Source: Dudresnaya verticillata
Taxonomy: Eukaryota
DNA length: 64,000 nucleotides
Reading direction: 5' to 3'
Assembly (NCBI GenBank): GCA_977862235.1
Contig: OZ374564.1
Span: 2,232,001-2,296,000 of the forward strand
Made by a program: the position numbers and the translations under genes
Notes under the pieces: generated by a model
The model's input: the letters and a program-made list of their open reading frames with translations, nothing else
The model's database searches: none
Told to the model about the DNA's origin: nothing
Part shown: in pieces, positions 1-64,000 of the stretch
How positions within the stretch are numbered: the first letter of the stretch is position 1
Layout: the number at the start of each line of letters is the position of its first letter

Positions 1-1
1 C

Positions 2-1330
2 CACCCGGGGAAAAATCGTATGTTCTACTCACTTCGTGAAACGTATTACTGGCCTTACATGGCAGCCGATATCGCATCCACGGTTCGTAACTGCAAACAT
101 TGCGCCAGGAATCGAATCCGTCTCCGAAGGAATCTTCATCGCTTGAAGCTCTTCCCCGCTACGCGCCCACTCGAATCGGTCGCGATTGACATCTTAGGCC
201 CGTTGCCACGAACGAAATCCGGACGCAAGTTCATTCTCGTGATTACGGATCGCTTTACGAAGTTGACCCAGGTGGCCACACTACGAGTAATAACCGCGTA
301 TCACGTGGCCGTTGCCTTTTGCGAAGTTTGGATATTCAAGTACGGACCGCCAGACTCGGTGCTCTCGGATAACGGGAAACAGTTTACTTCGAAGTTCTTT
401 CAGGGCGTCTGTCGCTTACTCGGGTTATCGAACGTATTCACTTCCGCGTATCATCCGCAAACGAATGGACAAACCGAACGCTATAACCGCACTATCCTCG
501 CGATGCTTCATAACTACGTGAACGACCACCAAAATGATTGGGACCGCTACGTTTCCGCGTTAACGTATTCATACAATTGCCACGTTCATCGGTCTACGAA
601 GACAACTCCGTTCAATCTCGTTTTATCGCGACCGCCGCCCGAGTTCACCGTGAAACTTCGCTCCCGGAAGCATCGACCAAAACCCACGGAGGACCTTCGC
701 AACGATTTCGTTAAGCGACTCGATTTCGCCATCGGTTCCGCACGTACTTCGTTACAGCGAGTTCAAAAACGTTACAAACGCGACTTCGATAAGCGCATCC
801 GCCACACGAAAAGCCGCGTCAAACCCGGAGACTATGTGTACCTCGATACCCACGATGGGAAAACGAAACTCCCGAAGATGAAATCCCCCGCGGAGGGGCC
901 GTACAAAGTGCTCTTCAACGACACGCGAACACTCGTAATCGATCGCAAGGGCCTCGTTGAACGCGTCTCCGCGGACCGCTGCATCTACGCGCCACCTCCT
1001 ACGAATTCGCGACCGTCGATTACGCGACCCGAAGACATTGCGGAAAAGGTCACCGAAGGCCCCGAATACGTTGTCGATCGCATCCTCGATCACTCGACCG
1101 ACGACGCCGGAAAATTCGTGTTTCGTATCAAGTGGGACGGCTACGCGACGCCTACGTGGGAACCTCGTACGCACGTGCCCGAAGAACTCGTTTCGCGCTA
1201 CTTCGCAAGGCTTCGAAGCCAAGCGGACCCGCGTGATCCCGTGCTACTCGCCCACGAATGGCTCTCCGACTGGGACCCCGAGTGGTTCCGTGGCCCCGAC
1301 TTCGTGCTCCGCAAATCGTCGCACGATTAA
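2..1330 (+). CDS. pol: Pol C-terminus of element A: integrase plus chromodomain (5' partial)
   Basis: HPG...CKHC zinc finger, AIDILGPLP, SDNGKQF, YHPQTNGQTER core, GPY motif, YVVDRILDH...IKWDGYATPTWEP chromodomain. Confidence 0.95.
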   Translation, partial: HPGKNRMFYSLRETYYWPYMAADIASTVRNCKHCARNRIRLRRNLHRLKLFPATRPLESVAIDILGPLPRTKSGRKFILVITDRFTKLTQVATLRVITAYHVAVAFCEVWIFKYGPPDSVLSDNGKQFTSKFFQGVCRLLGLSNVFTSAYHPQTNGQTERYNRTILAMLHNYVNDHQNDWDRYVSALTYSYNCHVHRSTKTTPFNLVLSRPPPEFTVKLRSRKHRPKPTEDLRNDFVKRLDFAIGSARTSLQRVQKRYKRDFDKRIRHTKSRVKPGDYVYLDTHDGKTKLPKMKSPAEGPYKVLFNDTRTLVIDRKGLVERVSADRCIYAPPPTNSRPSITRPEDIAEKVTEGPEYVVDRILDHSTDDAGKFVFRIKWDGYATPTWEPRTHVPEELVSRYFARLRSQADPRDPVLLAHEWLSDWDPEWFRGPDFVLRKSSHD

Positions 1331-2534
1331 CGCTCCCGCTCACCCGGATTGCGCGTCGCACTGTCCTCACCACTCGAAAGGCCCCGGAGCCACACCCCGC
1401 TCTCGCCAGCCACGCACTCACTACGTAGCTGCTCATTTCGATTGCCTCGGAGCATCCGATCGCCCAGTGCCGCTCGGCGCACATCGCAGCCCAACTTCGT
1501 GATCCTCGACTTCGTATTTCACGACGTCGCGCACGACCACAGCCCCGACACACACACATGCCTCGGAGCAGATGGCCGCCACCTCGCACATGACGCTACC
1601 GCAGCTGCGCACTCTCGATGACACGCGACACACGCCAACGCAACCCGCCGCGCCACTCTCGGCCGCGCGCCGCACGACACCGAGGTCCTCGGAGACGACA
1701 CGCCACCGCATCAACGAGACGCGATCACGACGCACTTGCCCTCACGAAGTTGCGCTCCACGCCGTCGGGCGGTGTCGACCACCCCCGCCCCAAACCAGCT
1801 CCCCTCGTGAAATCCGCAAAGGCGCACCGCGCGCACCCGGTTGCACCGCGGCACTCGCATTACAGGTGCTGACACCGCGACGGACGGACGGACACGGTGC
1901 CCGATCCGTAATTTGTCATACGCGCCTGACGTCATACTTCGAGGCCGATGCCACCCGCAACGCGCACTTCGACTTCGCAACCCGCGCCTCACTTGCGACA
2001 CGGAGCTCACTTGTTACGACGCGCCTTCGCAACGACCACGGAGTCCTCGTTTTCGCCAAGCGCAATCCTCTCGCATGGCCTCGGCGCCCCATTACGCATA
2101 CATTCCGCCCGCACCTATGCGCCCCCGAAGCAGCTCGCCCAAGACAGCCCCGGAGCTCACGCGACTTGCCCTTCGCGATCATCGCAACACCCGCACAGCT
2201 CTCCGAGGAGCGCGTATCCGCAACCACCCCCCGAAGCTGGTTGGCGTGGACGCCTTCATCTTGAGGAGGGGGCCGTGCACGTGAAATTCCGAAGTCTCGA
2301 TGACCCCGCCATTCGAGAACCGATGCTGCGATTTCGAATCCGTTTTGTCTCCGTGATTCCCGAGGTCTTCGCGGACTCCGAAGTCCAAGTCAATCGCGAT
2401 TCACAACTCTCGGTTTGTCGCAGTCGGACCATATCGAAATTCTGCGCTTCGTATTGCATCGTTTGCACGCAGGCCACGCCAATTCGTAAATCCGTAACCC
2501 GCGACCGGGACGTTCGCTCTTGAGGAGGGGGCCG

Positions 2535-3378
2535 TGTGGTATAGACGCTATCCGTGAAACGACTCCGTGGTCTACGTGAAAATAATCGAGAAATACGAAT
2601 TTCGAAATGACTCCGTGAATGCGCACGCCACGATGGAAAACGGATTACAGCGAGGCATACGGTGCCTGCGCCACGATGGCATACGCATTACAGCACGCAC
2701 GTGATACGAAATCGCTGACACCTCCGGACGAATCCCGATCCGACTTCGTGATCGCGCGCGCCACGATGGCATTCGCATTACAGTGCGCACCCGATACGAA
2801 ATCGCTGACACCTTCGTGACTTTCCCGTTGTTTCCCGCGCGTAACGGCACCGGGGCCCACGAGACACGCACACCTCCGTATGCATCGCTGGCGCACTCGG
2901 CAACCGCCACCGTACGTGAGGCGACCGTTCGCTGGCACCGAGGCCGTTACGAATCATTCGAGTATGAACCGTCTCCCGAGTTGACGCGCATTCGTGCTCA
3001 CGTAGTATTACTTAGCCAGTCGTCTGGCACAACCTCCGAGGGTTTCCGGCAAGCGACTAGCGCCCGGACCTCGGAGTCTTCGGTAAACGCCTGTTTCTTC
3101 GAGTTCGGTGTCTTCGTCTTCGTGACCGCGGATACGGTCGAGCCTCGCTTTCGATAGCCCCGCGCACCCGGAGTCATCCCCGGTGATCGATCGCTCGAGT
3201 TCTCCCTTCCGCACACGAATACGTTGACACCGTGGTCCTTCGTGTTGGTCGCTCCGCTCTACCACGCTACCAACCCTTTTCGTTTCTTCGTTAGGCTACG
3301 AGGCCATTCGTTAGGCTCCGAGGCCATTCCTTACAGTGCGAGACTTCCCCGCGTCTCCGTGGACTTCGTTATACCACA
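2535..3378 (+). repeat. 3' LTR of element A (844 bp)
   Basis: TGTGGTATA...TATACCACA terminal inverted repeat, preceded by PPT; near-identical to 58425-59268. Confidence 0.93.
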
Positions 3379-6300
3379 GTTGGGTTTGGGGCCAGACTAC
3401 CCAGTAATAACAAGGGTGGTAGTGTGACTGACAGTTCATGAAAATCGTTGCAGCCTCGGTGGTAGCGTGTGTCTATATCACACCGCAACGAGGTGGCGTC
3501 TACACCCGACGGCGAGTTCGGTTCGACCCATTCTCCGATTCGGACTGCAGATCCAGATCCTTGTAGCCCCGCTTGGGAACTGCTGGTAGATCTCGGCTCT
3601 ACAGTTTACGTATGGGTTACATGTGTGAAGATTATATCGCGGGAGGTAGCAGATGTGCCCTGCGTCGCCATAGTGAGGATAACGATAAGTGCACTGATCG
3701 TAAGCAGCGGTTAGGGATTGGGAGGTTGTTTATCGCAGGCATGTATCGACGTTTTGGTCTTTGACACAGCATAGTCTCCAGCAGGGCGTGGCGGCGCTGG
3801 AACGGATACGCGAGAGACGACTACCCGCGCGTGAATGCTATTAAAAAGCTAAGCGGCTATGCATTCCTGAGGACTCCGAAGCAAGTCTTGTTCTTTCCCC
3901 ACCCTCCTCTCCCTGGATTTGCTGTCATCAAGTCTGTTCTTTATAGCTCCTTCAATAGCAGTGTTAGTCTGTTACAGTAGAGTGTTCAAAACAATCGAAG
4001 TCGTTATTGTAGCTGAGATCAAAGCAGTTATCTGGGTATGTCCGATAGCAATAGCATTGCCTGCATCTTTATAGAGCCTGAATGTTTGATCTTCAAAGTA
4101 GGTGTTCAGCATTATAATACAGATCAGGGAGTGAAAATTGAATGTTATGTTAAGCGTGTTTACCTCCACAATGATTGTAGGGTCAGATCTTTCACAATTG
4201 AAAATCTCCTGTAGATAGGGTAATGATCATTGTTCTGGGTTTCACGCTCGTTGCTGGGTGCTCCCCAGACTGCATTGTCATTGCTAGGGACCCATCCTCT
4301 GACAAGTCCCTTAGAAGCACCCCTGCTTTTGCTTTAGCAGTGCAACCCCGGTGCAATAGCCTCTAATTGAGTTAAATTGAGAGTGAGCCCCTAAAGGGGA
4401 ATTAATATGCACTGTTTCTGACATTGCGGTCACTAACCTTACGCCTGCTAACTGAGGCCGCGATGCTCAGAGAAGTGGATGCATTCAGTAAAAAGCCTTC
4501 AAAGTTAATTCACTCTCACTTCAGTGTTTCATAGCGATACGTACAGTAGTTCGCGCTTATATGTTCCATCTGTTCATCTCGATTTGGTCTATCCGTCTTC
4601 ATGTCTCTATCACAATAACCAATTAATAATTAATCCTAGCAGTCCGATATCAGTACCTGAGGTCATACTTGAACAGTACCATAGAACTCATCCTGTACAT
4701 TTTATACGCAAGTAGCTACTGAAAACGGTTTAAAGTGGTCTTGCCTCGGCGCCGAAGGCCCATTGGAAAACACAATACGTATCTAGAACTCGTACTACCG
4801 ATCTGTGCGGCGAGCATGTGCGGCGAGCATCGAATGATGTAGTGCGTTGGAGTCTATTACGGGGGATTTGTTCCATTACTTGGGCTATATATGCATGGGA
4901 GGAATGAGTTAGGTTTGTCTCGGTCGGGGGGCTCAAGGCGGATCGTAGACCGTGGATGAGGGGGGCGGCTGCAGGGTTAGGAGAGGGATAGGGAACGTCC
5001 CTAAGTGTGATCGTATGGCGAGGATTTGAGGACCGGTGCCTTGCAATGGCATGGCAGGTGCAACGCGGGCGATTTGTAAACAGGGTCAGCTGTATACCAG
5101 CACGTATGCGGCGCCAGGCTTCAATATGAGAGAGAGAGAGACCTTTATTAAAGAACAAGAGAGAAGCCCCTTCAATACGAGTGCGGTGAATTTGGAACGG
5201 CGTTTGCATTGACAGCAGAGATACGCACATATCTGCTGCATTAATACTTTATGGTTTGGATCCTCTCCTCACGACGAGGTCCTCCTATCCTTGAAGGATT
5301 CTCTTGCTACACTGCACAATCCTGTGGCTTTTATCAAGCTATTTGTGATTTACAATCGGTCTCTACAGTACCTGGCTTCACTGAAATTTTCTATATGGTT
5401 CTACTATTTCATCGCTGCGCATTTCTCTGCGCACTTGCGCACTACTATGCATTCATTGTATCTTGATGTAATTGTTACAGAGAACCCGTATTTTGTTGTG
5501 ATGTGCCTCTTAGAGCCCCTGCTGATAGTGGGCTAGTTTAGATATGCCTGCGGTTTACGCACAGCAGGTTTACGCAGAACAAATTCCCTATAAGTACCGC
5601 ATGCTGAAGTAAATGAACCGACTCTGGTTAGTGTCGGACAGAAAAACAGACAGCCAGCAACACCATAGTCTCGGCCTACTGAACTCAACCTGCCACGCCT
5701 CGGCCAGTAAGGCGCCCGCTCGTCGGTTTGTGGGTAGAGGATCATACCCGTAGGCCAGCAATTTCCAAGAACTTACCGGCGTTCAGTACTGATGACGCAG
5801 CCCGAGACACTTTCTTAGCGCTGGAACTGGAGAGTTGTCGGAGGTGGTATTCTTGGGCATAGTTTAGCTGCTGACGTTGGTAGAAGGTGCCCAGGATTCT
5901 AAAGAGTGCTCGTAGCATTCTGAGCCTGTTTCCGGTCTTGTAGTGCGGTCGCTATCCGATTGGAATATGGAGAAAGATGGCCTGGACACTGTCTATTCTT
6001 GACTTGAGTTCGGACGTGAGGGGTGTCAGAGCCAGCGCGCACCTGAAAATGGGGCCGAAAAAGTTAATATTGATGGAACTGAAAACCGAGATTGACACAC
6101 GAGACATTTTTGCAGCCATGCCCATCGCACTTGAGTGTGACTTGTGCGAGCATGCGAAGAAATATGGTACCGTTGGAAACCGAACTGATATCTACGGGAG
6201 AAGTGATTTCCTCTTCTGATAATCGTGGCGGGATAGAATCGCTATTGAGGGCTCTGTCACAATACAATTGCAATTGGCTGCTATCGAGAGCAGTTGGACA

Positions 6301-8585
6301 ATATATGTAGAGCAAGCGCTAGATTAGAGTGCATCTTTGTTCTTTTGGTGGTGTTCATAGCAATACCTTTTGCTTTTCATGGCCGTATTCTATCACAGGC
6401 ATGATATAATGTCACAGCTGTTTGAAATTGTATGTACCTTCTGTTCCATCACTTTCTACTTTCTGCAATATCATATCGTAGCATCTCCAGTCATGACTCA
6501 CCTTCAAGTAAGGTTGTCTACAGCACCAAAGATCAAGCATTGGCACATATCTAACCGGTGTCTACAAGTTTGCAAGAAGCTGTGATACGATACTTCGATC
6601 TTGATCCAGCCGTCTATACAATATTGTTTCGAGGCTGACAGAGATACAGCTTAAATTGCGCAAACAGGGCCTATGCAATATGTGATGCATGCGTCCGAAT
6701 CGCTTAGAATATATTTAGAAGGAATCATTTGAATTGTAGGGTGGTGGGTACGGACCTGCTCGTCGCTTTTGTGGATCAAGGAGTGTCGCCCTTTTTGTGG
6801 ACTGTGTCTCCGAAGGTTCGCAGCAATCAAAACGAGGCAGAATAACCGCGACAAGCTTTGCACCACACATGACCCCAACAGATTCCTGTACGCTACTCCG
6901 TGCAGATTCAAAAGGCAAAAGCTTTAATGAAGTTTAACTTGCGGTCTGTGAGAGGGGTAGATGAACACCACCAACAATAGCTGACCAGACACACATCCGC
7001 ATCTGATATGAATATAACAGTGCGTATCTGAGGAATATGGAATCTGGAATCTGTCGTCCAGGCTTGCACTGCAAACGTTTCAGTCACTGTTCGCCATCGT
7101 AACGTGAAACTTAATTTCACTCAATAAAATAACCTCCATACGCGATGCCATTTGGGAACAACGCGGAGATATGCAAAGCGCAGCATTTACGGATTGCTCG
7201 TGAAGGGCTTTTGTGCAATTGCTCTGCGCAATACGTTGTTGGACACCCAGAGAATCATGCCGGTTGATGCACAACAAACTCTCAAATGAGGTTGAATAAT
7301 ACAGTTCATGAGACAACCAATCTAACTGCTTATAACTTTATAAAACACGAGACATTGGGCGTCAAACAGCGGCGGCTTGGGCGAAGGGTCAGAAATGAGA
7401 CGACGACAGACAAACACATTTACAGAGACATTTTGAAGCCTTATGCCTTCCGTTCCTTCAATTTGAAGGGAGGAAGACACGAGGCGGGTGGAGAGCAGGA
7501 GAGCATTTCGGCCCCTGCCCAGGTTCCTTTACTGGCAGCGAAGAAATTGACGAAGGGCTGATGTCCACCAACAAGAAGTACAACAGTAAGTATTAGACTG
7601 AGTCTGCCCAGACTGCGCCAGGATGCGGGAAACGTTTCCTCCCAGCTCTGTAGATTGACCTTGCATGCAGTTATTGTATGTATGCAGGAAGTGAGTATCA
7701 ACTCTGTCATGGAGTAACGCCTCTGATGCAGCGTTACTCTGCTCGCTTTCGAGAGCAAGCACCACGGAGCGGAATCAACTACAGTAGTTCTAGAATAATA
7801 AAAGCACCTTTGCAGGCTCTACGAGAGGAGCGGTATGATTTTTCGAACCTTCCAAAGGTCGCAAGCCCCGAGTAACTTCCGACCATATCGAGTTTTACGG
7901 CCCTTTGTATGTATACTTTGTACAGTACTTTTCTACAACTGGCGCCCGCTCAAGGTTGGCTGTCGATAATAGCCAAAGCATTCCACACATTTTTCTTCCG
8001 TTAAAAGAGTGCCCTGCCAGAAAATGCAAACGTATGGAAACAAGAGCTGCTTGTTCACCATCATCCACATTTGTCCTTGCATAACAAATGTAATACATAA
8101 TAGGGCTAGCCACTTTCAGTCCTTCGATAAATATCTTACGTATGCTTCGTTCACAAGCAGCTCAACGGCATCTCGTTTCTTGAGCCGCAGATGCCAGGAA
8201 ATCTGATTAAGTGCAAGCTCAGCAGCGTTGCAGCGTAGCAGCGTTATTCCAAGTGTATTTGTATTGTCAACTTTTGCTAACATCCATTCAATCACAGTAT
8301 AGAGTCTCTGGAGAGAAGCACTCTCCGATACTCTCCCAGAATATAGTAGATATCACTTCGGAAGAGTTGCTGAGTTCAGTAGTACATAAACATGAGTTTG
8401 CGTCTTACCAACGACAAAGCCAAACACAACCCACACGCAATTATCTCAACACCGGGAAAAGCAGAAACTTCGTACAACACCCGAACAGTCATATAACCTC
8501 CTCAGCCTGTCAGGGAATACCCATCAAAACTTCAATATCTCACTGTGCCCGTACAACAACTCCCATCAACAAGCAAGTCGCAACA

Positions 8586-9173
8586 ATGATAACATTTATT
8601 CTAGCAGTATTCTTGGTTGCAGCGACGCTACCTGCGGATGCAATTCCTATTCCTACCAACAAGCTGGCAGAGCATGGGCAACACCGCGTTCTGGGCCAAA
8701 AGATCCCGGCCTCAAACGACCTCGACACATCCAATCGACTACCGGAATATCCATGTACAGGGTCCGTGGCGGGTATCTGGTACAATGAACTCGGCTCGGA
8801 AATGATGCTGGACGTGGATGCGACAGGAATACTGTCCGGCACGTTCAATTCTGCAGTAGGAGTAGCATCACACGAGTACCAACTTGTGGGCAAGATACAT
8901 CTTGTACCGAACAAATGCAGCCTTTCCATGGGATGGGTTGTGGTGTACACCAACGAGTTTCTCACCGCAAACTCAACGGCTACCTTCTCGGGGCAGTACC
9001 AGCAGGTCAATGGGATCGTAGAGGTTGAGCGGATTGAGGCCCTGTGGGTGCTGACCTCCGAGACAACCTTGAATGATACGTGGGGGTCTCATCGCGTCAA
9101 TCAAGATGTTTTCCATCGTTCCCCGCCAGCGCCGCATCTGGAAGAGGCGGCGGCGCACAAGGAGCGCTCGTAA
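8586..9173 (+). CDS. Secreted avidin/streptavidin-family protein (195 aa), copy 1
   Basis: Signal peptide MITFILAVFLVAATLPADA; avidin motifs GIWYNELGSEM, GTFNSAVG, GWVVVY, STATFSGQY, LWVLTS, DTWGSHRVNQDVF; AATAAA at 9298. Confidence 0.9.
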   Translation: MITFILAVFLVAATLPADAIPIPTNKLAEHGQHRVLGQKIPASNDLDTSNRLPEYPCTGSVAGIWYNELGSEMMLDVDATGILSGTFNSAVGVASHEYQLVGKIHLVPNKCSLSMGWVVVYTNEFLTANSTATFSGQYQQVNGIVEVERIEALWVLTSETTLNDTWGSHRVNQDVFHRSPPAPHLEEAAAHKERS

Positions 9174-9439
9174 CGGTGAGGCTCGGTCGAGACTTGGGCC
9201 CGCAACGTTCCTCTACCGTGCGCTAAAGAATGCTTGAGTAAACATTCCGAGCAGCACAGGAGCGTTTCTGGTGACGTCCCTCAGTGAAGCGGCCTTTAAT
9301 AAAGTGTAATATGAAGCTTGTGTTGCTTTGTTATGCATTTTGGGGTTCTATAGTACGCTTCTGTTTCTGCAGCAAAGGCCTATGAACGAACAGAACATCC
9401 ATCTAGTGATGTCCCCCCCTCCATCTAATTTGATGCACT

Positions 9440-9777
9440 TGTTAGAAAGTAGGATGAATCGTGAATTAATGTTGGCTAAGCTACACTGCTCTGGACGTTG
9501 GACAAGGTAATCGAGCTGGAAATGAATTGACTAATGACATGGCGGACGGCAGATGACATATACGACGCTTTACCGTCGAGCTAGCATTTACTAATTGTAT
9601 TTAGAGCGACCGTTGGATTTGAAACAACGACGTAGATTGGAAGAGCACCAGCGAGTTGAGAGCATAGATAGAGCAGAAGCTGGGAGCTCTAGTAAAAAAC
9701 GCATCTGTGCTGAAGAACGAACAGGCCCCCTAACCAACTCGCGAGAAGCAGTACAACGCAGAAGAACCGGTATTACA
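9440..9777. mobile_element. Probable solo LTR (338 bp)
   Basis: TGTTA...TTACA ends with 4-bp CACT duplication; absent from the paralogous region near 22425, and flanks align when it is removed. Confidence 0.65.
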
Positions 9778-11692
9778 CACTCAATCGTCGACCCCAGCAC
9801 AGCCAGAGCCGAAAGGGATTTGAATAGGGATCGGTCGCTCTTCGATATTTTTGTCACTACTAGACGCAGCTGAGATATTGTGCTACCTCGGCAGCCTTGG
9901 TCAAGGATTCCATTGTCTGGGCAGTTCCGATACCATCAGCAGCAAACGCTCCGCTCCCAGGTCGCCATTTCCCGCTAAGCAATGTGCTGCCGCTTCACAG
10001 TAAATCATTATGACGGTGCCGTGGCGAAGCTTACGGCGACCGCGGCCGGGCAGGAGAATACTCACTTAGGTACAGACCAAGCCATGTTGCTCCCGTCATC
10101 CCTTCGCTCCCAAAAGACAAGACGGCGTCGTGGCGAATTTGCCGACCGGAGATTTAGCAAGCAGTCGGCAGCTAATGTAGCGTTCGTCCGAATAGTGCTC
10201 TTGCAGCTTGCCTGTGTTATGCTGGCTAAATATTGCGGTTGCGGGTGACGAAAGGTATGTCTTGACTTTTGGCTCGCACTTTGCGGCGTATGCCGAAACA
10301 GAGCAAAAAAGGCTACGGTGGTGCGCATTTGCGATATTACTGGCGAGCGCTTCGGCGCTGCCTTCGCCATCCGGTTGGCCGCTGTGTTTCGAGGGTTTCA
10401 GTGCAGTACGGCTCTTTGGGCCTAAGGAACCGCTTTCCTCCCTTACTCTTACGTATAGAAGCACAAATATAGATACCAAGCGGTATGCGGTGGAGCGATC
10501 TCACCCACAGCACTCTTGCCCCGTGGCACCACCGGCTAACCCGACACGTGCCCGCGTTGAGAGATTGGCTGACTCTCAATACAAGCCCGAGCCGGAAGCG
10601 AATTATTGCCCGCTGAGCTTGCGCTAGACGTGCTTATAGGGTAAGCGACTGGGCCTGAATCTATAAGGAGGCGGATGCTCAATCGAGGGGTTTGTTGGTT
10701 CACATTAAACGGGGATTAATGGCGGACCGAAATGTTCAAACTCACCACGTTGGGCGCGTGCTGGGAACAACTTTTGGTTTAACTCTTTCTTTTTTACAAG
10801 AAGGAGACTGCCAACTGCCACTCGTGCCAAGCGCTCGTTGGAGCCCAATATCTCTCGCGGAAGACTACGTAATGCATTTCATTTGCACTAATGAACATAT
10901 ACTATATGTCGGAATGAACCTGGTCGGAGCTTCTCTCGCAAGAGCTTCTGCTCTAGCAAGAGAGCTTCTTAGTGAAAGAGACGGAAAGAGCGGAGGTGTA
11001 ACTAGTTTGTGCTCGTTACGAGGAAAAGTTGTTGCTAAACAACTTGCTGCAGCGTCGAACGGTACAGCCAGGCCCTCCCACGTTCGATGGCCAAGGTCTC
11101 TGAACAGTCTCAGCTCTCCAATAACAAATTAATGGCAATACTTGTAGTCGTTTAGTTGCGACATTCTCTTTCTGAGCTCGTGTCCTTCTGTAAGGAAAGA
11201 GTTTCTCACCGTGGTCCTGTGCTTTCACATGGATCGATAACAGTCCTATAATTGATTATCCCGCGCGGTGTTGACAGAAAAACCATCTTCTGTGCTGAGA
11301 ACAGCATTACGACATGATTAAAGAGCTGCTGTTCCCATTTTTCCAACACCTTCAAATGAATATACTGATGCCTTCCCCTTCAAACTGAAACTGAAGCTTT
11401 CAGAACATGCACCGGCTACCCAATGAGTTTGGTGCTGACCGCAAAGAAACCAATGAAGGTCAGCGTTTGTGTGCCAGACTTTTCTAAACTCTTGTCAGCG
11501 AAGGTCGGCCGTGCGACATGGTGCTTTACCTTTACCTCCTCAAGTCAGATCTGCCTCTCGATGAGCCACGCTGGTCTGTAATAACGCAACAGCCCACATT
11601 TATCCGTGTTGTATGCATTTCTACGCTTCTTCTTTTATAGCAGAACCACTATTCACTCAGAGAGACCATCTCTGCTGAGGAATAGCAAGCGT

Positions 11693-11700
11693 TATATAAA
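11693..11700 (+). promoter_or_regulatory. Putative TATA box (TATATAAA); paralog at 24398-24405
   Basis: About 115 bp upstream of ATG 11814. Confidence 0.4.
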
Positions 11701-11813
11701 GCCTTCATCTCATTGTTAGGCACTCAATTATCAGTACCGCCACTAGTGCCAAGGAAAGCGAAGCTCACTGTTGAGCGTAACCGTACCGACAAATCCTGCC
11801 CCCTCCCCCCAAA

Positions 11814-13658
11814 ATGATTATCCAAACTCTCACAGTCCTCGCTCTCCTGCTCAAACTCTCAGTTGCTTTCTCTTTCCCTGCGTATGACCCCTCCAAAGAC
11901 CACCCATTCATTACCGACACCCAGTTCTCCTCCCTTCCCCGACATCAAGCAATCATTGGCTCCACCTCCTTTGGCGACGGCAGGCGACCCACCAAAGACT
12001 TACCCATCTTCATCCCCGGCCTCGCCACCTATGTCGAGCACGATTCCGGCGCCCTGTTCGCCGACAATCTCGACGCACTTTTCGTCACGGTATGCAGATC
12101 TGACAACCTTGAATTCCTCCGTGTCACCCTAACCGCCCCCGCTCGTGTCTTTATACTCATTAAGAGCATGTACTACTCGCCTGACAAGGCACCGAAGGAT
12201 ACTCTCTCGGTTACCGGTCTCCCCCAGGGCTGGGGCTCCCCGCGTGCGCTGCGGACGCAAGGTGGTCAGCCCATCACCTTCAGGACGGCCCGGATGAACA
12301 GTTGGAGCCAGTTGGACAGTCACGTTGTGGCCGTGGAGAAGAGTTTCGGGGCTGGCGAGCAGGTTAAGCTCCCATGTGCCCCAAAGTTCCGTGTCAACGG
12401 CAGGAAGGGTAAGTCGTACGCTTTGCTTTTCGCTCAGCCAGGGAGTTCGGCCGCGCCTCCGACACGCTTTCCGTACCAGCAGACTCCGGCCACGTTCACC
12501 AATCGCCAGACGGGGGTTCAATCAATTCCGGAGCAAGTCAGGCCGAACGAGGACTGCCCTGCTTGGGTACATGACATGTACGTCACGCCCGGCCGGGACA
12601 ATGACGTCGCTCAAAAGGAGGCAGAGCCCAGATTCTGGAAGACGTGGCACGCCCCTATCGAACCGTACTTTTGGTGTTACTTTGGACACGAGCATGGCGC
12701 ATATCCGGGCAAGTACAAGCCGATGCTTGATTACATGGCATGGAAGACTCAAGATAGTAGCACAAGTACTGGTCGGCAGAACGAGTCGAACGGAGGCTTC
12801 AAGATTGCTGCGCTTCCACTCTACTCTGAGAAAAAGTATGTGGTGCTCGCCGTCCACATGCACCTTTCTAGCTCGCGGCGGTTCTCGGCTCGTCATCACA
12901 CCATCATCTTTGCGGTATTGAACGACAAGTGGGAACTTGAAATGGAACTGCACATGAAGGGCGACTTTGGGTTTGCCTTTACACGGAAGATTCAACAGAA
13001 TGTCTTCCCATTGAACTCGCAGCAGGAAAAAATCAGAGGAGACATTAAGGGAGGGGATATCAAGTTTGTTGCCAACCGTCGATTCAATGTTCTAGACGCA
13101 AGAAACTACCCGGATAGTGTGGATAAGACGATTCGGAACCACGATGGGTTGGATGCGACAGAGGAGAACAGAGCGAAAATCATGAAGGGCAACTATGAGC
13201 AGTGGAAAGCCGTGCTGACGACGTGTTCTAAGAGTCCGGGCATGACAAATGCTTTCATCGACTTTGATGTGACGGATCCCGCAACGGCAAAGCTCAATAT
13301 TGACGGACCCAACGACCCAATGCAATGGCTCAGCGGCGACTCTCGAGACCGTAACCTGAAAATTGCAGAGCCGTATGTTGACGTGGGGTTCGAGCACTGC
13401 ATTTTCAAGAACCAAGGGGTGCTTTCTGCTGCTAAGCAATTGGACGGTGTTTTCTATACAGACTCGTATTTCAAGGAGGCGCGCGGCAGCTCTGGACCGT
13501 TCTCCCCTCGACAGTTCATCAAACCAGGGTTTGAGGGAATTAGAATTAAGGGTGGAAAGTACAGGTCGGTAGACCAGAGCACAGGCCATTATATGGCCCC
13601 GGGACTGCAACGACGAACGCTTAACCCTGAAGGGGCAATACTAGCGTCAATGAACTGA
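11814..13658 (+). CDS. Secreted protein of unknown function (614 aa), copy 1
   Basis: Long intronless ORF, signal peptide MIIQTLTVLALLLKLSVA, His-rich motifs WHAPIEPYFWCYFGHEHG and HMHLSSSRRFSARHHT; conserved in three copies. Confidence 0.9.
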   Translation: MIIQTLTVLALLLKLSVAFSFPAYDPSKDHPFITDTQFSSLPRHQAIIGSTSFGDGRRPTKDLPIFIPGLATYVEHDSGALFADNLDALFVTVCRSDNLEFLRVTLTAPARVFILIKSMYYSPDKAPKDTLSVTGLPQGWGSPRALRTQGGQPITFRTARMNSWSQLDSHVVAVEKSFGAGEQVKLPCAPKFRVNGRKGKSYALLFAQPGSSAAPPTRFPYQQTPATFTNRQTGVQSIPEQVRPNEDCPAWVHDMYVTPGRDNDVAQKEAEPRFWKTWHAPIEPYFWCYFGHEHGAYPGKYKPMLDYMAWKTQDSSTSTGRQNESNGGFKIAALPLYSEKKYVVLAVHMHLSSSRRFSARHHTIIFAVLNDKWELEMELHMKGDFGFAFTRKIQQNVFPLNSQQEKIRGDIKGGDIKFVANRRFNVLDARNYPDSVDKTIRNHDGLDATEENRAKIMKGNYEQWKAVLTTCSKSPGMTNAFIDFDVTDPATAKLNIDGPNDPMQWLSGDSRDRNLKIAEPYVDVGFEHCIFKNQGVLSAAKQLDGVFYTDSYFKEARGSSGPFSPRQFIKPGFEGIRIKGGKYRSVDQSTGHYMAPGLQRRTLNPEGAILASMN

Positions 13659-16600
13659 TGCATGCGTAGTCAAGCGTTGTTACACAGAGGAACCCTATCG
13701 AGAAAGCAGATACAAACTAGTCTCTTCACAATAGGAGCTACGGTAAGGAGATCTTTACGAACAATCTAATCGAGAACGAAGGTGTATCTTTATTGTAATG
13801 ACAAGATAGAGAAGCCCCGTAAGGGAGCTAAGGAAGCCCGCAGAAAAATGCGGCTGCTGTCCTCGTCGAGATTGAGAGGTAACGGAATAATGTAATGTCA
13901 CTCTTCTGCCGCGCTCTCCCAACGTTTATCTCCTTTGGAGAGCGCGGAATTTCCTGTTTGTTAGTGTAGCGGAAAACACAATATCCGTACTCTATAAAGA
14001 CCGTCCAAGACACGGCGGTAGCCGTGTCTAGCGGTAGCCGTTTCTTGGACGGTCCTTATAACATTAAAGTGGTCGTGCTTGTTCAATAAGGGTCCATAAG
14101 GCCATCAATGGTACGGTAATACCGGGTTAAAGTAGTGTGACCTAAGACACCGGCAATTTAGATACATTTATGGCACAACTTTACCAGTTTGCTTTTCTAA
14201 TACGCCCCGGGTTTCCTGACCTGAGAGAGAGAGCCTTGACTGGGGAGGACTATGCATGAGAGGTTTTATGATTTCTTTTTCTTGACGGCTTGCTCTTCTC
14301 TGAATCCATCATGAGACAGGCAAGATGGGATCAATAGCGCGTAAGCTGGTTTACTGTCGTCTACACCCTGATATTTGCTAAGGCCCCTTATGGGGATAGT
14401 AGCATCTTGCTCAATAAAGTGCATCTCTCTCTCAATAGCGTGTGAGAGATGAGAATTATGGCCTTCGAAAGGTAGCCCGCCGCTCGTGTTTGACGTTGGC
14501 GGCCTGCTGACATATTTACTTTATGGCTTTAGCTTTAGAAGCTGAGATACGTAATAATGTTTTTATGGCAGATCAGTGATCCTACTAGGAGCCTCTTAGT
14601 ATCGCCGTATCAGCTCTGCTAAGTACTGCTGGAGGGCGCTATGGAAATGACCTTCAGAGTAAAGCGTTCTACTGCACCAAAAAACTATATTGAGTCTGCG
14701 AGTTAAATTAGCGTCTCCCGGGAATTAGTATAACACGGAGTAGTATATCTTCAGGCCGTCCTCATCATCACAACTTTATTGAAGCAAGACAAGCAGCGGG
14801 AAAACCTAATGACTTAGCCGCTGATGACTATTGGAAGGCCTGGACAAACTGGACGTCTACGATTCAGGCCCTTCAGGCTTGCAGAAAAATCTATATGGGC
14901 TATTCTATTTATGTACTCACACGAATTGGTGTAGCTTTATGAGTTGCTTTCAGCCCTTCTACGGAGTGTCATCCTCAGCATAGCAGTCTGTGTCGGTTTC
15001 CATATTCGCAGCTTCACCTTCAATTGGGCGTTTCTCATCAAGTTGTTCCCGATGCGTCTCGATAATGTGTTGCGAGTGAGGGAAGAGTTGACCAGTGCGC
15101 GTGTTGTACAGCAGTAGAATCGGGTACGGTCTGGGATTTGGAGGGCGTTGCTCCCCGGATCTGTCAAGAAACGATCCGCTCTGCGGATCCATCAAGCAAC
15201 GGTATCCACGGCCCTAAGCTCCCTCGACGACACTAAGACAAAAATGCCGTGTTTACAAAATAAATGAACATCGGGGAGGCGGGTGATGGATTATTTGTGC
15301 AAGTGCAATGGATTGGTCAGCCAGATAAGGTCGACTGGACATGGCACCCGATTACATAGCTGTATGAAGACGTCCCTGAACAGGTTTAGGCATTTCTGCG
15401 CAGGACGCGCAAAAGAAAACTCACCCAGAAAGCGCGAGCTCAACTACATCTCTCTAAAGAGTCATGCACGCGCAGATATACAATTATCCAGCGCATGTAT
15501 GGGGCCGTTTAGATAGTTGTTAGAAATAGAGTAAGCGGAGAGCTTCAAGCCGTGAACAGTAGAGCTCAATTTTGAATGTTGCGTTGTTCAAGCCAGCCGT
15601 TTTGTGCTCTCGAGCTGAGCAGCAAAACAGTAGTAGATAAAGACCCTCTCCTTCCAGGAAAAAAGGATTTCGGACGACAGGGTTGGAGTGCTACAACGAG
15701 CCGGAGTTTACAAACAACTCCCATCGAGAAGCAAGTCGCGACAATGATAACGTTTGTTCTAGCAGTATTCTTGGTTGCAGCGACGCTACCTGCGGATGCA
15801 ATTCCTATTCCTACCAACAAGCTGGCAGAGCATGGGCAACACCGCGTTCTGGGCCAAAAGAGCCCGGCCTCAAACGACCTCGACACATCCAATCGACTAC
15901 CGGAATATCCATGTACAGGGTCCGTGGCGGGTATCTGGTACAATGAACTCGGCTCGGAAATGATGCTGGACGTGGATGCGACAGGAATACTGTCCGGAAC
16001 GTTCAATTCTGCAGTAGGAGTAGCATCACACGAGTACCAACTTGTGGGCAAGATACATCTTGTACCGAACAAATGCAGCCTTTCCCTGGGATGGGTTGTG
16101 GTGTACACCAACGCGTTTCTCAACGCAAACGCAACGGCTACCTCGGGACAGTACCAGCAGGTCAATGGGATCGTAGAGGGTGAATGGATTGTGGCCCTGT
16201 GGGTGCTGACCTCCGAGACGAACTTGAATGATACGTGGGTGTTGCACCAGTTTTAACCCAAGCTTGTACATTTAGCTAGATATGCATCTGTTGGATGTTA
16301 AGCTTTACTGACTACAAGCCTTTCTGAATACCGTTTCACGCAGCTGTACTTTTGAAGCTCAGCTTGCAGTTTGGTAATTCTGCAACCGTACGTTTCAGCT
16401 TCAGAACTGCTGGGCTTCCAGCTTTTCCCTAGACTTCCAGCCACAGACATTCACCAACAGGAGTGACAACCGCCGCGCTTGGAAAGTTCTAGAATCTTGC
16501 TCTTTACTCAATAGCACTTCAGCTCGGCTATAAAAAGCCTCTCTCAGTCTTTTCCACAGTAAAGAGCAGACAACACCTTACCACACAACTCCCACCTTTA

Positions 16601-16795
16601 CTTGCACTTCCTTTAGTGCGCAACAGTGATCACGGCACTCCTTTTTTTCGTTTACTATCCAGTATTTCGATTTCTGTGCTACCAACATTGTGATCCCCGG
16701 GAAATCTCGTCACCTTCCCTGATTCACAAGCTCACTACTATTTGGCCCGTTGTCTCACTCCATCCATTTCCTTTATTAAAGATTTGGTTTTCAAG

Positions 16796-19700
16796 ATGGC
16801 TACTCGGAACTCTCATTTTGCGGGACAACCCCTCTTCACCCCTATATCACATCCTGAATTACGAAGATTGGGCCTGGGCCGTAAGACAGTCCATATTTTT
16901 CTGCGGGAACGTGAAAAGTATCTTTTGAGGATTAAGGATGCTCAAGCTTCAGGCAGCACCATCACACCGGTTTCTTTACGCTTATCAGTGGATCGAGACC
17001 TCTTGGATTCGCTTATTGGTTTTGGTCATTTTCAAGGTGTCTCTACCTTCGACAACCTTTCGGACGATGTACTACAGCCGTTTTTGAATGACCGAGACGG
17101 TGCTAGACTGGAGTCAATATCTCTGGAACAACTTGAGTCTTCTTTGAAAACATCGGTCAGAATTAACATCAACGAGCCCGATGCAGAGATGCGAATTATG
17201 TCTCTATTTGCCGATTACTCCACATTTCTTCGGAACAAAAAGTGGGAACGTCTCATCACAGATTGCCAAAGACATCTATACAGCATGTCACATCTTTGTT
17301 GAAGCCCGCTGTTCTCCGCAAGAAAATTCAAGAGGACATCAAATTGAATGTCAATGGCATTAAGGAAGACTGGAAAGTGTTCTACGCCAAGGTTTGCAAA
17401 CGTTCTATCGACGTGGAAGAATACTTCGCTGTCACTGACGACAACAATGTCAAGCCCTCTGGGACAGAATCAATCAATCGTCTCATCAAGCAGAAGGCAA
17501 AGGGTAATTCAAAGACGCCTTCTACTAAAGAACCTGATTCATCTGGGAACAAGAATTCTCCTACATCCGTTGATCAAGGACCTGATAAGGTGTCTACGGA
17601 AAAGGAACTACCCTTGTGTCTGGTCCCTACTTGTAAGAAGCATCATTACACGAAAGACTGCGAAGACTCTACAGAAGAAGAGAAGAAGCGATATCTCAAG
17701 GAATATCATGACCAGAAGAAGGTTAAACCTAGGGCCAGTAGCGTCCGTACTCCAGACACCAGTCAACTCGTTTTACCACCTCGCCAAGGTTTGTTCGCAG
17801 GGAAACTGGCTGACGCAGTTGACTGCACTGTCAATGGAGATTACGGCTCCGACCATGCTGTCATATGCGAGAGTCACCTCAAACAACTGTCATTGCTTGG
17901 TATTTTCGTACCTATTCTACCTCTTCCTCATCCTATCCAGATGTGTCTTGCTCTTGATTCACAAGAAAAGTTTGAAGCACGAAAGAAGGCAAGAATATCG
18001 ACAACTATAGCTACTGCAGCTGGTCCATTGCGGTTTAGAAACCTAGAGTTTCTAGTGTTCAATGAAGAGATGCCCGAGGTCCTTTTATCGCGACCCCTGC
18101 TACAAGCTATCGGATTCAATCTGGACACCCACCTCTCCAATGTTCGTGACACTTATCATGACCTGGATTTTTCCCATATCGGTTTTGAACACGTTCAAAG
18201 CTCACCTGGTTCTCCGAAGCCTTCACTACAGCCAGGCCGGCTATCCAAGGTTCTGGTCGACTCTGATCATGCTCGATCATCAGCATGCTCTCTAGTTAGA
18301 GAAGATCTCACGAATGGCTCTGACTCTGAAAATATTATAGAAGCTGAGCTTAGAAGAGAAGAAGCTGAGGACCATATGCCGACTGGAAATGAGGACACGC
18401 AAGAAACTCTTCTACATTTGGAACATATGATTACACGAGCATCCGATAACATGTTATCCCCCACTGAAACTGAAGAACTTCGGGACTTAGTACTCCAGTA
18501 TCAAGATGTTTTCAGAACCAAAATAGGAGGGGATCCCCCTGCTGCTGTTCCTCCCATTAGGGGTTTTAGGGGTTTAGGGGTTTAGGGGTCAAGATGTTTT
18601 CAGAACCAAAATAGGAGGGGATCCCCCTGCTGCTGTTCCTCCCATGAAAATCATTTTCAAGGAAAACTACCAGCCAGTACGTGTCAAAGTTCGACGCTAC
18701 GCACCACCACAAGCTGAATTTTTACGGAGCAAGGTCGATGAATTGGAACAGAAGGGACTGGTTAGACCAAACAACACAAGCAAGTGGGCATGCGCTCCTT
18801 TAATTGTGCCGAAGCCTGGCCCAGAAAAATTCAGAATCACTGTTGACCTTCGTCCGATCAACAAACAGACAGAACCGCATCCTTGGCCCATGCCTGACAT
18901 GGAAGCAATAGCTGCTCAGATCTCTGGATCATCCTGCTTTGCCACCCTGGACCTATGCCAAGGGTACTGGCAAATGCCTTTGCACGCTGACTCTCAGGAA
19001 TGCCAAAGTTTTATAACTCCTGATGGGGTTTTCACTCCAACTCGGGTCTTGCATGGAGCCACTAATGCCGTATCATTCTTTCAGAGTACGGTACAACAAA
19101 TTTGCACCCCTGTGCAATAACCTCTTGCAATGGCTAGACGACCTCCTTTTGCACAGCAGGAATTTTAAGGAACTACTGAGGATACTTGAACTGATTTTTT
19201 CTCTCTTCCGTAAGTACAACCTTAAGCTTCATGCAAAGAAGTGCCACCTCTATCTCACCACAGTGAAATGGTGTGGTCGTATTATTTCTAAGGATGGTAT
19301 TCGTTTTGACTCGTCTCGATTTCAAGCTTTAATGGACTTAGAAGAACCACAGACAGGAGCTGATCTCCAACAGTTTGTATGTGCGGCAAATTGGATGCGG
19401 ACATCTATCCCCGAGTTTAACAAACTCATCGCCCCCTTAACGGCCGTCCTCGAAGAAGTATACAAGGCGGCAAAGGGTCGGACACGCTGCGCAGCTGGAA
19501 AGATCAGGCTACGGGATACATACTGGAATGAAATCCAGGAAAAGGTGTTCCAAGATGTCAAGTCGGCTTTACAGAACTCTGCTACGCTCTCACATCCTGA
19601 CTCACAAAAAGTCATGTGTCTTTTCACAGACGCCTCAGAGCATTTCTGGTCAAGCGTATTGATGCAGGTCCCGAAGCCAGACGTCGACCTACCATTTTCA

Positions 19701-21655
19701 GATCAGCGTCATGAACCGTTGGGTTTCCTATCTGGGTCCTTTAAAGGATCCAGTCTCAACTCGTCTACCCCGTAAAAGGAAGCATTTGCTATTCTAGAGT
19801 CCGCAACACGCCTGGATTTTATAGTTTGTCAGCCTACAGGATTTAATATCTTCACTGACCACAAGAATCTGACCTTTATCTTCCATCCACTTGACATTTT
19901 CCCCAAACTCTCGAAACATGTGTACAGTAAGATTGAACGCTGGGCGATGCGCTTAGCAAGTTTTAACTATACTATTGTACATATCACTGGGGACGACAAT
20001 GTGTGGGCCGATTTTCTTTCAAGGTGGGGTGCACCGGGCTATTTTACTCGTTCTTCGTCTGCCCGGAGCTCCCCCAATCATCTTTCTTCTTTGTTCATTG
20101 CTCCTATCGCACCGGACCTCGATCCAGACTTTACCTGGCCAAGAGTTAATGCTATCAAAAGCGCCCAAGATGCTGCCGTTCAGGACGGCTCCGAAGAACC
20201 TCCCACGCAAGTCAGGAATAAGATCCTTGTATCAGATTCTGGAGCCACCTGGATACCTTCCAAAGATCTCAAGTTACAGCTCCGATTATGCATCGTTGCC
20301 CATTGTGGATGAGGTGGACACCGTGGATCAGCAACTACTTTCGAGAATCTCAAGGACTTGTACATATGGAAGGGTGTGAAAGTGGATGTCACAAATTTCT
20401 GGAATACATGTCTACACTGGGCGGTAACCATTGGTGCAACTCGTGTACCACGACCACTGGGACATGCACTACAGGCTGACTCTCCCAATGAAATTATTCA
20501 CTTCGACTTTATCTACATGTTCGAAAGCTCGGCTGGTCTCAGCTATTTGTTGCTTCTCAAAGATGATGCTTCCTCATTTGTATGGTTAGAACCGTGCTCT
20601 ACACCGGATGCAGAACACACTGTAGAAGCACTCATGCGATGGTTTGCTTCGTTCGCTGTAGTTCTCACGTGGATCTCAGATCGCGGCTCACATTTTAAGA
20701 ATCAAGTGATGGCTGCTTTGAATCGCAATCTTCACGCTCATCACCACTTTACGATCGTGAAGTGGTGATGAGCGTGTCGACCCCGTACTGCCCCCAATCT
20801 AATGGGACAATTGAGACAGTCTGCAAAGAAGTTCTACGAGCCGTATCGGCTTTGCTCTCAGAGTTCCGACTGGCTGAAGAAGAATGGCCTTCGGTTGTTA
20901 GAGTGGTACAGTCCATCCTGAACCATTCAAAACGGCCGTCCCTAGGTAATCGAGCCCCAGTTACCGTCTTCACAGGCTTGCCAGCTGACAATCCACTCCG
21001 AACTATGCTTCCACCCGAAGCTCCTCAGGCTGCTAAATCATTGGACTTTATCACGGCACAGAAGATCCTCAAGATAGAACAATTATCTACTGCATTGGAT
21101 TTAATTCACAAGGATGTCGCCGAAAGTCGTACTAGGAAACTCGATGCTGCTATTGCAGCGCTATTGCAGCACACAATCTCCGGACGCATGTTCAGAAGAT
21201 CAACTTTCATGTCGTTGATTTTGTCCTAGTCGCGCGACGTTTGTCTAAGGAAGGTAATAAGCTTCAAGTCCGCTGGAATGGGCCTAATCGAGTTATGGGT
21301 GCAGAGTCGGAGTTCATATATCAAGTAGAAGATCTCATCACACAATCAAAGAAGTCTGTACATGTCAACAGGTTGAAGCGTTATGCCGACTCAAGCTTAG
21401 ATGTTTCGGAATATCTTCTTGACACAATATACCATAATGGATTATATTACAACGCTCCTGGATCTCCGTTACAATAGGCCTTCTAAGGTCTATGAGGTGC
21501 AAGTCAAATGGGTTGGGTTTGATGACGAGGACCCTACCTGGGAACCACTCAAACACATACAGAAGGATGTCCCTAAGATGTTCAAGCAATTTGTTTCCTC
21601 TTTTCAAGACCAAGCTCTGATGCATGCTGCGTTGAAAGCGAAGCTCCCTTCGTGA
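16796..21655 (+). pseudogene. gag-pol: gag-pol of element E with frameshifts and stops
   Basis: Protease-like DYGSD, RT LDLCQGYWQ and WLDD, RNase H FTDAS, integrase SDRGSHF and QSNGTIE, chromodomain VKWVGFDDEDPTWEP. Confidence 0.92.
18557..18588 (+). repeat. Interstitial telomere-like tract (T2-4AGGGG)x4
   Basis: TTAGGGG TTTTAGGGG TTTAGGGG TTTAGGGG between two copies of a 57-bp direct repeat. Confidence 0.8.
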
Positions 21656-24518
21656 GAGAGGAATGTTGCACCAGCTTTAACCCAAGCTTGTACATTTAGC
21701 TAGATATGCATCTGTTGGATGTTAAGCTTTACTGGCTACAAGCCTTTCTGAATACCGTTTCAAGCAGCTGTACTTTTGAAGCTCAGCTTGCAGTTTGGTA
21801 ATTCTGCAACCGTACGTTTCAGCTTCAGAACTGCTGGGCTTCCAGCTTTTCCCTAGACTTCCAGCCACAGACATTCACCAACAGGAGTGACAACCGCCGC
21901 GCTTGGAAAGTTCTAGAATCTTGCTCTTCACTCAATAGCACTTCAGCTCGGCTATAAAAAGCCTCTCTCAGTCTTTTCCACAGTAAAGAGCAGACAACAC
22001 CTTACCACACAACTCCCACCTTTACTTGCACTTCCTTTAGTGCGCAACAGTGGTTACTTGCACTTCCTTTAGTGCGCAACAGTGGGGATCTCATCGCGCC
22101 AATCAAGATGTTTTCCATCGTTCGGTGCAAGCACGACATCTGGAAGGGACGGCGGGACACAAGGAGCGCTCGTAACGGAGAGGCTCGGTCGAGACTTGGG
22201 CCTGCTGCTTCGCGACAAGAGCTTGCTCTACTGTGTACTAAAGAACGCTAAACCGAACATTCCGAACAGCACAGGAGCGTTTGTGGTGGCGCTCCTCAGT
22301 GAAGCGGCCTTTAATAAAGTGTTGTGTGAAGTTTGTGTTGCGTTGTTATGCATTTTGGGGTTCTATAGTACGCGTCTCTATTTGTGGCAAAGGCCTATGA
22401 GTGCGAACACAATATCCGTTTGATGCATTCTATCACCGACCGCAGCACAACCAAAGCTTGAAAGGGATGGGTCGCTCTTCGATATTTTTGTCACTACTAG
22501 ACGCAGCTGAGATATTGTGCTACCTCGGCAGCCTTGGTTAAGGATTGTCTGGGCGATTCGGATACCATTAGCAGCAAGCTCCGCCCCAGGTACCGCGCTT
22601 TTTCCGCTAAGCAATGTGTTACCGCTTCACAGTATATCTTTATGGCGGTGCCGTGGCAAAGCTTACGGCGGCTGCGCCGGGTAGGAGAGCAGTAATTTAG
22701 GTACAGGTCTGACGAGGGCAACATGGTTTGGTCTGTACACACTGTACACAGACCAAACCATGCTGCTCTGAAGGCAGACCAAGGCATGTTGCTCTCGTCA
22801 GCCCACCGCCCCCAAACAGCAAGACGGCGTCGTGGCGAATTTGCGGACTGGAGATTTAGCAAGCAGTCGCCTGCTATTGTAGCATTCGTCCGAGTAGTTT
22901 GTTCTTGCAGCTTGCTTGTGTTATGGTGGCTAAACATTGCGGTTGCGGGTTACGAAACGTACGTCTTGACTTTTGGCTAGCTCTTTGCAGCGCATGCCGA
23001 AACTGAGCAATAACGGCTGCAGGCAGTGCGCATTTGCGAGAGGGCTGGCGCGCGCCTCGGCGCTGCCCTCGCCATCCGGTTGGCCGCTGTGTTTCGAGGG
23101 TTTCAGTGCAGTACGGCTCTTTGGGCCTAAGGAACCGCTTTCCTCCCTTACTCTTACGTATAGTAGCACAAATATAGATACCAAGCGGTATGCGGTGGAG
23201 CGATCTCACCCACAGCACTCTTGCCCCGTGGCACCACCGGCTAACCCGACACGTGCCCGCGTTGAGAGATTGGCTGACTCTCAATACAAGCCCGAGCCGG
23301 AAGCGAATTATTGCCCGCTGAGCTTGCGCTAGACGTGCTTATAGGGTAAGCGACTGGGCCTGAATCTATAAGGAGGCGGATGCTCAATCGAGGGGTTTGT
23401 TGGTTCACATTAAACGGGGATTAATGGCGGACCGAAATGTTCAAACTCACCACGTTGGGCGCGTGCTGGGAACAACTTTTGGTTTAACTCTTTCTTTTTT
23501 ACAAGAAGGAGACTGCCAACTGCCACTCGTGCCAAGCGCTCGTTGGAGCCCAATATCTCTCGCGGAAGACTACGTAATGCATTTCATTTGCACTAATGAA
23601 CATATACTATATGTCGGAATGAACCTGGTCGGAGCTTCTCTCGCAAGAGCTTCTGCTCTAGCAAGAGAGCTTCTTAGTGAAAGAGACGGAAAGAGCGGAG
23701 GTGTAACTAGTTTGTGCTCGTTACGAGGAAAAGTTGTTGCTAAACAACTTGCTGCAGCGTCGAACGGTACAGCCAGGCCCTCCCACGTTCGATGGCCAAG
23801 GTCTCTGAACAGTCTCAGCTCTCCAATAACAAATTAATGGCAATACTTGTAGTCGTTTAGTTGCGACATTCTCTTTCTGAGCTCGTGTCCTTCTGTAAGG
23901 AAAGAGTTTCTCACCGTGGTCCTGTGCTTTCACATGGATCGATAACAGTCCTATAATTGATTATCCCGCGCGGTGTTGACAGAAAAACCATCTTCTGTGC
24001 TGAGAACAGCATTACGACATGATTAAAGAGCTGCTGTTCCCATTTTTCCAACACCTTCAAATGAATATACTGATGCCTTCCCCTTCAAACTGAAACTGAA
24101 GCTTTCAGAACATGCACCGGCTACCCAATGAGTTTGGTGCTGACCGCAAAGAAACCAATGAAGGTCAGCGTTTGTGTGCCAGACTTTTCTAAACTCTTGT
24201 CAGCGAAGGTCGGCCGTGCGACATGGTGCTTTACCTTTACCTCCTCAAGTCAGATCTGCCTCTCGATGAGCCACGCTGGTCCGTAATAACGCAACAGCCC
24301 ACATTTATCCGTGTTGTATGCATTTCTACGCTTCTTCTTTTATAGCAGAACCACTATTCACTCAGAGAGACCATCTCTGCTGAGGAATAGCAAGCGTTAT
24401 ATAAAGCCTTCATCTCATTGTTAGGCACTCAATTATCAGTACCGCCACTAGTGCCAAGGAAAGCGAAGCTCACTGTTGAGCGTAACCGTACCGACAAATC
24501 CTGCCCCCTCCCCCCAAA

Positions 24519-26363
24519 ATGATTATCCAAACTCTCACAGTCCTCGCTCTCCTGCTCAAACTCTCAGTTGCTTTCTCTTTCCCTGCGTATGACCCCTCCA
24601 AAGACCACCCATTCATTACCGACACCCAGTTCTCCTCCCTTCCCCGACATCAAGCAATCATTGGCTCCACCTCCTTTGGCGACGGCAGGCGACCCACCAA
24701 AGACTTACCCATCTTCATCCCCGGCCTCGCCACCTATGTCGAGCACGATTCCGGCGCCCTGTTCGCCGACAATCTCGACGCACTTTTCGTCACGGTATGC
24801 AGATCTGACAACCTTGAATTCCTCCGTGTCACCCTAACCGCCCCCGCTCGTGTCTTTATACTCATTAAGAGCATGTACTACTCGCCTGACAAGGCACCGA
24901 AGGATACTCTCTCGGTTACCGGTCTCCCCCAGGGCTGGGGCTCCCCGCGTGCGCTGCGGACGCAAGGTGGTCAGCCCATCACCTTCAGGACGGCCCGGAT
25001 GAACAGTTGGAGCCAGTTGGACAGTCACGTTGTGGCCGTGGAGAAGAGTTTCGGGGCTGGCGAGCAGGTTAAGCTCCCATGTGCCCCAAAGTTCCGTGTC
25101 AACGGCAGGAAGGGTAAGTCGTACGCTTTGCTTTTCGCTCAGCCAGGGAGTTCGGCCGCGCCTCCGACACGCTTTCCGTACCAGCAGACTCCGGCCACGT
25201 TCACCAATCGCCAGACGGGGGTTCAATCAATTCCGGAGCAAGTCAGGCCGAACGAGGACTGCCCTGCTTGGGTACATGACATGTACGTCACGCCCGGCCG
25301 GGACAATGACGTCGCTCAAAAGGAGGCAGAGCCCAGATTCTGGAAGACGTGGCACGCCCCTATCGAACCGTACTTTTGGTGTTACTTTGGACACGAGCAT
25401 GGCGCATATCCGGGCAAGTACAAGCCGATGCTTGATTACATGGCATGGAAGACTCAAGATAGTAGCACAAGTACTGGTCGGCAGAACGAGTCGAACGGAG
25501 GCTTCAAGATTGCTGCGCTTCCACTCTACTCTGAGAAAAAGTATGTGGTGCTCGCCGTCCACATGCACCTCTCTAGCTCGCGGCGGTTCTCGGCTCGTCA
25601 TCACACCATCATCTTTGCGGTATTGAACGACAAGTGGGAACTTGAAATGGAACTGCACATGAAGGGCGACTTTGGGTTTGCCTTTACACGGAAGATTCAA
25701 CAGAATGTCTTCCCATTGAACTCGCAGCAGGAAAAAATCAGAGGAGACATTAAGGGAGGGGATATCAAGTTTGTTGCCAACCGTCGATTCAATGTTCTAG
25801 ACGCAAGAAACTACCCGGATAGTGTGGATAAGACGATTCGGAACCACGATGGGTTGGATGCGACAGAGGAGAACAGAGCGAAAATCATGAAGGGCAACTA
25901 TGAGCAGTGGAAAGCCGTGCTGACGACGTGTTCTAAGAGTCCGGGCATGACAAATGCTTTCATCGACTTTGATGTGACGGATCCCGCAACGGCAAAGCTC
26001 AATATTGACGGACCCAACGACCCAATGCAATGGCTCAGCGGCGACTCTCGAGACCGTAACCTGAAAATTGCAGAGCCGTATGTTGACGTGGGGTTCGAGC
26101 ACTGCATTTTCAAGAACCAAGGGGTGCTTTCTGCTGCTAAGCAATTGGACGGTGTTTTCTATACAGACTCGTATTTCAAGGAGGCGCGCGGCAGCTCTGG
26201 ACCGTTCTCCCCTCGACAGTTCATCAAACCAGGGTTTGAGGGAATTAGAATTAAGGGTGGAAAGTACAGGTCGGTAGACCAGAGCACAGGCCATTATATG
26301 GTCCCGGGACTGCAACGACGAACGCTTAACCCTGAAGGGGCAATACTAGCGTCAATGAATTGA
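24519..26363 (+). CDS. Secreted protein of unknown function (614 aa), copy 2
   Basis: Same protein as copy 1 except A to V near the C-terminus. Confidence 0.9.
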   Translation: MIIQTLTVLALLLKLSVAFSFPAYDPSKDHPFITDTQFSSLPRHQAIIGSTSFGDGRRPTKDLPIFIPGLATYVEHDSGALFADNLDALFVTVCRSDNLEFLRVTLTAPARVFILIKSMYYSPDKAPKDTLSVTGLPQGWGSPRALRTQGGQPITFRTARMNSWSQLDSHVVAVEKSFGAGEQVKLPCAPKFRVNGRKGKSYALLFAQPGSSAAPPTRFPYQQTPATFTNRQTGVQSIPEQVRPNEDCPAWVHDMYVTPGRDNDVAQKEAEPRFWKTWHAPIEPYFWCYFGHEHGAYPGKYKPMLDYMAWKTQDSSTSTGRQNESNGGFKIAALPLYSEKKYVVLAVHMHLSSSRRFSARHHTIIFAVLNDKWELEMELHMKGDFGFAFTRKIQQNVFPLNSQQEKIRGDIKGGDIKFVANRRFNVLDARNYPDSVDKTIRNHDGLDATEENRAKIMKGNYEQWKAVLTTCSKSPGMTNAFIDFDVTDPATAKLNIDGPNDPMQWLSGDSRDRNLKIAEPYVDVGFEHCIFKNQGVLSAAKQLDGVFYTDSYFKEARGSSGPFSPRQFIKPGFEGIRIKGGKYRSVDQSTGHYMVPGLQRRTLNPEGAILASMN

Positions 26364-28084
26364 TGCATGCGTAGTCAAGCGTTGTTACACAGAGGAACCC
26401 TATCGAGAAAGCAGATACAAACTAGTCTCTTCGTAATAGGAGCTACGGAAAGGAGATCTTTACGAACAATCTAAAAGAGACCGCCTCTCAGAGATGGGGG
26501 AGATGGGGGAACTTTATGCCTCTCAGAGGGGCTTTTTAGAAATCAGATGCAACACGGATAAAAGTTTTCGAGCGGGTTTCTGCTCGAAGAGAATTGTGCA
26601 TACGCTACGAGTACAGAACAGCTTCAAAGAAAGGAGAGCAGCGCCCCTCGGCGCTTCTTTCGCCGTCCGGTTGGTCGCTGTTTTTCGAGGGTTTCAGTGC
26701 AGTGGGGCTCTCTGGGGCTATGGCAGCGTTTTCCCTCCCATACTCTTACGTACAGTAACACAAATATAGATACCAAGCGGTATGGGGTGGAGCGATCTCA
26801 CCCACAGCACTCTTGCCCCGTGGTACCCCCGGCTAACCCCGCACGTGCCCGCGTTGAGAGATTGGGTGACTCTCAATACAAGGCCCGGCCGGAAGCGAAT
26901 TATTGCCCGCTGAGCTTGCGTGAGACGTGCTTATAGGGCAAGGGACTGGGTCTGGATATATAAGGAGGTGGATGCTCAATCGAGGGGTTTGTTGGATCCC
27001 ATTAAACTGCAATAATGACAGAGAATATACCGAAACATACGAGCTCACCACGTTGATCGCACGCTGGACACCAGTTGTTCAACAAACGTTTTACAAACAA
27101 ACAACTGTGTCATGATCGGACGCTCAACTGTGTGTTCTGCGCATCAGACGAATTGCATTTATGTCCGACCAAAAGGACGTCGCCATTCGAGCCAGCTGCT
27201 CGTTGGAGCCCAAGACATTCCGTGGAAGACTGCGTCCATTAGCAGGTTGCATTTGCATTCATGAATGTACACTATATGTCGGAATGAACCTCTCAGACTT
27301 TCTGCTGTCACCAGGAAGCTTCTTGAAGAGCGAAACGACGGGTGGTGCTGGAACTCGTTTGCGCTTGTTGTGGGAAAATCGTTGTTGCTAACCGACTTGC
27401 TGTGGTGTCGTAGGGTTCAGCCAACCCCTCCCAAGTTCGTTAGTTGTGGTATTCGTTTCCGAGCTCGACGCCATTGCAACGAACGAGATGCTTATCGTAA
27501 ACAAAACTGCGCGTGGTCCTGCGCTTTCACTGGATCAATAACAGTCGCTATAATGTATTACTCCACTCAACCTTCATGTGAATTGTTCGGGACAGCACGG
27601 CACCGTTATAATGGTGCTGATCACATTTTGCCAACAATTTCAATGATTATAGCGATGCACTCCCCTTCAACCACGTTTCAGAGCATGCACCGACCTACAC
27701 TGTGACTTTTCTGCCGATCGCGAAGAAACGAATGGAGTTCGGCGTTTGTATTTCGGATTTTACGAAGCTCCTGTCTGTGGACGTCAGCCAACAGAGAGTG
27801 AAGAGACGTGGTGCTTTGCCCCCATCAAGTCACAGCTGCCTCTCAGTGAGCTACGCTAGTCGTCCACAGTGATGCAACAGCCCAGTTGTATCAGTTCTAT
27901 ATGCCTTTTGAAGCTTCTTCTATAATAGAAGCTCTATTCGCTCAGTCATACAATACATACAGTCATCATCTCATTGTTACGTCAAGTATTGTTACGTCAA
28001 GTACTACTTGTACTGGTACCAAGGAAAGCGAGGCGGGGGCTCATTACTGAGCATAGTAACCCTGACCAAGCCTGCTCTCCAAAA

Positions 28085-29923
28085 ATGAGTCTGCACGCAC
28101 TCACACTCCTCGCTCTCCTGCTCCACCTCGCAGCTGCGCTCTCTTTCCCCAAGTATGACCCATCCGTCGACCACCCATTCCTTACCGACAACCAGTTCTC
28201 CTCCCTTCCCAAGCATCAAGCAATCATTGGCTCCACCTCCTTTGGCGATGGCAGCCGGCCCTCCAAGCACTTACCCGTCTTCATCCCCGGTCTCGCCACC
28301 TACGTCGAGCACGATTCCGGCGCCCTATTCGCCGACAGCCTCGACGCACTTTTCGTCTCGGTATGCAGATCCGACAACCCTGCCTACCTCCGCGTTACCC
28401 TAACCGCCTCCACTCGCGTCTTTGTACTCATCACGAGCACGTATTACAACCCTAACAAGGCACCGAAGGATACGCTCTCCGTGACCGGTCTCCCCGACGG
28501 TTGGGGCTCCCCGCGCGCGCTGCGGACGCAAGATGGTCAGCCCATCACCTTCAGGACGGCCCGGATGAACAGTTGGAGCCAGTTGGACAGTCACGTTGTG
28601 GCCGTGGAGAAGAGTTTCGGGGCTGGCGAGCAGGTTAAGCTCCCATGTGCCCCAAAGTTCCGTGTCAACGGCAGGAAGGGTAAGTCGTACGCTTTGCTTT
28701 TCGCTCAGCCAGGGAGTTCGGCCGCGCCTCCGACACGCTTTCCGTACCAGCAGACTCCGGCCACGTTCACCAATCGCCAGACGGGGGTTCAATCGAGACC
28801 GGAGCAAGTCAGGCCGAACGAGGACTGCCCTGCTTGGGTACATGACATGTACGTCACGCCCGGCCGGGACAATGACGTCGCTCAAAAGGAGGCAGAGCCC
28901 AGATTCTGGAAGACATGGCACGCCCCTATCGAACCGTACTTTTGGTGTTACTTTGGACACGAGCATGGCGCATATCCGGGCAAGTACAAGCCGATGCTTG
29001 ATTACATGGCATGGAAGACTCAAGATAGTAGCACAAGTACTGGTCGGCAGAACGAGTCGAACGGAGGCTTCAAGATTGCTGCGCTTCCACTCTATTCTGA
29101 GAAAAAGTATGTGGTGCTCGTTGTCCACATGCACCTTTCCAGCTCGCGGCGGTTCTCGGCTCGTCACCACACGATCATCTTTGCGGTGTTGAACGAAAAG
29201 TGGGAGCTTGAAATGGAGCTTCACATGAAGGGGGACTTTGGGTTTGCGTTTACGCGCAAGGTTGGCAAGACGCTGTTCCCATTGAACGTGCAGCAGGAAG
29301 ATATCAGACAAGAGATTATCAGGAAGAAGATGATTGCCAACCGTCGATTCAATGTTCTGGACGCAAGCAACTACCCGGATAGTGTGGACAAGACGATTCG
29401 AAACAACGATGGGTTGAAGGCAACAGAGGAGAATAGAGCGAAAATCATGAGGGGTAACTACGAGCAGTGGAAGGCCGTGCTGACGACATGTTCTAAGAGT
29501 GCGGGCAGGAAAAATGCATTCATCGACTTTGATGTGACGAATCCCGCAACGGCAAAGCTGACTATTGACGGACCCAACGACGCGATGCAATGGCTGAGCG
29601 GGGACTCACGGAACCGTAACCTGAAAATTGCGATGCCGCACGTTGATGTGGGGCTCGAGCATTGCGTGTTCGAGGACCAAGTTATGTTTCGTGCTGCTAT
29701 GGAATCGGACGGTGTTTTCTATACAGACTCGTATTTCACGGTGGCGCGTGGCAGCTCTGACACGTTCTCCCCTCGACAATTCATCAAGCCAGGGTTTGAG
29801 GGAATTAGAATTATGGGTGGAAAGTACACTGCGGTAGACCAGAACACAGGGCATTATGAGGTGCCGGGGCTGAAGCGGAAACCGTTGAACCCTGAAGGGG
29901 CAATATTGAAGACAAGGAATTGA
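28085..29923 (+). CDS. Secreted protein of unknown function (612 aa), diverged copy 3
   Basis: ATG 28085 gives signal peptide MSLHALTLLALLLHLAAA, colinear with copies 1 and 2; upstream region 26641-28084 also paralogous. Confidence 0.9.
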   Translation: MSLHALTLLALLLHLAAALSFPKYDPSVDHPFLTDNQFSSLPKHQAIIGSTSFGDGSRPSKHLPVFIPGLATYVEHDSGALFADSLDALFVSVCRSDNPAYLRVTLTASTRVFVLITSTYYNPNKAPKDTLSVTGLPDGWGSPRALRTQDGQPITFRTARMNSWSQLDSHVVAVEKSFGAGEQVKLPCAPKFRVNGRKGKSYALLFAQPGSSAAPPTRFPYQQTPATFTNRQTGVQSRPEQVRPNEDCPAWVHDMYVTPGRDNDVAQKEAEPRFWKTWHAPIEPYFWCYFGHEHGAYPGKYKPMLDYMAWKTQDSSTSTGRQNESNGGFKIAALPLYSEKKYVVLVVHMHLSSSRRFSARHHTIIFAVLNEKWELEMELHMKGDFGFAFTRKVGKTLFPLNVQQEDIRQEIIRKKMIANRRFNVLDASNYPDSVDKTIRNNDGLKATEENRAKIMRGNYEQWKAVLTTCSKSAGRKNAFIDFDVTNPATAKLTIDGPNDAMQWLSGDSRNRNLKIAMPHVDVGLEHCVFEDQVMFRAAMESDGVFYTDSYFTVARGSSDTFSPRQFIKPGFEGIRIMGGKYTAVDQNTGHYEVPGLKRKPLNPEGAILKTRN

Positions 29924-31170
29924 TGGGTGCACAAAGCATCTAAAAGCTACAGTCAATAGAGTTGGTGTGCGAAGAGAATTGTCGGATAGCGTACATAGCC
30001 TTGTGCACACTGCGTGAATACCTGTGAAGAGTCAAAATGGGGAGTAGAGAGCAGTGATAGGTCTGAGGCAGCCTGTACATTCTCACTTTGGCCGTGCGTA
30101 TGCTCGAACGTCTGCTACCCGGTGCCTGCAATTACCATCCCGTTGGGCACAAGCGGCAGCAGCGCCAGGAAGGTGGTAGTTATCAGCGGCGGCGCTGCGG
30201 TAGGCAGCAGCACGAAGAGGCATGTCTATTTCTCTGTGGCGTTTCTATAGTCGCTCTATCTTTGTTATCTTGTTGCTTTTGATCAATATCTCACCTTCTC
30301 CGTTTTCTAGCGCTGGCAATCAATCGCCGTCGTCTTGCCCTTCAGGTAGGTCCTTGAGTAGACCGGGCGACCTAGCGCCCTTCGAACCCTACCATAAAGT
30401 TCCCCATCTCTCTCTCTTCAATCACTGTTTTTTTCTGTTTAGGGCGACAACCTGGCGGCGGGCGGGGATGAAGAAGAGTAGAAGCGGCGCGGGTGCGGCG
30501 CGTGGGTGCGGCGCGCGGCCGCATCGCAGCTGCGCGGGGCGTGGCTTTCGGTGGCGCAGCGAAGGCGGCGGCGCGAGTGGCTGACGCGCTGGCTTGTCGA
30601 TCGGCCGGGGGAGCAGACCGGTAGTTTGTTGGTCAGTGTGCGGAGTCGACGTAGATTTCGGCGGCTCGATCGGGGCGGGTGCGTGGGTACACGTACTTTG
30701 CCCAGACTTGTGGAGTTCGTTATTATTATTACTATCGCGGTGCGCCCGGAGTACGGCAACAAGCGGAGTGATGAACAACTATGGCCTTAAGGGAAACACC
30801 GCCGCGGCGGCGGGACGCGTTTTACCTCCGCGGCGCGCGCGAAGCCCGGCTCTGGCGGCGCGTCGACAGAGCCCGCTCTGCGACAGGCGGGTCTTTTAGG
30901 GATGCTCCGCTCGCATCGCCAACAACGCCTGAACACGTAGCCGCTCGCATCGGGCACGCTGCCGCCGTCGCGCCGTCGAACAACCACACCCACCGTTGCG
31001 GCAACAACCCACCCGCGCCTCGTACGTGCGCGCGTTTCGCGCTTTCCGACACCCCTAACAATAAGGCTAGCGATTCAACCCACTCATGACAGTGCCAACA
31101 CACCTGCTGTTAGCAACAACAACACCCCGCGCCCGCCGTCGCGCCTGCCCCATGACTGCCGCACCCCGCC

Positions 31171-31171
<1 letters not shown>

Positions 31172-31210
<39 letters not shown>

Positions 31211-31223
31211 GCCGCCGCCGCCG
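31172..31223 (+). repeat. Compound (GCT)n(GCC)n microsatellite just upstream of the glycosyltransferase ATG
   Basis: Seen directly. Confidence 0.9.
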
Positions 31224-31240
31224 CACCAGCACCAGCAGCC

Positions 31241-33346
31241 ATGAGGCACGAGCCTGCCAAGCCGCGCGCCTCCCCCGCGCTCCGCCTGGCCCCCGCCGCG
31301 GGCTGGTCCAGCCTGCGCGTGCCGGCGCTGATCGCTGTGAGCGTCCTGCTGACGGCCGTGCTCACGCACGTGGCCACGCTCAACCTGCCGCATCTACGCG
31401 CGGTGTCGTCGTCCGCGCTGCGCCCGGCGTCGCTGTCCGAGGCGGACCCGCCGGCCGCGCCGGCCGCGCCGAGCCCTGCGCCGCCGCTGGCGGTCGCCGC
31501 CCGCGCGGCGCGCCTCGTCGCCACCGCCTGGCTGCGCCACCTGCGCGCCACCTCCTCCCCGCCGGGTCGAGTGGTCACGGCGCGCGCAGGCTGCCGCGAG
31601 TACCACGCCGGCGCGCAGAGCTGCGTGTACGACGGCATTGTGTGCATCAACACCTCGCTAGCCAACACCAAGGTCCGCCCGGAGGTCTACTTTGTGGACG
31701 ACACTAAGCCGGACGGCCAGGTCGTGCCGTCGGACCGCTGGTGTAGCCTGCGCCACCAGTCGGCCGACCCCAGGTACTATGGCACGCGCCAGTGGCCGAT
31801 TCTCAACGGCACGGTCGCGCCGAGGGCCTCCTATCTCGAGGCCTACTATCGCACCACGAAGAGCTTGTTTGGCAAACGCCTTGACAGGGAGCAAGGCGCG
31901 GATTGGAGCAATGACCACCTGCTTCGCCAGCATAAGATTCGCTGGCTTGATCAGCTTTGGCTGCTTGACTTTGATAACATCAAGACCGATCACAACAACC
32001 ATCTTCTCATGGATGTCATCTGGATGCTTGACGTCGTCCTTTGGCAGCACGCCGCAGACTTGCAGAGACGCCCGGGCATCACAGACCCCAACATTCCGTT
32101 CAACGAATCCGTGGGCCATTTATTCCCGCCAACCCCGCCGCAGCTCTACTTTCCAATGAGCGAGCAACAGTTTGTCTTCCAGACAAGGCGCGACATCAAC
32201 CGCCTTGTCTACGGACTCGTGCTTCACCTCGACCTGTCGCAGCTCTATCCGAATCTCACCGCCAAGCAGCGTCAAACCCCGCCTGACAGCCCTCGTCTCA
32301 CCACCCCGATGTTTGAAGCCTTTCCAGAGCTTAAGAAACGCGAGCGCTTCCTTTTCCACACCGACCTTCGCAACGAGAGTAATACCGATTTGGTTTGCAC
32401 CCCGCGCTTCACTGCCGGTGCAAAGATGGCCACGGGCGGCCACGAGCGCGTCTGCCGGTTCATGCGCCGTCGCGGTTTCGAGCTGTATGGTATCCCTGAA
32501 ATCCCGATGGTCCGCCTGGGACACACCTACTACCCGCGGCCCCCAAAAAGGATTGTCATCTTGCAGCGTCACGTCACCAGGGGCATTGCAAACCTGGACG
32601 CCCTGGTAAAAGCCCTGCACGACGAATTTGACAAGTTCGATGTTGAGATCGAAGTCGTCAAGACAGACAAGGTCCAGACTGCCGAGGAGCATGTCCGCGT
32701 CTTCTCTAGAGTTGGTGTTCTCCTTACCCCGCACGGTTCTCAGTCAATGGGTATGATATGGATGCCACGGCATAGGTTCGTTTCCGACACGCGCCCCCAG
32801 ATCCCAGATTATGTTCTGCCCTACGACCAGCTCAACAAGATCGACCTCGCGATTGTCGTTTTCAGCGTTCGCTTCGTGCACGAGTTCTGACATCATGCTC
32901 TCTCTGGGTTTTCCCTTCTCTTGCGGCTGTCTCATTCTGTGCGCGCGTTCAGTTCCATAATTGAGGTGATGAACGTCGGCCATTACGATTATGCGTTCAA
33001 CTTGCTTTCTGAGAGCTGCCAAGTTTGGTATTATGAGCTACAGAGCTTGCGACCTAAGAGTAAGTTTGCATCTCTAGCCGGAATCCCCCCGAAATGACGA
33101 AGTTTTACGAGCACAGAGCTGACCATTCGCTTTGTTTTGCTCTCCACGCATTTTCCAGACCGTCCTAGGGAGTACTACATGAAGCATTGCGGGAAACGGG
33201 TTCCCCATATGCACAGTCCATGTCATGCCGTCAAAACCGTGGATCTGGTTGTTGATATTCCGGAAGCCATCAAGACGATAACGCTCGCCTTGGAGCGCAT
33301 GGGTTACGCTCTTGGAGAATGGCTGGATCGCGTAAAGGTGGGTTAG
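31241..33346 (+). CDS. GT61-like type II membrane glycosyltransferase, about 609 aa; exons 31241-32775, 32953-33059, 33159-33346
   Basis: N-terminal TM anchor and Pro/Ala stem; RIVILQR...RGIANL, EEHVRVFSRVGVLLTPHGSQSMGMIWMP, then SIIEV after splicing; GT-AG introns with CTGAC branch sites keep the frame. Confidence 0.82.
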
Positions 33347-34461
33347 CCCTGTTTCGTGACATTGGCAAAGTGGACCACGGCACACAGTGGACGAGCGTCC
33401 ATGCATCTGCCAGGAGAAACTACACATTGTTCGGGCCTGTAACTGGCAAGACGGATGATATGTGGTTCGTTCTGATGTATATATCAGCATGGAGCAAGAT
33501 TGCGATACAGAAACGCGCATGGGGATCGCCGAAATAACGCAAACCGCTATGCGAGATTCCGCACGAACGTGACCAGTTCCGGACTAATGCAGTATCAACA
33601 TGAGGGTTGGTGTGACCTCTTTGTAGCCACCGCGGATAACGTTTGACGTGTACTCTAGGTAGACCCGAGAAGCGCAGAGCAAAAGACAAGATGCAGTCAC
33701 AACAAGTACGTCGCCAAAATCTTGAGACCTGCATCGGTCGAATATGCGCGCAGGACCTCACGATCCCAGTCGACACTGACGCCTTCAGGCATAGAAAGCA
33801 GTTTTGGATGCGCAGCGAGCTGTTATGACCGTGTCGATGGAGACACGTGCAGAATGGTAGCATAGACTCGGAGAATCAGATGAAAAGCAACACGACATCG
33901 CTTCTGTTGCATGCCTCCTGAAATTTTCTGTGGTGTGGATGTTGTCGCTTAAACATACAACACTTGCAGAAATGGAGAAGGTGTTGCATGTTCGTCACTT
34001 TGTTGCAGAGTCCAGTTGCTTGGTGCTATGACCAACACCGTCGCCGCCCAGTGCATTTCCTGTCAGCCAGGCCGGAGAATCGAGGCATGAAGTGCCGTGC
34101 AGCTCTTGCAGCAGTCCAGGTGCGCGTAGCAGACGGAGCCGATTGCCACGCACGCACGTCGCGATACGGAATGCAGATACACGTATTTCAAACAGCATGA
34201 GCCATCATCTGCGTCTCGTCGAGCCAAAGCCCAGAGGAGCAGAAAGGCCCCTGCCCTTATCCGTGTCCCTTCTTGACCCTTGCAGTCGGAAACTCTAGCG
34301 CCAAGTTGACGGCAACCGTTTCACGAGCAGCGCACGCGAAGAAGCATCGAGAAGAGGAAAGCAAGCGGCCGCTGAGCTACAGCGCGATGAGGGCGGAGGC
34401 GGAGCTGAAGGTTTAGGCGCAGATGAGATCGGAGGGTGGCGTCCTTACAGCGCGTCGCGTA

Positions 34462-35109
34462 CAATAGATCCGCGATAATTGCATATTAACGGTTGCCGGG
34501 ACGCCTATGCAATAGGTGGTCATATTCAACTATCGGTACTGTAAGTTACATTGCTGTATCAATCAAAAAGACGTTTACTCATAGACTGTGCCGAATACCC
34601 ATACTTGCGAGAAGAACGTATCCAGCGTCGTTTGGGTTGCCGCGCCGCCCTCTGGCGTCGCAAAGCGGCCTGCAAACGATTCATGGCGCGCATCCCCGCC
34701 CCGCCCCGCAATGCTCCGGGTTCGCGCCTAGGACTTGCTTCGCGATATCAACGGCTTTAAGTGCGGCCCGGGGTGCAGGGGCCTGTTGTGAGCTGTCCCG
34801 CCTGACGCCCGCCGTTTTAAATGGGTTGCGATGTGGCGGGCGATTAACCAGCCTGAAAAGCGCGCGGTTTGTCCTCAGTTAGAAATCTGCAACACTGCAG
34901 CGCGCCATGCAGGGCATTGCCCTCATTGATCCCCCTGCCTGGCTCATTCTGGACTACCTGCGATCGAGATTGAGCCATGCAAATAGCGAGTTTGAATAGA
35001 GGGCCGATTTTTGGTTAAAATTTGAAGGCTCCCGTGGTGGGAGTCGGATCTATCATGCAAATACCGCAATTATCCAATTATCGAGTATTCAATTATCGCG
35101 GATCGACTG
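34462..35109. mobile_element. Non-autonomous Tc1/mariner-type MITE (648 bp)
   Basis: 20-bp TIRs CAATAGATCCGCGATAATTG and CAGTCGATCCGCGATAATTG (18/20), TA on both sides, no transposase-like ORF. Confidence 0.75.
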
Positions 35110-36874
35110 TATTTTGGCGATGGCTTACAGAAAGTGGGATTCGTTAAGCTCATGGGCGGAATACCTGTACTAATCGAGGAACTGTGCTCAACCGCGGCAA
35201 ATGTGCGGATGTGGCGCTGGAACGCCGTAGTGGAGAGACTCGTACGACTCCGACAACTACAGTAGCTAACCTAGAAGCTAACGAGCCGAGGTGATCTGCT
35301 AGCTAGTTATCCAAACTCTGGTCTTGATTGGAGCCGAGCGCTATCTTTAGGTCAATGTCGTAAAATCGGCTTGGGTTTGTCCACGGAGGTGGACGCGTCT
35401 TGGTGTTGGGATGATAACCGGCCCTACTCGACGGTATGTAGTCGGGAGGGGTCGGGACACACGCGGGGGCCGGTGCGTATAGTGCCGGGTAGATAGCGAC
35501 GGCGGCCGGTGAGCTGACGAAGTTCTGGAGAGGTGCAGTTGGTAACATTTGTGGTGAAGCGGCCGTTGTGAAGTGCCGACGACGGTTGAGCCGACTCGCG
35601 ACCGGCGCACCGGTGAGCTGGCGCCAAAATCCGAACGGGAGTGCAGCGACACAGTAGCACTGTACGCCTTGCTGGCGTCTGCGCGCACCACCAATAGGAG
35701 CCAAGTAGTTGATTTATTTGTAATTAAGTAATTGTAATGATGCTGTACAGTACGTAGTGTCAGCCGGCCAATGAGAATGCCGAGCATGTCCGCAACGGTG
35801 ACCGGGACCACTAGGGCCGGACCCACCTGGTGGCCCAGACCCATTGGGGTATGGCCCACCCGGACCGGACCGCGGGGCGTATCTCCCAGTATATTAATGG
35901 GTGGGCACCGCGAGTCCTACAGTAAACGGGCACGCAACCCTGGGCAAAGTGAATTACCCTAAGCCTTACCCTCATACGCCTTTACGGTTTCCCCTCGCCA
36001 GCCCCGTGCACGGATTCCTCTTACCTCCGTCCCGGTGTAGCTGCCCTGGCACTGTACCGTCCCCCTTGTCTGTTGCGTCCCTTTACTCCTTACAGGTGTT
36101 GCCGCTCGAGGTACTCCCTTCGGTCTACGAACTAAGCTCTACCACCCCGGTGCCGTGTGAGATCACTCCTTATTGGGATTGCCTGATCAGCTCTCCTTAC
36201 AGGTGTGCCTTTCACTTCACCACATCTTCACAAAATTCTTGGTGCCGGGAAGTAGGGAGCTTCCCGGTTCACGGCAACTTTATAGTCCTGTAGCGCTAGG
36301 CTTGACTGTGTAAAACTAAACGGACAGGGGTAAAAGCTAAACGGAGAGGGATAAATTAGAGGGCGTCACCCAGGAATGGGTCTTAACACTACCAAATAGA
36401 AGCTATTCCTACAGCGTGGAGTTGGCCTCGCTGTCCAATGTTTGTCTAAGCGACGGTAAAGTAAACTGCATGGGTGACCTTGCCCATATTCTATAGTGGA
36501 GGAGGATAGAGGTATCCGGTCCGTGGGGGCCAGACCCTAGTGGTCTGGACCCATGGTGGAATCGGCCCTGCTGGTCCCAATCTCCGACACGGACATGCGC
36601 AGCATTCTCATTGGCTGGCGCACTACTTGACGTACTGTACAGATACTCATTAAAAATAAAGAATAAACACTACAAATACTCCGATATGGTTGGTGTGCTT
36701 CACTGCTGTACAGCAATGCGTACCGGCGTACAGCAATGCGCACAACATCCGACACGGTTACACGTTGCCAGATCATCAGCGTGGCGTATTGCCACATCAC
36801 CCGTTACGGTTGGCTCGCCGTCGGTGGGCCGCATTCTCGCCACGGCTCACTTCACCACAGACTCCCCTCCTTAA

Positions 36875-39850
36875 ATGGCGCCACGTCCTCGGGCGCCCAC
36901 CGTAGCGGATCACTATCGCTGCCCCACCCACGAACACACAGACACCCGATACGGAAGTGTTCTCATCAACCCCTTCCCCTTTTTGCGCGCTTCTCCCACC
37001 ATGTCAGGGGAGAAGACCAAGCGCTCTCCGTCGCCCTTTCAACCGACACGGCGTTCCCGCGCTGCTTCCACTACGCGGGCGCAGGGCGCGCAAACCGTTA
37101 CGGATGCTTCGACGCAAGCGCCGGCTTCTTCCTCGGCGGCAGCGACGCGACCCGCGACGGGCGGTCGTACGAGCATTACCGTGACGGAACCTTCACCGGC
37201 TCCATCAGCGAGCCGAGGGTGGTCGGTCTATGATCCGAATCGGTTTGCTGCGAGCGCTGCCACAAGGCCCTTGCTACCAGGGAGTGCAGCGACTCACCGT
37301 GACGGAGAGGCGCCAACCAAGGAGCGCGATGATGCGTTCCGTCGTGGTGGCGAGGGGCTCAACTTGGCAGACCTACCGGCCATTCTGTTACGGACACCAT
37401 CGACACCGGTATCGACGCCGAGTCGTAGGATGGTTTCCAGTCCACATCCTTCCTCAAGTACACCGAGACGGATGCGTGGGCCCCCGCAAAGCAACCCACC
37501 TGCTCCGGGGCCTTGGTGGCCGGTAGTGCATACCCGTGACGGAGAGGGCCCTGCCCCGAGTGGTTATTGGCCGGGGCACCACTTTGACCATCGCGCGGGG
37601 CGCCCGGCTAGAACCGATGCGGAAAGGGCCAAGATTAAGCCCCCGATGACGGTGGACCTCTTCATTGAGAAGTATCCAACCGTCTTGGAAGCAAGAAGGT
37701 ACAAGGCCGTCATGGCACAACCCTTCAAGGCGAATCAACGCATTGGCGTTGTTCCGAATCGGAGAGAATTTGTGTGGCAAAGCCGATGGGTGCATGGCTA
37801 TTGTCAATCGAGGACCTCTACCGTTTCGGATTTGTTGTGGTATCGCTGCCATGGGGAGGTAGGATATACCGCAAAGGTGAGTCACCTGTTTGCCACAGGT
37901 TTCCGTCTCCGGGGTGCGCCGGTCGGAGTGCAATTCATTTGCTTCGACCGCCCCTATGACCAATCGGTATATTGGTTCCGCTATGCCGATGGGTGGAAGG
38001 ACGATGCCGCGACGGAACACCGTTTGAGAGCTCGTTCCCGTGACGGAATACAAGTTGGCTCGCCAATCCTGCATACGTGGAACACTAAGGAGTTCTTCTA
38101 TCTTCCGTATCGGGTGCGTCGTGTATTGTACCTTACAGCTCCGTCATGGTGGGCGCGTTATGAGGTGACCCGTTGGTTGTCGGTCCCCATGCCGTCGGTC
38201 GTAGCGTACTTCTCGGCGGACTTACTCACCGAACGGGAGTGTAATCACAAGCATCCGAACGGAGAACGTCCCCCGAATCAAGATCAGCTCGATGTACTGT
38301 GGCGCATCTTCCGATCGGAATGGGCCATGCTGGTGCTCTTCTCGTGGCTCCAGGTGGACTATTACGGAGTACGGTATAACACCAAGTTAGCTGACTGGCG
38401 ATGCTTCCCACGGGATGAGGATGGCCTGCCCGGAGGAGACTGTGGCCGTATTTTTCAACTTCCCGTAACGGTGATCGCCCTGATTCGCGAAGTCGGCGTA
38501 GCCGATTTAGTGACGGGGTCGGCATACCCTCTCCATCGGGTTGAGCGTCTTTTATCCGTACACGGAGAGCAAGATTGGCAACGCACTCCGGGCTTCTTGG
38601 GGTATAATTGGGACGAGGACCGTGTCCTATCGGTGCCCCCGCTGAGGCCCGGAGTGGGTGAGCCATATTTCCTTCATCGAGAAGATCCGCGTCCGGAATG
38701 GTTGGCCTTAGAGGTGCAGGCCCATCGGGACTATGCCTCTCGCCAAGCACCAAGGGATGCGTACCGTGACGGTTTGGATGGGGCTGAAGATTGGGGGAGC
38801 TGTCAGGAGGCAGCGGGGCGTACGCGTACAATCGACCCACGCGATTCCGTTACGATGAGGCAGCAAGAAGCTGACCCCTTCTTGGAAGAACAGGAGGAGG
38901 TCACGCCCGTTGCCTCAATGGTAGCGGGTAGCGAGAAGACACCCGCTCCAATTCTTCCGGTGGTCGCGACACCCACATCGCGCGATGTGGATCGTGAGAC
39001 TACTACTCCCGTATCGGATAAGGCCCCAACGCCCATGGGTGTGGCTGCGCCGACTATGGCGGTGCCCAAGTCTGCGGCACCATCCGAGAAGGGGTCTTCA
39101 AAGGAGCAGACCGTTTCGGAAGTGGCGCCGGATACTGTGCCGGCGGCACTGTCTCCTGCGACGCAAATGCCTGCCGCCGTGGAACCGCTCCCGCCAAGTG
39201 CTCCGCTGTTGGCGCCCACTCCCACACCAGCGGGGAATGCGGCGTCGATCACCGTATCGGAAGTGGCTGCAAAGCGCCCAAGTGTTGGGGCAACTGGAGA
39301 CAAGCCCTCGGTTCTCGCACCAAATCCTGAACCGTTACGGAAAAGCGATATTGCCTCGCCAGAGAAGGACACGGATCCACCGCTGCGGAAGGACGTACCT
39401 TTACCTGAGTCGGGACCGTCCGTATTGGTAGTTTCCTCAACGGAGCATTCACTTGAAGCCGGGGTTAGGGATCAGCCGTCGATCTCCCCGAAGGTAGAGT
39501 TGCAAGAAGATGAGGATCCCCCCGTTACGGTTCCGGCTCATTTAGCCGCTATGGAAAGTGGGTTGCAGGTGCTACGGGGCATTTGCCGTACGCAGCGCTT
39601 CCCATTGCCAGGATCCGTTCAGGAAGTGTTAACCTTAACGGAGGGGCTGATGGAACAGGTAATTCATCTCCGCGCGGTGGTCCGTCGTCAGCGTCGGCGC
39701 ATGGACAGTGCGGTTCGCGTCTTGGGAGACACTACGCAGCGCGTATTCCAATCGGATCCGAGTGGGGAACCCGGCTTACGAACGGGTCAGGGGAGCAACG
39801 AGGAGGATACAGTTGCCCCTGCTCCGAAACGGCGTCGACGTAACTCTTAG
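36875..39850 (+). CDS. Antisense accessory ORF of element C (991 aa), function unknown
   Basis: Uninterrupted 3-kb ORF between pol and the 3' LTR; central domain clearly homologous to the antisense ORF of B. Confidence 0.85.
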   Translation: MAPRPRAPTVADHYRCPTHEHTDTRYGSVLINPFPFLRASPTMSGEKTKRSPSPFQPTRRSRAASTTRAQGAQTVTDASTQAPASSSAAATRPATGGRTSITVTEPSPAPSASRGWSVYDPNRFAASAATRPLLPGSAATHRDGEAPTKERDDAFRRGGEGLNLADLPAILLRTPSTPVSTPSRRMVSSPHPSSSTPRRMRGPPQSNPPAPGPWWPVVHTRDGEGPAPSGYWPGHHFDHRAGRPARTDAERAKIKPPMTVDLFIEKYPTVLEARRYKAVMAQPFKANQRIGVVPNRREFVWQSRWVHGYCQSRTSTVSDLLWYRCHGEVGYTAKVSHLFATGFRLRGAPVGVQFICFDRPYDQSVYWFRYADGWKDDAATEHRLRARSRDGIQVGSPILHTWNTKEFFYLPYRVRRVLYLTAPSWWARYEVTRWLSVPMPSVVAYFSADLLTERECNHKHPNGERPPNQDQLDVLWRIFRSEWAMLVLFSWLQVDYYGVRYNTKLADWRCFPRDEDGLPGGDCGRIFQLPVTVIALIREVGVADLVTGSAYPLHRVERLLSVHGEQDWQRTPGFLGYNWDEDRVLSVPPLRPGVGEPYFLHREDPRPEWLALEVQAHRDYASRQAPRDAYRDGLDGAEDWGSCQEAAGRTRTIDPRDSVTMRQQEADPFLEEQEEVTPVASMVAGSEKTPAPILPVVATPTSRDVDRETTTPVSDKAPTPMGVAAPTMAVPKSAAPSEKGSSKEQTVSEVAPDTVPAALSPATQMPAAVEPLPPSAPLLAPTPTPAGNAASITVSEVAAKRPSVGATGDKPSVLAPNPEPLRKSDIASPEKDTDPPLRKDVPLPESGPSVLVVSSTEHSLEAGVRDQPSISPKVELQEDEDPPVTVPAHLAAMESGLQVLRGICRTQRFPLPGSVQEVLTLTEGLMEQVIHLRAVVRRQRRRMDSAVRVLGDTTQRVFQSDPSGEPGLRTGQGSNEEDTVAPAPKRRRRNS

Positions 39851-39950
39851 AGTTACAGCTCGACGATCTCCTTAACAGTTTCCATTATGCCTCGATCTTA
39901 GCTTGCGATAAACGTTGTGTGTTCTCACACCCCAGTATTCCAACTGTCCG

Positions 39951-42900
39951 TTACGGTGAGTGACGTGTTGGATTAGCACGTCGCCGTGGCTTACCCTTAG
40001 CGGATGTCTTTTTCTTTTGCTTCCAATATCGGTAGATGAAATTCTGTGGTAACTCCTCCGCGGGCTCAAAAGTGTCCTGATCCGGAGGGTAACCATACCA
40101 GCGGACTTTGTATGTCATCCCAGTAGGTTCGTCGCGGTGACCGACAATCTTGTCGATCACATATTCCGTATCGGCTTGCAGTGGTTCCATCGCGGGGGGC
40201 GTAGTACCTTCAGATGGAGGTACTACTGTAGTACCTTCTGGATGTGGCACTACTTCTCCGTAGACGGTTGATGGCGTGACAGGCGGCACTGTTAAGGGTA
40301 CCGGCTGAACCGCGACTCCGATCGGAACCTTAGTGATGCGATCGATACTTACGGGGATCAATACCCCTTCCTTGCGGATTGTAGCGACATGTTCCGTTGC
40401 GGATTACACGTCATAAGGCCCCGTGGCTCTCGGAAGGAGTTTCTTCATTTCCTGAGCCACTTCGCCCACATCGCCCGGTTTGCCTTCCAATCGGTCCCGC
40501 TCACGGCGCTCGGCCGGCCGCAAGTTATGGGGCGGCCGGTCGACATAGACTTGATCTCCGCTTCGGATTATGGGCCTAAAGCGCACCTTACGGTCAAACA
40601 GTGCCTTGGCTTTTTGCTGAGCCACTGTCTGCTTCGTGCGCGCTGTCTGGAGCGCGTACCGTAAACGGCGCATGGTGCTCCGCTTCTGTAGCACCGGGGT
40701 CATACGCCCTTCCGTAACGGTTTCTTGATGCTCGACAGGAGCCCCTCGTACAACAATATCCGATGGGTGGCGTGTCAGCACCAAATCAAATGGCGTTGTT
40801 TCCGTAATACGGTGTACCTGCATGTTGTACGCATATGTCAACGGTTGCAGGTACAAATCCCAATCGGAGTGATGATCCTCGACGTAATGGCGCAAACGTT
40901 GGGCGATTGTCTTATTAAATCGCTCAGCTTGCCCATTTGTCTGCGGATGATAGGCAGCGGTGAGCAGGTGCCTGACTCCGAGTAAGGAACACACCGCGTC
41001 GAAGAACTTAGCAGTAAACTGCGGTCCGTTATCGGTTAGGACAAATTGGGGTGCGCCGTAGGCGTACACCCAAAAGTCCAGAAAGGCGTTAGCCACCACA
41101 ACGGCTGTTGTTGTCCGTAACGGGATACAGCGCGTTAGCTTAGAGAACCGATCGGTTATTACCAGAACGTATACATAACCCCGTTTGGTCTTCGGAAGTG
41201 GCCCGAGAATGTCGATAGCGACAAACGCCAAAGGTCCGCTAGCGGGGAAAAGTTTCATAAACCTTTGATTCCGAAAGCGGGTTCCCTTTGTCTTCACGCA
41301 GGAGCGACATGTCCGAACGGATTCAAATACATCGTTGGCCATATGAGGCCAATAATAATCCTGTCGGAGTGTGTAATACATCTTAATTCCACCTGGGTGA
41401 CCCGACATCAGGGTATAGTGGGAGAAATATAATACCCGTCCACGGAGTTCGCTTGGCACCACCTTCTGTAGAGCGCCATCCAATTGGGACTTGCGTACCA
41501 AGAATCCGTTACGGTCATTGTCTAACTGTGATCCAGGGGAGCCTACCGTATCGGCTTTGAGACGACAGAAAGGGTCTCTGGCTTGCGCTTCGAGGAACTC
41601 CTCCCTGGCAATTGTCTCATCCTTAACTTCGGATTCTTGGATTACAGTAAACCGTGACGGTATTGCGTCAGGCTTGTCAGGGGAGGCGGATGCGCTCCCA
41701 CTGGAGTGCTCCACGGCGCATATTACGTTATTTTCCGTAGCGGTTTCTCGCGATGTGTCCCAATCGGTTAAATAGACGCCATGCTCATATAATCCGTTGA
41801 CGGTATTTTCGGCGATAAAGCAGGGTATCTCTTCATGCAAAGGTCTATCGTCACAGCCATCCGTTCGGAGTCGCGACATCCCATCGGCAAGTTGATGCTT
41901 AATTCCAGGACGGTATTGCACCTCAAATTCAAATTCCGATAGGCGGAACCTCCACCTGGCAAGGCGGCCAGATGAGTCTGCGAGGTTCAGGATCCACCGC
42001 AGGGCATCGTGATCCGTTCGGAGAATAAACTTGTCACCGTAAAGGTAGGGTCGGAGTGTTAACATGCTCCAGACCACGGCTAGGCATTCCTTTTCGGTTG
42101 TCGTATAATTTTTCTCCGCATCGGTGAGGCTTCGGCTCCAGTATCCAATAGGGAGGTGATCGCCATTCGGTTGCTCCTGCAGAAGGACACAGCCGACTTG
42201 ATGGTCACATGCGTCAGTGTCCAACGTATATTTATATCCGTGATGGGAGAGCCAATATAGGTGGAGAGATAAGGCGTCTCTTCAGTTCCTCGAAGGCTTC
42301 ATATTCCGTATCGGATAATATTCCAAACTCAAAGGGTGAACCCTTGCCGGTTTTCTTATTTAGCGGAGCTGAAATCCGAACGAAGTTGGGTACAAAGCGA
42401 CGATACACGTTGCACATTCCCAAGAAGGATCGCAATTCCGTTTGGTTTGTCGGCGGCTTCGCGACCTTGACGGATTGGATATTTCTATTATCCACTTCTA
42501 ATTTTCCGGGACGGATAACATGCCCCAGGTATTGTACAGACGCGTTGAAGAAGTCACACTTTGACAATTTCAACGTTACCCCAGCGGATCGTAAAAGCGT
42601 AAGGACTTCCTTCAGGTGGTGGAAATGTTCCGTAACGGTTTTTGAGTAGACAATTACATCGTCTAGGTAGACGAGGGCAAATTGCCATTTAACCGTAGAA
42701 AGGATTATATCCACTGCCCGTTAGAAGGTTGCCGGTGCATTTTTCAATCCGAATGGCATTCTCCGAAAACGGTATAAGCCAAAATGGCTAGTGAAGGTAG
42801 TTTTGTCCCTTTCCTCTTCCGGAATCTCGACTTGCCAATATCCGCTATTGCAATCCAGGGTGGTAAATACAGTAGCTTCCCCAAGGGAATCTATGATCTC

Positions 42901-44221
42901 ATCCATCCTGGGCAAGGGATATGAGTCCCTAACCATTACGGCATTGAGCCTTCTATAGTCAACACAGAACCGCATGGTGCCGTCCTTTTTTGGAACGAAA
43001 ACCACGGGGCTGGCCCACTCCGATGAGGCTGGTTCAATTACCTTAGCGGAAAGCATGCGATCGATTTCTGTCTTTTCGAGATCTCGCTGCTTATGTCCGG
43101 CACGGTATGGGGCTTGATATACTGGCTTAGCTCCAGGAGTTAACTCGATGCGGTGCTTGGCAGCTGTAATGTTGCCAAGATCGCCACTCCACATCGACTT
43201 ATATTCCTCGAGTAGGGTTAAAATCCGTTTGCGGAGCGATGCTTCTTCTGTGCCGATCTGGACTTGATCCTTCCAGTCGGTAGTATTTGTATTTTCCGTT
43301 ACGGGTTTACTTACTTCCTTGTCGTGAGGGGAGATGCTGCTGGCCTTTTCGGAGGTAGGGTTAGAATTAAATGATTGAATAATTCCTCCCCCCTCCTTAA
43401 ATGGAGGTATACCGTCAACGGTAAAAATAGCAGAGGGGGCAGCAGTAGCGAAGCCCACGACAGTAGATTTGGGCAACCGTACCGGCTTGTTAGAAACATT
43501 AGAGACCCAGATCCGAAACGGTTTGTCAGGTACAACATCCATAATACCATTAGCCATTAACGTAAGGTGCTTAAAAGTCGGCTTAGGATGATTTTGTAGA
43601 AAGCATAACCCACCCGTGGGGTATTAACCGTTACGGTGGTTTGAGTCATAGGGGGAATAAGGGTAGATTTTCCTAACGAATTTTCTGAGAAACCGTAGCG
43701 GTAGAAAGAGGTGAGGGCTGTAGGGTTGCAGTGGTTCCCGTCTTTGGAATTTTGGCTTGACCAACAAGGGATACCGGTGGGGAATGATGAAAAACAACTT
43801 TCCGTAACGGAGGGAGGATTGCCTTCACGTAGCGGTCGATGAAGGTAGTTCCCAAAATACAGGGAGCCGCCAAGTTCGCGACCACTAGAAAATGGACGCG
43901 AGCGCGGAGCTCTCCGACACGGACGAAAAGTTGGATCTGACCAAGAGGGCGTATAGCGCGATTAGACGCATCCCGTAATGGAGGACTGGCTGCTGGGCGT
44001 ATGAGTGGGAGACATTGGCGCGGAAGGCGCCTGGCACTAATGAGATTGGGCCCAGCGCCAGAGTCCAAGACGGAGATTAAAGGAAGCATCACGTTATCTG
44101 TCCGTCCCACGGTAATTTGCATCTTGTAATTTTGATGTTGCATAAAGAAGATAGTATCATTGGTCTGATAAGCTAATGGGAGTTCCGTAACGGTATCTCG
44201 CCGATCCCCTGGCGGGTCCAC
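39951..44221 (-). pseudogene. pol: pol of element C (PR-RT-RH-INT-chromodomain), disrupted
   Basis: LDSGA, LDCNSGYWQ, YLDD, DTDAC, TDNGPQF, YKVRWYGYPPDQDTFEP; several stops and frameshifts. Confidence 0.95.
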
Positions 44222-44265
44222 ACTCGCGAGAGGTGGAACGCCGTGAGGCGGGGATGGCGGTGCCC

Positions 44266-46746
44266 TTACGCATCCCCCCTTGAGTTTTCCGAATTCAAGG
44301 TTGCACCAGTCGGATCCGCCTCCATGGGCTCGCGCAATTCTGCGAGTTCCACTCCGTCATGGTCCTCCACCGATAGTATCGGGGCATTCCGTTGCGGAGG
44401 GGGCGTTTGCGGTGTGCCCCTATTCCCTTGCGGATTCAAACTGGTTCCTACTACGAACCTGCGACCTACAGGGTAGTGCTTCTGGAAGTTGCGCTCGCGC
44501 TCTTCCATAAGCCTAACCCGATCGGATTCATGTATCCAGGGACAAACAACGTGCTCTGGAGAAAGGCAGATGCGACAGTTACCACTTCCGTAAAGGCGTC
44601 GGACCCGAGGATCCGACTCATCCCGTAGCGGAGGTGCTGGTTGCTGCTGTTCTCGCCCATCGTGAGCATTATTTCCGTAACGGTGACTCGGCTGCTGTTG
44701 GGGGCCAGGAGCCGGGCGAGATCCACCATAGGGGGGACCTTGCGCGCGTGGCATCCTGGGCGGAGTAGGGTGGACGCTTTGCGGGGGTGAGTAGTACGGG
44801 GTAGAAAAGGTAACCCGCGTGCTCGTTCCCGTAGCGGCACCGTGGGCTCCCTCGACAGCTAAGACTTGAGCATCCGTAACGGAAGGATCTGCTTGCGGAT
44901 CATAGTGTACATCCGAGACGGAATCCAGCGATAACACCTTAGACGGGCGCGCTTTAGTGCGCCCATCAAAGACGTGAGCCGGAACGGTTTGGCGTCGAGC
45001 TGCCCGATGGGACTGACCCAGGCCAGTCGCATAGCGAGTGATGGCCTGATAATCCAACTGGGAATGCGTCGCTAGATAATTTCTCATCTGTTGACGAGTA
45101 CCCGGTAGGAGTCCTTCAACGAACAGTGACTTCAATGCCCGATCGGAAAATACTGTACCGCAACGGAGAGCCTTGGCCCAGAGCTGGTTCGAGAACTGCT
45201 CTTCCGTCAGGGCGGATGTTTGCCTGAAGTTGCTGACATACGTATAGGCTTCAGTAATCACTTCATCCGTAGCGTAGGTTCTCAATAAAAAGTTCACCAC
45301 CTCGGAATATGTGCGGAGCATCTCGGCCTGCTCCACATCAACCGCCATCGTACCTCCAGCAAGCCTAGCCTGTAGAAGGGCTTCGGCCTGTCCTTTAAGG
45401 AAAAACTGGAAGCACCAGACGGCAACCCCTTCGGCGATGCCGTTGATGTTACAGCCGTCACGGAACTTGGCGAGAAATCCCAAGACGGTATTCGAGTCCG
45501 TCCCATCGAATGTATGGGACGACATCTGGACGTCGAGTTTCTTCCGTATACGGCTCATGTTCTATGAGAACTTAGAGCCGTATGTCTTACTCCTCTTATC
45601 CAATCGGTAGGTGCGGTAGTCCAGCGCCTTGACAAACTTGTCATGTAGCGGCCGGATTACCTTCACCTTTCCGGATTTGGCACCGTGTTTTCTGGCCCGG
45701 TCCCTATTCTCTCTATCCGTTACGGAAGAACTCTCTGAGTCTGAATCCGTAGAGGTAGAGGATTCATGCCTTTTTTCGCGTTTCCGCGATCTTCTGTTTC
45801 TCCTCTTGCGGCAGCGGTGTTGGCTATCCTCTGAGCTGCTCTCATTGGATTCCATACCGGATTGGTGGCGTCGTCGCTGGGTGTGGTCGCCCATGTGCGA
45901 CCGACGGGGAGGGTCAGAGCGGGAGTGTCGGGCATCTCGTTTATGCCGACCTCGACCGGTCCTCCGACTCGGATGGGGTGAGCTGGACGCATCGCTGAGA
46001 TGGTCGCTGCCTCCACCTGATCGAACCGGAACGGTACAGCGCTCTTGCTGATAGCGCCCTGGCGTAGGCACATCTACGTGTCCAGGAGAATACCGTAACG
46101 GTGGCTGAGTGTGTGTTGGTCCCGTAGGGGCGTGTTAATGTTGAGAATCCGTTACGGGAGCCGGTGGCAGTGGCCCAGAGGGTACTGTGCCCGGCGGCAA
46201 TCCCATAACGGGGGGTTGTTGCGGCTGCTGCGTTCTTCCCTCGACCGGGAATCCATTCCGTAACGGTGGTTGCTCAGTAAAAGCTTCCATAGCGGGAGGC
46301 CTTGCCATGCCGGGAGCAATCTGGCTCTCGAGCTCGGCGGCCACCTTTTCCTGTAGGATCAAAGCTTGCACTATCCGAGGAAGGTGCTGCTCCAGATAGG
46401 AATTAACCAAAGACGGAACAGTTTCCGAGAGGGATATCTCCACCTCTTTTACCATTCCAGGTTGTACTTCCAATCGGAGATGCTCTAAAACCCTAGGAAG
46501 GATCTCCGACAGGACCCAGTGGACCCGATGGGATTCCGGCTTGGGTTGCGGATCTGCCTTCTTCGAGGCGTCTCATCCGACACGGGAACAGGGAGCTTTA
46601 CCAGCAGCACCCTTTAGGATGTCTTCTGGGTTCTCCACTCCGGAACGGATTTCACCTCCTTCACTGCGCAAACTGCGCGCAGCGGGGGTAGTGTCACCCG
46701 CTTTAGGTTCCGTAACGGGAGGGTCTGCGTGTTCTTCGTTCTGCAT
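44266..46746 (-). pseudogene. gag: gag of element C, disrupted
   Basis: Colinear with gag of B (FVKALDYRTYRL, WCFQFFL); internal stops at 46135 and 45562. Confidence 0.85.
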
Positions 46747-47716
46747 GATACCTTAACGGAACACAACGGTTGTTCTTGCTTGTCTATCCAATATTCCGTA
46801 ACGGGTTGTCGGTACAGCCGAATTCCTACCGTAGCGGATTTTGACGGCTGTTTCTTCCAACCGTAACGGTGTTCTAGGTCGGGAGACCAAAAGATGTGGT
46901 GTAGTGAAAACCCACGAACTCCGAGACGGACAGCTGGCCTGACTTTCCTTAACGGACGAGACCAACACTACCTCCACGGGGTGGTAGAGCAGTTCGCACC
47001 GAGACGGGAGAACAGCGAGCGGCTAACCGAGACGGATATTGGGAAGCAACAGACAAGGGGGTGGTACAAGTGCCGGGACGGACTCCGTAACGTGGTGGTG
47101 GTAGACCGCAACGGGCTCGGCGCGGGGAAAACCGTAAAGGATTGGGCTAATGTTGCTTACCCGTTTACCTTAGGAGCCGCTGCGGTGCCGCCCTGATATG
47201 CAAGTCAGGGTGGCACCGAGTGGTCCGGTCCATGGGGGCCAGACCCTAGTGGTCTGGACCCATGGTGGAATCGGCCCTGCTGGTCCCAATCTCCGACACG
47301 GACATGCGCAGCATTGTCATTGGCTGGCGCACTACTCTACGTACTGTACAGATACTCACTAAAAATAAAGAATAAACACTACAAATACTCCGATATGGTT
47401 GGTGCGCTTCACTGCTGTACAGCAATGCGTACCGGCGTACAGCAATGCGCACAACATCCGACACGGTTACACGTTGCCAGATCATCAGCGTGGCGTATTG
47501 CCACATCACCCGTTACGGTTGGCTCGCCGTCGGTGGGCCGCATGCGCGCCACGGCTCACTTCACCACAACCTAGAAGGCCGTCAAGGTAGAAGAATCTCC
47601 GTTGGACTCCGCTTCGGTAGGAGGTCAGCTTCGTGACAACTCCGTATTGGTGTAAAGGAAGGACAAGGCAAAACACTCGTTGACTCCGTTTTGGTAACCT
47701 ACGAATAGAAGAACAC

Positions 47717-50304
47717 ATGGACCCTACCGTATCGGATCAAGGTGAGGTGCCGTAAACCGTGAGATCACGCCGCGGTGACGATAACACCATCCCGGAGGTG
47801 CCCTCTACTGCGAGAACACGCCGCAGTGAGTCCACCGAACCGGAGGTAGCCTCAGCCACGAGAACACGCCGTGGCGATGCTGCCGACCTGAACCCCGGTA
47901 TGGAGAACCCCGAAGAACTCCTTAAAGGTGTAGCCAGTAAGCTCGCTAGATCCCTACCTGGTTCAGACACTTCCCGCAAGGGTGTATCCAAGCCAGGTGA
48001 CTCCAATCGTGTCCATTGGATACTTTCGGAGGTCATCCCACGGGTGTTGGAGCATCTCCGTATAGAGGTGCAACCCAACATGGTCAAGGAGGTTGAGACC
48101 ACGCTCGCCGACACCGTTCCGGTCATTGTTAGCTCCTACCTGGAGAAACACCTTCCGGAGTTGGTACAGACGCTCATCCGTCAGGAGCGTCAGGCGTCGG
48201 AGATCGAGAAGATGCTCATCCCCGGACAACCCCTACCGGAACCCAAGGAGCCGCCCTTTTCTGGACCTACACCGATACGGAATAACTTCCCGGTCAAGGG
48301 AGAAACGACGTATATGTCATAAATCCCCACTCAGGTGTTTCCGCCCGATCCGGTAAGGACAGCGGCAGCCCCTGGGTTACCTACCCAAACTCAATACACC
48401 GAATTGGAACCAACACACCAACCCCAACCGAATCGGAGTACGGTCCCTGGACCCGCAGAATTGCCTGCGGGGGAACGTATCACCGTGCCGGTGGCTTCGC
48501 GTAGAGGCAGTGAGCACTCCGATGGTGACTCCAAGAAAAACCAAGACCGGAGTGGTAGAGACAGTGCTGACAGAAAGGCCAAGGACTCCCACTCCGATAA
48601 GGAACGTGACCGTTCGCAACGGAGCAAATGCGCTTCGCGACGGGACAAAGAACACTCCGGTACGGAATCTGATGATAGCCAACACCGCAATAGGAAGAAG
48701 AATAAGCGCAAGTCCCGCCATAGGCGACGAAAAGGGCATGACTCCTCCCATTCCTCTGGCTCTGATACGAGCTCCTCCGATACGGATAGGGACGAGCGGC
48801 GTCGGGCCAGAAAACACGACGCCAAACACCGAGAAGTCGACAGGCCAATCCCAAAGGTGATCCGGCCCCTGAACGACAGGTTCGTGAAGGCGCTGGATTT
48901 CCGAACATACCGACTGGAGAAAAAGAGTTCATACTACAGCTCTAGCTTATCCAAGAATATGGGACGTATCCGCAAAAAGCTGGAGGTGCAAATGAAGTCC
49001 CACTCCTTTAACGGTACAGACCCCATCACGTTCCTTGGATTTCTCGCGAAATTCAAGGATTCGTGTAACATCAACTCCATTTCGGAAGGAACCGAACTGT
49101 GGTGTTTCCAGTTTTTCTTAAGTGGACAGGCTGAAGCTTTGCTTCAGGCCCGTCTCGCTGGTGGCACCATGGCGGTCGACGAGGAGCAAGCAGAGATGCT
49201 TCGCACCTATACCGAAGTGGTGAACTTTTTGCTAAGGACTTATGCTACCGATGAGGTGATTACCGAAGGGTATTCGGACGTAAAGTCGTTTCGACAAACG
49301 TCGGCCTTAACGGAAGAGCAATTCTCCAACCAACTTTGGACTAAGGCACTCCGATGCGGTACAGTATTCTCCGACAGGTCCCTCAAGTCGCTGTTTGTGG
49401 AAGGACTCCTACCGGGGACGTGTCAGCAGATGCGCCATTATCTGGCAACACACCCCCACATGGATTACCAAGCCATCACCCGCTACGCTAAAGGGCTTGG
49501 AGAATCCCATCGGGCAACCAGACGCCAAACCTCAGCGTTGCACGTCTTGGACGGAAAACCTAAGAGTCAGTCACGACGCTCTGGCATTCTGTCGATTCGT
49601 TCTCCATCGGATTATACCTACTCGGAGTATCCCGCTGAATCGGAGGAGCACGTGCTCGCTCTGGAAGGTGGCGCGGGTCGAAGCGCCGGCACCTCGTCGG
49701 GGGTTACGTTTACTACAGCGTACTCTTCCCCAACGAGTAGTGTCTACCCTACTCCGCCTCGGACTCCCAACCTTCGCCCACCAGCGCCACGGATGCCACC
49801 ACCCCGGCAACCCCGATACGGACCGGCTGATAGCCGCTACGGCCCCGCCACACACCGTCAGGGAACCACCGGGCAGCATCCTAGCCATATTGGACACCCC
49901 CACGGCAACATGCCTCCCCGTCAAGGGCAGGGCGAACACCGTATTGGAAAACAATCCCCTGCCGCAGGGCATACGGATCACATCTCACCGGATGTCAGAC
50001 GCCTCTATGGAAGCGGCTACTATCGCTTGTGCCTCTCCCCGGACCATGTAATTTGTCCGTATCTGAGCGACACCGAAAGGGGTCCCCTGATGGAAGAGCG
50101 CGAGCGCAACTTTCAAGCGATCCTCCTCAAGCGGCAGGCCTTCGCCAACTCCAATACGGGAAATCTTCCGCCGGGCAACTACCAGCAACGCCCCGCACGG
50201 GTGCTGACTGTCGATGGTGGTGCGGTTGGCGAGCCCCCGCTGATATGGTGGAGGAGGCACTTATGGCGCACCCCGACTCGGAAAACGTCGCAGGAGACGT
50301 GTAA
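47717..50304 (+). pseudogene. gag: gag of element B, disrupted
   Basis: Homologous to gag of C; stops at 47753 and 48320, frameshift near 50240. Confidence 0.85.
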
Positions 50305-50330
50305 GGGCGTCCCCGTCTCCTAAAAGCGAC

Positions 50331-53300
50331 GTGGTACGCCCACCCGTACGGGCTTTGCCGGACTGTCAGTCCGCCACCATTACGGAGTACCCCCTTGATT
50401 TTGTTCCAGAAATCCCCCTTGAATTTCCACCACCCGGTGATTCTGTCTGTGTTCTACAACGGCAGAATTATAAAATCCAGATTACCGTGGGAAGGAGTAA
50501 TGACCTCATGTTGCCTATCAGCACCGTATTGGATTCTGGTGCTGGGCCAAATCTCATTAACGCCCGACGGTTTCCACGCCACTGGTAATCGTTGCCTCGC
50601 CCCGCTGCCAGTCCACCTTTACGGGATGCGTCCAATAGGTCGATACGCCCGCTTGTTGTCATTCAACTTTTTGTCCGTATCGGAGAATTGCGTACTCGAG
50701 TCCACTTCCTGGTGGTCGCGAACCTCGCTGCTCCGTGTATTCTGGGAACCAGTTTTATTGATCGCCATGTCAAGGCGATCCTCCCACCGGCACGGAAAGT
50801 TGTTTTTCATCACCACTCCCCGGTTTCGCTAATGGGACAAACCAGACACTCCAAAACGGTGGCTGCTTCTACCCTTCAGGGCCCCCTGTGTCATCCGCTT
50901 CGGTATCGCAAAAGCTCCGACTAGCAAAATCCCTTATTATCCCCCCTATGACCCAATCCCTTGCATTGGTCACCACTCCTACCGGTGGTTTGTGTTTTCT
51001 TCAAAACCATCCCAAACCCATCCAGAAGCACCTCACCCTTATGGCTAATGGAGTTATGGATATAATCCCTAACAAACCCTCTAAGGTGTGGCTGACTAAT
51101 TTTTCCCCCAAACCGGTGCGGTTACCCAAGTCTACCGTCCTGGGCCTTGCTACTGCTGCTCCCTCTGCCATACTCACCGTTAACGGTGTACCTCCATTTA
51201 AGGAGGGGGGAGGACATATTAATTCCTTTCCTGCTCCTCCTAATGAAAGCAGCAAGGCTACACCCCAAGATGGATTCAAAGGAAACACCGTATCGGAATC
51301 AACTACAACTCCTAACACCGATTGGAAAGATAACATCCATATTGGTGCCAAGGATGAAAAACTCCGCGCTAAGGTGGTTACACTCCTCGAGGAGTTCAGC
51401 ACTATGTGGAACGGCGAGTTAGGAAATATAACTGCCGCGAAACACCGTATTGAATTAATGCCTGGTGCCAAACCGGTGTATCAAGCACCACATCGGGCAT
51501 GACATAAACAGCGCGAGCTGTAGAAGGCAGAAGTGGATCGTATGTTGTCCGCTAAGGTGATCGAGCCATCCGCTTCGGAGTGGGCCAGCCCTGTGGTCTT
51601 TGTTCCTAAAAAGGACGGCTCCATGCGGTTTTGTGTCGATTACAGGCGTCTTAACGCTGTCACCGTTCGGGGTTCATACCCTTTACCCCGGATGTATGAA
51701 TGTATCGACTCCCTTGGAGAAGCTACAGTATTCACCACTCTGGATTGTAATAGTGGCTACTGGCAAGTAGAGATCCCCGAGGAGGAGCGTGACAAAACTA
51801 CCTTCACCAGTCATTATGGATTATACCGCTTCCGGAGAATGCCTTTTGGGCTCAAGAAGGCACCGGCTACTTTCCAACGGGCGGTTGACATCATCCTATC
51901 TACGGTGAAATGGCAATTTGCCTTAGTCTACCTGGATGATGTGATTGTATATTCTAACATCGTCACGGAGTATTTCGAACACCTTAAGGACGTCCTCACG
52001 CTACTCCGTTCCGCAGGTGTAACGCTGAAATTATCAAAGTGTGCCTTCTTTGACACTCCCGTACAGCATCTAGGCCACATAGTGCGCCCGGGCCAACTGG
52101 AAGTGGAACGGAAGAATATTCTCGCCGTTAAGGAGGCTAAGCCACCTACAAACCAAACGGAGTTGCGCTCTTTTCTAGGGTTATGTAACTTCTATCGACG
52201 CTTCGTTCCTAATTTCGCACGTATTGCTCCGCCACTCAATAAGAAAACCGGCAAGGGTCTGGTATTCGAGTTTGGAACTCTCACCGAAACGGAGTTTAAC
52301 GCCTTTGAGGAGCTAAAGAGACACTTAATCTCCCCTCCAATATTGGCTTTACCCCGTCACGGTTTCAATAATACGTTGGATACCGACGCTTGTGATTACC
52401 AAGTTGGGTGTGTCCTTCTCCAGGAGCAACCTAGTGGAGATAATCTACCAGTGGGTTACTGGAGCCGAAGTCTAACCGATGCGGAGAAGAATTACACAAC
52501 CACTGAAAAGGAGTGCCTTGCTGTAGTTTGGAGTATGCTAACGCTACGCCCCTACCTTTACGGTGAAAAGTTTATACTCCGTACGGATCACGACGCATTA
52601 CGCTGTATATTGAGTCTAGCCGATGCGTCTGGACGCTTAGCAAGATGGCGCCTACGCCTATCGGAATTTGAGTTCGAAGTACAATAACGCCCTGGTATCA
52701 AGCACCAACTCGCAGACGGTATGCCGAGACTCCGAACAGGTGGTGTTGACAAAGCTGATTTGGATGAGGAAGTGCCTTGCTTCGTTATGGAATCGACTCC
52801 TAATGGTGTAGTGCAACATGGTGTGCGACTAACCAATTGGAAACAGACCCAGCAGCCTGATGCCGCAAGCAGCCTTGTCCTAGGCGTTGAAAGTGGAGAC
52901 ACCGAAACGGAAACTACGCCTGAAAAGGATACAGTACCACCCACTCCACTCGGGCAAACAGTCATCCAACAAGAGGATATGCGCAATGAGACCCTTACCC
53001 GTGAGGAGTTCATAGCCGCGCAAGCAACAGATACTTTCTGCAAGCTTAAAGCCGAAACGGTGGGATCCCCTGGATCACAATTTGACTACGACCGACATGG
53101 GTTTCTTGTGCGCAAGTCTGCCCTCGACGGCGCACTCCAAAAGGTGGTACCGCAACAGATGCGCGGCAGGGTCCTGTATCTTGCCCACTACACCTTAATG
53201 TCGGGACACCCTGGTGGAATTAAGATGTACTACACCTTACGGAGAGACTACTATTGGCCACATATGGCTAACGATGTATTCGAGACCGTTCGGAGTTGCC

Positions 53301-54679
53301 GCTCATGTGTCAAAACCAAGGGCACGCGGTTTAAGCATCAGAAGTTCATGAAGTTATTTCCCGCGAGTGGCCGACTGGAGTTTGGCGCTACGGACATATT
53401 GGGCCCGCTGTCCAAAACCAAACGTGGATATGTCTTTGTACTGGTCATCACCGATCGGTTTTCTAAGCTAACACGGTGCATTCCGTTACGGACGATTACA
53501 GCCGTCGTGGTGGCGAACGCATTTTTAGACCATTGGGTGTACGCGTATGGCGCACCTAAATTTGTACTCACCGACAATGGAAGACAGTTCACGGCGAAGT
53601 TCTTCGACGCTCTCTGTACCCTACTCGGAGTGCGACATTTGCTGACCGCCGCCTATCACCCGCAAACCAACGGGCAGGCCGAGCGGTTTAACAAAACCAT
53701 AGCGCAGCGCCTCCGACACTACGTAGAGGATCACCACACCGATTGGGATTTATATCTACAGCCGTTAACCTACTCCTACAATATGCAGGTACACCGGATC
53801 ACGGATACTACTCCTTTCGAATTGGTGTTAACTCGACACCCATCGGATATTATTGTGCGTGGCACCCCTGTGGAGTTGGAAGAAACCGTTACGGAGGGGC
53901 GTATGACGCCCGTACTCCAAAAGTGGGGAACCATGCGGCGTTTGCGTTATGCCCTACAGAAGGCGCAGACCAAACAGACTACAGCCCAGTTGAAGTCCAA
54001 GGCCCTATTCGACCGTAAGGTGCGCTTCCGACCGGTGGTTCGCGGTGGCGATCAAGTCTACTTGTATCGCCCGCCGCGCAATCTACGACCCACCGAACGG
54101 AAGGAACGCGACCGATTGGGTCAAGGCCCTGACCACATCGGTGAATTTGCCGAGCAAATGAAGAAGCTCCTCCCAAGATCGACGGGCCCCTATGAGGTGC
54201 ACACCGCAACGGATACTGTAGTCACTATCAAGAAGGATGGCGTCCTGATTCCCATCAGCATAGATCGCATCACTAAGGTACCAATTGGAATTCCCGTGCA
54301 ACCAGCGCCGCTATTGGCTCCGCCGGTTACGCAACACACCGACATGGACGGTACAGTATTCCAGCAGGCGGGAGGCACCACAGTAGTACCCCAAACACCA
54401 GGTGGTATTACTGTAACGCCCCAAACGCCAGGCGGTATTTCTGCCCCCGTGCCGGAAACAATTGATGCCGACACGGAGTATGTCATCGAGCAGATCGTGG
54501 GACACCGCGAAGAACCCACGGGCATGACCTACAAGGTGCGTTGGTACGGCTACCCACCAGACCAGGACACGTATGAACCCGCTGAGCAGTTGCCGCAAAA
54601 CTTTATACACCGCTATTGGAATAGAAAGCGCACGGCAGCCGCTGCAGCTCGACTTCGCAGAGCTCCCACGCGTCGATAG
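50331..54679 (+). pseudogene. pol: pol of element B (PR-RT-RH-INT-chromodomain), disrupted
   Basis: LDSGA, YLDD, DTDAC, TDNGRQF, YKVRWYGYPPDQDTYEP; stops at 50586, 51500 and 52685. Confidence 0.95.
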
Positions 54680-54687
54680 CCAGTCGC

Positions 54688-56437
54688 TAATCACCCACAC
54701 AGCAGGGGTTTGGCAAAATCGGGCATGACCCGTGGACTCCTTGTTCACAGAGCCCTTGCCCAAGAGGTTTTACTCCATATTGGTGACTTGGTGTTGGTAG
54801 AAAATGGGCATGACCTCCGGACTCCGGAACCACAGAACCCTTGCCCAAGGGGCTCTACTCCAACTTGGTGTATAAGGGTAACCACCGGCCCTGGTAGCTT
54901 GAATATGCGCCCTCACTCGCCACCTTCCGGATCCGTTCTGCTCCGCGGGTACGCCCTCCAGTCGGTCATCTTGGTATTGGCTCTTACACCCCTGTAGGTG
55001 ACCTGTAACCAGGAGAAGAGGGCTAACATGGTCCATTCCGCTTGCAGTATCCGACCCAACACCGTCATCAGCGGATGGTCGATTGACTTCTCTCCATCTG
55101 GGTGTGCAGCTTGCCAGTCGCGATGCTGAATGAACCGGTTGGAGAAGTACGCCACCACCGTCGGCGTTGGCACTGACAACCAACGGGTGACTTCATACTC
55201 AGCCCACCAATCCGGAGCGGTGCAGTACAAGCGACGGTGTGCCCCCGGCGGAACCTGGAAGAATTCGTTGGTGTTCCAAGTGTGGAGTATCGCTCTTCCG
55301 AGACGGCGTCCATCTCTACTCCGCAACCGGAGTCGATGATATTTCGCTGCGTCGTCGGCCCACCGTTGCGGATTATCAAACCAGTGAACCCCTTGGTCAT
55401 ACGGCTTCTCGTAGCACAGGAACTCGACACCAACCGGATGCTCTCGCAGTCGATGGGCCATGGCCAACAATCGGCACACCTTATCGGGATAGCCTTCTTC
55501 TTCCTGACACCTCAGCCACACGATGTCACACCCGGTTGGAGTTCGCACTCTGCAGTTTGAGTGAATCCACCTGGCTCTCCACATCTCCTCACGCCGATTC
55601 GGGAACCGCTTGTTGTTGATTAACCCAGCGGCGTCTGTAACAGCACTATAGAGACGCCCCTCGAGGGTACCACCATAGTTGGAAACGAACACCGATACGG
55701 GCATGGGGAGACGCACCATATCGGGTTCCTCCTCGGTACGCTGACGCCGCCAGGTGCGGTGATCATACTCCCGGCCCGGCCAAGTTCCCTCGTCGGTGTA
55801 CCCCATTGAGTCCACGCGCCCGTGGTAGCTCCCCGATGTCCCCGGCGCGTATGGCAACGAACCCGACGGTCCGCCGTAGACACCCAATCGGAGTGGGGGT
55901 GAGGTTACTCCACCTCTAACCTGACCAACCTGGAGACCTTGCGCGTACGCCTCATATCGCCCATGCGGAGTGGCGCGACGATATCTCCCAAGCTCCATCT
56001 CGGCGTTGCCCTTTGGAGGACCGGGTCGTTGTGCCCCCGGCCCAACCTGTCGATCCGGAAGCGGAGTAGGCGCCTTTCGAGCCTCGCCGTCATCGCGCCG
56101 TCGCGGCACCCTCGGGCTACCCGCACGTGCTGGCAGCGTCGGCGTGGCACCCGCTGCCGCCGCAACTCCCGCTATGGTGTCAGCGAGCCCGCCGCCTCCT
56201 CTCTTCTGCCTCCGGCGCCGGAGCCGCTCCCACCGACGATGCACGCCGTGTCGGTTGGAAGGGGCTCCGTGCCCGGTCGGTGTTCCCGCCCGCCATTGCT
56301 GGCGGTACACCGGTTTGGACCTGCCCGTTGGTCGACCTGCCTGAAGTGGAGTGTACCGATGAGGCTCTCTCCGTTGTTGGGTACACCTGAGTGGAGTTGT
56401 AGAAGACGTGCTGGAGCGCACGAGGACGTGTCGCCAT
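54688..56437 (-). pseudogene. Antisense accessory ORF of element B, disrupted
   Basis: MATRPRA...SPFQPTRR N-terminus (56437-56180) and Trp-rich domain match C; after the TGA at 54913 the frame reads GRIFKLP...VGV, matching GRIFQLP...VGV in C. Confidence 0.85.
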
Positions 56438-57698
56438 TTAAGGAGGGGGGTCTGTGGTGAAGCGGCCGTTGTGGAGTGCCGACGACGGTTGAGCCGACTC
56501 GCGACCGGCGCACCGGTGAGCTGGCGCCAAAATCCGAACGGGAGTGCAGCGACACAGTAGCACTGTACGCCTTGCTGGAGTCTGCGCGCACCACCAATAG
56601 GAGCCAAGTAGTTGATTTATTTGTAATTAAGTAATTGTAATGATGCTGTACAGTACGTAGTGTCAGCCGGCCAATGAGAATGCCGAGCATGTCCGCAACG
56701 GTGACCGGGACCAGTAGGGCCGGACCCACCTGGTGGCCCAGACCCATTGGGGTCTGGCCCACACGGACCGGACCGCGGGGCGTATCTCCCAGTATATTAA
56801 TGGGTGGCCACCGCGAGTCCTACAGTAAACAGGCACGCAGCCCTGGGCAAAGTGACTTACCCTAAGCCTTACCCTCATACTCCTTTACGGTTTCCCCTCG
56901 CCAGCCCCGTGCACGGATTCCTCTTACCTCCGTCCCGGTGTAGCTGCCCTGGCACTGTACCGTCCCCCTTGTCTGTTGCGTCCCTTTACTCCTTACAGGT
57001 GTTGCCGCTCGAGGTGCTCCCTTCGGTCTACGAACTAAGCTCTACCACCCCGGTGCCGTGTGAGATCACTCCTTATTGGGATTGCCTGATCAGCTCTCCT
57101 TACAGGTGTGCCTTTCACTTCACCACATCTTCACAAAATTCTTGGTGCCGGGAAGTAGGGAGCTTCCCGGTTCACGGCAACTTTATAGTCCTGTAGCGCT
57201 AGGCTTGACTGTGTAAAACTAAACGGAGAGGGGTAAAAGCTAAACGGAGAGGGATAAATTAGAGGGCGCCACCCAGGAATGGGTCTAAACACTACCAAAT
57301 AGAAGCTATTCCTACAGCGTGGAGTTGGCCTCGCTGTCCAATGTTTGTCTAAGCGACGGTAAAGTAAACTCCATGGGTGACCTTGCCCATATTCTATAGT
57401 GGAGGAGGATAGAGGTATCAATAATAACTCTGCTGTCTTTCGACTCCTCCACTGTATGAATATCAGGCCGACGGACGGCCTGATTTTGCTGTCCGTAGCA
57501 GCCCTTAGAAGTCAATATGACTTTATCCGTAACAGTCCTGCTCCGTCGAGCAGTCACTACTGTGAAAGTACGACACTCCCAAAACTTTTTCGCTTGACAA
57601 ACTCACATGGAACGTTCTACCCATTGTTCGATAGGATGGCTGAATCTGGCATTTTCCAGAATGGAGAACAGAGCTTCGCATGGGGTCTTCTTTGCTAA

Positions 57699-58424
57699 CT
57701 AATAAGCCGGGTTATGTTCGGAGCGAACAAAACCAACTTGTGAAAGTTCGTTGTCTTTGTAAGCATTCTTAGCTACCGCCAGGTCTATCATGAGACGTTT
57801 TTCGGCAGTCACAGTTGCCTTTGTGATAACGTCGAATAAAGACAAACTATCTGTTAGAGAAACAATAGGAACTTCTTGTCCAATCATTCTCTGGAGGTCG
57901 TGTTTGAAAGAGTAGGCCATGTCAAATGCATCTGCGAACGCCATTGTCTCACTTCCTAATACTGATCTTGAAACGCGTTTGGACTTATGTGATGACCAAT
58001 AGATGGGTTGACATTTGTCATCGGCATCGGCTAGAAATATAATGTAGCCTAGCTGAGACGTTCCATCAAAGTTATTTCCGTAAGAGGCATCCGAGGAGAC
58101 TTGTATTCGAAGAGAGTCCTTTTTCAGCTTGGGGTAGCGAAGCGGCATGTTCTTCTTCCTTCTAAGTCTCCGTAATATGGCATTCAGTGTTTTAATGTGC
58201 TCGACTGGTTCTTTTTTGAAGCGAGCTTCAGTAACCTGAGCTCATTGGGCGACTGAGAAAACAATGTCTGCCCTCGTGTTCGTGACCCATGATAACTTTG
58301 CTCTTAATGAACGGTACGCCTTGAAGCCAGAGTCACTACTGGGGTCTCCAGGTTCGATAATCTCGGTCAAGTAAACTAAGAACGGAGGGGCAGTGGGTCT
58401 GTTACTTGTTCTGAAGGAAGTAAG
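57699..58424 (-). pseudogene. Ty1/Copia (GalEa-like) RT end and RNase H remnant, RT core deleted
   Basis: YRSLRAKLSWV..TRADI, SDASY, WSSHKSKRVSRSVLGSE, TDSLSLFD, EKRLMIDL. Confidence 0.85.
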
Positions 58425-59339
58425 TGTGGTATAGACGCTATCCGCGAAACGGTTCCGTGGTCTACGTGAAAAGAATCGAGAAATACGAATTTCGAAATGA
58501 CTCGGTGAATGCGCACGCCACGATGGCAAACGTATTACAGTGCGCATACTGTGCGCGCGCCACGATGGCAATCGCATTACAGCACGCACGTGATACAAAA
58601 TCGCTGACACCTCCGGACGAATCCCGAGCCGACTTCGTGATCGCGCGCTCCACGATGGCATTCGCATTACAGTGCGCACCCGATACGAAATCGCTGACAC
58701 CTTCGTGACTTTCCCGTTGTTTCCCGCGCGTAACGGCACCGGGGCCCACGAGACACGCGCACCTCCGTATGCATCGCTGGCGCACTTTGCAACCGCCACC
58801 ATACGTGAGGCGACCGTTCGTTGGCACCGAGGCCGTTACGAATCATTCGAGTACGAACCGTCTCCCGCGTTGACGCGCATTCGTGCTCACGTAGTATTAC
58901 TTAGCCAGTCGTCTGGCACAACCTCCGAGGGTTTCCGGTAAGCCACTAGCGCCCGGACCTCGGAGTCTTCGGTAAACGCCTGTTTCTTCGAGTTCAGTGT
59001 CTTCGTCTTCGTGACCGCGGATACGGTCGAGCCTCGCTTTCGATAGCCCCGCGCACCCGGAGTCATCCCCCGGTGATCGATCGCTCGAGTTCTCCCTTCC
59101 GCACACGAATACGTTGACACCGTGGTCCTTCGTGTTGGTCGCTCCGCTCTACCACGCTACCACCCCTTTTCGTTTCTCCGTTAGGCTACGAGGCCATTCG
59201 TTAGGCTCTGAGGCCATTCCTTACAGTGCGAGACTTCCCCGCGTCACCGTGGACTTCGTTATACCACACTGGTCTCCCGACCTAGAACGTGGTCCCGAAG
59301 TTTCGCATTTATTCGTAATTCGTTTCTATCCGAGACACG

Positions 59340-61746
59340 ATGTCTCACGCTCCGAGTCGTCCCGATTCGCCGGTGCCGAAACCCGATGACGTACCGATTC
59401 CGGAGCTCCCGTTGTTCGACTCGAACGCGAGGGACAGAGAACCGTTTTCTCGCACTCGCGCTTCACGAATAACGGTACCCGATCTTCGCACAGACTCGCG
59501 TTCGCAGGCTTACGGTAGCCAGTCCGACCTTTCGTATACGTACACTCCGTTGGAAATCGTTCCCTCGGATACCGTCGATCGACTCTTCTCGATGAAGCAA
59601 GTCTCCGGTTCAGAACTACGTTTACTCTACGAAGACGCCATCGATGGGCTTTCTACCGCGTACCGTATCACGCAGCTTTCAATTCGTAATACGCACAATC
59701 GAGTTCACGAAGAGTTCAACAATCTCCGCGCTGGCAAGGTCCGTAGGATCGAAGACTCACTCGAGAGTCTCCGGGATCTCGTCTCGGGAGTCAGCAATCG
59801 GTTTCTCGTGCTCGAGCGCAACGTATCCGCCCCCGTGGGCAAGGCGAGTCACTCGCTTCCCGTTCGCAGCTCGCACGCATTCTCCGAGGAACAGTTGAAC
59901 GCTATTCGTGAAATCGTGTCCGCAGCGTTACCGAAGTCTCGAAGTCGCGAAGATCATTCCGAAGCCCGTCCTGACCCCCGCAATTCGCCGCTAGTTAAAC
60001 CCGTGCAAGGCCTGGGTGCCCAATCTAAGTTACCGAAAAACACGTATCCGAATCCGTCCCCGCACCCTTTATCGTATCAGGCAACCGATGCCTCCGACAA
60101 CCCCCGTATCAACCCCGCAGTATTCCGAGATTCGCTTCAACCACCGATGTCCCCCGGAGGACCCGTAATCGAAGATCCGTTAGCGCTCGCGGGACCCGTG
60201 TCATCGTTCTGGCACTGGGGACCGCTCGAGCCGGGCGTCGAACCGATGCCGACGCTCATTCCCGAATTCGCGCGGGCCGTAAACTATCGATCGTATCGAC
60301 TCATGAATTCATCACCTCGGGATAATCAACACGAAGTATTCCGAGGTAACACGTCGAAAACCGTTTCACGCATGCGTTCGATGATGCCGAGACTCGAGAA
60401 GTTTACGGGATGCGACCCGATTAAGGTTCTCGCATTTCTTCGTGATATCCGACAAGCGCTGAATGGAGTCGGGCTCACCGAAGGAGCAGCGGTTCGTACG
60501 ATTTCGTGGTTTCTCGATGAGACCGCGCTCAAGGTGTATCAACACTATGCCTTCGGAGGCGTTCGTACGGGCAACCCGGTTTGCTGGTCCGCGATCGTGA
60601 ACGTGTTACTACAACGATTTCTCACGGAAGACGTAATCGCAGACGCACACGATCGCGTGATAACCGCGAAGCAGAAGTCCGATGAAACCGAGATGGAGTT
60701 CGCGACTCGTTTGCAAGGCTACGCGGATGTCTGCTCCGGTGTCTACGATGACTCTTCGTTAACGCACCAGTTTATTCATGGATTACTACCTACTACGTAT
60801 CCTATCGTGGCCGACCAGGTACGACGCCTACCGCTGTCCGAGAAAAAGAATTTTATGAGCGTGCAACGAATCGCGCAAGCCGAAGGCACGACATTCCGAG
60901 CTCGCTAACTACGTGACACCGCGGCCCAACAGTCGCGTGATTCGAAGAACCGAGTGTCTCCTACGTACCCGAAGAGTCGCCAAGCGCCCGGACGCACGAT
61001 GCTTATCGAAGCTTGCGACACTCCCGGGAGTGAATTCGAGTACCCGATGAACGAAGATCCGTAAATGGCAGTGATGATGATTCGTCCACTCCGTGGACGA
61101 TACGTTAGATTTCACGAGTCGCATCGAGCGTTTCGTACCGGCGCGTGTCCCCCCGATGACCCCGGAGCAAATCGAGATGGCGCGTTCGATGATACCGAAG
61201 AATCAGGATGCGTGGCCGTGTTGGTTCTGTCGCGAAATCGGTCACCTCATGTATTCGTGTCCGTATCTCATGAAGGAGCAACAACTCTACTGCGCGTACC
61301 AGAACTACTTGTACCAACTCGAAACGAGACCGTATACGCGTAATAACTTCGTGAATCGCGGCGCATCAAGAGGGAATTCGTTCGCGTCCGTTGACAATCG
61401 AGGTCACCGTGGACAAGACTCCCGAGGATCACGTGACAATCGTGTAAACCGAGATTTTCGTCAAGGAGATACGCGCTACCCGAGGGACCGAGCCCAGCGT
61501 CAAGTCAGCTTTGAGCGTCGAGGACCACCGACCGTCCTCCGCAATCCGAGACAAGCGCAGGCCCCGGGCCGTCAACCGGTTCTCACAGTCCGTGAAAACG
61601 TTGATGCGATTGAGCCGAGTCACCCGAACCTGCACTCGGAGGCTTACGAAGACTCCGCGAACAACGGAAGAGGTGATCGATCAACCTCCCCATTGGACGC
61701 GGACGCTCGCAATTCGGACTCCAGTTCGAGTTCGGAAAACGAGTAA
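59340..61746 (+). pseudogene. gag: gag of element D, disrupted
   Basis: Capsid-like region, stop at 60906, CCHC knuckle CWFCREIGHLMYSC in the downstream ORF. Confidence 0.85.
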
Positions 61747-61763
61747 AGGCGAAGACGCCCGTT

Positions 61764-64000
61764 GTGTCACGTACTTCGTCTAAATCCGTTCCCCGAGACA
61801 CTCCGTGTATTCCGATTCCGAGAGCCGCTGCGATGCGAAGGAAGCGCGCTGTACGACGAAGAGACCGAAAGCGATGTCGAGTCCTCGCGAAAGACGCTTC
61901 GTGCGAAAACAATTCGAAGAAGATACCGATCTCGAAGATCGAACCCGAAGTTACCACCGAGGGATACGTTTGCTTGATGACCTCGGAGATCTTTCTCGTG
62001 ACCGGATCCATTGGCCGCGATGCCTCCGTAATGACACCGCATACGATTGCAGTCAATACGTGTTCCGGTTACAACCTAATAGCCCGGGCTGCGTTACCCA
62101 CCGGTTGGGAAGCGAACGCGTCCACGATGGAATCAGCTCCGAGGCTCGCGTCCGCTGATCGCACCCCGTTGCGACTCGATGGTATCGTTTACCTGACAGT
62201 CCGCCTTGGGAACGTTCGATACCGCGTACCCTTCGTGGTTGCGGAGAAACTCGTAGTCGACGTTCTCCTTGGAACTTCGTGGATGGACGCGCATTTACGA
62301 AGCATCGAGCTCAGCCCACGGAGGCTCATCATGAAGAGTGGAAGCACGATTCCGATTATCAACCGCATTACTGGATCGGCTCCGCCCGCTACTAATTCGA
62401 AAAATCCGAAGCAGAAATTCGAGAAAACGCTATCGAAGCGACACCAACGTGAGCTCCACGATTGGGACCGAAATACCCGTACCATTCGTTTGAACCGCCG
62501 CCACCATACCGAGTTATTCTCAGAAGCTAGTCACCGTAACCTCGGAAGCACTCGGACTAATTCATATCGAACCGAAGCCTTCGTTACAACACCGACACGG
62601 AGTACGGTTAACGAACGGGATACACGAAGTCAGTCCGAATCGCGAGTTTTCGGCGTTGATGGCGAACTTCACGGATAAGCCTCGAGCTCTACCGAAGGGA
62701 ACTGTCATCGGATACGCAGCTCGAAACCCGCTCGCGATTTTGACACCCGATCGCGAAGTCGCGGATTCGTTTGCCAAGGTGCTCAACATCTCTACGCTAC
62801 GTGAGCACGACGACTCGAAGTCACCCGAAGAATCCGTATCCACGAAGGAAAAGCCGCTCACGAAGGGCGCCGCGACTGCAGCAGCAGAAGCCAATTCGAG
62901 TTCCCACGATTGGGAAGAACGCGTAGACCTTTCGAACATACCCGATGAAACTATGCGAAACGAGGTCCTCGAGATGCTACGTAAGCACGAATCGATGTGG
63001 AACGGAGACCTCGGAACGATCGCAGCCACGGAGCATCGGATCGATCTACAACCCGGGACTCGACCTATTCGTTCGATTCCCTATCGTCAAGGGCCCGCAA
63101 TACGTGAACTCGTCCGTAACGAAATCGACAGTATGCTCGAAGCCGGAGTAATCAAACCAGCCACCTCGGAGTGGGCGTCCCCCGTAGTCCTCGCACCGAA
63201 GAAAGACGGAACACTTCGTTTTTGCGTAGATTACCGAAGACTCAATACGAAGACACTATCCGACGCGTACCCACTTCCCCGGATGGAAGATTGTATCGAT
63301 TCACTCGGAGACGCTTCGATTTTCTCGACACTCGATTGTAACAGCGGGTACTGGCAGATTCTGGTTGCCCCGGAAGGCCGCGATAAGACTACGTTTACTT
63401 CGTTTCTCGGAACTTATCGTTATCTTCGTATGCCCTTCGGATTGAAAAACGCGCCCGCTGCGTTTCAACGCGCACTCGACATCATTCTATCCGGAGTCCG
63501 TTGGCCGTGCTGTCTCGTTTACCTCGATGACGTGATCGTTTTCTCCGCGAATCTTCGTGAACACATCGCGCATCTCGATCAAGTTCTCGCGCTACTTTGT
63601 AACTCCGGAGTTTCGCTCAAGATGAAGAAGTGCTTCCTTTTCCGAAAGCGAGTCGACTATCTCGGACACGTAACTTCCCCGGGGAAGCTGAGTATGGCCG
63701 AGAAGAGCTCCGAAGCATTCCGATACGTGGAGTTCCCGAAGACACTCACGCAAGTCCGTTCGTTCCTCGGCGCGTGTAACGTATACCGAAGATTCGTGAA
63801 AGACTTCGCCAAAATTGCGCGACCATTGACGAACATGACGCGAAAGGACGCGGATCCCGACTACGAGAATCCCACGGAGGATCAGGTTACCGCATTCGAA
63901 ACGCTCAAATGGAAGCTCGTGTCACCGCCGATACTCCGGTTACCGCAACTCGGGAAACGTTACATTATCGATACGGACGCGTCTGCGTATCAACTCGGAT
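61764..64000 (+). pseudogene. pol: pol of element D (protease, RT, start of RNase H), frameshifted, 3' partial
   Basis: Degenerate protease site AVNTCSG, then FCVDYRRLN, LDCNSGYWQ, YLDD, DTDAS. Confidence 0.9.

Follow-up and report, generated by a model that had tools for sequence, protein, structure and literature searches.

The closest described parallel to the locus analysed here is VANC of the Arabidopsis VANDAL elements. The accessible portion of the published account describes several features that recur in the element we refer to as C: an accessory protein encoded by the element beside a dense, family-specific 9-base motif, a conserved protein domain with variable flanks, and divergence of the motif between sister families (PMC5735166). 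According to the same portion, VANDALs are Mutator-like DNA transposons, whereas C is an LTR retrotransposon, and VANC21 targets are mainly non-coding and have grown by tandem repeats, whereas the sites in C are dispersed, palindromic, and mostly located in open reading frames (PMC5735166). A structure of VANC21 (9LNK) is named in PMC13547354; the part of PMC12859917 that was covered added nothing on retrotransposons. A second parallel comes from plant Ty3/gypsy elements. Grande, RIRE2, and Retand (TRP28) carry, like C, an antisense ORF between pol and the 3′ LTR; in the covered portions of the two sources, such ORFs have no known function and a nuclear or DNA-binding role has been proposed (PMC7264820, PMC11963269). 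Unlike these elements, C bears a chromodomain, its antisense ORF has no TRP28 or other Pfam domain, and a candidate target site is visible, which those portions do not report for Grande, RIRE2, or Retand (PMC7264820, PMC11963269). CERV of the C. elegans element Cer1 is likewise an LTR-retrotransposon accessory protein that acts on its own nucleic acid, but it is described, in the part of the source seen, as acting in RNA export, while the sites discussed here are not RNA-stem-like (PMC10309623). In the literature covered, from which subscription papers are largely missing, we found no study of an antisense ORF or motif in a red-algal LTR retrotransposon.

All coordinates refer to the window, the whole stretch of 64,000 nucleotides that was analysed. 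Element C is a Ty3/gypsy chromodomain LTR retrotransposon on the minus strand, as indicated by its TG...CA LTRs, PBS, PPT, and the pol order RT-RNaseH-integrase, with a chromodomain at the C-terminal end of the integrase (39954–40403; PF00385, E 1.4e-11). Its 5′ LTR (46895–47568, minus strand, 674 bp, TG...CA) is followed by a PBS-like stretch (46872–46889, minus strand), which was assigned from its position and TGG start and is identical in element F. A gag-like ORF (44266–46134, minus strand) is divided into two pieces by a stop; it shows 52–65% identity to the gag-like ORF of the sister element E and had no match in a Pfam scan. The pol region (39951–44356, minus strand) encodes a protease-like domain (weak), RT, RNaseH, integrase, and the chromodomain, and contains several stops and frame changes; its nearest named relatives are proteins of Chondrus crispus (59%) and Agarophyton chilense, which makes a red alga the probable host. 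Although gag-pol is broken at several places, the antisense ORF of the same element (36875–39850, plus strand) is intact and encodes 991 aa. The polypurine tract (36862–36872, minus strand) and a truncated 3′ LTR (36515–36859, minus strand, 345 bp, 97.7% identity to the 5′ LTR) complete the element. On one side lie the 5′ LTR of E (35550–36224) and the beginning of its leader (together 35550–36514, plus strand), and on the other the E body and 3′ LTR (47569–57127, plus strand); C lies inside the leader of E, and the junction probably carries a deletion. Rfam returned no match.

An earlier note, made from the letters of the window, had listed 24 copies of the palindrome CCGTWACGG in C, and all 24 are exact matches; its estimate of about 37 copies of CCG(W)3CGG also agreed with our count of 37. 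The window as a whole holds 26 copies of CCGTWACGG, the other two being in E (53483 and 53886), compared with 0.53 in dinucleotide shuffles (maximum 3, n = 100). The wider form CCG-N3-CGG occurs 81 times in C (36515–47568; sites from 36584 to 47518, 24 of them CCGTWACGG), or 78 times without the repeated 3′ LTR copy. Shuffles of C that kept 2- to 5-mers (100 each) gave 0.14–3.3 copies of CCGTWACGG (maximum 7) and 6.3–11.5 of CCG-N3-CGG (maximum 19), and synonymous-codon shuffles of six ORF pieces gave 7.8 CCG-N3-CGG (maximum 16, n = 1000) against 54 observed, and 0.6 exact CCGTWACGG against 14. The enrichment therefore did not vanish under dinucleotide or codon shuffling, the outcome that the earlier note had named as fatal to its idea. 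When spacers of 0–15 were compared in C, only spacer 3 stood out (81 vs 1–16), and when all spaced trinucleotide pairs were scanned without bias, CCG-N3-CGG ranked first in both C and E.

Overall density in C is about 7 sites per kb, and in about 90% of the element a site or a one-arm variant is no more than 100 bp away. Sites are most crowded in the 5′ LTR (9 sites, 13.4/kb), the leader (10.6/kb), and, within the antisense ORF, the N-terminal quarter (14.4/kb), and sparsest in the RNaseH-integrase region (4.4/kb). The dense, short, family-specific motif in one orientation that marks VANC-type systems is seen here: C and E differ in their preferences, and the site centres have a polarity in C, though none in E. 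The arrangement of VANC targets, mainly outside genes and in tandem repeats, is not seen, as 54 of the 81 sites lie inside ORF pieces and none of the three tandem rows in 35500–57500 is a motif array, on which ground a tandem-repeat origin was also rejected. Sites occupy all three codon phases; the earlier note had spoken of several frames. Its further claim that the sites shape the proteins is borne out in the antisense ORF (peptide footprint z 5.1) but not in the RNaseH-integrase piece (z 0.6). Elsewhere, the left 35.5 kb of the window has 18 CCG-N3-CGG against about 9 expected (shuffle maximum 15–20), a count raised in part by GC-rich repeats and by a triplicated gene in which one site recurs, and neither element F (1 site in 58424–64000) nor element A (2) shows an excess.

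The fixed core of the site is WCC-N5-GGW, with the wider form WCC(G)WNW(C)GGW. CC-N5-GG occurs 189 times in C against 68 expected and 159 times in E against 63, compared with 146 against 141 in the remainder of the window. Where one arm is full, the other tolerates TGG and AGG, and does not tolerate CAG, CTG, or a change of the last G. This pattern is not that of symmetric CpG decay and marks CG as the dispensable part of the site: the earlier note had stressed the two CG dinucleotides as methylation targets, yet it is the outer CC and GG that resist change, while the inner G/C tolerates it. Half-sites without a partner show no enrichment (177 vs 199 expected in total), and no two sites in C are less than 27 bp apart where 8–10 such gaps are expected (P at most 0.0005), a minimum distance as for a protein footprint; the effect is not significant in E. 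A plain MYB-type hexamer was rejected because CCG precedes 23 of the 30 TAACGG in C. Everted CCG/CGG half-sites are known from papillomavirus E2, whose sites (ACCG-N4-CGGT) let a viral protein mark its own genome, and from fungal zinc-cluster factors, in which Zn2Cys6 denotes a six-cysteine cluster. The sites in C resemble both in their everted half-sites and A/T-rich spacer, and differ in a spacer of 3, a density of several per kb, and a candidate protein with neither a conserved cysteine cluster nor a fold match.

Comparison with E also shows signs of selection. The earlier note had seen almost none of the motif in E, which is true of the exact 9-mer but not of CCG-N3-CGG, of which E has 41 against 4.7–6.5 expected (27 against 6.2 under codon shuffling). 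The two elements are about 74% identical across aligned blocks, and of the 34 C sites that could be aligned, 18 are sites in E too, with centres free to change (P 1e-4); single-arm conservation would predict a coincidence of about 22%. At four-fold degenerate positions, arm bases are kept in 27 of 34 cases, compared with 154 of 366 for other C/G bases (P 4e-5), which argues for selection on the DNA and not on the protein. The preferences around the arms have shifted: C favours T-W-A centres and W flanks, whereas E is looser and favours C at −2 (T at the first centre base in 100/156 vs 30/82; C at −2 in 33/156 vs 38/82, element C vs element E). Such unlike preferences suggest family-level specificity within one genome. 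Together, the silent-position conservation, the unenriched half-sites, and the 27-bp minimum spacing suggest that a binding site of dimer type has been under selection. The earlier proposal of a dimeric DNA-binding protein is compatible with the fixed-spacing arms, the conservation, and the spacing.

Window positions 56453–58423 hold a second PBS and leader after the 3′ LTR of E, in tandem, into which F has inserted, so that C, E, and F form a nest of three related elements. The F family (1–3378 and 58424–64000; CpG o/e ~1.65) has a dyad-like motif of its own that stands up to codon shuffling, with 65 CC-N2-GG against 27.5 expected and 21 ACGAAG against 6.1 under codon shuffling; it is a YYHCGDRR-like, CG-centred quasi-palindrome (TCACGAAG, CTCCGAGG), by a definition made after seeing the data. 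The single visible F 3′ region (1 kb) gave no antisense-domain match. Element A (16240–22070), a short, CpG-poor (0.73) LTR element with 405-bp LTRs, has a mild excess of the F motif (18 vs 7.3). Other genes of the window include an avidin-family gene (8211–9173, PF01382, E 1.3e-20; partial copy at 15713–16242), which would be of note in a red-algal host, a Glycosyltransferase 61 family gene (30941–32890, PF04577), and a triplicated ORF of 625–664 aa (11781–13658, 24486–26363, and 27929–29923), two copies of which were scanned without a Pfam or NCBIfam match.

The 991-aa antisense protein consists of a low-complexity N-terminus, a conserved domain (approximately aa 256–585), a low-complexity middle, a helical C-terminal part, and a basic NLS-like end. 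Its homolog in E (54838–56440, minus strand; 50% identity over 348 aa) is broken, with the C-terminus cut short. The two ORFs share 46% amino-acid identity and 23/87 silent identity, near saturation, a pattern that indicates selection at the protein level. An exhaustive search with aa 250–650 returned 95 representatives at E ≤ 0.001, of which three repeat-like ones were dropped; about 90 remain in the family and 89 were aligned. Ten representatives were looked up and yielded one named cluster, four hypothetical proteins of Gracilariopsis chorda. A basic NLS-like C-terminal motif is present in 11 of 24 long family members, against a background of 12%. The conserved residues include Arg, Asp, Glu, and His as well as aromatic ones, a set that would also suit an enzyme, and no cysteine is conserved among columns at 60% or more, so that the Zn2Cys6 cluster is absent from the alignment, as it is from the Pfam results. 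None of the 89 aligned members matched TRP28 (PF04195) at E 0.01.

The conserved domain is confidently modelled (pLDDT 89.8, pTM 0.91) and matched no known family or solved fold: Pfam, NCBIfam, and PDB sequence searches found nothing for it, Foldseek against PDB and viral libraries gave no match at E ≤ 0.001, and the best hit of a wide structural search had Z 3.8 (rmsd 4.7, 105 aligned). A separate model of the C-terminal 126 residues (pLDDT 89.9) reached a best structural Z of 4.0 (rmsd 3.7, 74 aligned), and Foldseek gave only non-significant rows that included lambda Cro and FtsK gamma (E 1.1–6.6); a winged-helix reading of this part is therefore unsupported. No homology to VANC or MAIN was found, and no VANC- or MAIN-like fold appears among the Pfam or structural matches listed, from libraries that may not include 9LNK. 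A word-based protein search (near or longer lengths; second run 1758–5000 aa only) returned no relative of the ORF, and an Atlas search no usable match. Viral contigs contained no relative of the antisense ORF or of pol; four of them (L197, L196, L183, and L136) carry CCGTWACGG copies clustered at short repeat-like intervals, with no RT or antisense-domain match. Another 121 loci, picked for two motif copies lying close together, were dropped, as none had a match to the antisense ORF or to pol.

The likeliest explanation for these results is element-encoded self-recognition, to which we give a probability of roughly 0.45. The antisense-encoded protein, presumably located in the nucleus, would dock on WCC(G)WNW(C)GGW sites along the whole element, would bind them in double-stranded DNA as a dimer, and would coat copies of its own family; by analogy with VANC, this coating would most plausibly keep the copies out of host silencing. 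On our best reading, then, C may work like VANC in logic without being VANC. This interpretation must be made cautiously, however, given the observations that count against it. Signs of methylation are weak, in that transitions between near-identical copies fall at CpG in 24 of 65 cases vs 26% expected (P 0.04), although a review reports approximately 8% methylation, mostly non-CG, for G. chorda, and places H3K27me3 on the repeats of red algae (PMC8566409); the searches recognised no known DNA-binding family or fold for the protein; E keeps its sites although the antisense ORF of this copy is broken; F has a motif with no ORF found; the spacing effect is confined to C at the level of significance; site centres are polar relative to the element in C (P 0.003) and without polarity in E; a peptide footprint of the site as in C recurs in only 2 other long family members; and distant relatives, considered below, have covarying halves and a loose match between ORF and dyads.

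These relatives are the best 80 of 330 confirmed metagenome loci, from a second genome; their pol is 34–46% identical to that of C, and in an integrase tree they group among red-algal elements. They are not ORF-free controls, because 45 of the 80 match an antisense-ORF profile of their own, between pol and the 3′ LTR, which remotely matches the C family (profile probability 72.6, pairwise E 3e-5; reversed control 0.25; key motifs collinear). CCG-N3-CGG saturation was not found in them (median ratio 1.3, maximum 2.2 in 65 loci >4 kb). They are instead rich in dyads of 4-bp complementary arms with 3–5 nt spacers, up to 4 times background: with spacer 4 in L009 (206 vs 50), L016 (155 vs 50), and L018 (165 vs 58), and with odd spacers in L045 (158 vs 46), L006 (153 vs 52), and L077 (213 vs 100), in counts that overlap and from copies that are related. 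Non-element flank (110 kb) gave a flat dyad count with no excess. The saturated families include L009:5777-16076, L016:2160-12430, L045:1551-11478, L006:5678-16700, and L077:2244-13910. These dyads favour CC/GG at their inner end, and their outer pairs covary; in L009 the pair beside CC/GG is complementary in 65 cases vs 28.5. Integrase target mimicry by dyad parity was rejected, since readable target duplications are 5 bp in odd- and even-dyad families alike.

The earlier note had proposed asking whether motif density tracks the ORF. Within the window, the antisense domain was found in C and E alone, which are also the elements that carry the site, but among the relatives the match is loose: L067 has a weak ORF match and no dyad excess, and L077 and L063 have dyads with a non-significant ORF match (probability 0.56). 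An intact antisense ORF of about 937 aa, with in-frame conservation (72% with L077), is present in L063 (5097–7907, minus strand), L065, and L077, and bears a collinear, non-significant resemblance to the domain. Clearer homologs of the domain lie outside the fetched elements, at L015:4346-5476, L057:3184-4474, and L053:15895-16900, apparently within another element interrupted by insertion.

Covariation of the two halves is not explained by base-reading on duplex DNA and suggests a hairpin or cruciform in the relatives. One may accordingly postulate an alternative scenario in which the sites are mini-hairpins on single-stranded or extruded nucleic acid (cDNA, a cruciform, or genomic RNA), read by the antisense protein, Gag, or integrase for packaging, export, or cDNA protection; C and E would then carry, in sequence-fixed form, a structural signal shared by the clade. 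Dyads are kept between the diverged L016 and L018 (37/117 vs 27/168), with compensatory changes in 20/35 vs 9/38, although retention is weaker or absent in other copy pairs; the polar centres of C and the F motif with no visible ORF fit this scenario as well. In C and E, however, the two halves vary independently, flank pairing was not found (23 vs 27.6), inner pairs show no compensation, and strand-specific G-U variants were not found, with outer-position U-G wobbles unenriched. Folding of six sites yielded no more than −1.4 to −3.6 kcal/mol, and one of the six did not form the hairpin. In the relatives G-T is no commoner than A-C, which argues against RNA stems there too. An RNA hairpin was rejected for C and E on the unpaired flanks, the independent halves, and the missing wobble variants, and we regard the scenario as a whole as unlikely, though the most serious of the alternatives.

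A dimeric DNA-binding protein of the host could also recognise the site, with the element having gathered copies for transcription or protection. The resemblance to a standard dimer site, the lack of a recognised DNA-binding fold in the ORF, and the retention of sites in E despite its broken ORF would all agree with this. Nevertheless, preferences differ among C, E, and F in one genome, dyad parity varies among families of the second genome, and non-element DNA has no CC-N5-GG excess, all of which makes a host reader improbable. Least probable is that the motif has no binding function and is a by-product of biased mutation, through CGs surviving in a methylation-spared context or palindrome-making template switches of reverse transcriptase: the motif does hold two CGs, CpG transitions are slightly raised, and fold-back copying could make the covarying dyads of the relatives, but CpG decay was rejected because it would yield TGG and CAG variants in equal measure (in C the counts are 12 vs 2, in E 13 vs 1) and because AGG turns up as often as TGG, while the fixed two-arm spacing, silent-site conservation, and 27-bp exclusion go unexplained, so that a mutation-only reading of C and E is largely refuted.

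Judged from these sequences, saturation with dyads, in a geometry particular to each family, seems to extend across the clade and to be specific to the elements, with C and E as its sequence-fixed extreme. A broader and still tentative proposal, which we hold at distinctly less than even odds, is that a whole red-algal Ty3/gypsy clade has a self-marking code in which a family-specific dyad geometry, written along the full element with its coding regions, is read by an antisense protein of new fold. Sequence-specific anti-silencing in the literature covered is that of VANC in DNA transposons. Element C brings together a candidate protein, with a well-modelled and unmatched domain, and a candidate target, and the C/E pair has shifted specificity, so that self-recognition is directly testable by a binding assay with a cross-over control; counts of dyads give a means of finding such systems elsewhere from sequence alone. 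If the proposal of a clade-wide code is true, LTR retrotransposons would have a self-recognition system, whether anti-silencing or cDNA-protecting, that is independent of VANC, and the antisense domain would be a reprogrammable DNA-binding domain, specific for sequence or for hairpins.

What the first reader, a model, noticed from the sequence alone, without database searches (positions are those of the whole stretch)
36875..39850. Large antisense accessory gene with an unassigned conserved domain in chromodomain Gypsy elements
A 991-aa ORF runs opposite to gag-pol, with its ATG 16 bp from the 3' LTR edge, so it is probably driven by an antisense LTR promoter. Layout: disordered N-terminus, a ~330-aa Trp/Tyr/Arg-rich globular domain, Pro/Ala linker, coiled-coil-like end, and basic NLS-like APKRRRRNS. 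The domain is conserved with B (PNRRE, RWVH/RWIH, PVGVxFxC, PYDQ, WxDDAA, HRLRxRSRDG, ILHTWNTxEFF, TAPxWWAxYEVTRWLSVP, EWxMLxLFSWLQV), which indicates purifying selection. No signal peptide or obvious TM anchor, so it is not env-like. It is still open while gag-pol of C has at least six lesions. Antisense ORFs are known in plant Tat/Retand elements, but I do not recognise this domain.
Basis: partly seen in the sequence, partly recalled or inferred. Interest (0 to 1): 0.88.

Follow-up and report, generated by a model that had tools for sequence, protein, structure and literature searches.

The report
Retrotransposon gene with element-wide DNA tags
Two sister jumping genes, likely from a red seaweed, carry a backwards extra gene of no known family and have a short palindromic DNA word written through their whole length, so the extra protein may bind and manage its own element, which is untested.

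Summary
The 991-aa antisense ORF is real. Its ~295-aa Trp/Arg-rich domain is 51% identical to that of sister element B and under purifying selection in this frame (pN/pS 0.46, synonymous sites saturated). Nearest named pol relatives are red algal (Chondrus, Agarophyton). Completed searches found no homolog, and the domain model was unusable, so the fold is unknown.

It occurs 81 times in element C and 41 times in B, in LTRs, gag, pol and the antisense gene, in all codon phases. It is spacer-specific, beats codon shuffles, is evenly spaced, and turns over between B and C. Related Gypsy elements with no such ORF lack it in coding sequence.

Best reading (0.45): the protein is a nuclear, probably dimeric DNA-binder for its own element's motif, like VANC of VANDAL transposons. 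Binding and expression are unshown, and gene and motif co-occur in only one lineage. That the ORF is intact while gag-pol is broken is not significant (P=0.058), and B's copy is broken.

The parts
36875..39850 (+). Antisense accessory ORF of element C, 991 aa
37637..38518 (+). Conserved Trp/Arg-rich basic domain, residues 255-548 (weaker similarity from 202); 12 of 13 Trp, 21 of 30 Arg, 3 of 6 Cys and 4 of 7 His kept in B; pI 9.3
39536..39751 (+). C-terminal helices 888-907 and 915-959 (45-residue helix, pLDDT 83-96 over most of it), coiled-coil-like; absent from B's truncated copy
39824..39841 (+). PKRRRR, predicted monopartite nuclear localisation signal
   Evidence: sequence; function inferred
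36584..47518 (.). 81 dispersed copies of palindrome CCG-N3-CGG (consensus W-CCGTNACGG-W) across element C; 25 of them in the antisense ORF
36515..36859 (-). 3' LTR of C, 345-bp remnant, 97.7% identical to the 5' LTR; the likely site of an antisense promoter
36860..36872 (-). Polypurine tract, directly abutting the antisense ATG
   Evidence: sequence
39951..44356 (-). pol of C (PR, RT, RNase H, integrase, chromodomain with Y/W/Y aromatic residues); 2 stops, 3 frameshifts
44266..46746 (-). gag of C with 3 internal stops
46897..47568 (-). 5' LTR of C, 672 bp, TG..CA, 9 motif copies
35550..36224 (+). 5' LTR of element B; C is nested in B's leader
47569..54679 (+). Leader, gag and pol of element B (chromodomain Gypsy, sister of C); 41 motif copies counted over 47569-57127
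54838..56437 (-). Antisense gene of B: same start position and N-terminal motifs, one frameshift, one stop, C-terminal half missing
56453..57127 (+). 3' LTR of B

Best explanation
The ORF is a selected accessory gene of a likely red-algal chromodomain Ty3/Gypsy lineage, and its protein likely enters the nucleus and, probably as a dimer, would bind the palindrome CCG-N3-CGG that is written throughout its own element, which may keep the element active in repressive chromatin. Shown: coding selection on the domain, the motif and its properties, and co-occurrence of gene and motif in B and C with absence of both from three related elements. Inferred: transcription from an antisense promoter in the 3' LTR, nuclear import, dimerisation through the C-terminal helix, DNA binding by the conserved basic domain, and the purpose. 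Anti-silencing is the most likely purpose given binding (about 0.6); transcription control or pre-integration complex handling are the alternatives.
For: Selection: 344 aligned codons, differences by codon position 139/106/227, pN/pS 0.46 (95% CI 0.40-0.53), pS 0.79; the other five frames have stops and ratios of 0.62-1.67. It survives masking all CC-N5-GG codons (208 codons, 55% identity, 79/53/138). Motif: 81 copies at spacer 3 against 1-16 at the 15 other spacers tried in C, and 41 against 2-11 in B. It exceeds 1000 synonymous-codon shuffles in 10 of 10 C/B coding pieces (P<=0.002; one piece is a subset of another) and 0 of 5 control ORFs. In an unbiased scan of gapped 6-mers, it or an overlapping word tops C gag-pol (z 15.5), C antisense (z 10-11) and B (z 8.7-9.4); L002 and L003 are at null level. 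Only 13 of 36 aligned C sites are shared with B, so density is kept while positions change. Spacing in C is more even than random (CV 0.75, P=0.004). There is no flank covariation and no RNA-strand excess of G-U variants, which fits double-stranded DNA recognition. The domain is basic (net +9) with a C-terminal helix and basic tail. Precedent: VANC binds element-specific 8-9-nt motifs (PMC5735166, passages) and is predicted to dimerise by a coiled coil (PMC13547354, passages).
Against: No binding, expression or fold evidence, and no known DNA-binding domain. B and C are sisters (support 99) and the motif-free elements A, L002 and L003 form another clade, so gene-motif co-occurrence is one evolutionary contrast; the nearest Chondrus relatives could not be examined as DNA. 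A+D show a weak word excess of their own (z 5.7 against null maximum 4.2), and L003 has a non-coding GGCGCC palindrome excess (30 against 6) without a visible antisense ORF. The middle base of the motif is mildly strand-skewed in C (51 of 81 pyrimidine on the sense strand, P=0.026). Even spacing is not significant in B (P=0.067) and no period was found. The core contains AACGG, a Myb-type site (recalled), so a host factor could be the binder. VANC sites lie in non-coding tandem repeats, unlike these.
Confidence: 0.45

Rival explanations
1. The motif is bound by a host transcription or chromatin factor, and the antisense protein is an unrelated nuclear regulator, like the antisense genes of Grande or Retand.
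For: Gene and motif co-occur in only one lineage. The core holds a Myb-like AACGG (recalled). Plant antisense ORFs are nuclear with unknown roles (PMC7264820, main text).
Against: Host-gene regions and elements A, D and E of the same genome are not enriched. Many sites lack AAC yet keep the exact CCG-N3-CGG symmetry, and the preferred centre differs between C (TAA/TTA) and B (mixed), as expected if a binder evolves with the element.
Confidence: 0.27
2. The motif serves a core element protein (Gag or integrase) on RNA or cDNA, for packaging or pre-integration complex assembly, and the antisense protein is incidental to it.
For: Sites cover the whole element evenly; mild strand skew of the middle base.
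Against: No stem extension (24 of 81 complementary first flanks against 28.7 expected). G-U-compatible variants are 14 on the RNA strand against 28 on the other in C. Related elements with homologous integrases lack the motif.
Confidence: 0.1
3. The domain is a captured, diverged enzyme or host or transposon module (for example a relative of the red-algal Plavaka accessory gene PAG1, or a nucleic-acid-modifying fold) that the completed searches could not see.
For: Red-algal transposons exchange accessory genes, including methylase, SET and ParB-dioxygenase genes (bioRxiv 10.1101/2025.02.11.637652, section 8). Conserved His, Cys and Asp residues could bind metal. The most sensitive protein search could not be run.
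Against: No hit in Pfam, NCBIfam, PHROGs or PDB sequences, in two searches of the 5.8-billion-protein set, or in the ESM Atlas. This rival can also coexist with motif binding.
Confidence: 0.14
4. The ORF or the motif is a by-product: open by chance, conserved for a non-coding reason, or produced by mutation bias.
For: Only two copies were available, and one is broken.
Against: Codon-position pattern and frame-specific pN/pS; P about 2e-15 for the open frame; strict spacer specificity; no general CpG excess in B or C (o/e 0.98-1.07).
Confidence: 0.04

Closest known systems
VANC anti-silencing proteins of Arabidopsis VANDAL (Mutator-like) transposons (PMC5735166, passages; PMC13547354, passages)
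   Same: Element-encoded accessory protein plus a short element-specific motif present in many copies and varying between related families; coiled-coil oligomerisation predicted.
   Different: Here a retrotransposon; the gene is antisense; the motif is palindromic and dispersed through coding sequence rather than in non-coding tandem repeats; no sequence similarity detected; binding and demethylation are not shown.
Antisense additional ORFs between pol and 3' LTR: Retand TRP28 (PF04195), maize Grande gene23, RIRE2, PvRetro13, Botrytis Boty brtn (PMC11963269, abstract and passages; PMC7264820, main text; brtn seen only as mentions and a citation)
   Same: Same position and orientation, conserved across families, nuclear or DNA-binding role proposed, function unknown.
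   Different: No TRP28 or other Pfam domain; chromodomain-bearing, likely red-algal lineage; ATG abuts the polypurine tract; the passages read report no element-wide motif for those families.
Plavaka accessory genes PAG1-3 of Bostrychia and Chondrus DNA transposons (bioRxiv 10.1101/2025.02.11.637652, section 8)
   Same: Red-algal transposon accessory genes; PAG3 is proposed to bind inverted repeats of its own element.
   Different: DNA transposon; ParB/dioxygenase and methylase/SET domains, none detected here; repeats form tandem arrays beside the gene. PAG1 homology could not be tested.

Membership tests
Ty3/Gypsy with chromodomain | LTRs with TG..CA ends, polypurine tract, order PR-RT-RH-INT | tested here: met
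Ty3/Gypsy with chromodomain | Chromodomain at the integrase C-terminus | tested here: met
   PF00385, E about 1e-11 in B and C; Y/W/Y aromatic residues present (cage positions recalled)
Ty3/Gypsy with chromodomain | Placement in a named chromovirus clade by RT phylogeny with reference elements | not tested
   The tree had no named reference clades; it was a quick integrase tree of 43 of 48 rows
Antisense additional ORF between pol and 3' LTR | Antisense, between pol and 3' LTR, conserved between families under selection | tested here: met
Antisense additional ORF between pol and 3' LTR | Antisense transcript from its own or an LTR promoter | not testable with these tools
   No RNA run was listed
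Retand TRP28 antisense genes | TRP28 domain (PF04195) | tested here: not met
   No Pfam family for the C protein or domain
env-like ORF | Sense orientation and a transmembrane segment | tested here: not met
   Antisense; best 19-residue hydropathy 1.58
VANC-type anti-silencing system | Element-specific short motif in many copies | tested here: met
VANC-type anti-silencing system | Motifs in non-coding tandem repeats | tested here: not met
   Dispersed, in coding sequence, all three codon phases
VANC-type anti-silencing system | Homology to VANC / MAIN-like domain | tested here: inconclusive
   No Pfam hit; domain model too poor for fold comparison
VANC-type anti-silencing system | Protein binds the motif and removes silencing marks | not testable with these tools
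   Needs experiment
Captured host domain | Detectable cellular homolog | tested here: inconclusive

The most novel reading that the evidence does not exclude
An LTR retrotransposon that encodes its own sequence-specific DNA-binding protein of a new fold, and has written that protein's palindromic site across its entire length including gag, pol and the gene itself. This would be a self-recognition (anti-silencing) system evolved independently of VANC, with protein and site drifting together between sister families.
Probability: 0.35. Interest if true: 0.9.

Novelty: new variant of a known kind. Interest (0 to 1): 0.73.

Why it matters
The function of antisense accessory genes of Ty3/Gypsy elements is an open question: both papers read on them (PMC7264820, PMC11963269) say it is unknown. 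Here a candidate target sequence can be read from the element itself, so one binding assay tests the idea. [quoted passage not shown]

Tried and rejected
Homolog searches with no hit: 5.8-billion-protein set twice (lengths 175-1735 aa covered between them); metagenome contigs with the domain and with the integrase; viral contigs; ESM Atlas twice; Pfam, NCBIfam, PHROGs; PDB sequences (best E 1.2); phage records; 48 fetched loci and 120 pol proteins; 0 of 4 MAG genomes behind those loci; no third copy in the window.

The HMMER search of 1.84 billion representatives met a full queue on all 10 tries and never ran. AlphaFold2 on the two-sequence domain alignment gave pLDDT 31, so the empty Foldseek results carry no weight; the VIA-align search was busy. 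No RNA holder was listed. No whole genome is held. No Rfam match in 35000-58000 and no tRNA.

Rejected: env-like role; RNA-hairpin reading of the motif; nucleosome-length or 10-bp periodicity; general CpG enrichment as the cause; intactness of the ORF as proof of ongoing selection.

Literature searches listed no paper on antisense genes or dispersed motifs in red-algal Gypsy elements; one search failed. Repbase and subscription journals were not covered, and the bioRxiv supplements, which may hold PAG1 sequences, were not seen.

Full report
OBSERVATION. The ORF at 36875-39850 (+) is 991 codons, open from ATG to stop. The other five frames carry 25-32 stops, and an open run this long has probability about 2e-15 from base composition. 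It lies between pol and the 3' LTR of a minus-strand Ty3/Gypsy element C: 5' LTR 46897-47568 (672 bp, TG..CA), gag from 46746, pol with PR, RT, RNase H, integrase and chromodomain, polypurine tract, and a 3' LTR cut down to 345 bp (36515-36859, 97.7% identical to the 5' LTR). C sits inside the leader of a plus-strand relative B (LTRs 35550-36224 and 56453-57127). Both antisense genes start 16 nt from the LTR edge and share N-terminal motifs (MAxRPRA, M..SPFQPTRR). Any promoter upstream of that ATG must therefore lie in or beyond the LTR; this is geometry, not a shown transcript.

HOST. The nearest named pol relatives are Chondrus crispus and Agarophyton chilense proteins, so the host is likely a florideophyte red alga. 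No genome is held.

SELECTION ON THE PROTEIN. Over 344 aligned codons (C residues 202-548) identity is 51%, differences fall 139/106/227 on codon positions 1/2/3, pN 0.36, pS 0.79 (saturated), pN/pS 0.46 (CI 0.40-0.53). RH-integrase gives 0.20, RT 0.22 and gag 0.34. The same nucleotides read in other frames have stops and ratios of 0.62-1.67. Twelve of 13 Trp and 21 of 30 Arg are kept, and the domain is basic in both elements. C gag-pol has 5 stops and 3 frameshifts, 3.4 lesions are expected in the ORF, and P(none)=0.058. B's copy has a frameshift, a stop and a lost C-terminal half. Selection acted on the active lineage; nothing shows that this copy still functions.

IDENTITY OF THE DOMAIN. 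No homolog was found in any search that completed. The most sensitive search never ran because its queue was full. AlphaFold2 with two sequences gave pLDDT 31, so the fold searches mean nothing. The C-terminal part models as helices 888-907 and 915-959, the long one mostly at pLDDT 83-96, followed by PKRRRR. The best 19-residue hydropathy is 1.58 and the N-terminus is not hydrophobic, so with the antisense orientation it is not env-like.

THE MOTIF. The palindrome CCG-N3-CGG occurs 81 times in C (11.1 kb) and 41 times in B over 47569-57127, against 1 each in A and D. The core CCGTAACGG with its reverse complement occurs 23 times in C (36860-47568) against 0.2 expected. Fifteen other spacers give 1-16 in C and 2-11 in B. 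It is in LTRs, leader, gag, pol and the antisense ORF, in all three codon phases. It exceeds synonymous-codon shuffles in 10 of 10 B/C coding pieces (for example 25 against 4.2 in the ORF, 8 against 1.1 in RH-integrase) and 0 of 5 control ORFs. The wider consensus is W-CC(G)-N3-(C)GG-W (106 WCC-N5-GGW in C).

An unbiased scan of all gapped 6-mers against codon shuffles ranks the motif or overlapping words first in C and B. L002 and L003 are at the level of a held-out shuffle, A+D slightly above (5.7 against 4.2), and host ORFs show only GCA-repeat words (z 7.8). Sites turn over: 13 of 36 aligned C sites are shared with B, 1 of 8 in the antisense gene. Codons under lineage-specific sites differ in amino acid more often (67 of 122 against 547 of 1716), but this is partly built into the definition and is absent in the antisense gene. 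Spacing in C is more even than random (mean 137 bp, CV 0.75, P=0.004), not significant in B (P=0.067), with no periodicity. Flanks do not covary and G-U variants are not favoured on the RNA strand, against an RNA hairpin. A mild strand skew of the middle base in C (P=0.026) is unexplained. CpG is not generally raised in B or C.

LINK BETWEEN GENE AND MOTIF. A, L002 and L003 are related chromodomain Gypsy elements with no antisense frame over 157 codons in the 1.2-2.0 kb read downstream of pol, and no coding-region motif. L002 and L003 are eukaryote-type contigs inside bacterial MAGs and end at contig edges; D's 3' end is outside the window. A quick integrase tree (43 of 48 rows kept; five short rows dropped) makes B and C sisters (support 99) and puts A, L002 and L003 in another clade (97). 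The link is therefore one contrast. L003 also has a non-coding GGCGCC palindrome excess without a visible gene, which tells against a strict link.

MECHANISM. A spacer-strict palindrome, kept at high density through coding sequence while positions change, confined to two sister elements and shifting its centre between them, is what a dimeric sequence-specific binder that travels with the element would produce. The antisense protein is the one extra product these elements have; it is basic, selected, and ends in a coiled-coil-like helix and a basic tail. I put binding at 0.45. Given binding, anti-silencing is the likeliest purpose, because the integrase chromodomain is expected to steer insertion to marked chromatin (established for chromoviruses; recalled) and C is nested in another element. 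Rivals: host factor binds the motif (0.27), Gag or integrase uses it (0.10), captured enzyme (0.14, compatible with binding), by-product (0.04).

COMPARISON. By position it belongs with the antisense additional ORFs of Retand, Grande, RIRE2 and Boty (PMC7264820, main text read; PMC11963269, abstract and passages) but lacks TRP28. In logic it resembles VANC/VANDAL (PMC5735166, passages; PMC13547354, passages), but VANC sites are non-coding tandem repeats in a DNA transposon, so it is not filed as a VANC system. Red-algal Plavaka transposons carry accessory genes, one proposed to bind its own inverted repeats (bioRxiv 10.1101/2025.02.11.637652, passages and section 8; supplements not seen). PMC2774666, PMC8365987 and PMC6431247 were seen as passages only; the last notes enlarged multi-ORF En/Spm elements in Chondrus, and none describes this gene. 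Nine literature searches listed no description of this gene or motif. Two earlier unchecked AI notes describe a similar gene-plus-dispersed-palindrome layout in Podospora Gypsy elements with different genes; I found them after the motif, and they are a lead, not support.

VERDICT. Observation confirmed; interpretation partly supported. A real, unassigned accessory gene with a candidate target motif readable from the element. New variant of a known kind; interest 0.73.

Noticed in passing
window 35550-36516 and 56453-57419: Both LTRs of B are followed by the same ~292-bp leader, and both copies stop matching at the same base. A 3' LTR followed by leader suggests a tandem-array remnant or an extended LTR; the junction also removed 327 bp of C's 3' LTR.
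   Followed up: partly
window 46897-47568: If the LTR has an antisense promoter, C's 5' LTR would fire into B's leader and gag in B's sense direction.
   Followed up: no
window 36736-37233 (+): A 165-aa ATG-started frame beginning in the LTR overlaps the start of the antisense ORF; it could act as an upstream ORF if transcription starts above 36736.
   Followed up: no
window LTR pairs (C, B, A/D, E): LTR-LTR differences in B and C show no transition excess (C 4 of 8, B 5 of 15), which hints at little methylation-driven deamination; the numbers are small.
   Followed up: partly
window 1-3378 and 58424-64000: A second chromodomain Gypsy family (A/D, LTRs 96% alike) with high CpG (o/e 1.6) and a weak ACGAAG word excess; A has a duplicated polypurine tract before its 3' LTR.
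   Followed up: partly
L003 5900-7951: Repeated non-coding palindrome built on GGCGCC downstream of pol in a related Gypsy element.
   Followed up: partly
L002, L003: Contigs in bacterial MAGs (Planctomycetota, Moorena) encode Gypsy pol related to the red-algal elements, so they are likely host contamination.
   Followed up: no
window 11781-13658, 24486-26363, 27929-29923: Three paralogs of a ~615-aa protein with a signal-peptide-like start and no Pfam family; two lie in a 3.7-kb duplication at 98.5% identity.
   Followed up: no
window 8211-9173 and 15576-16256: Avidin-family gene (PF01382) and a second copy that ends at the LTR edge of element E (16240-22070).
   Followed up: no
window 30941-32890: GC-rich glycosyltransferase 61 gene (PF04577) with a poly-Ala tract in its upstream frame.
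   Followed up: no
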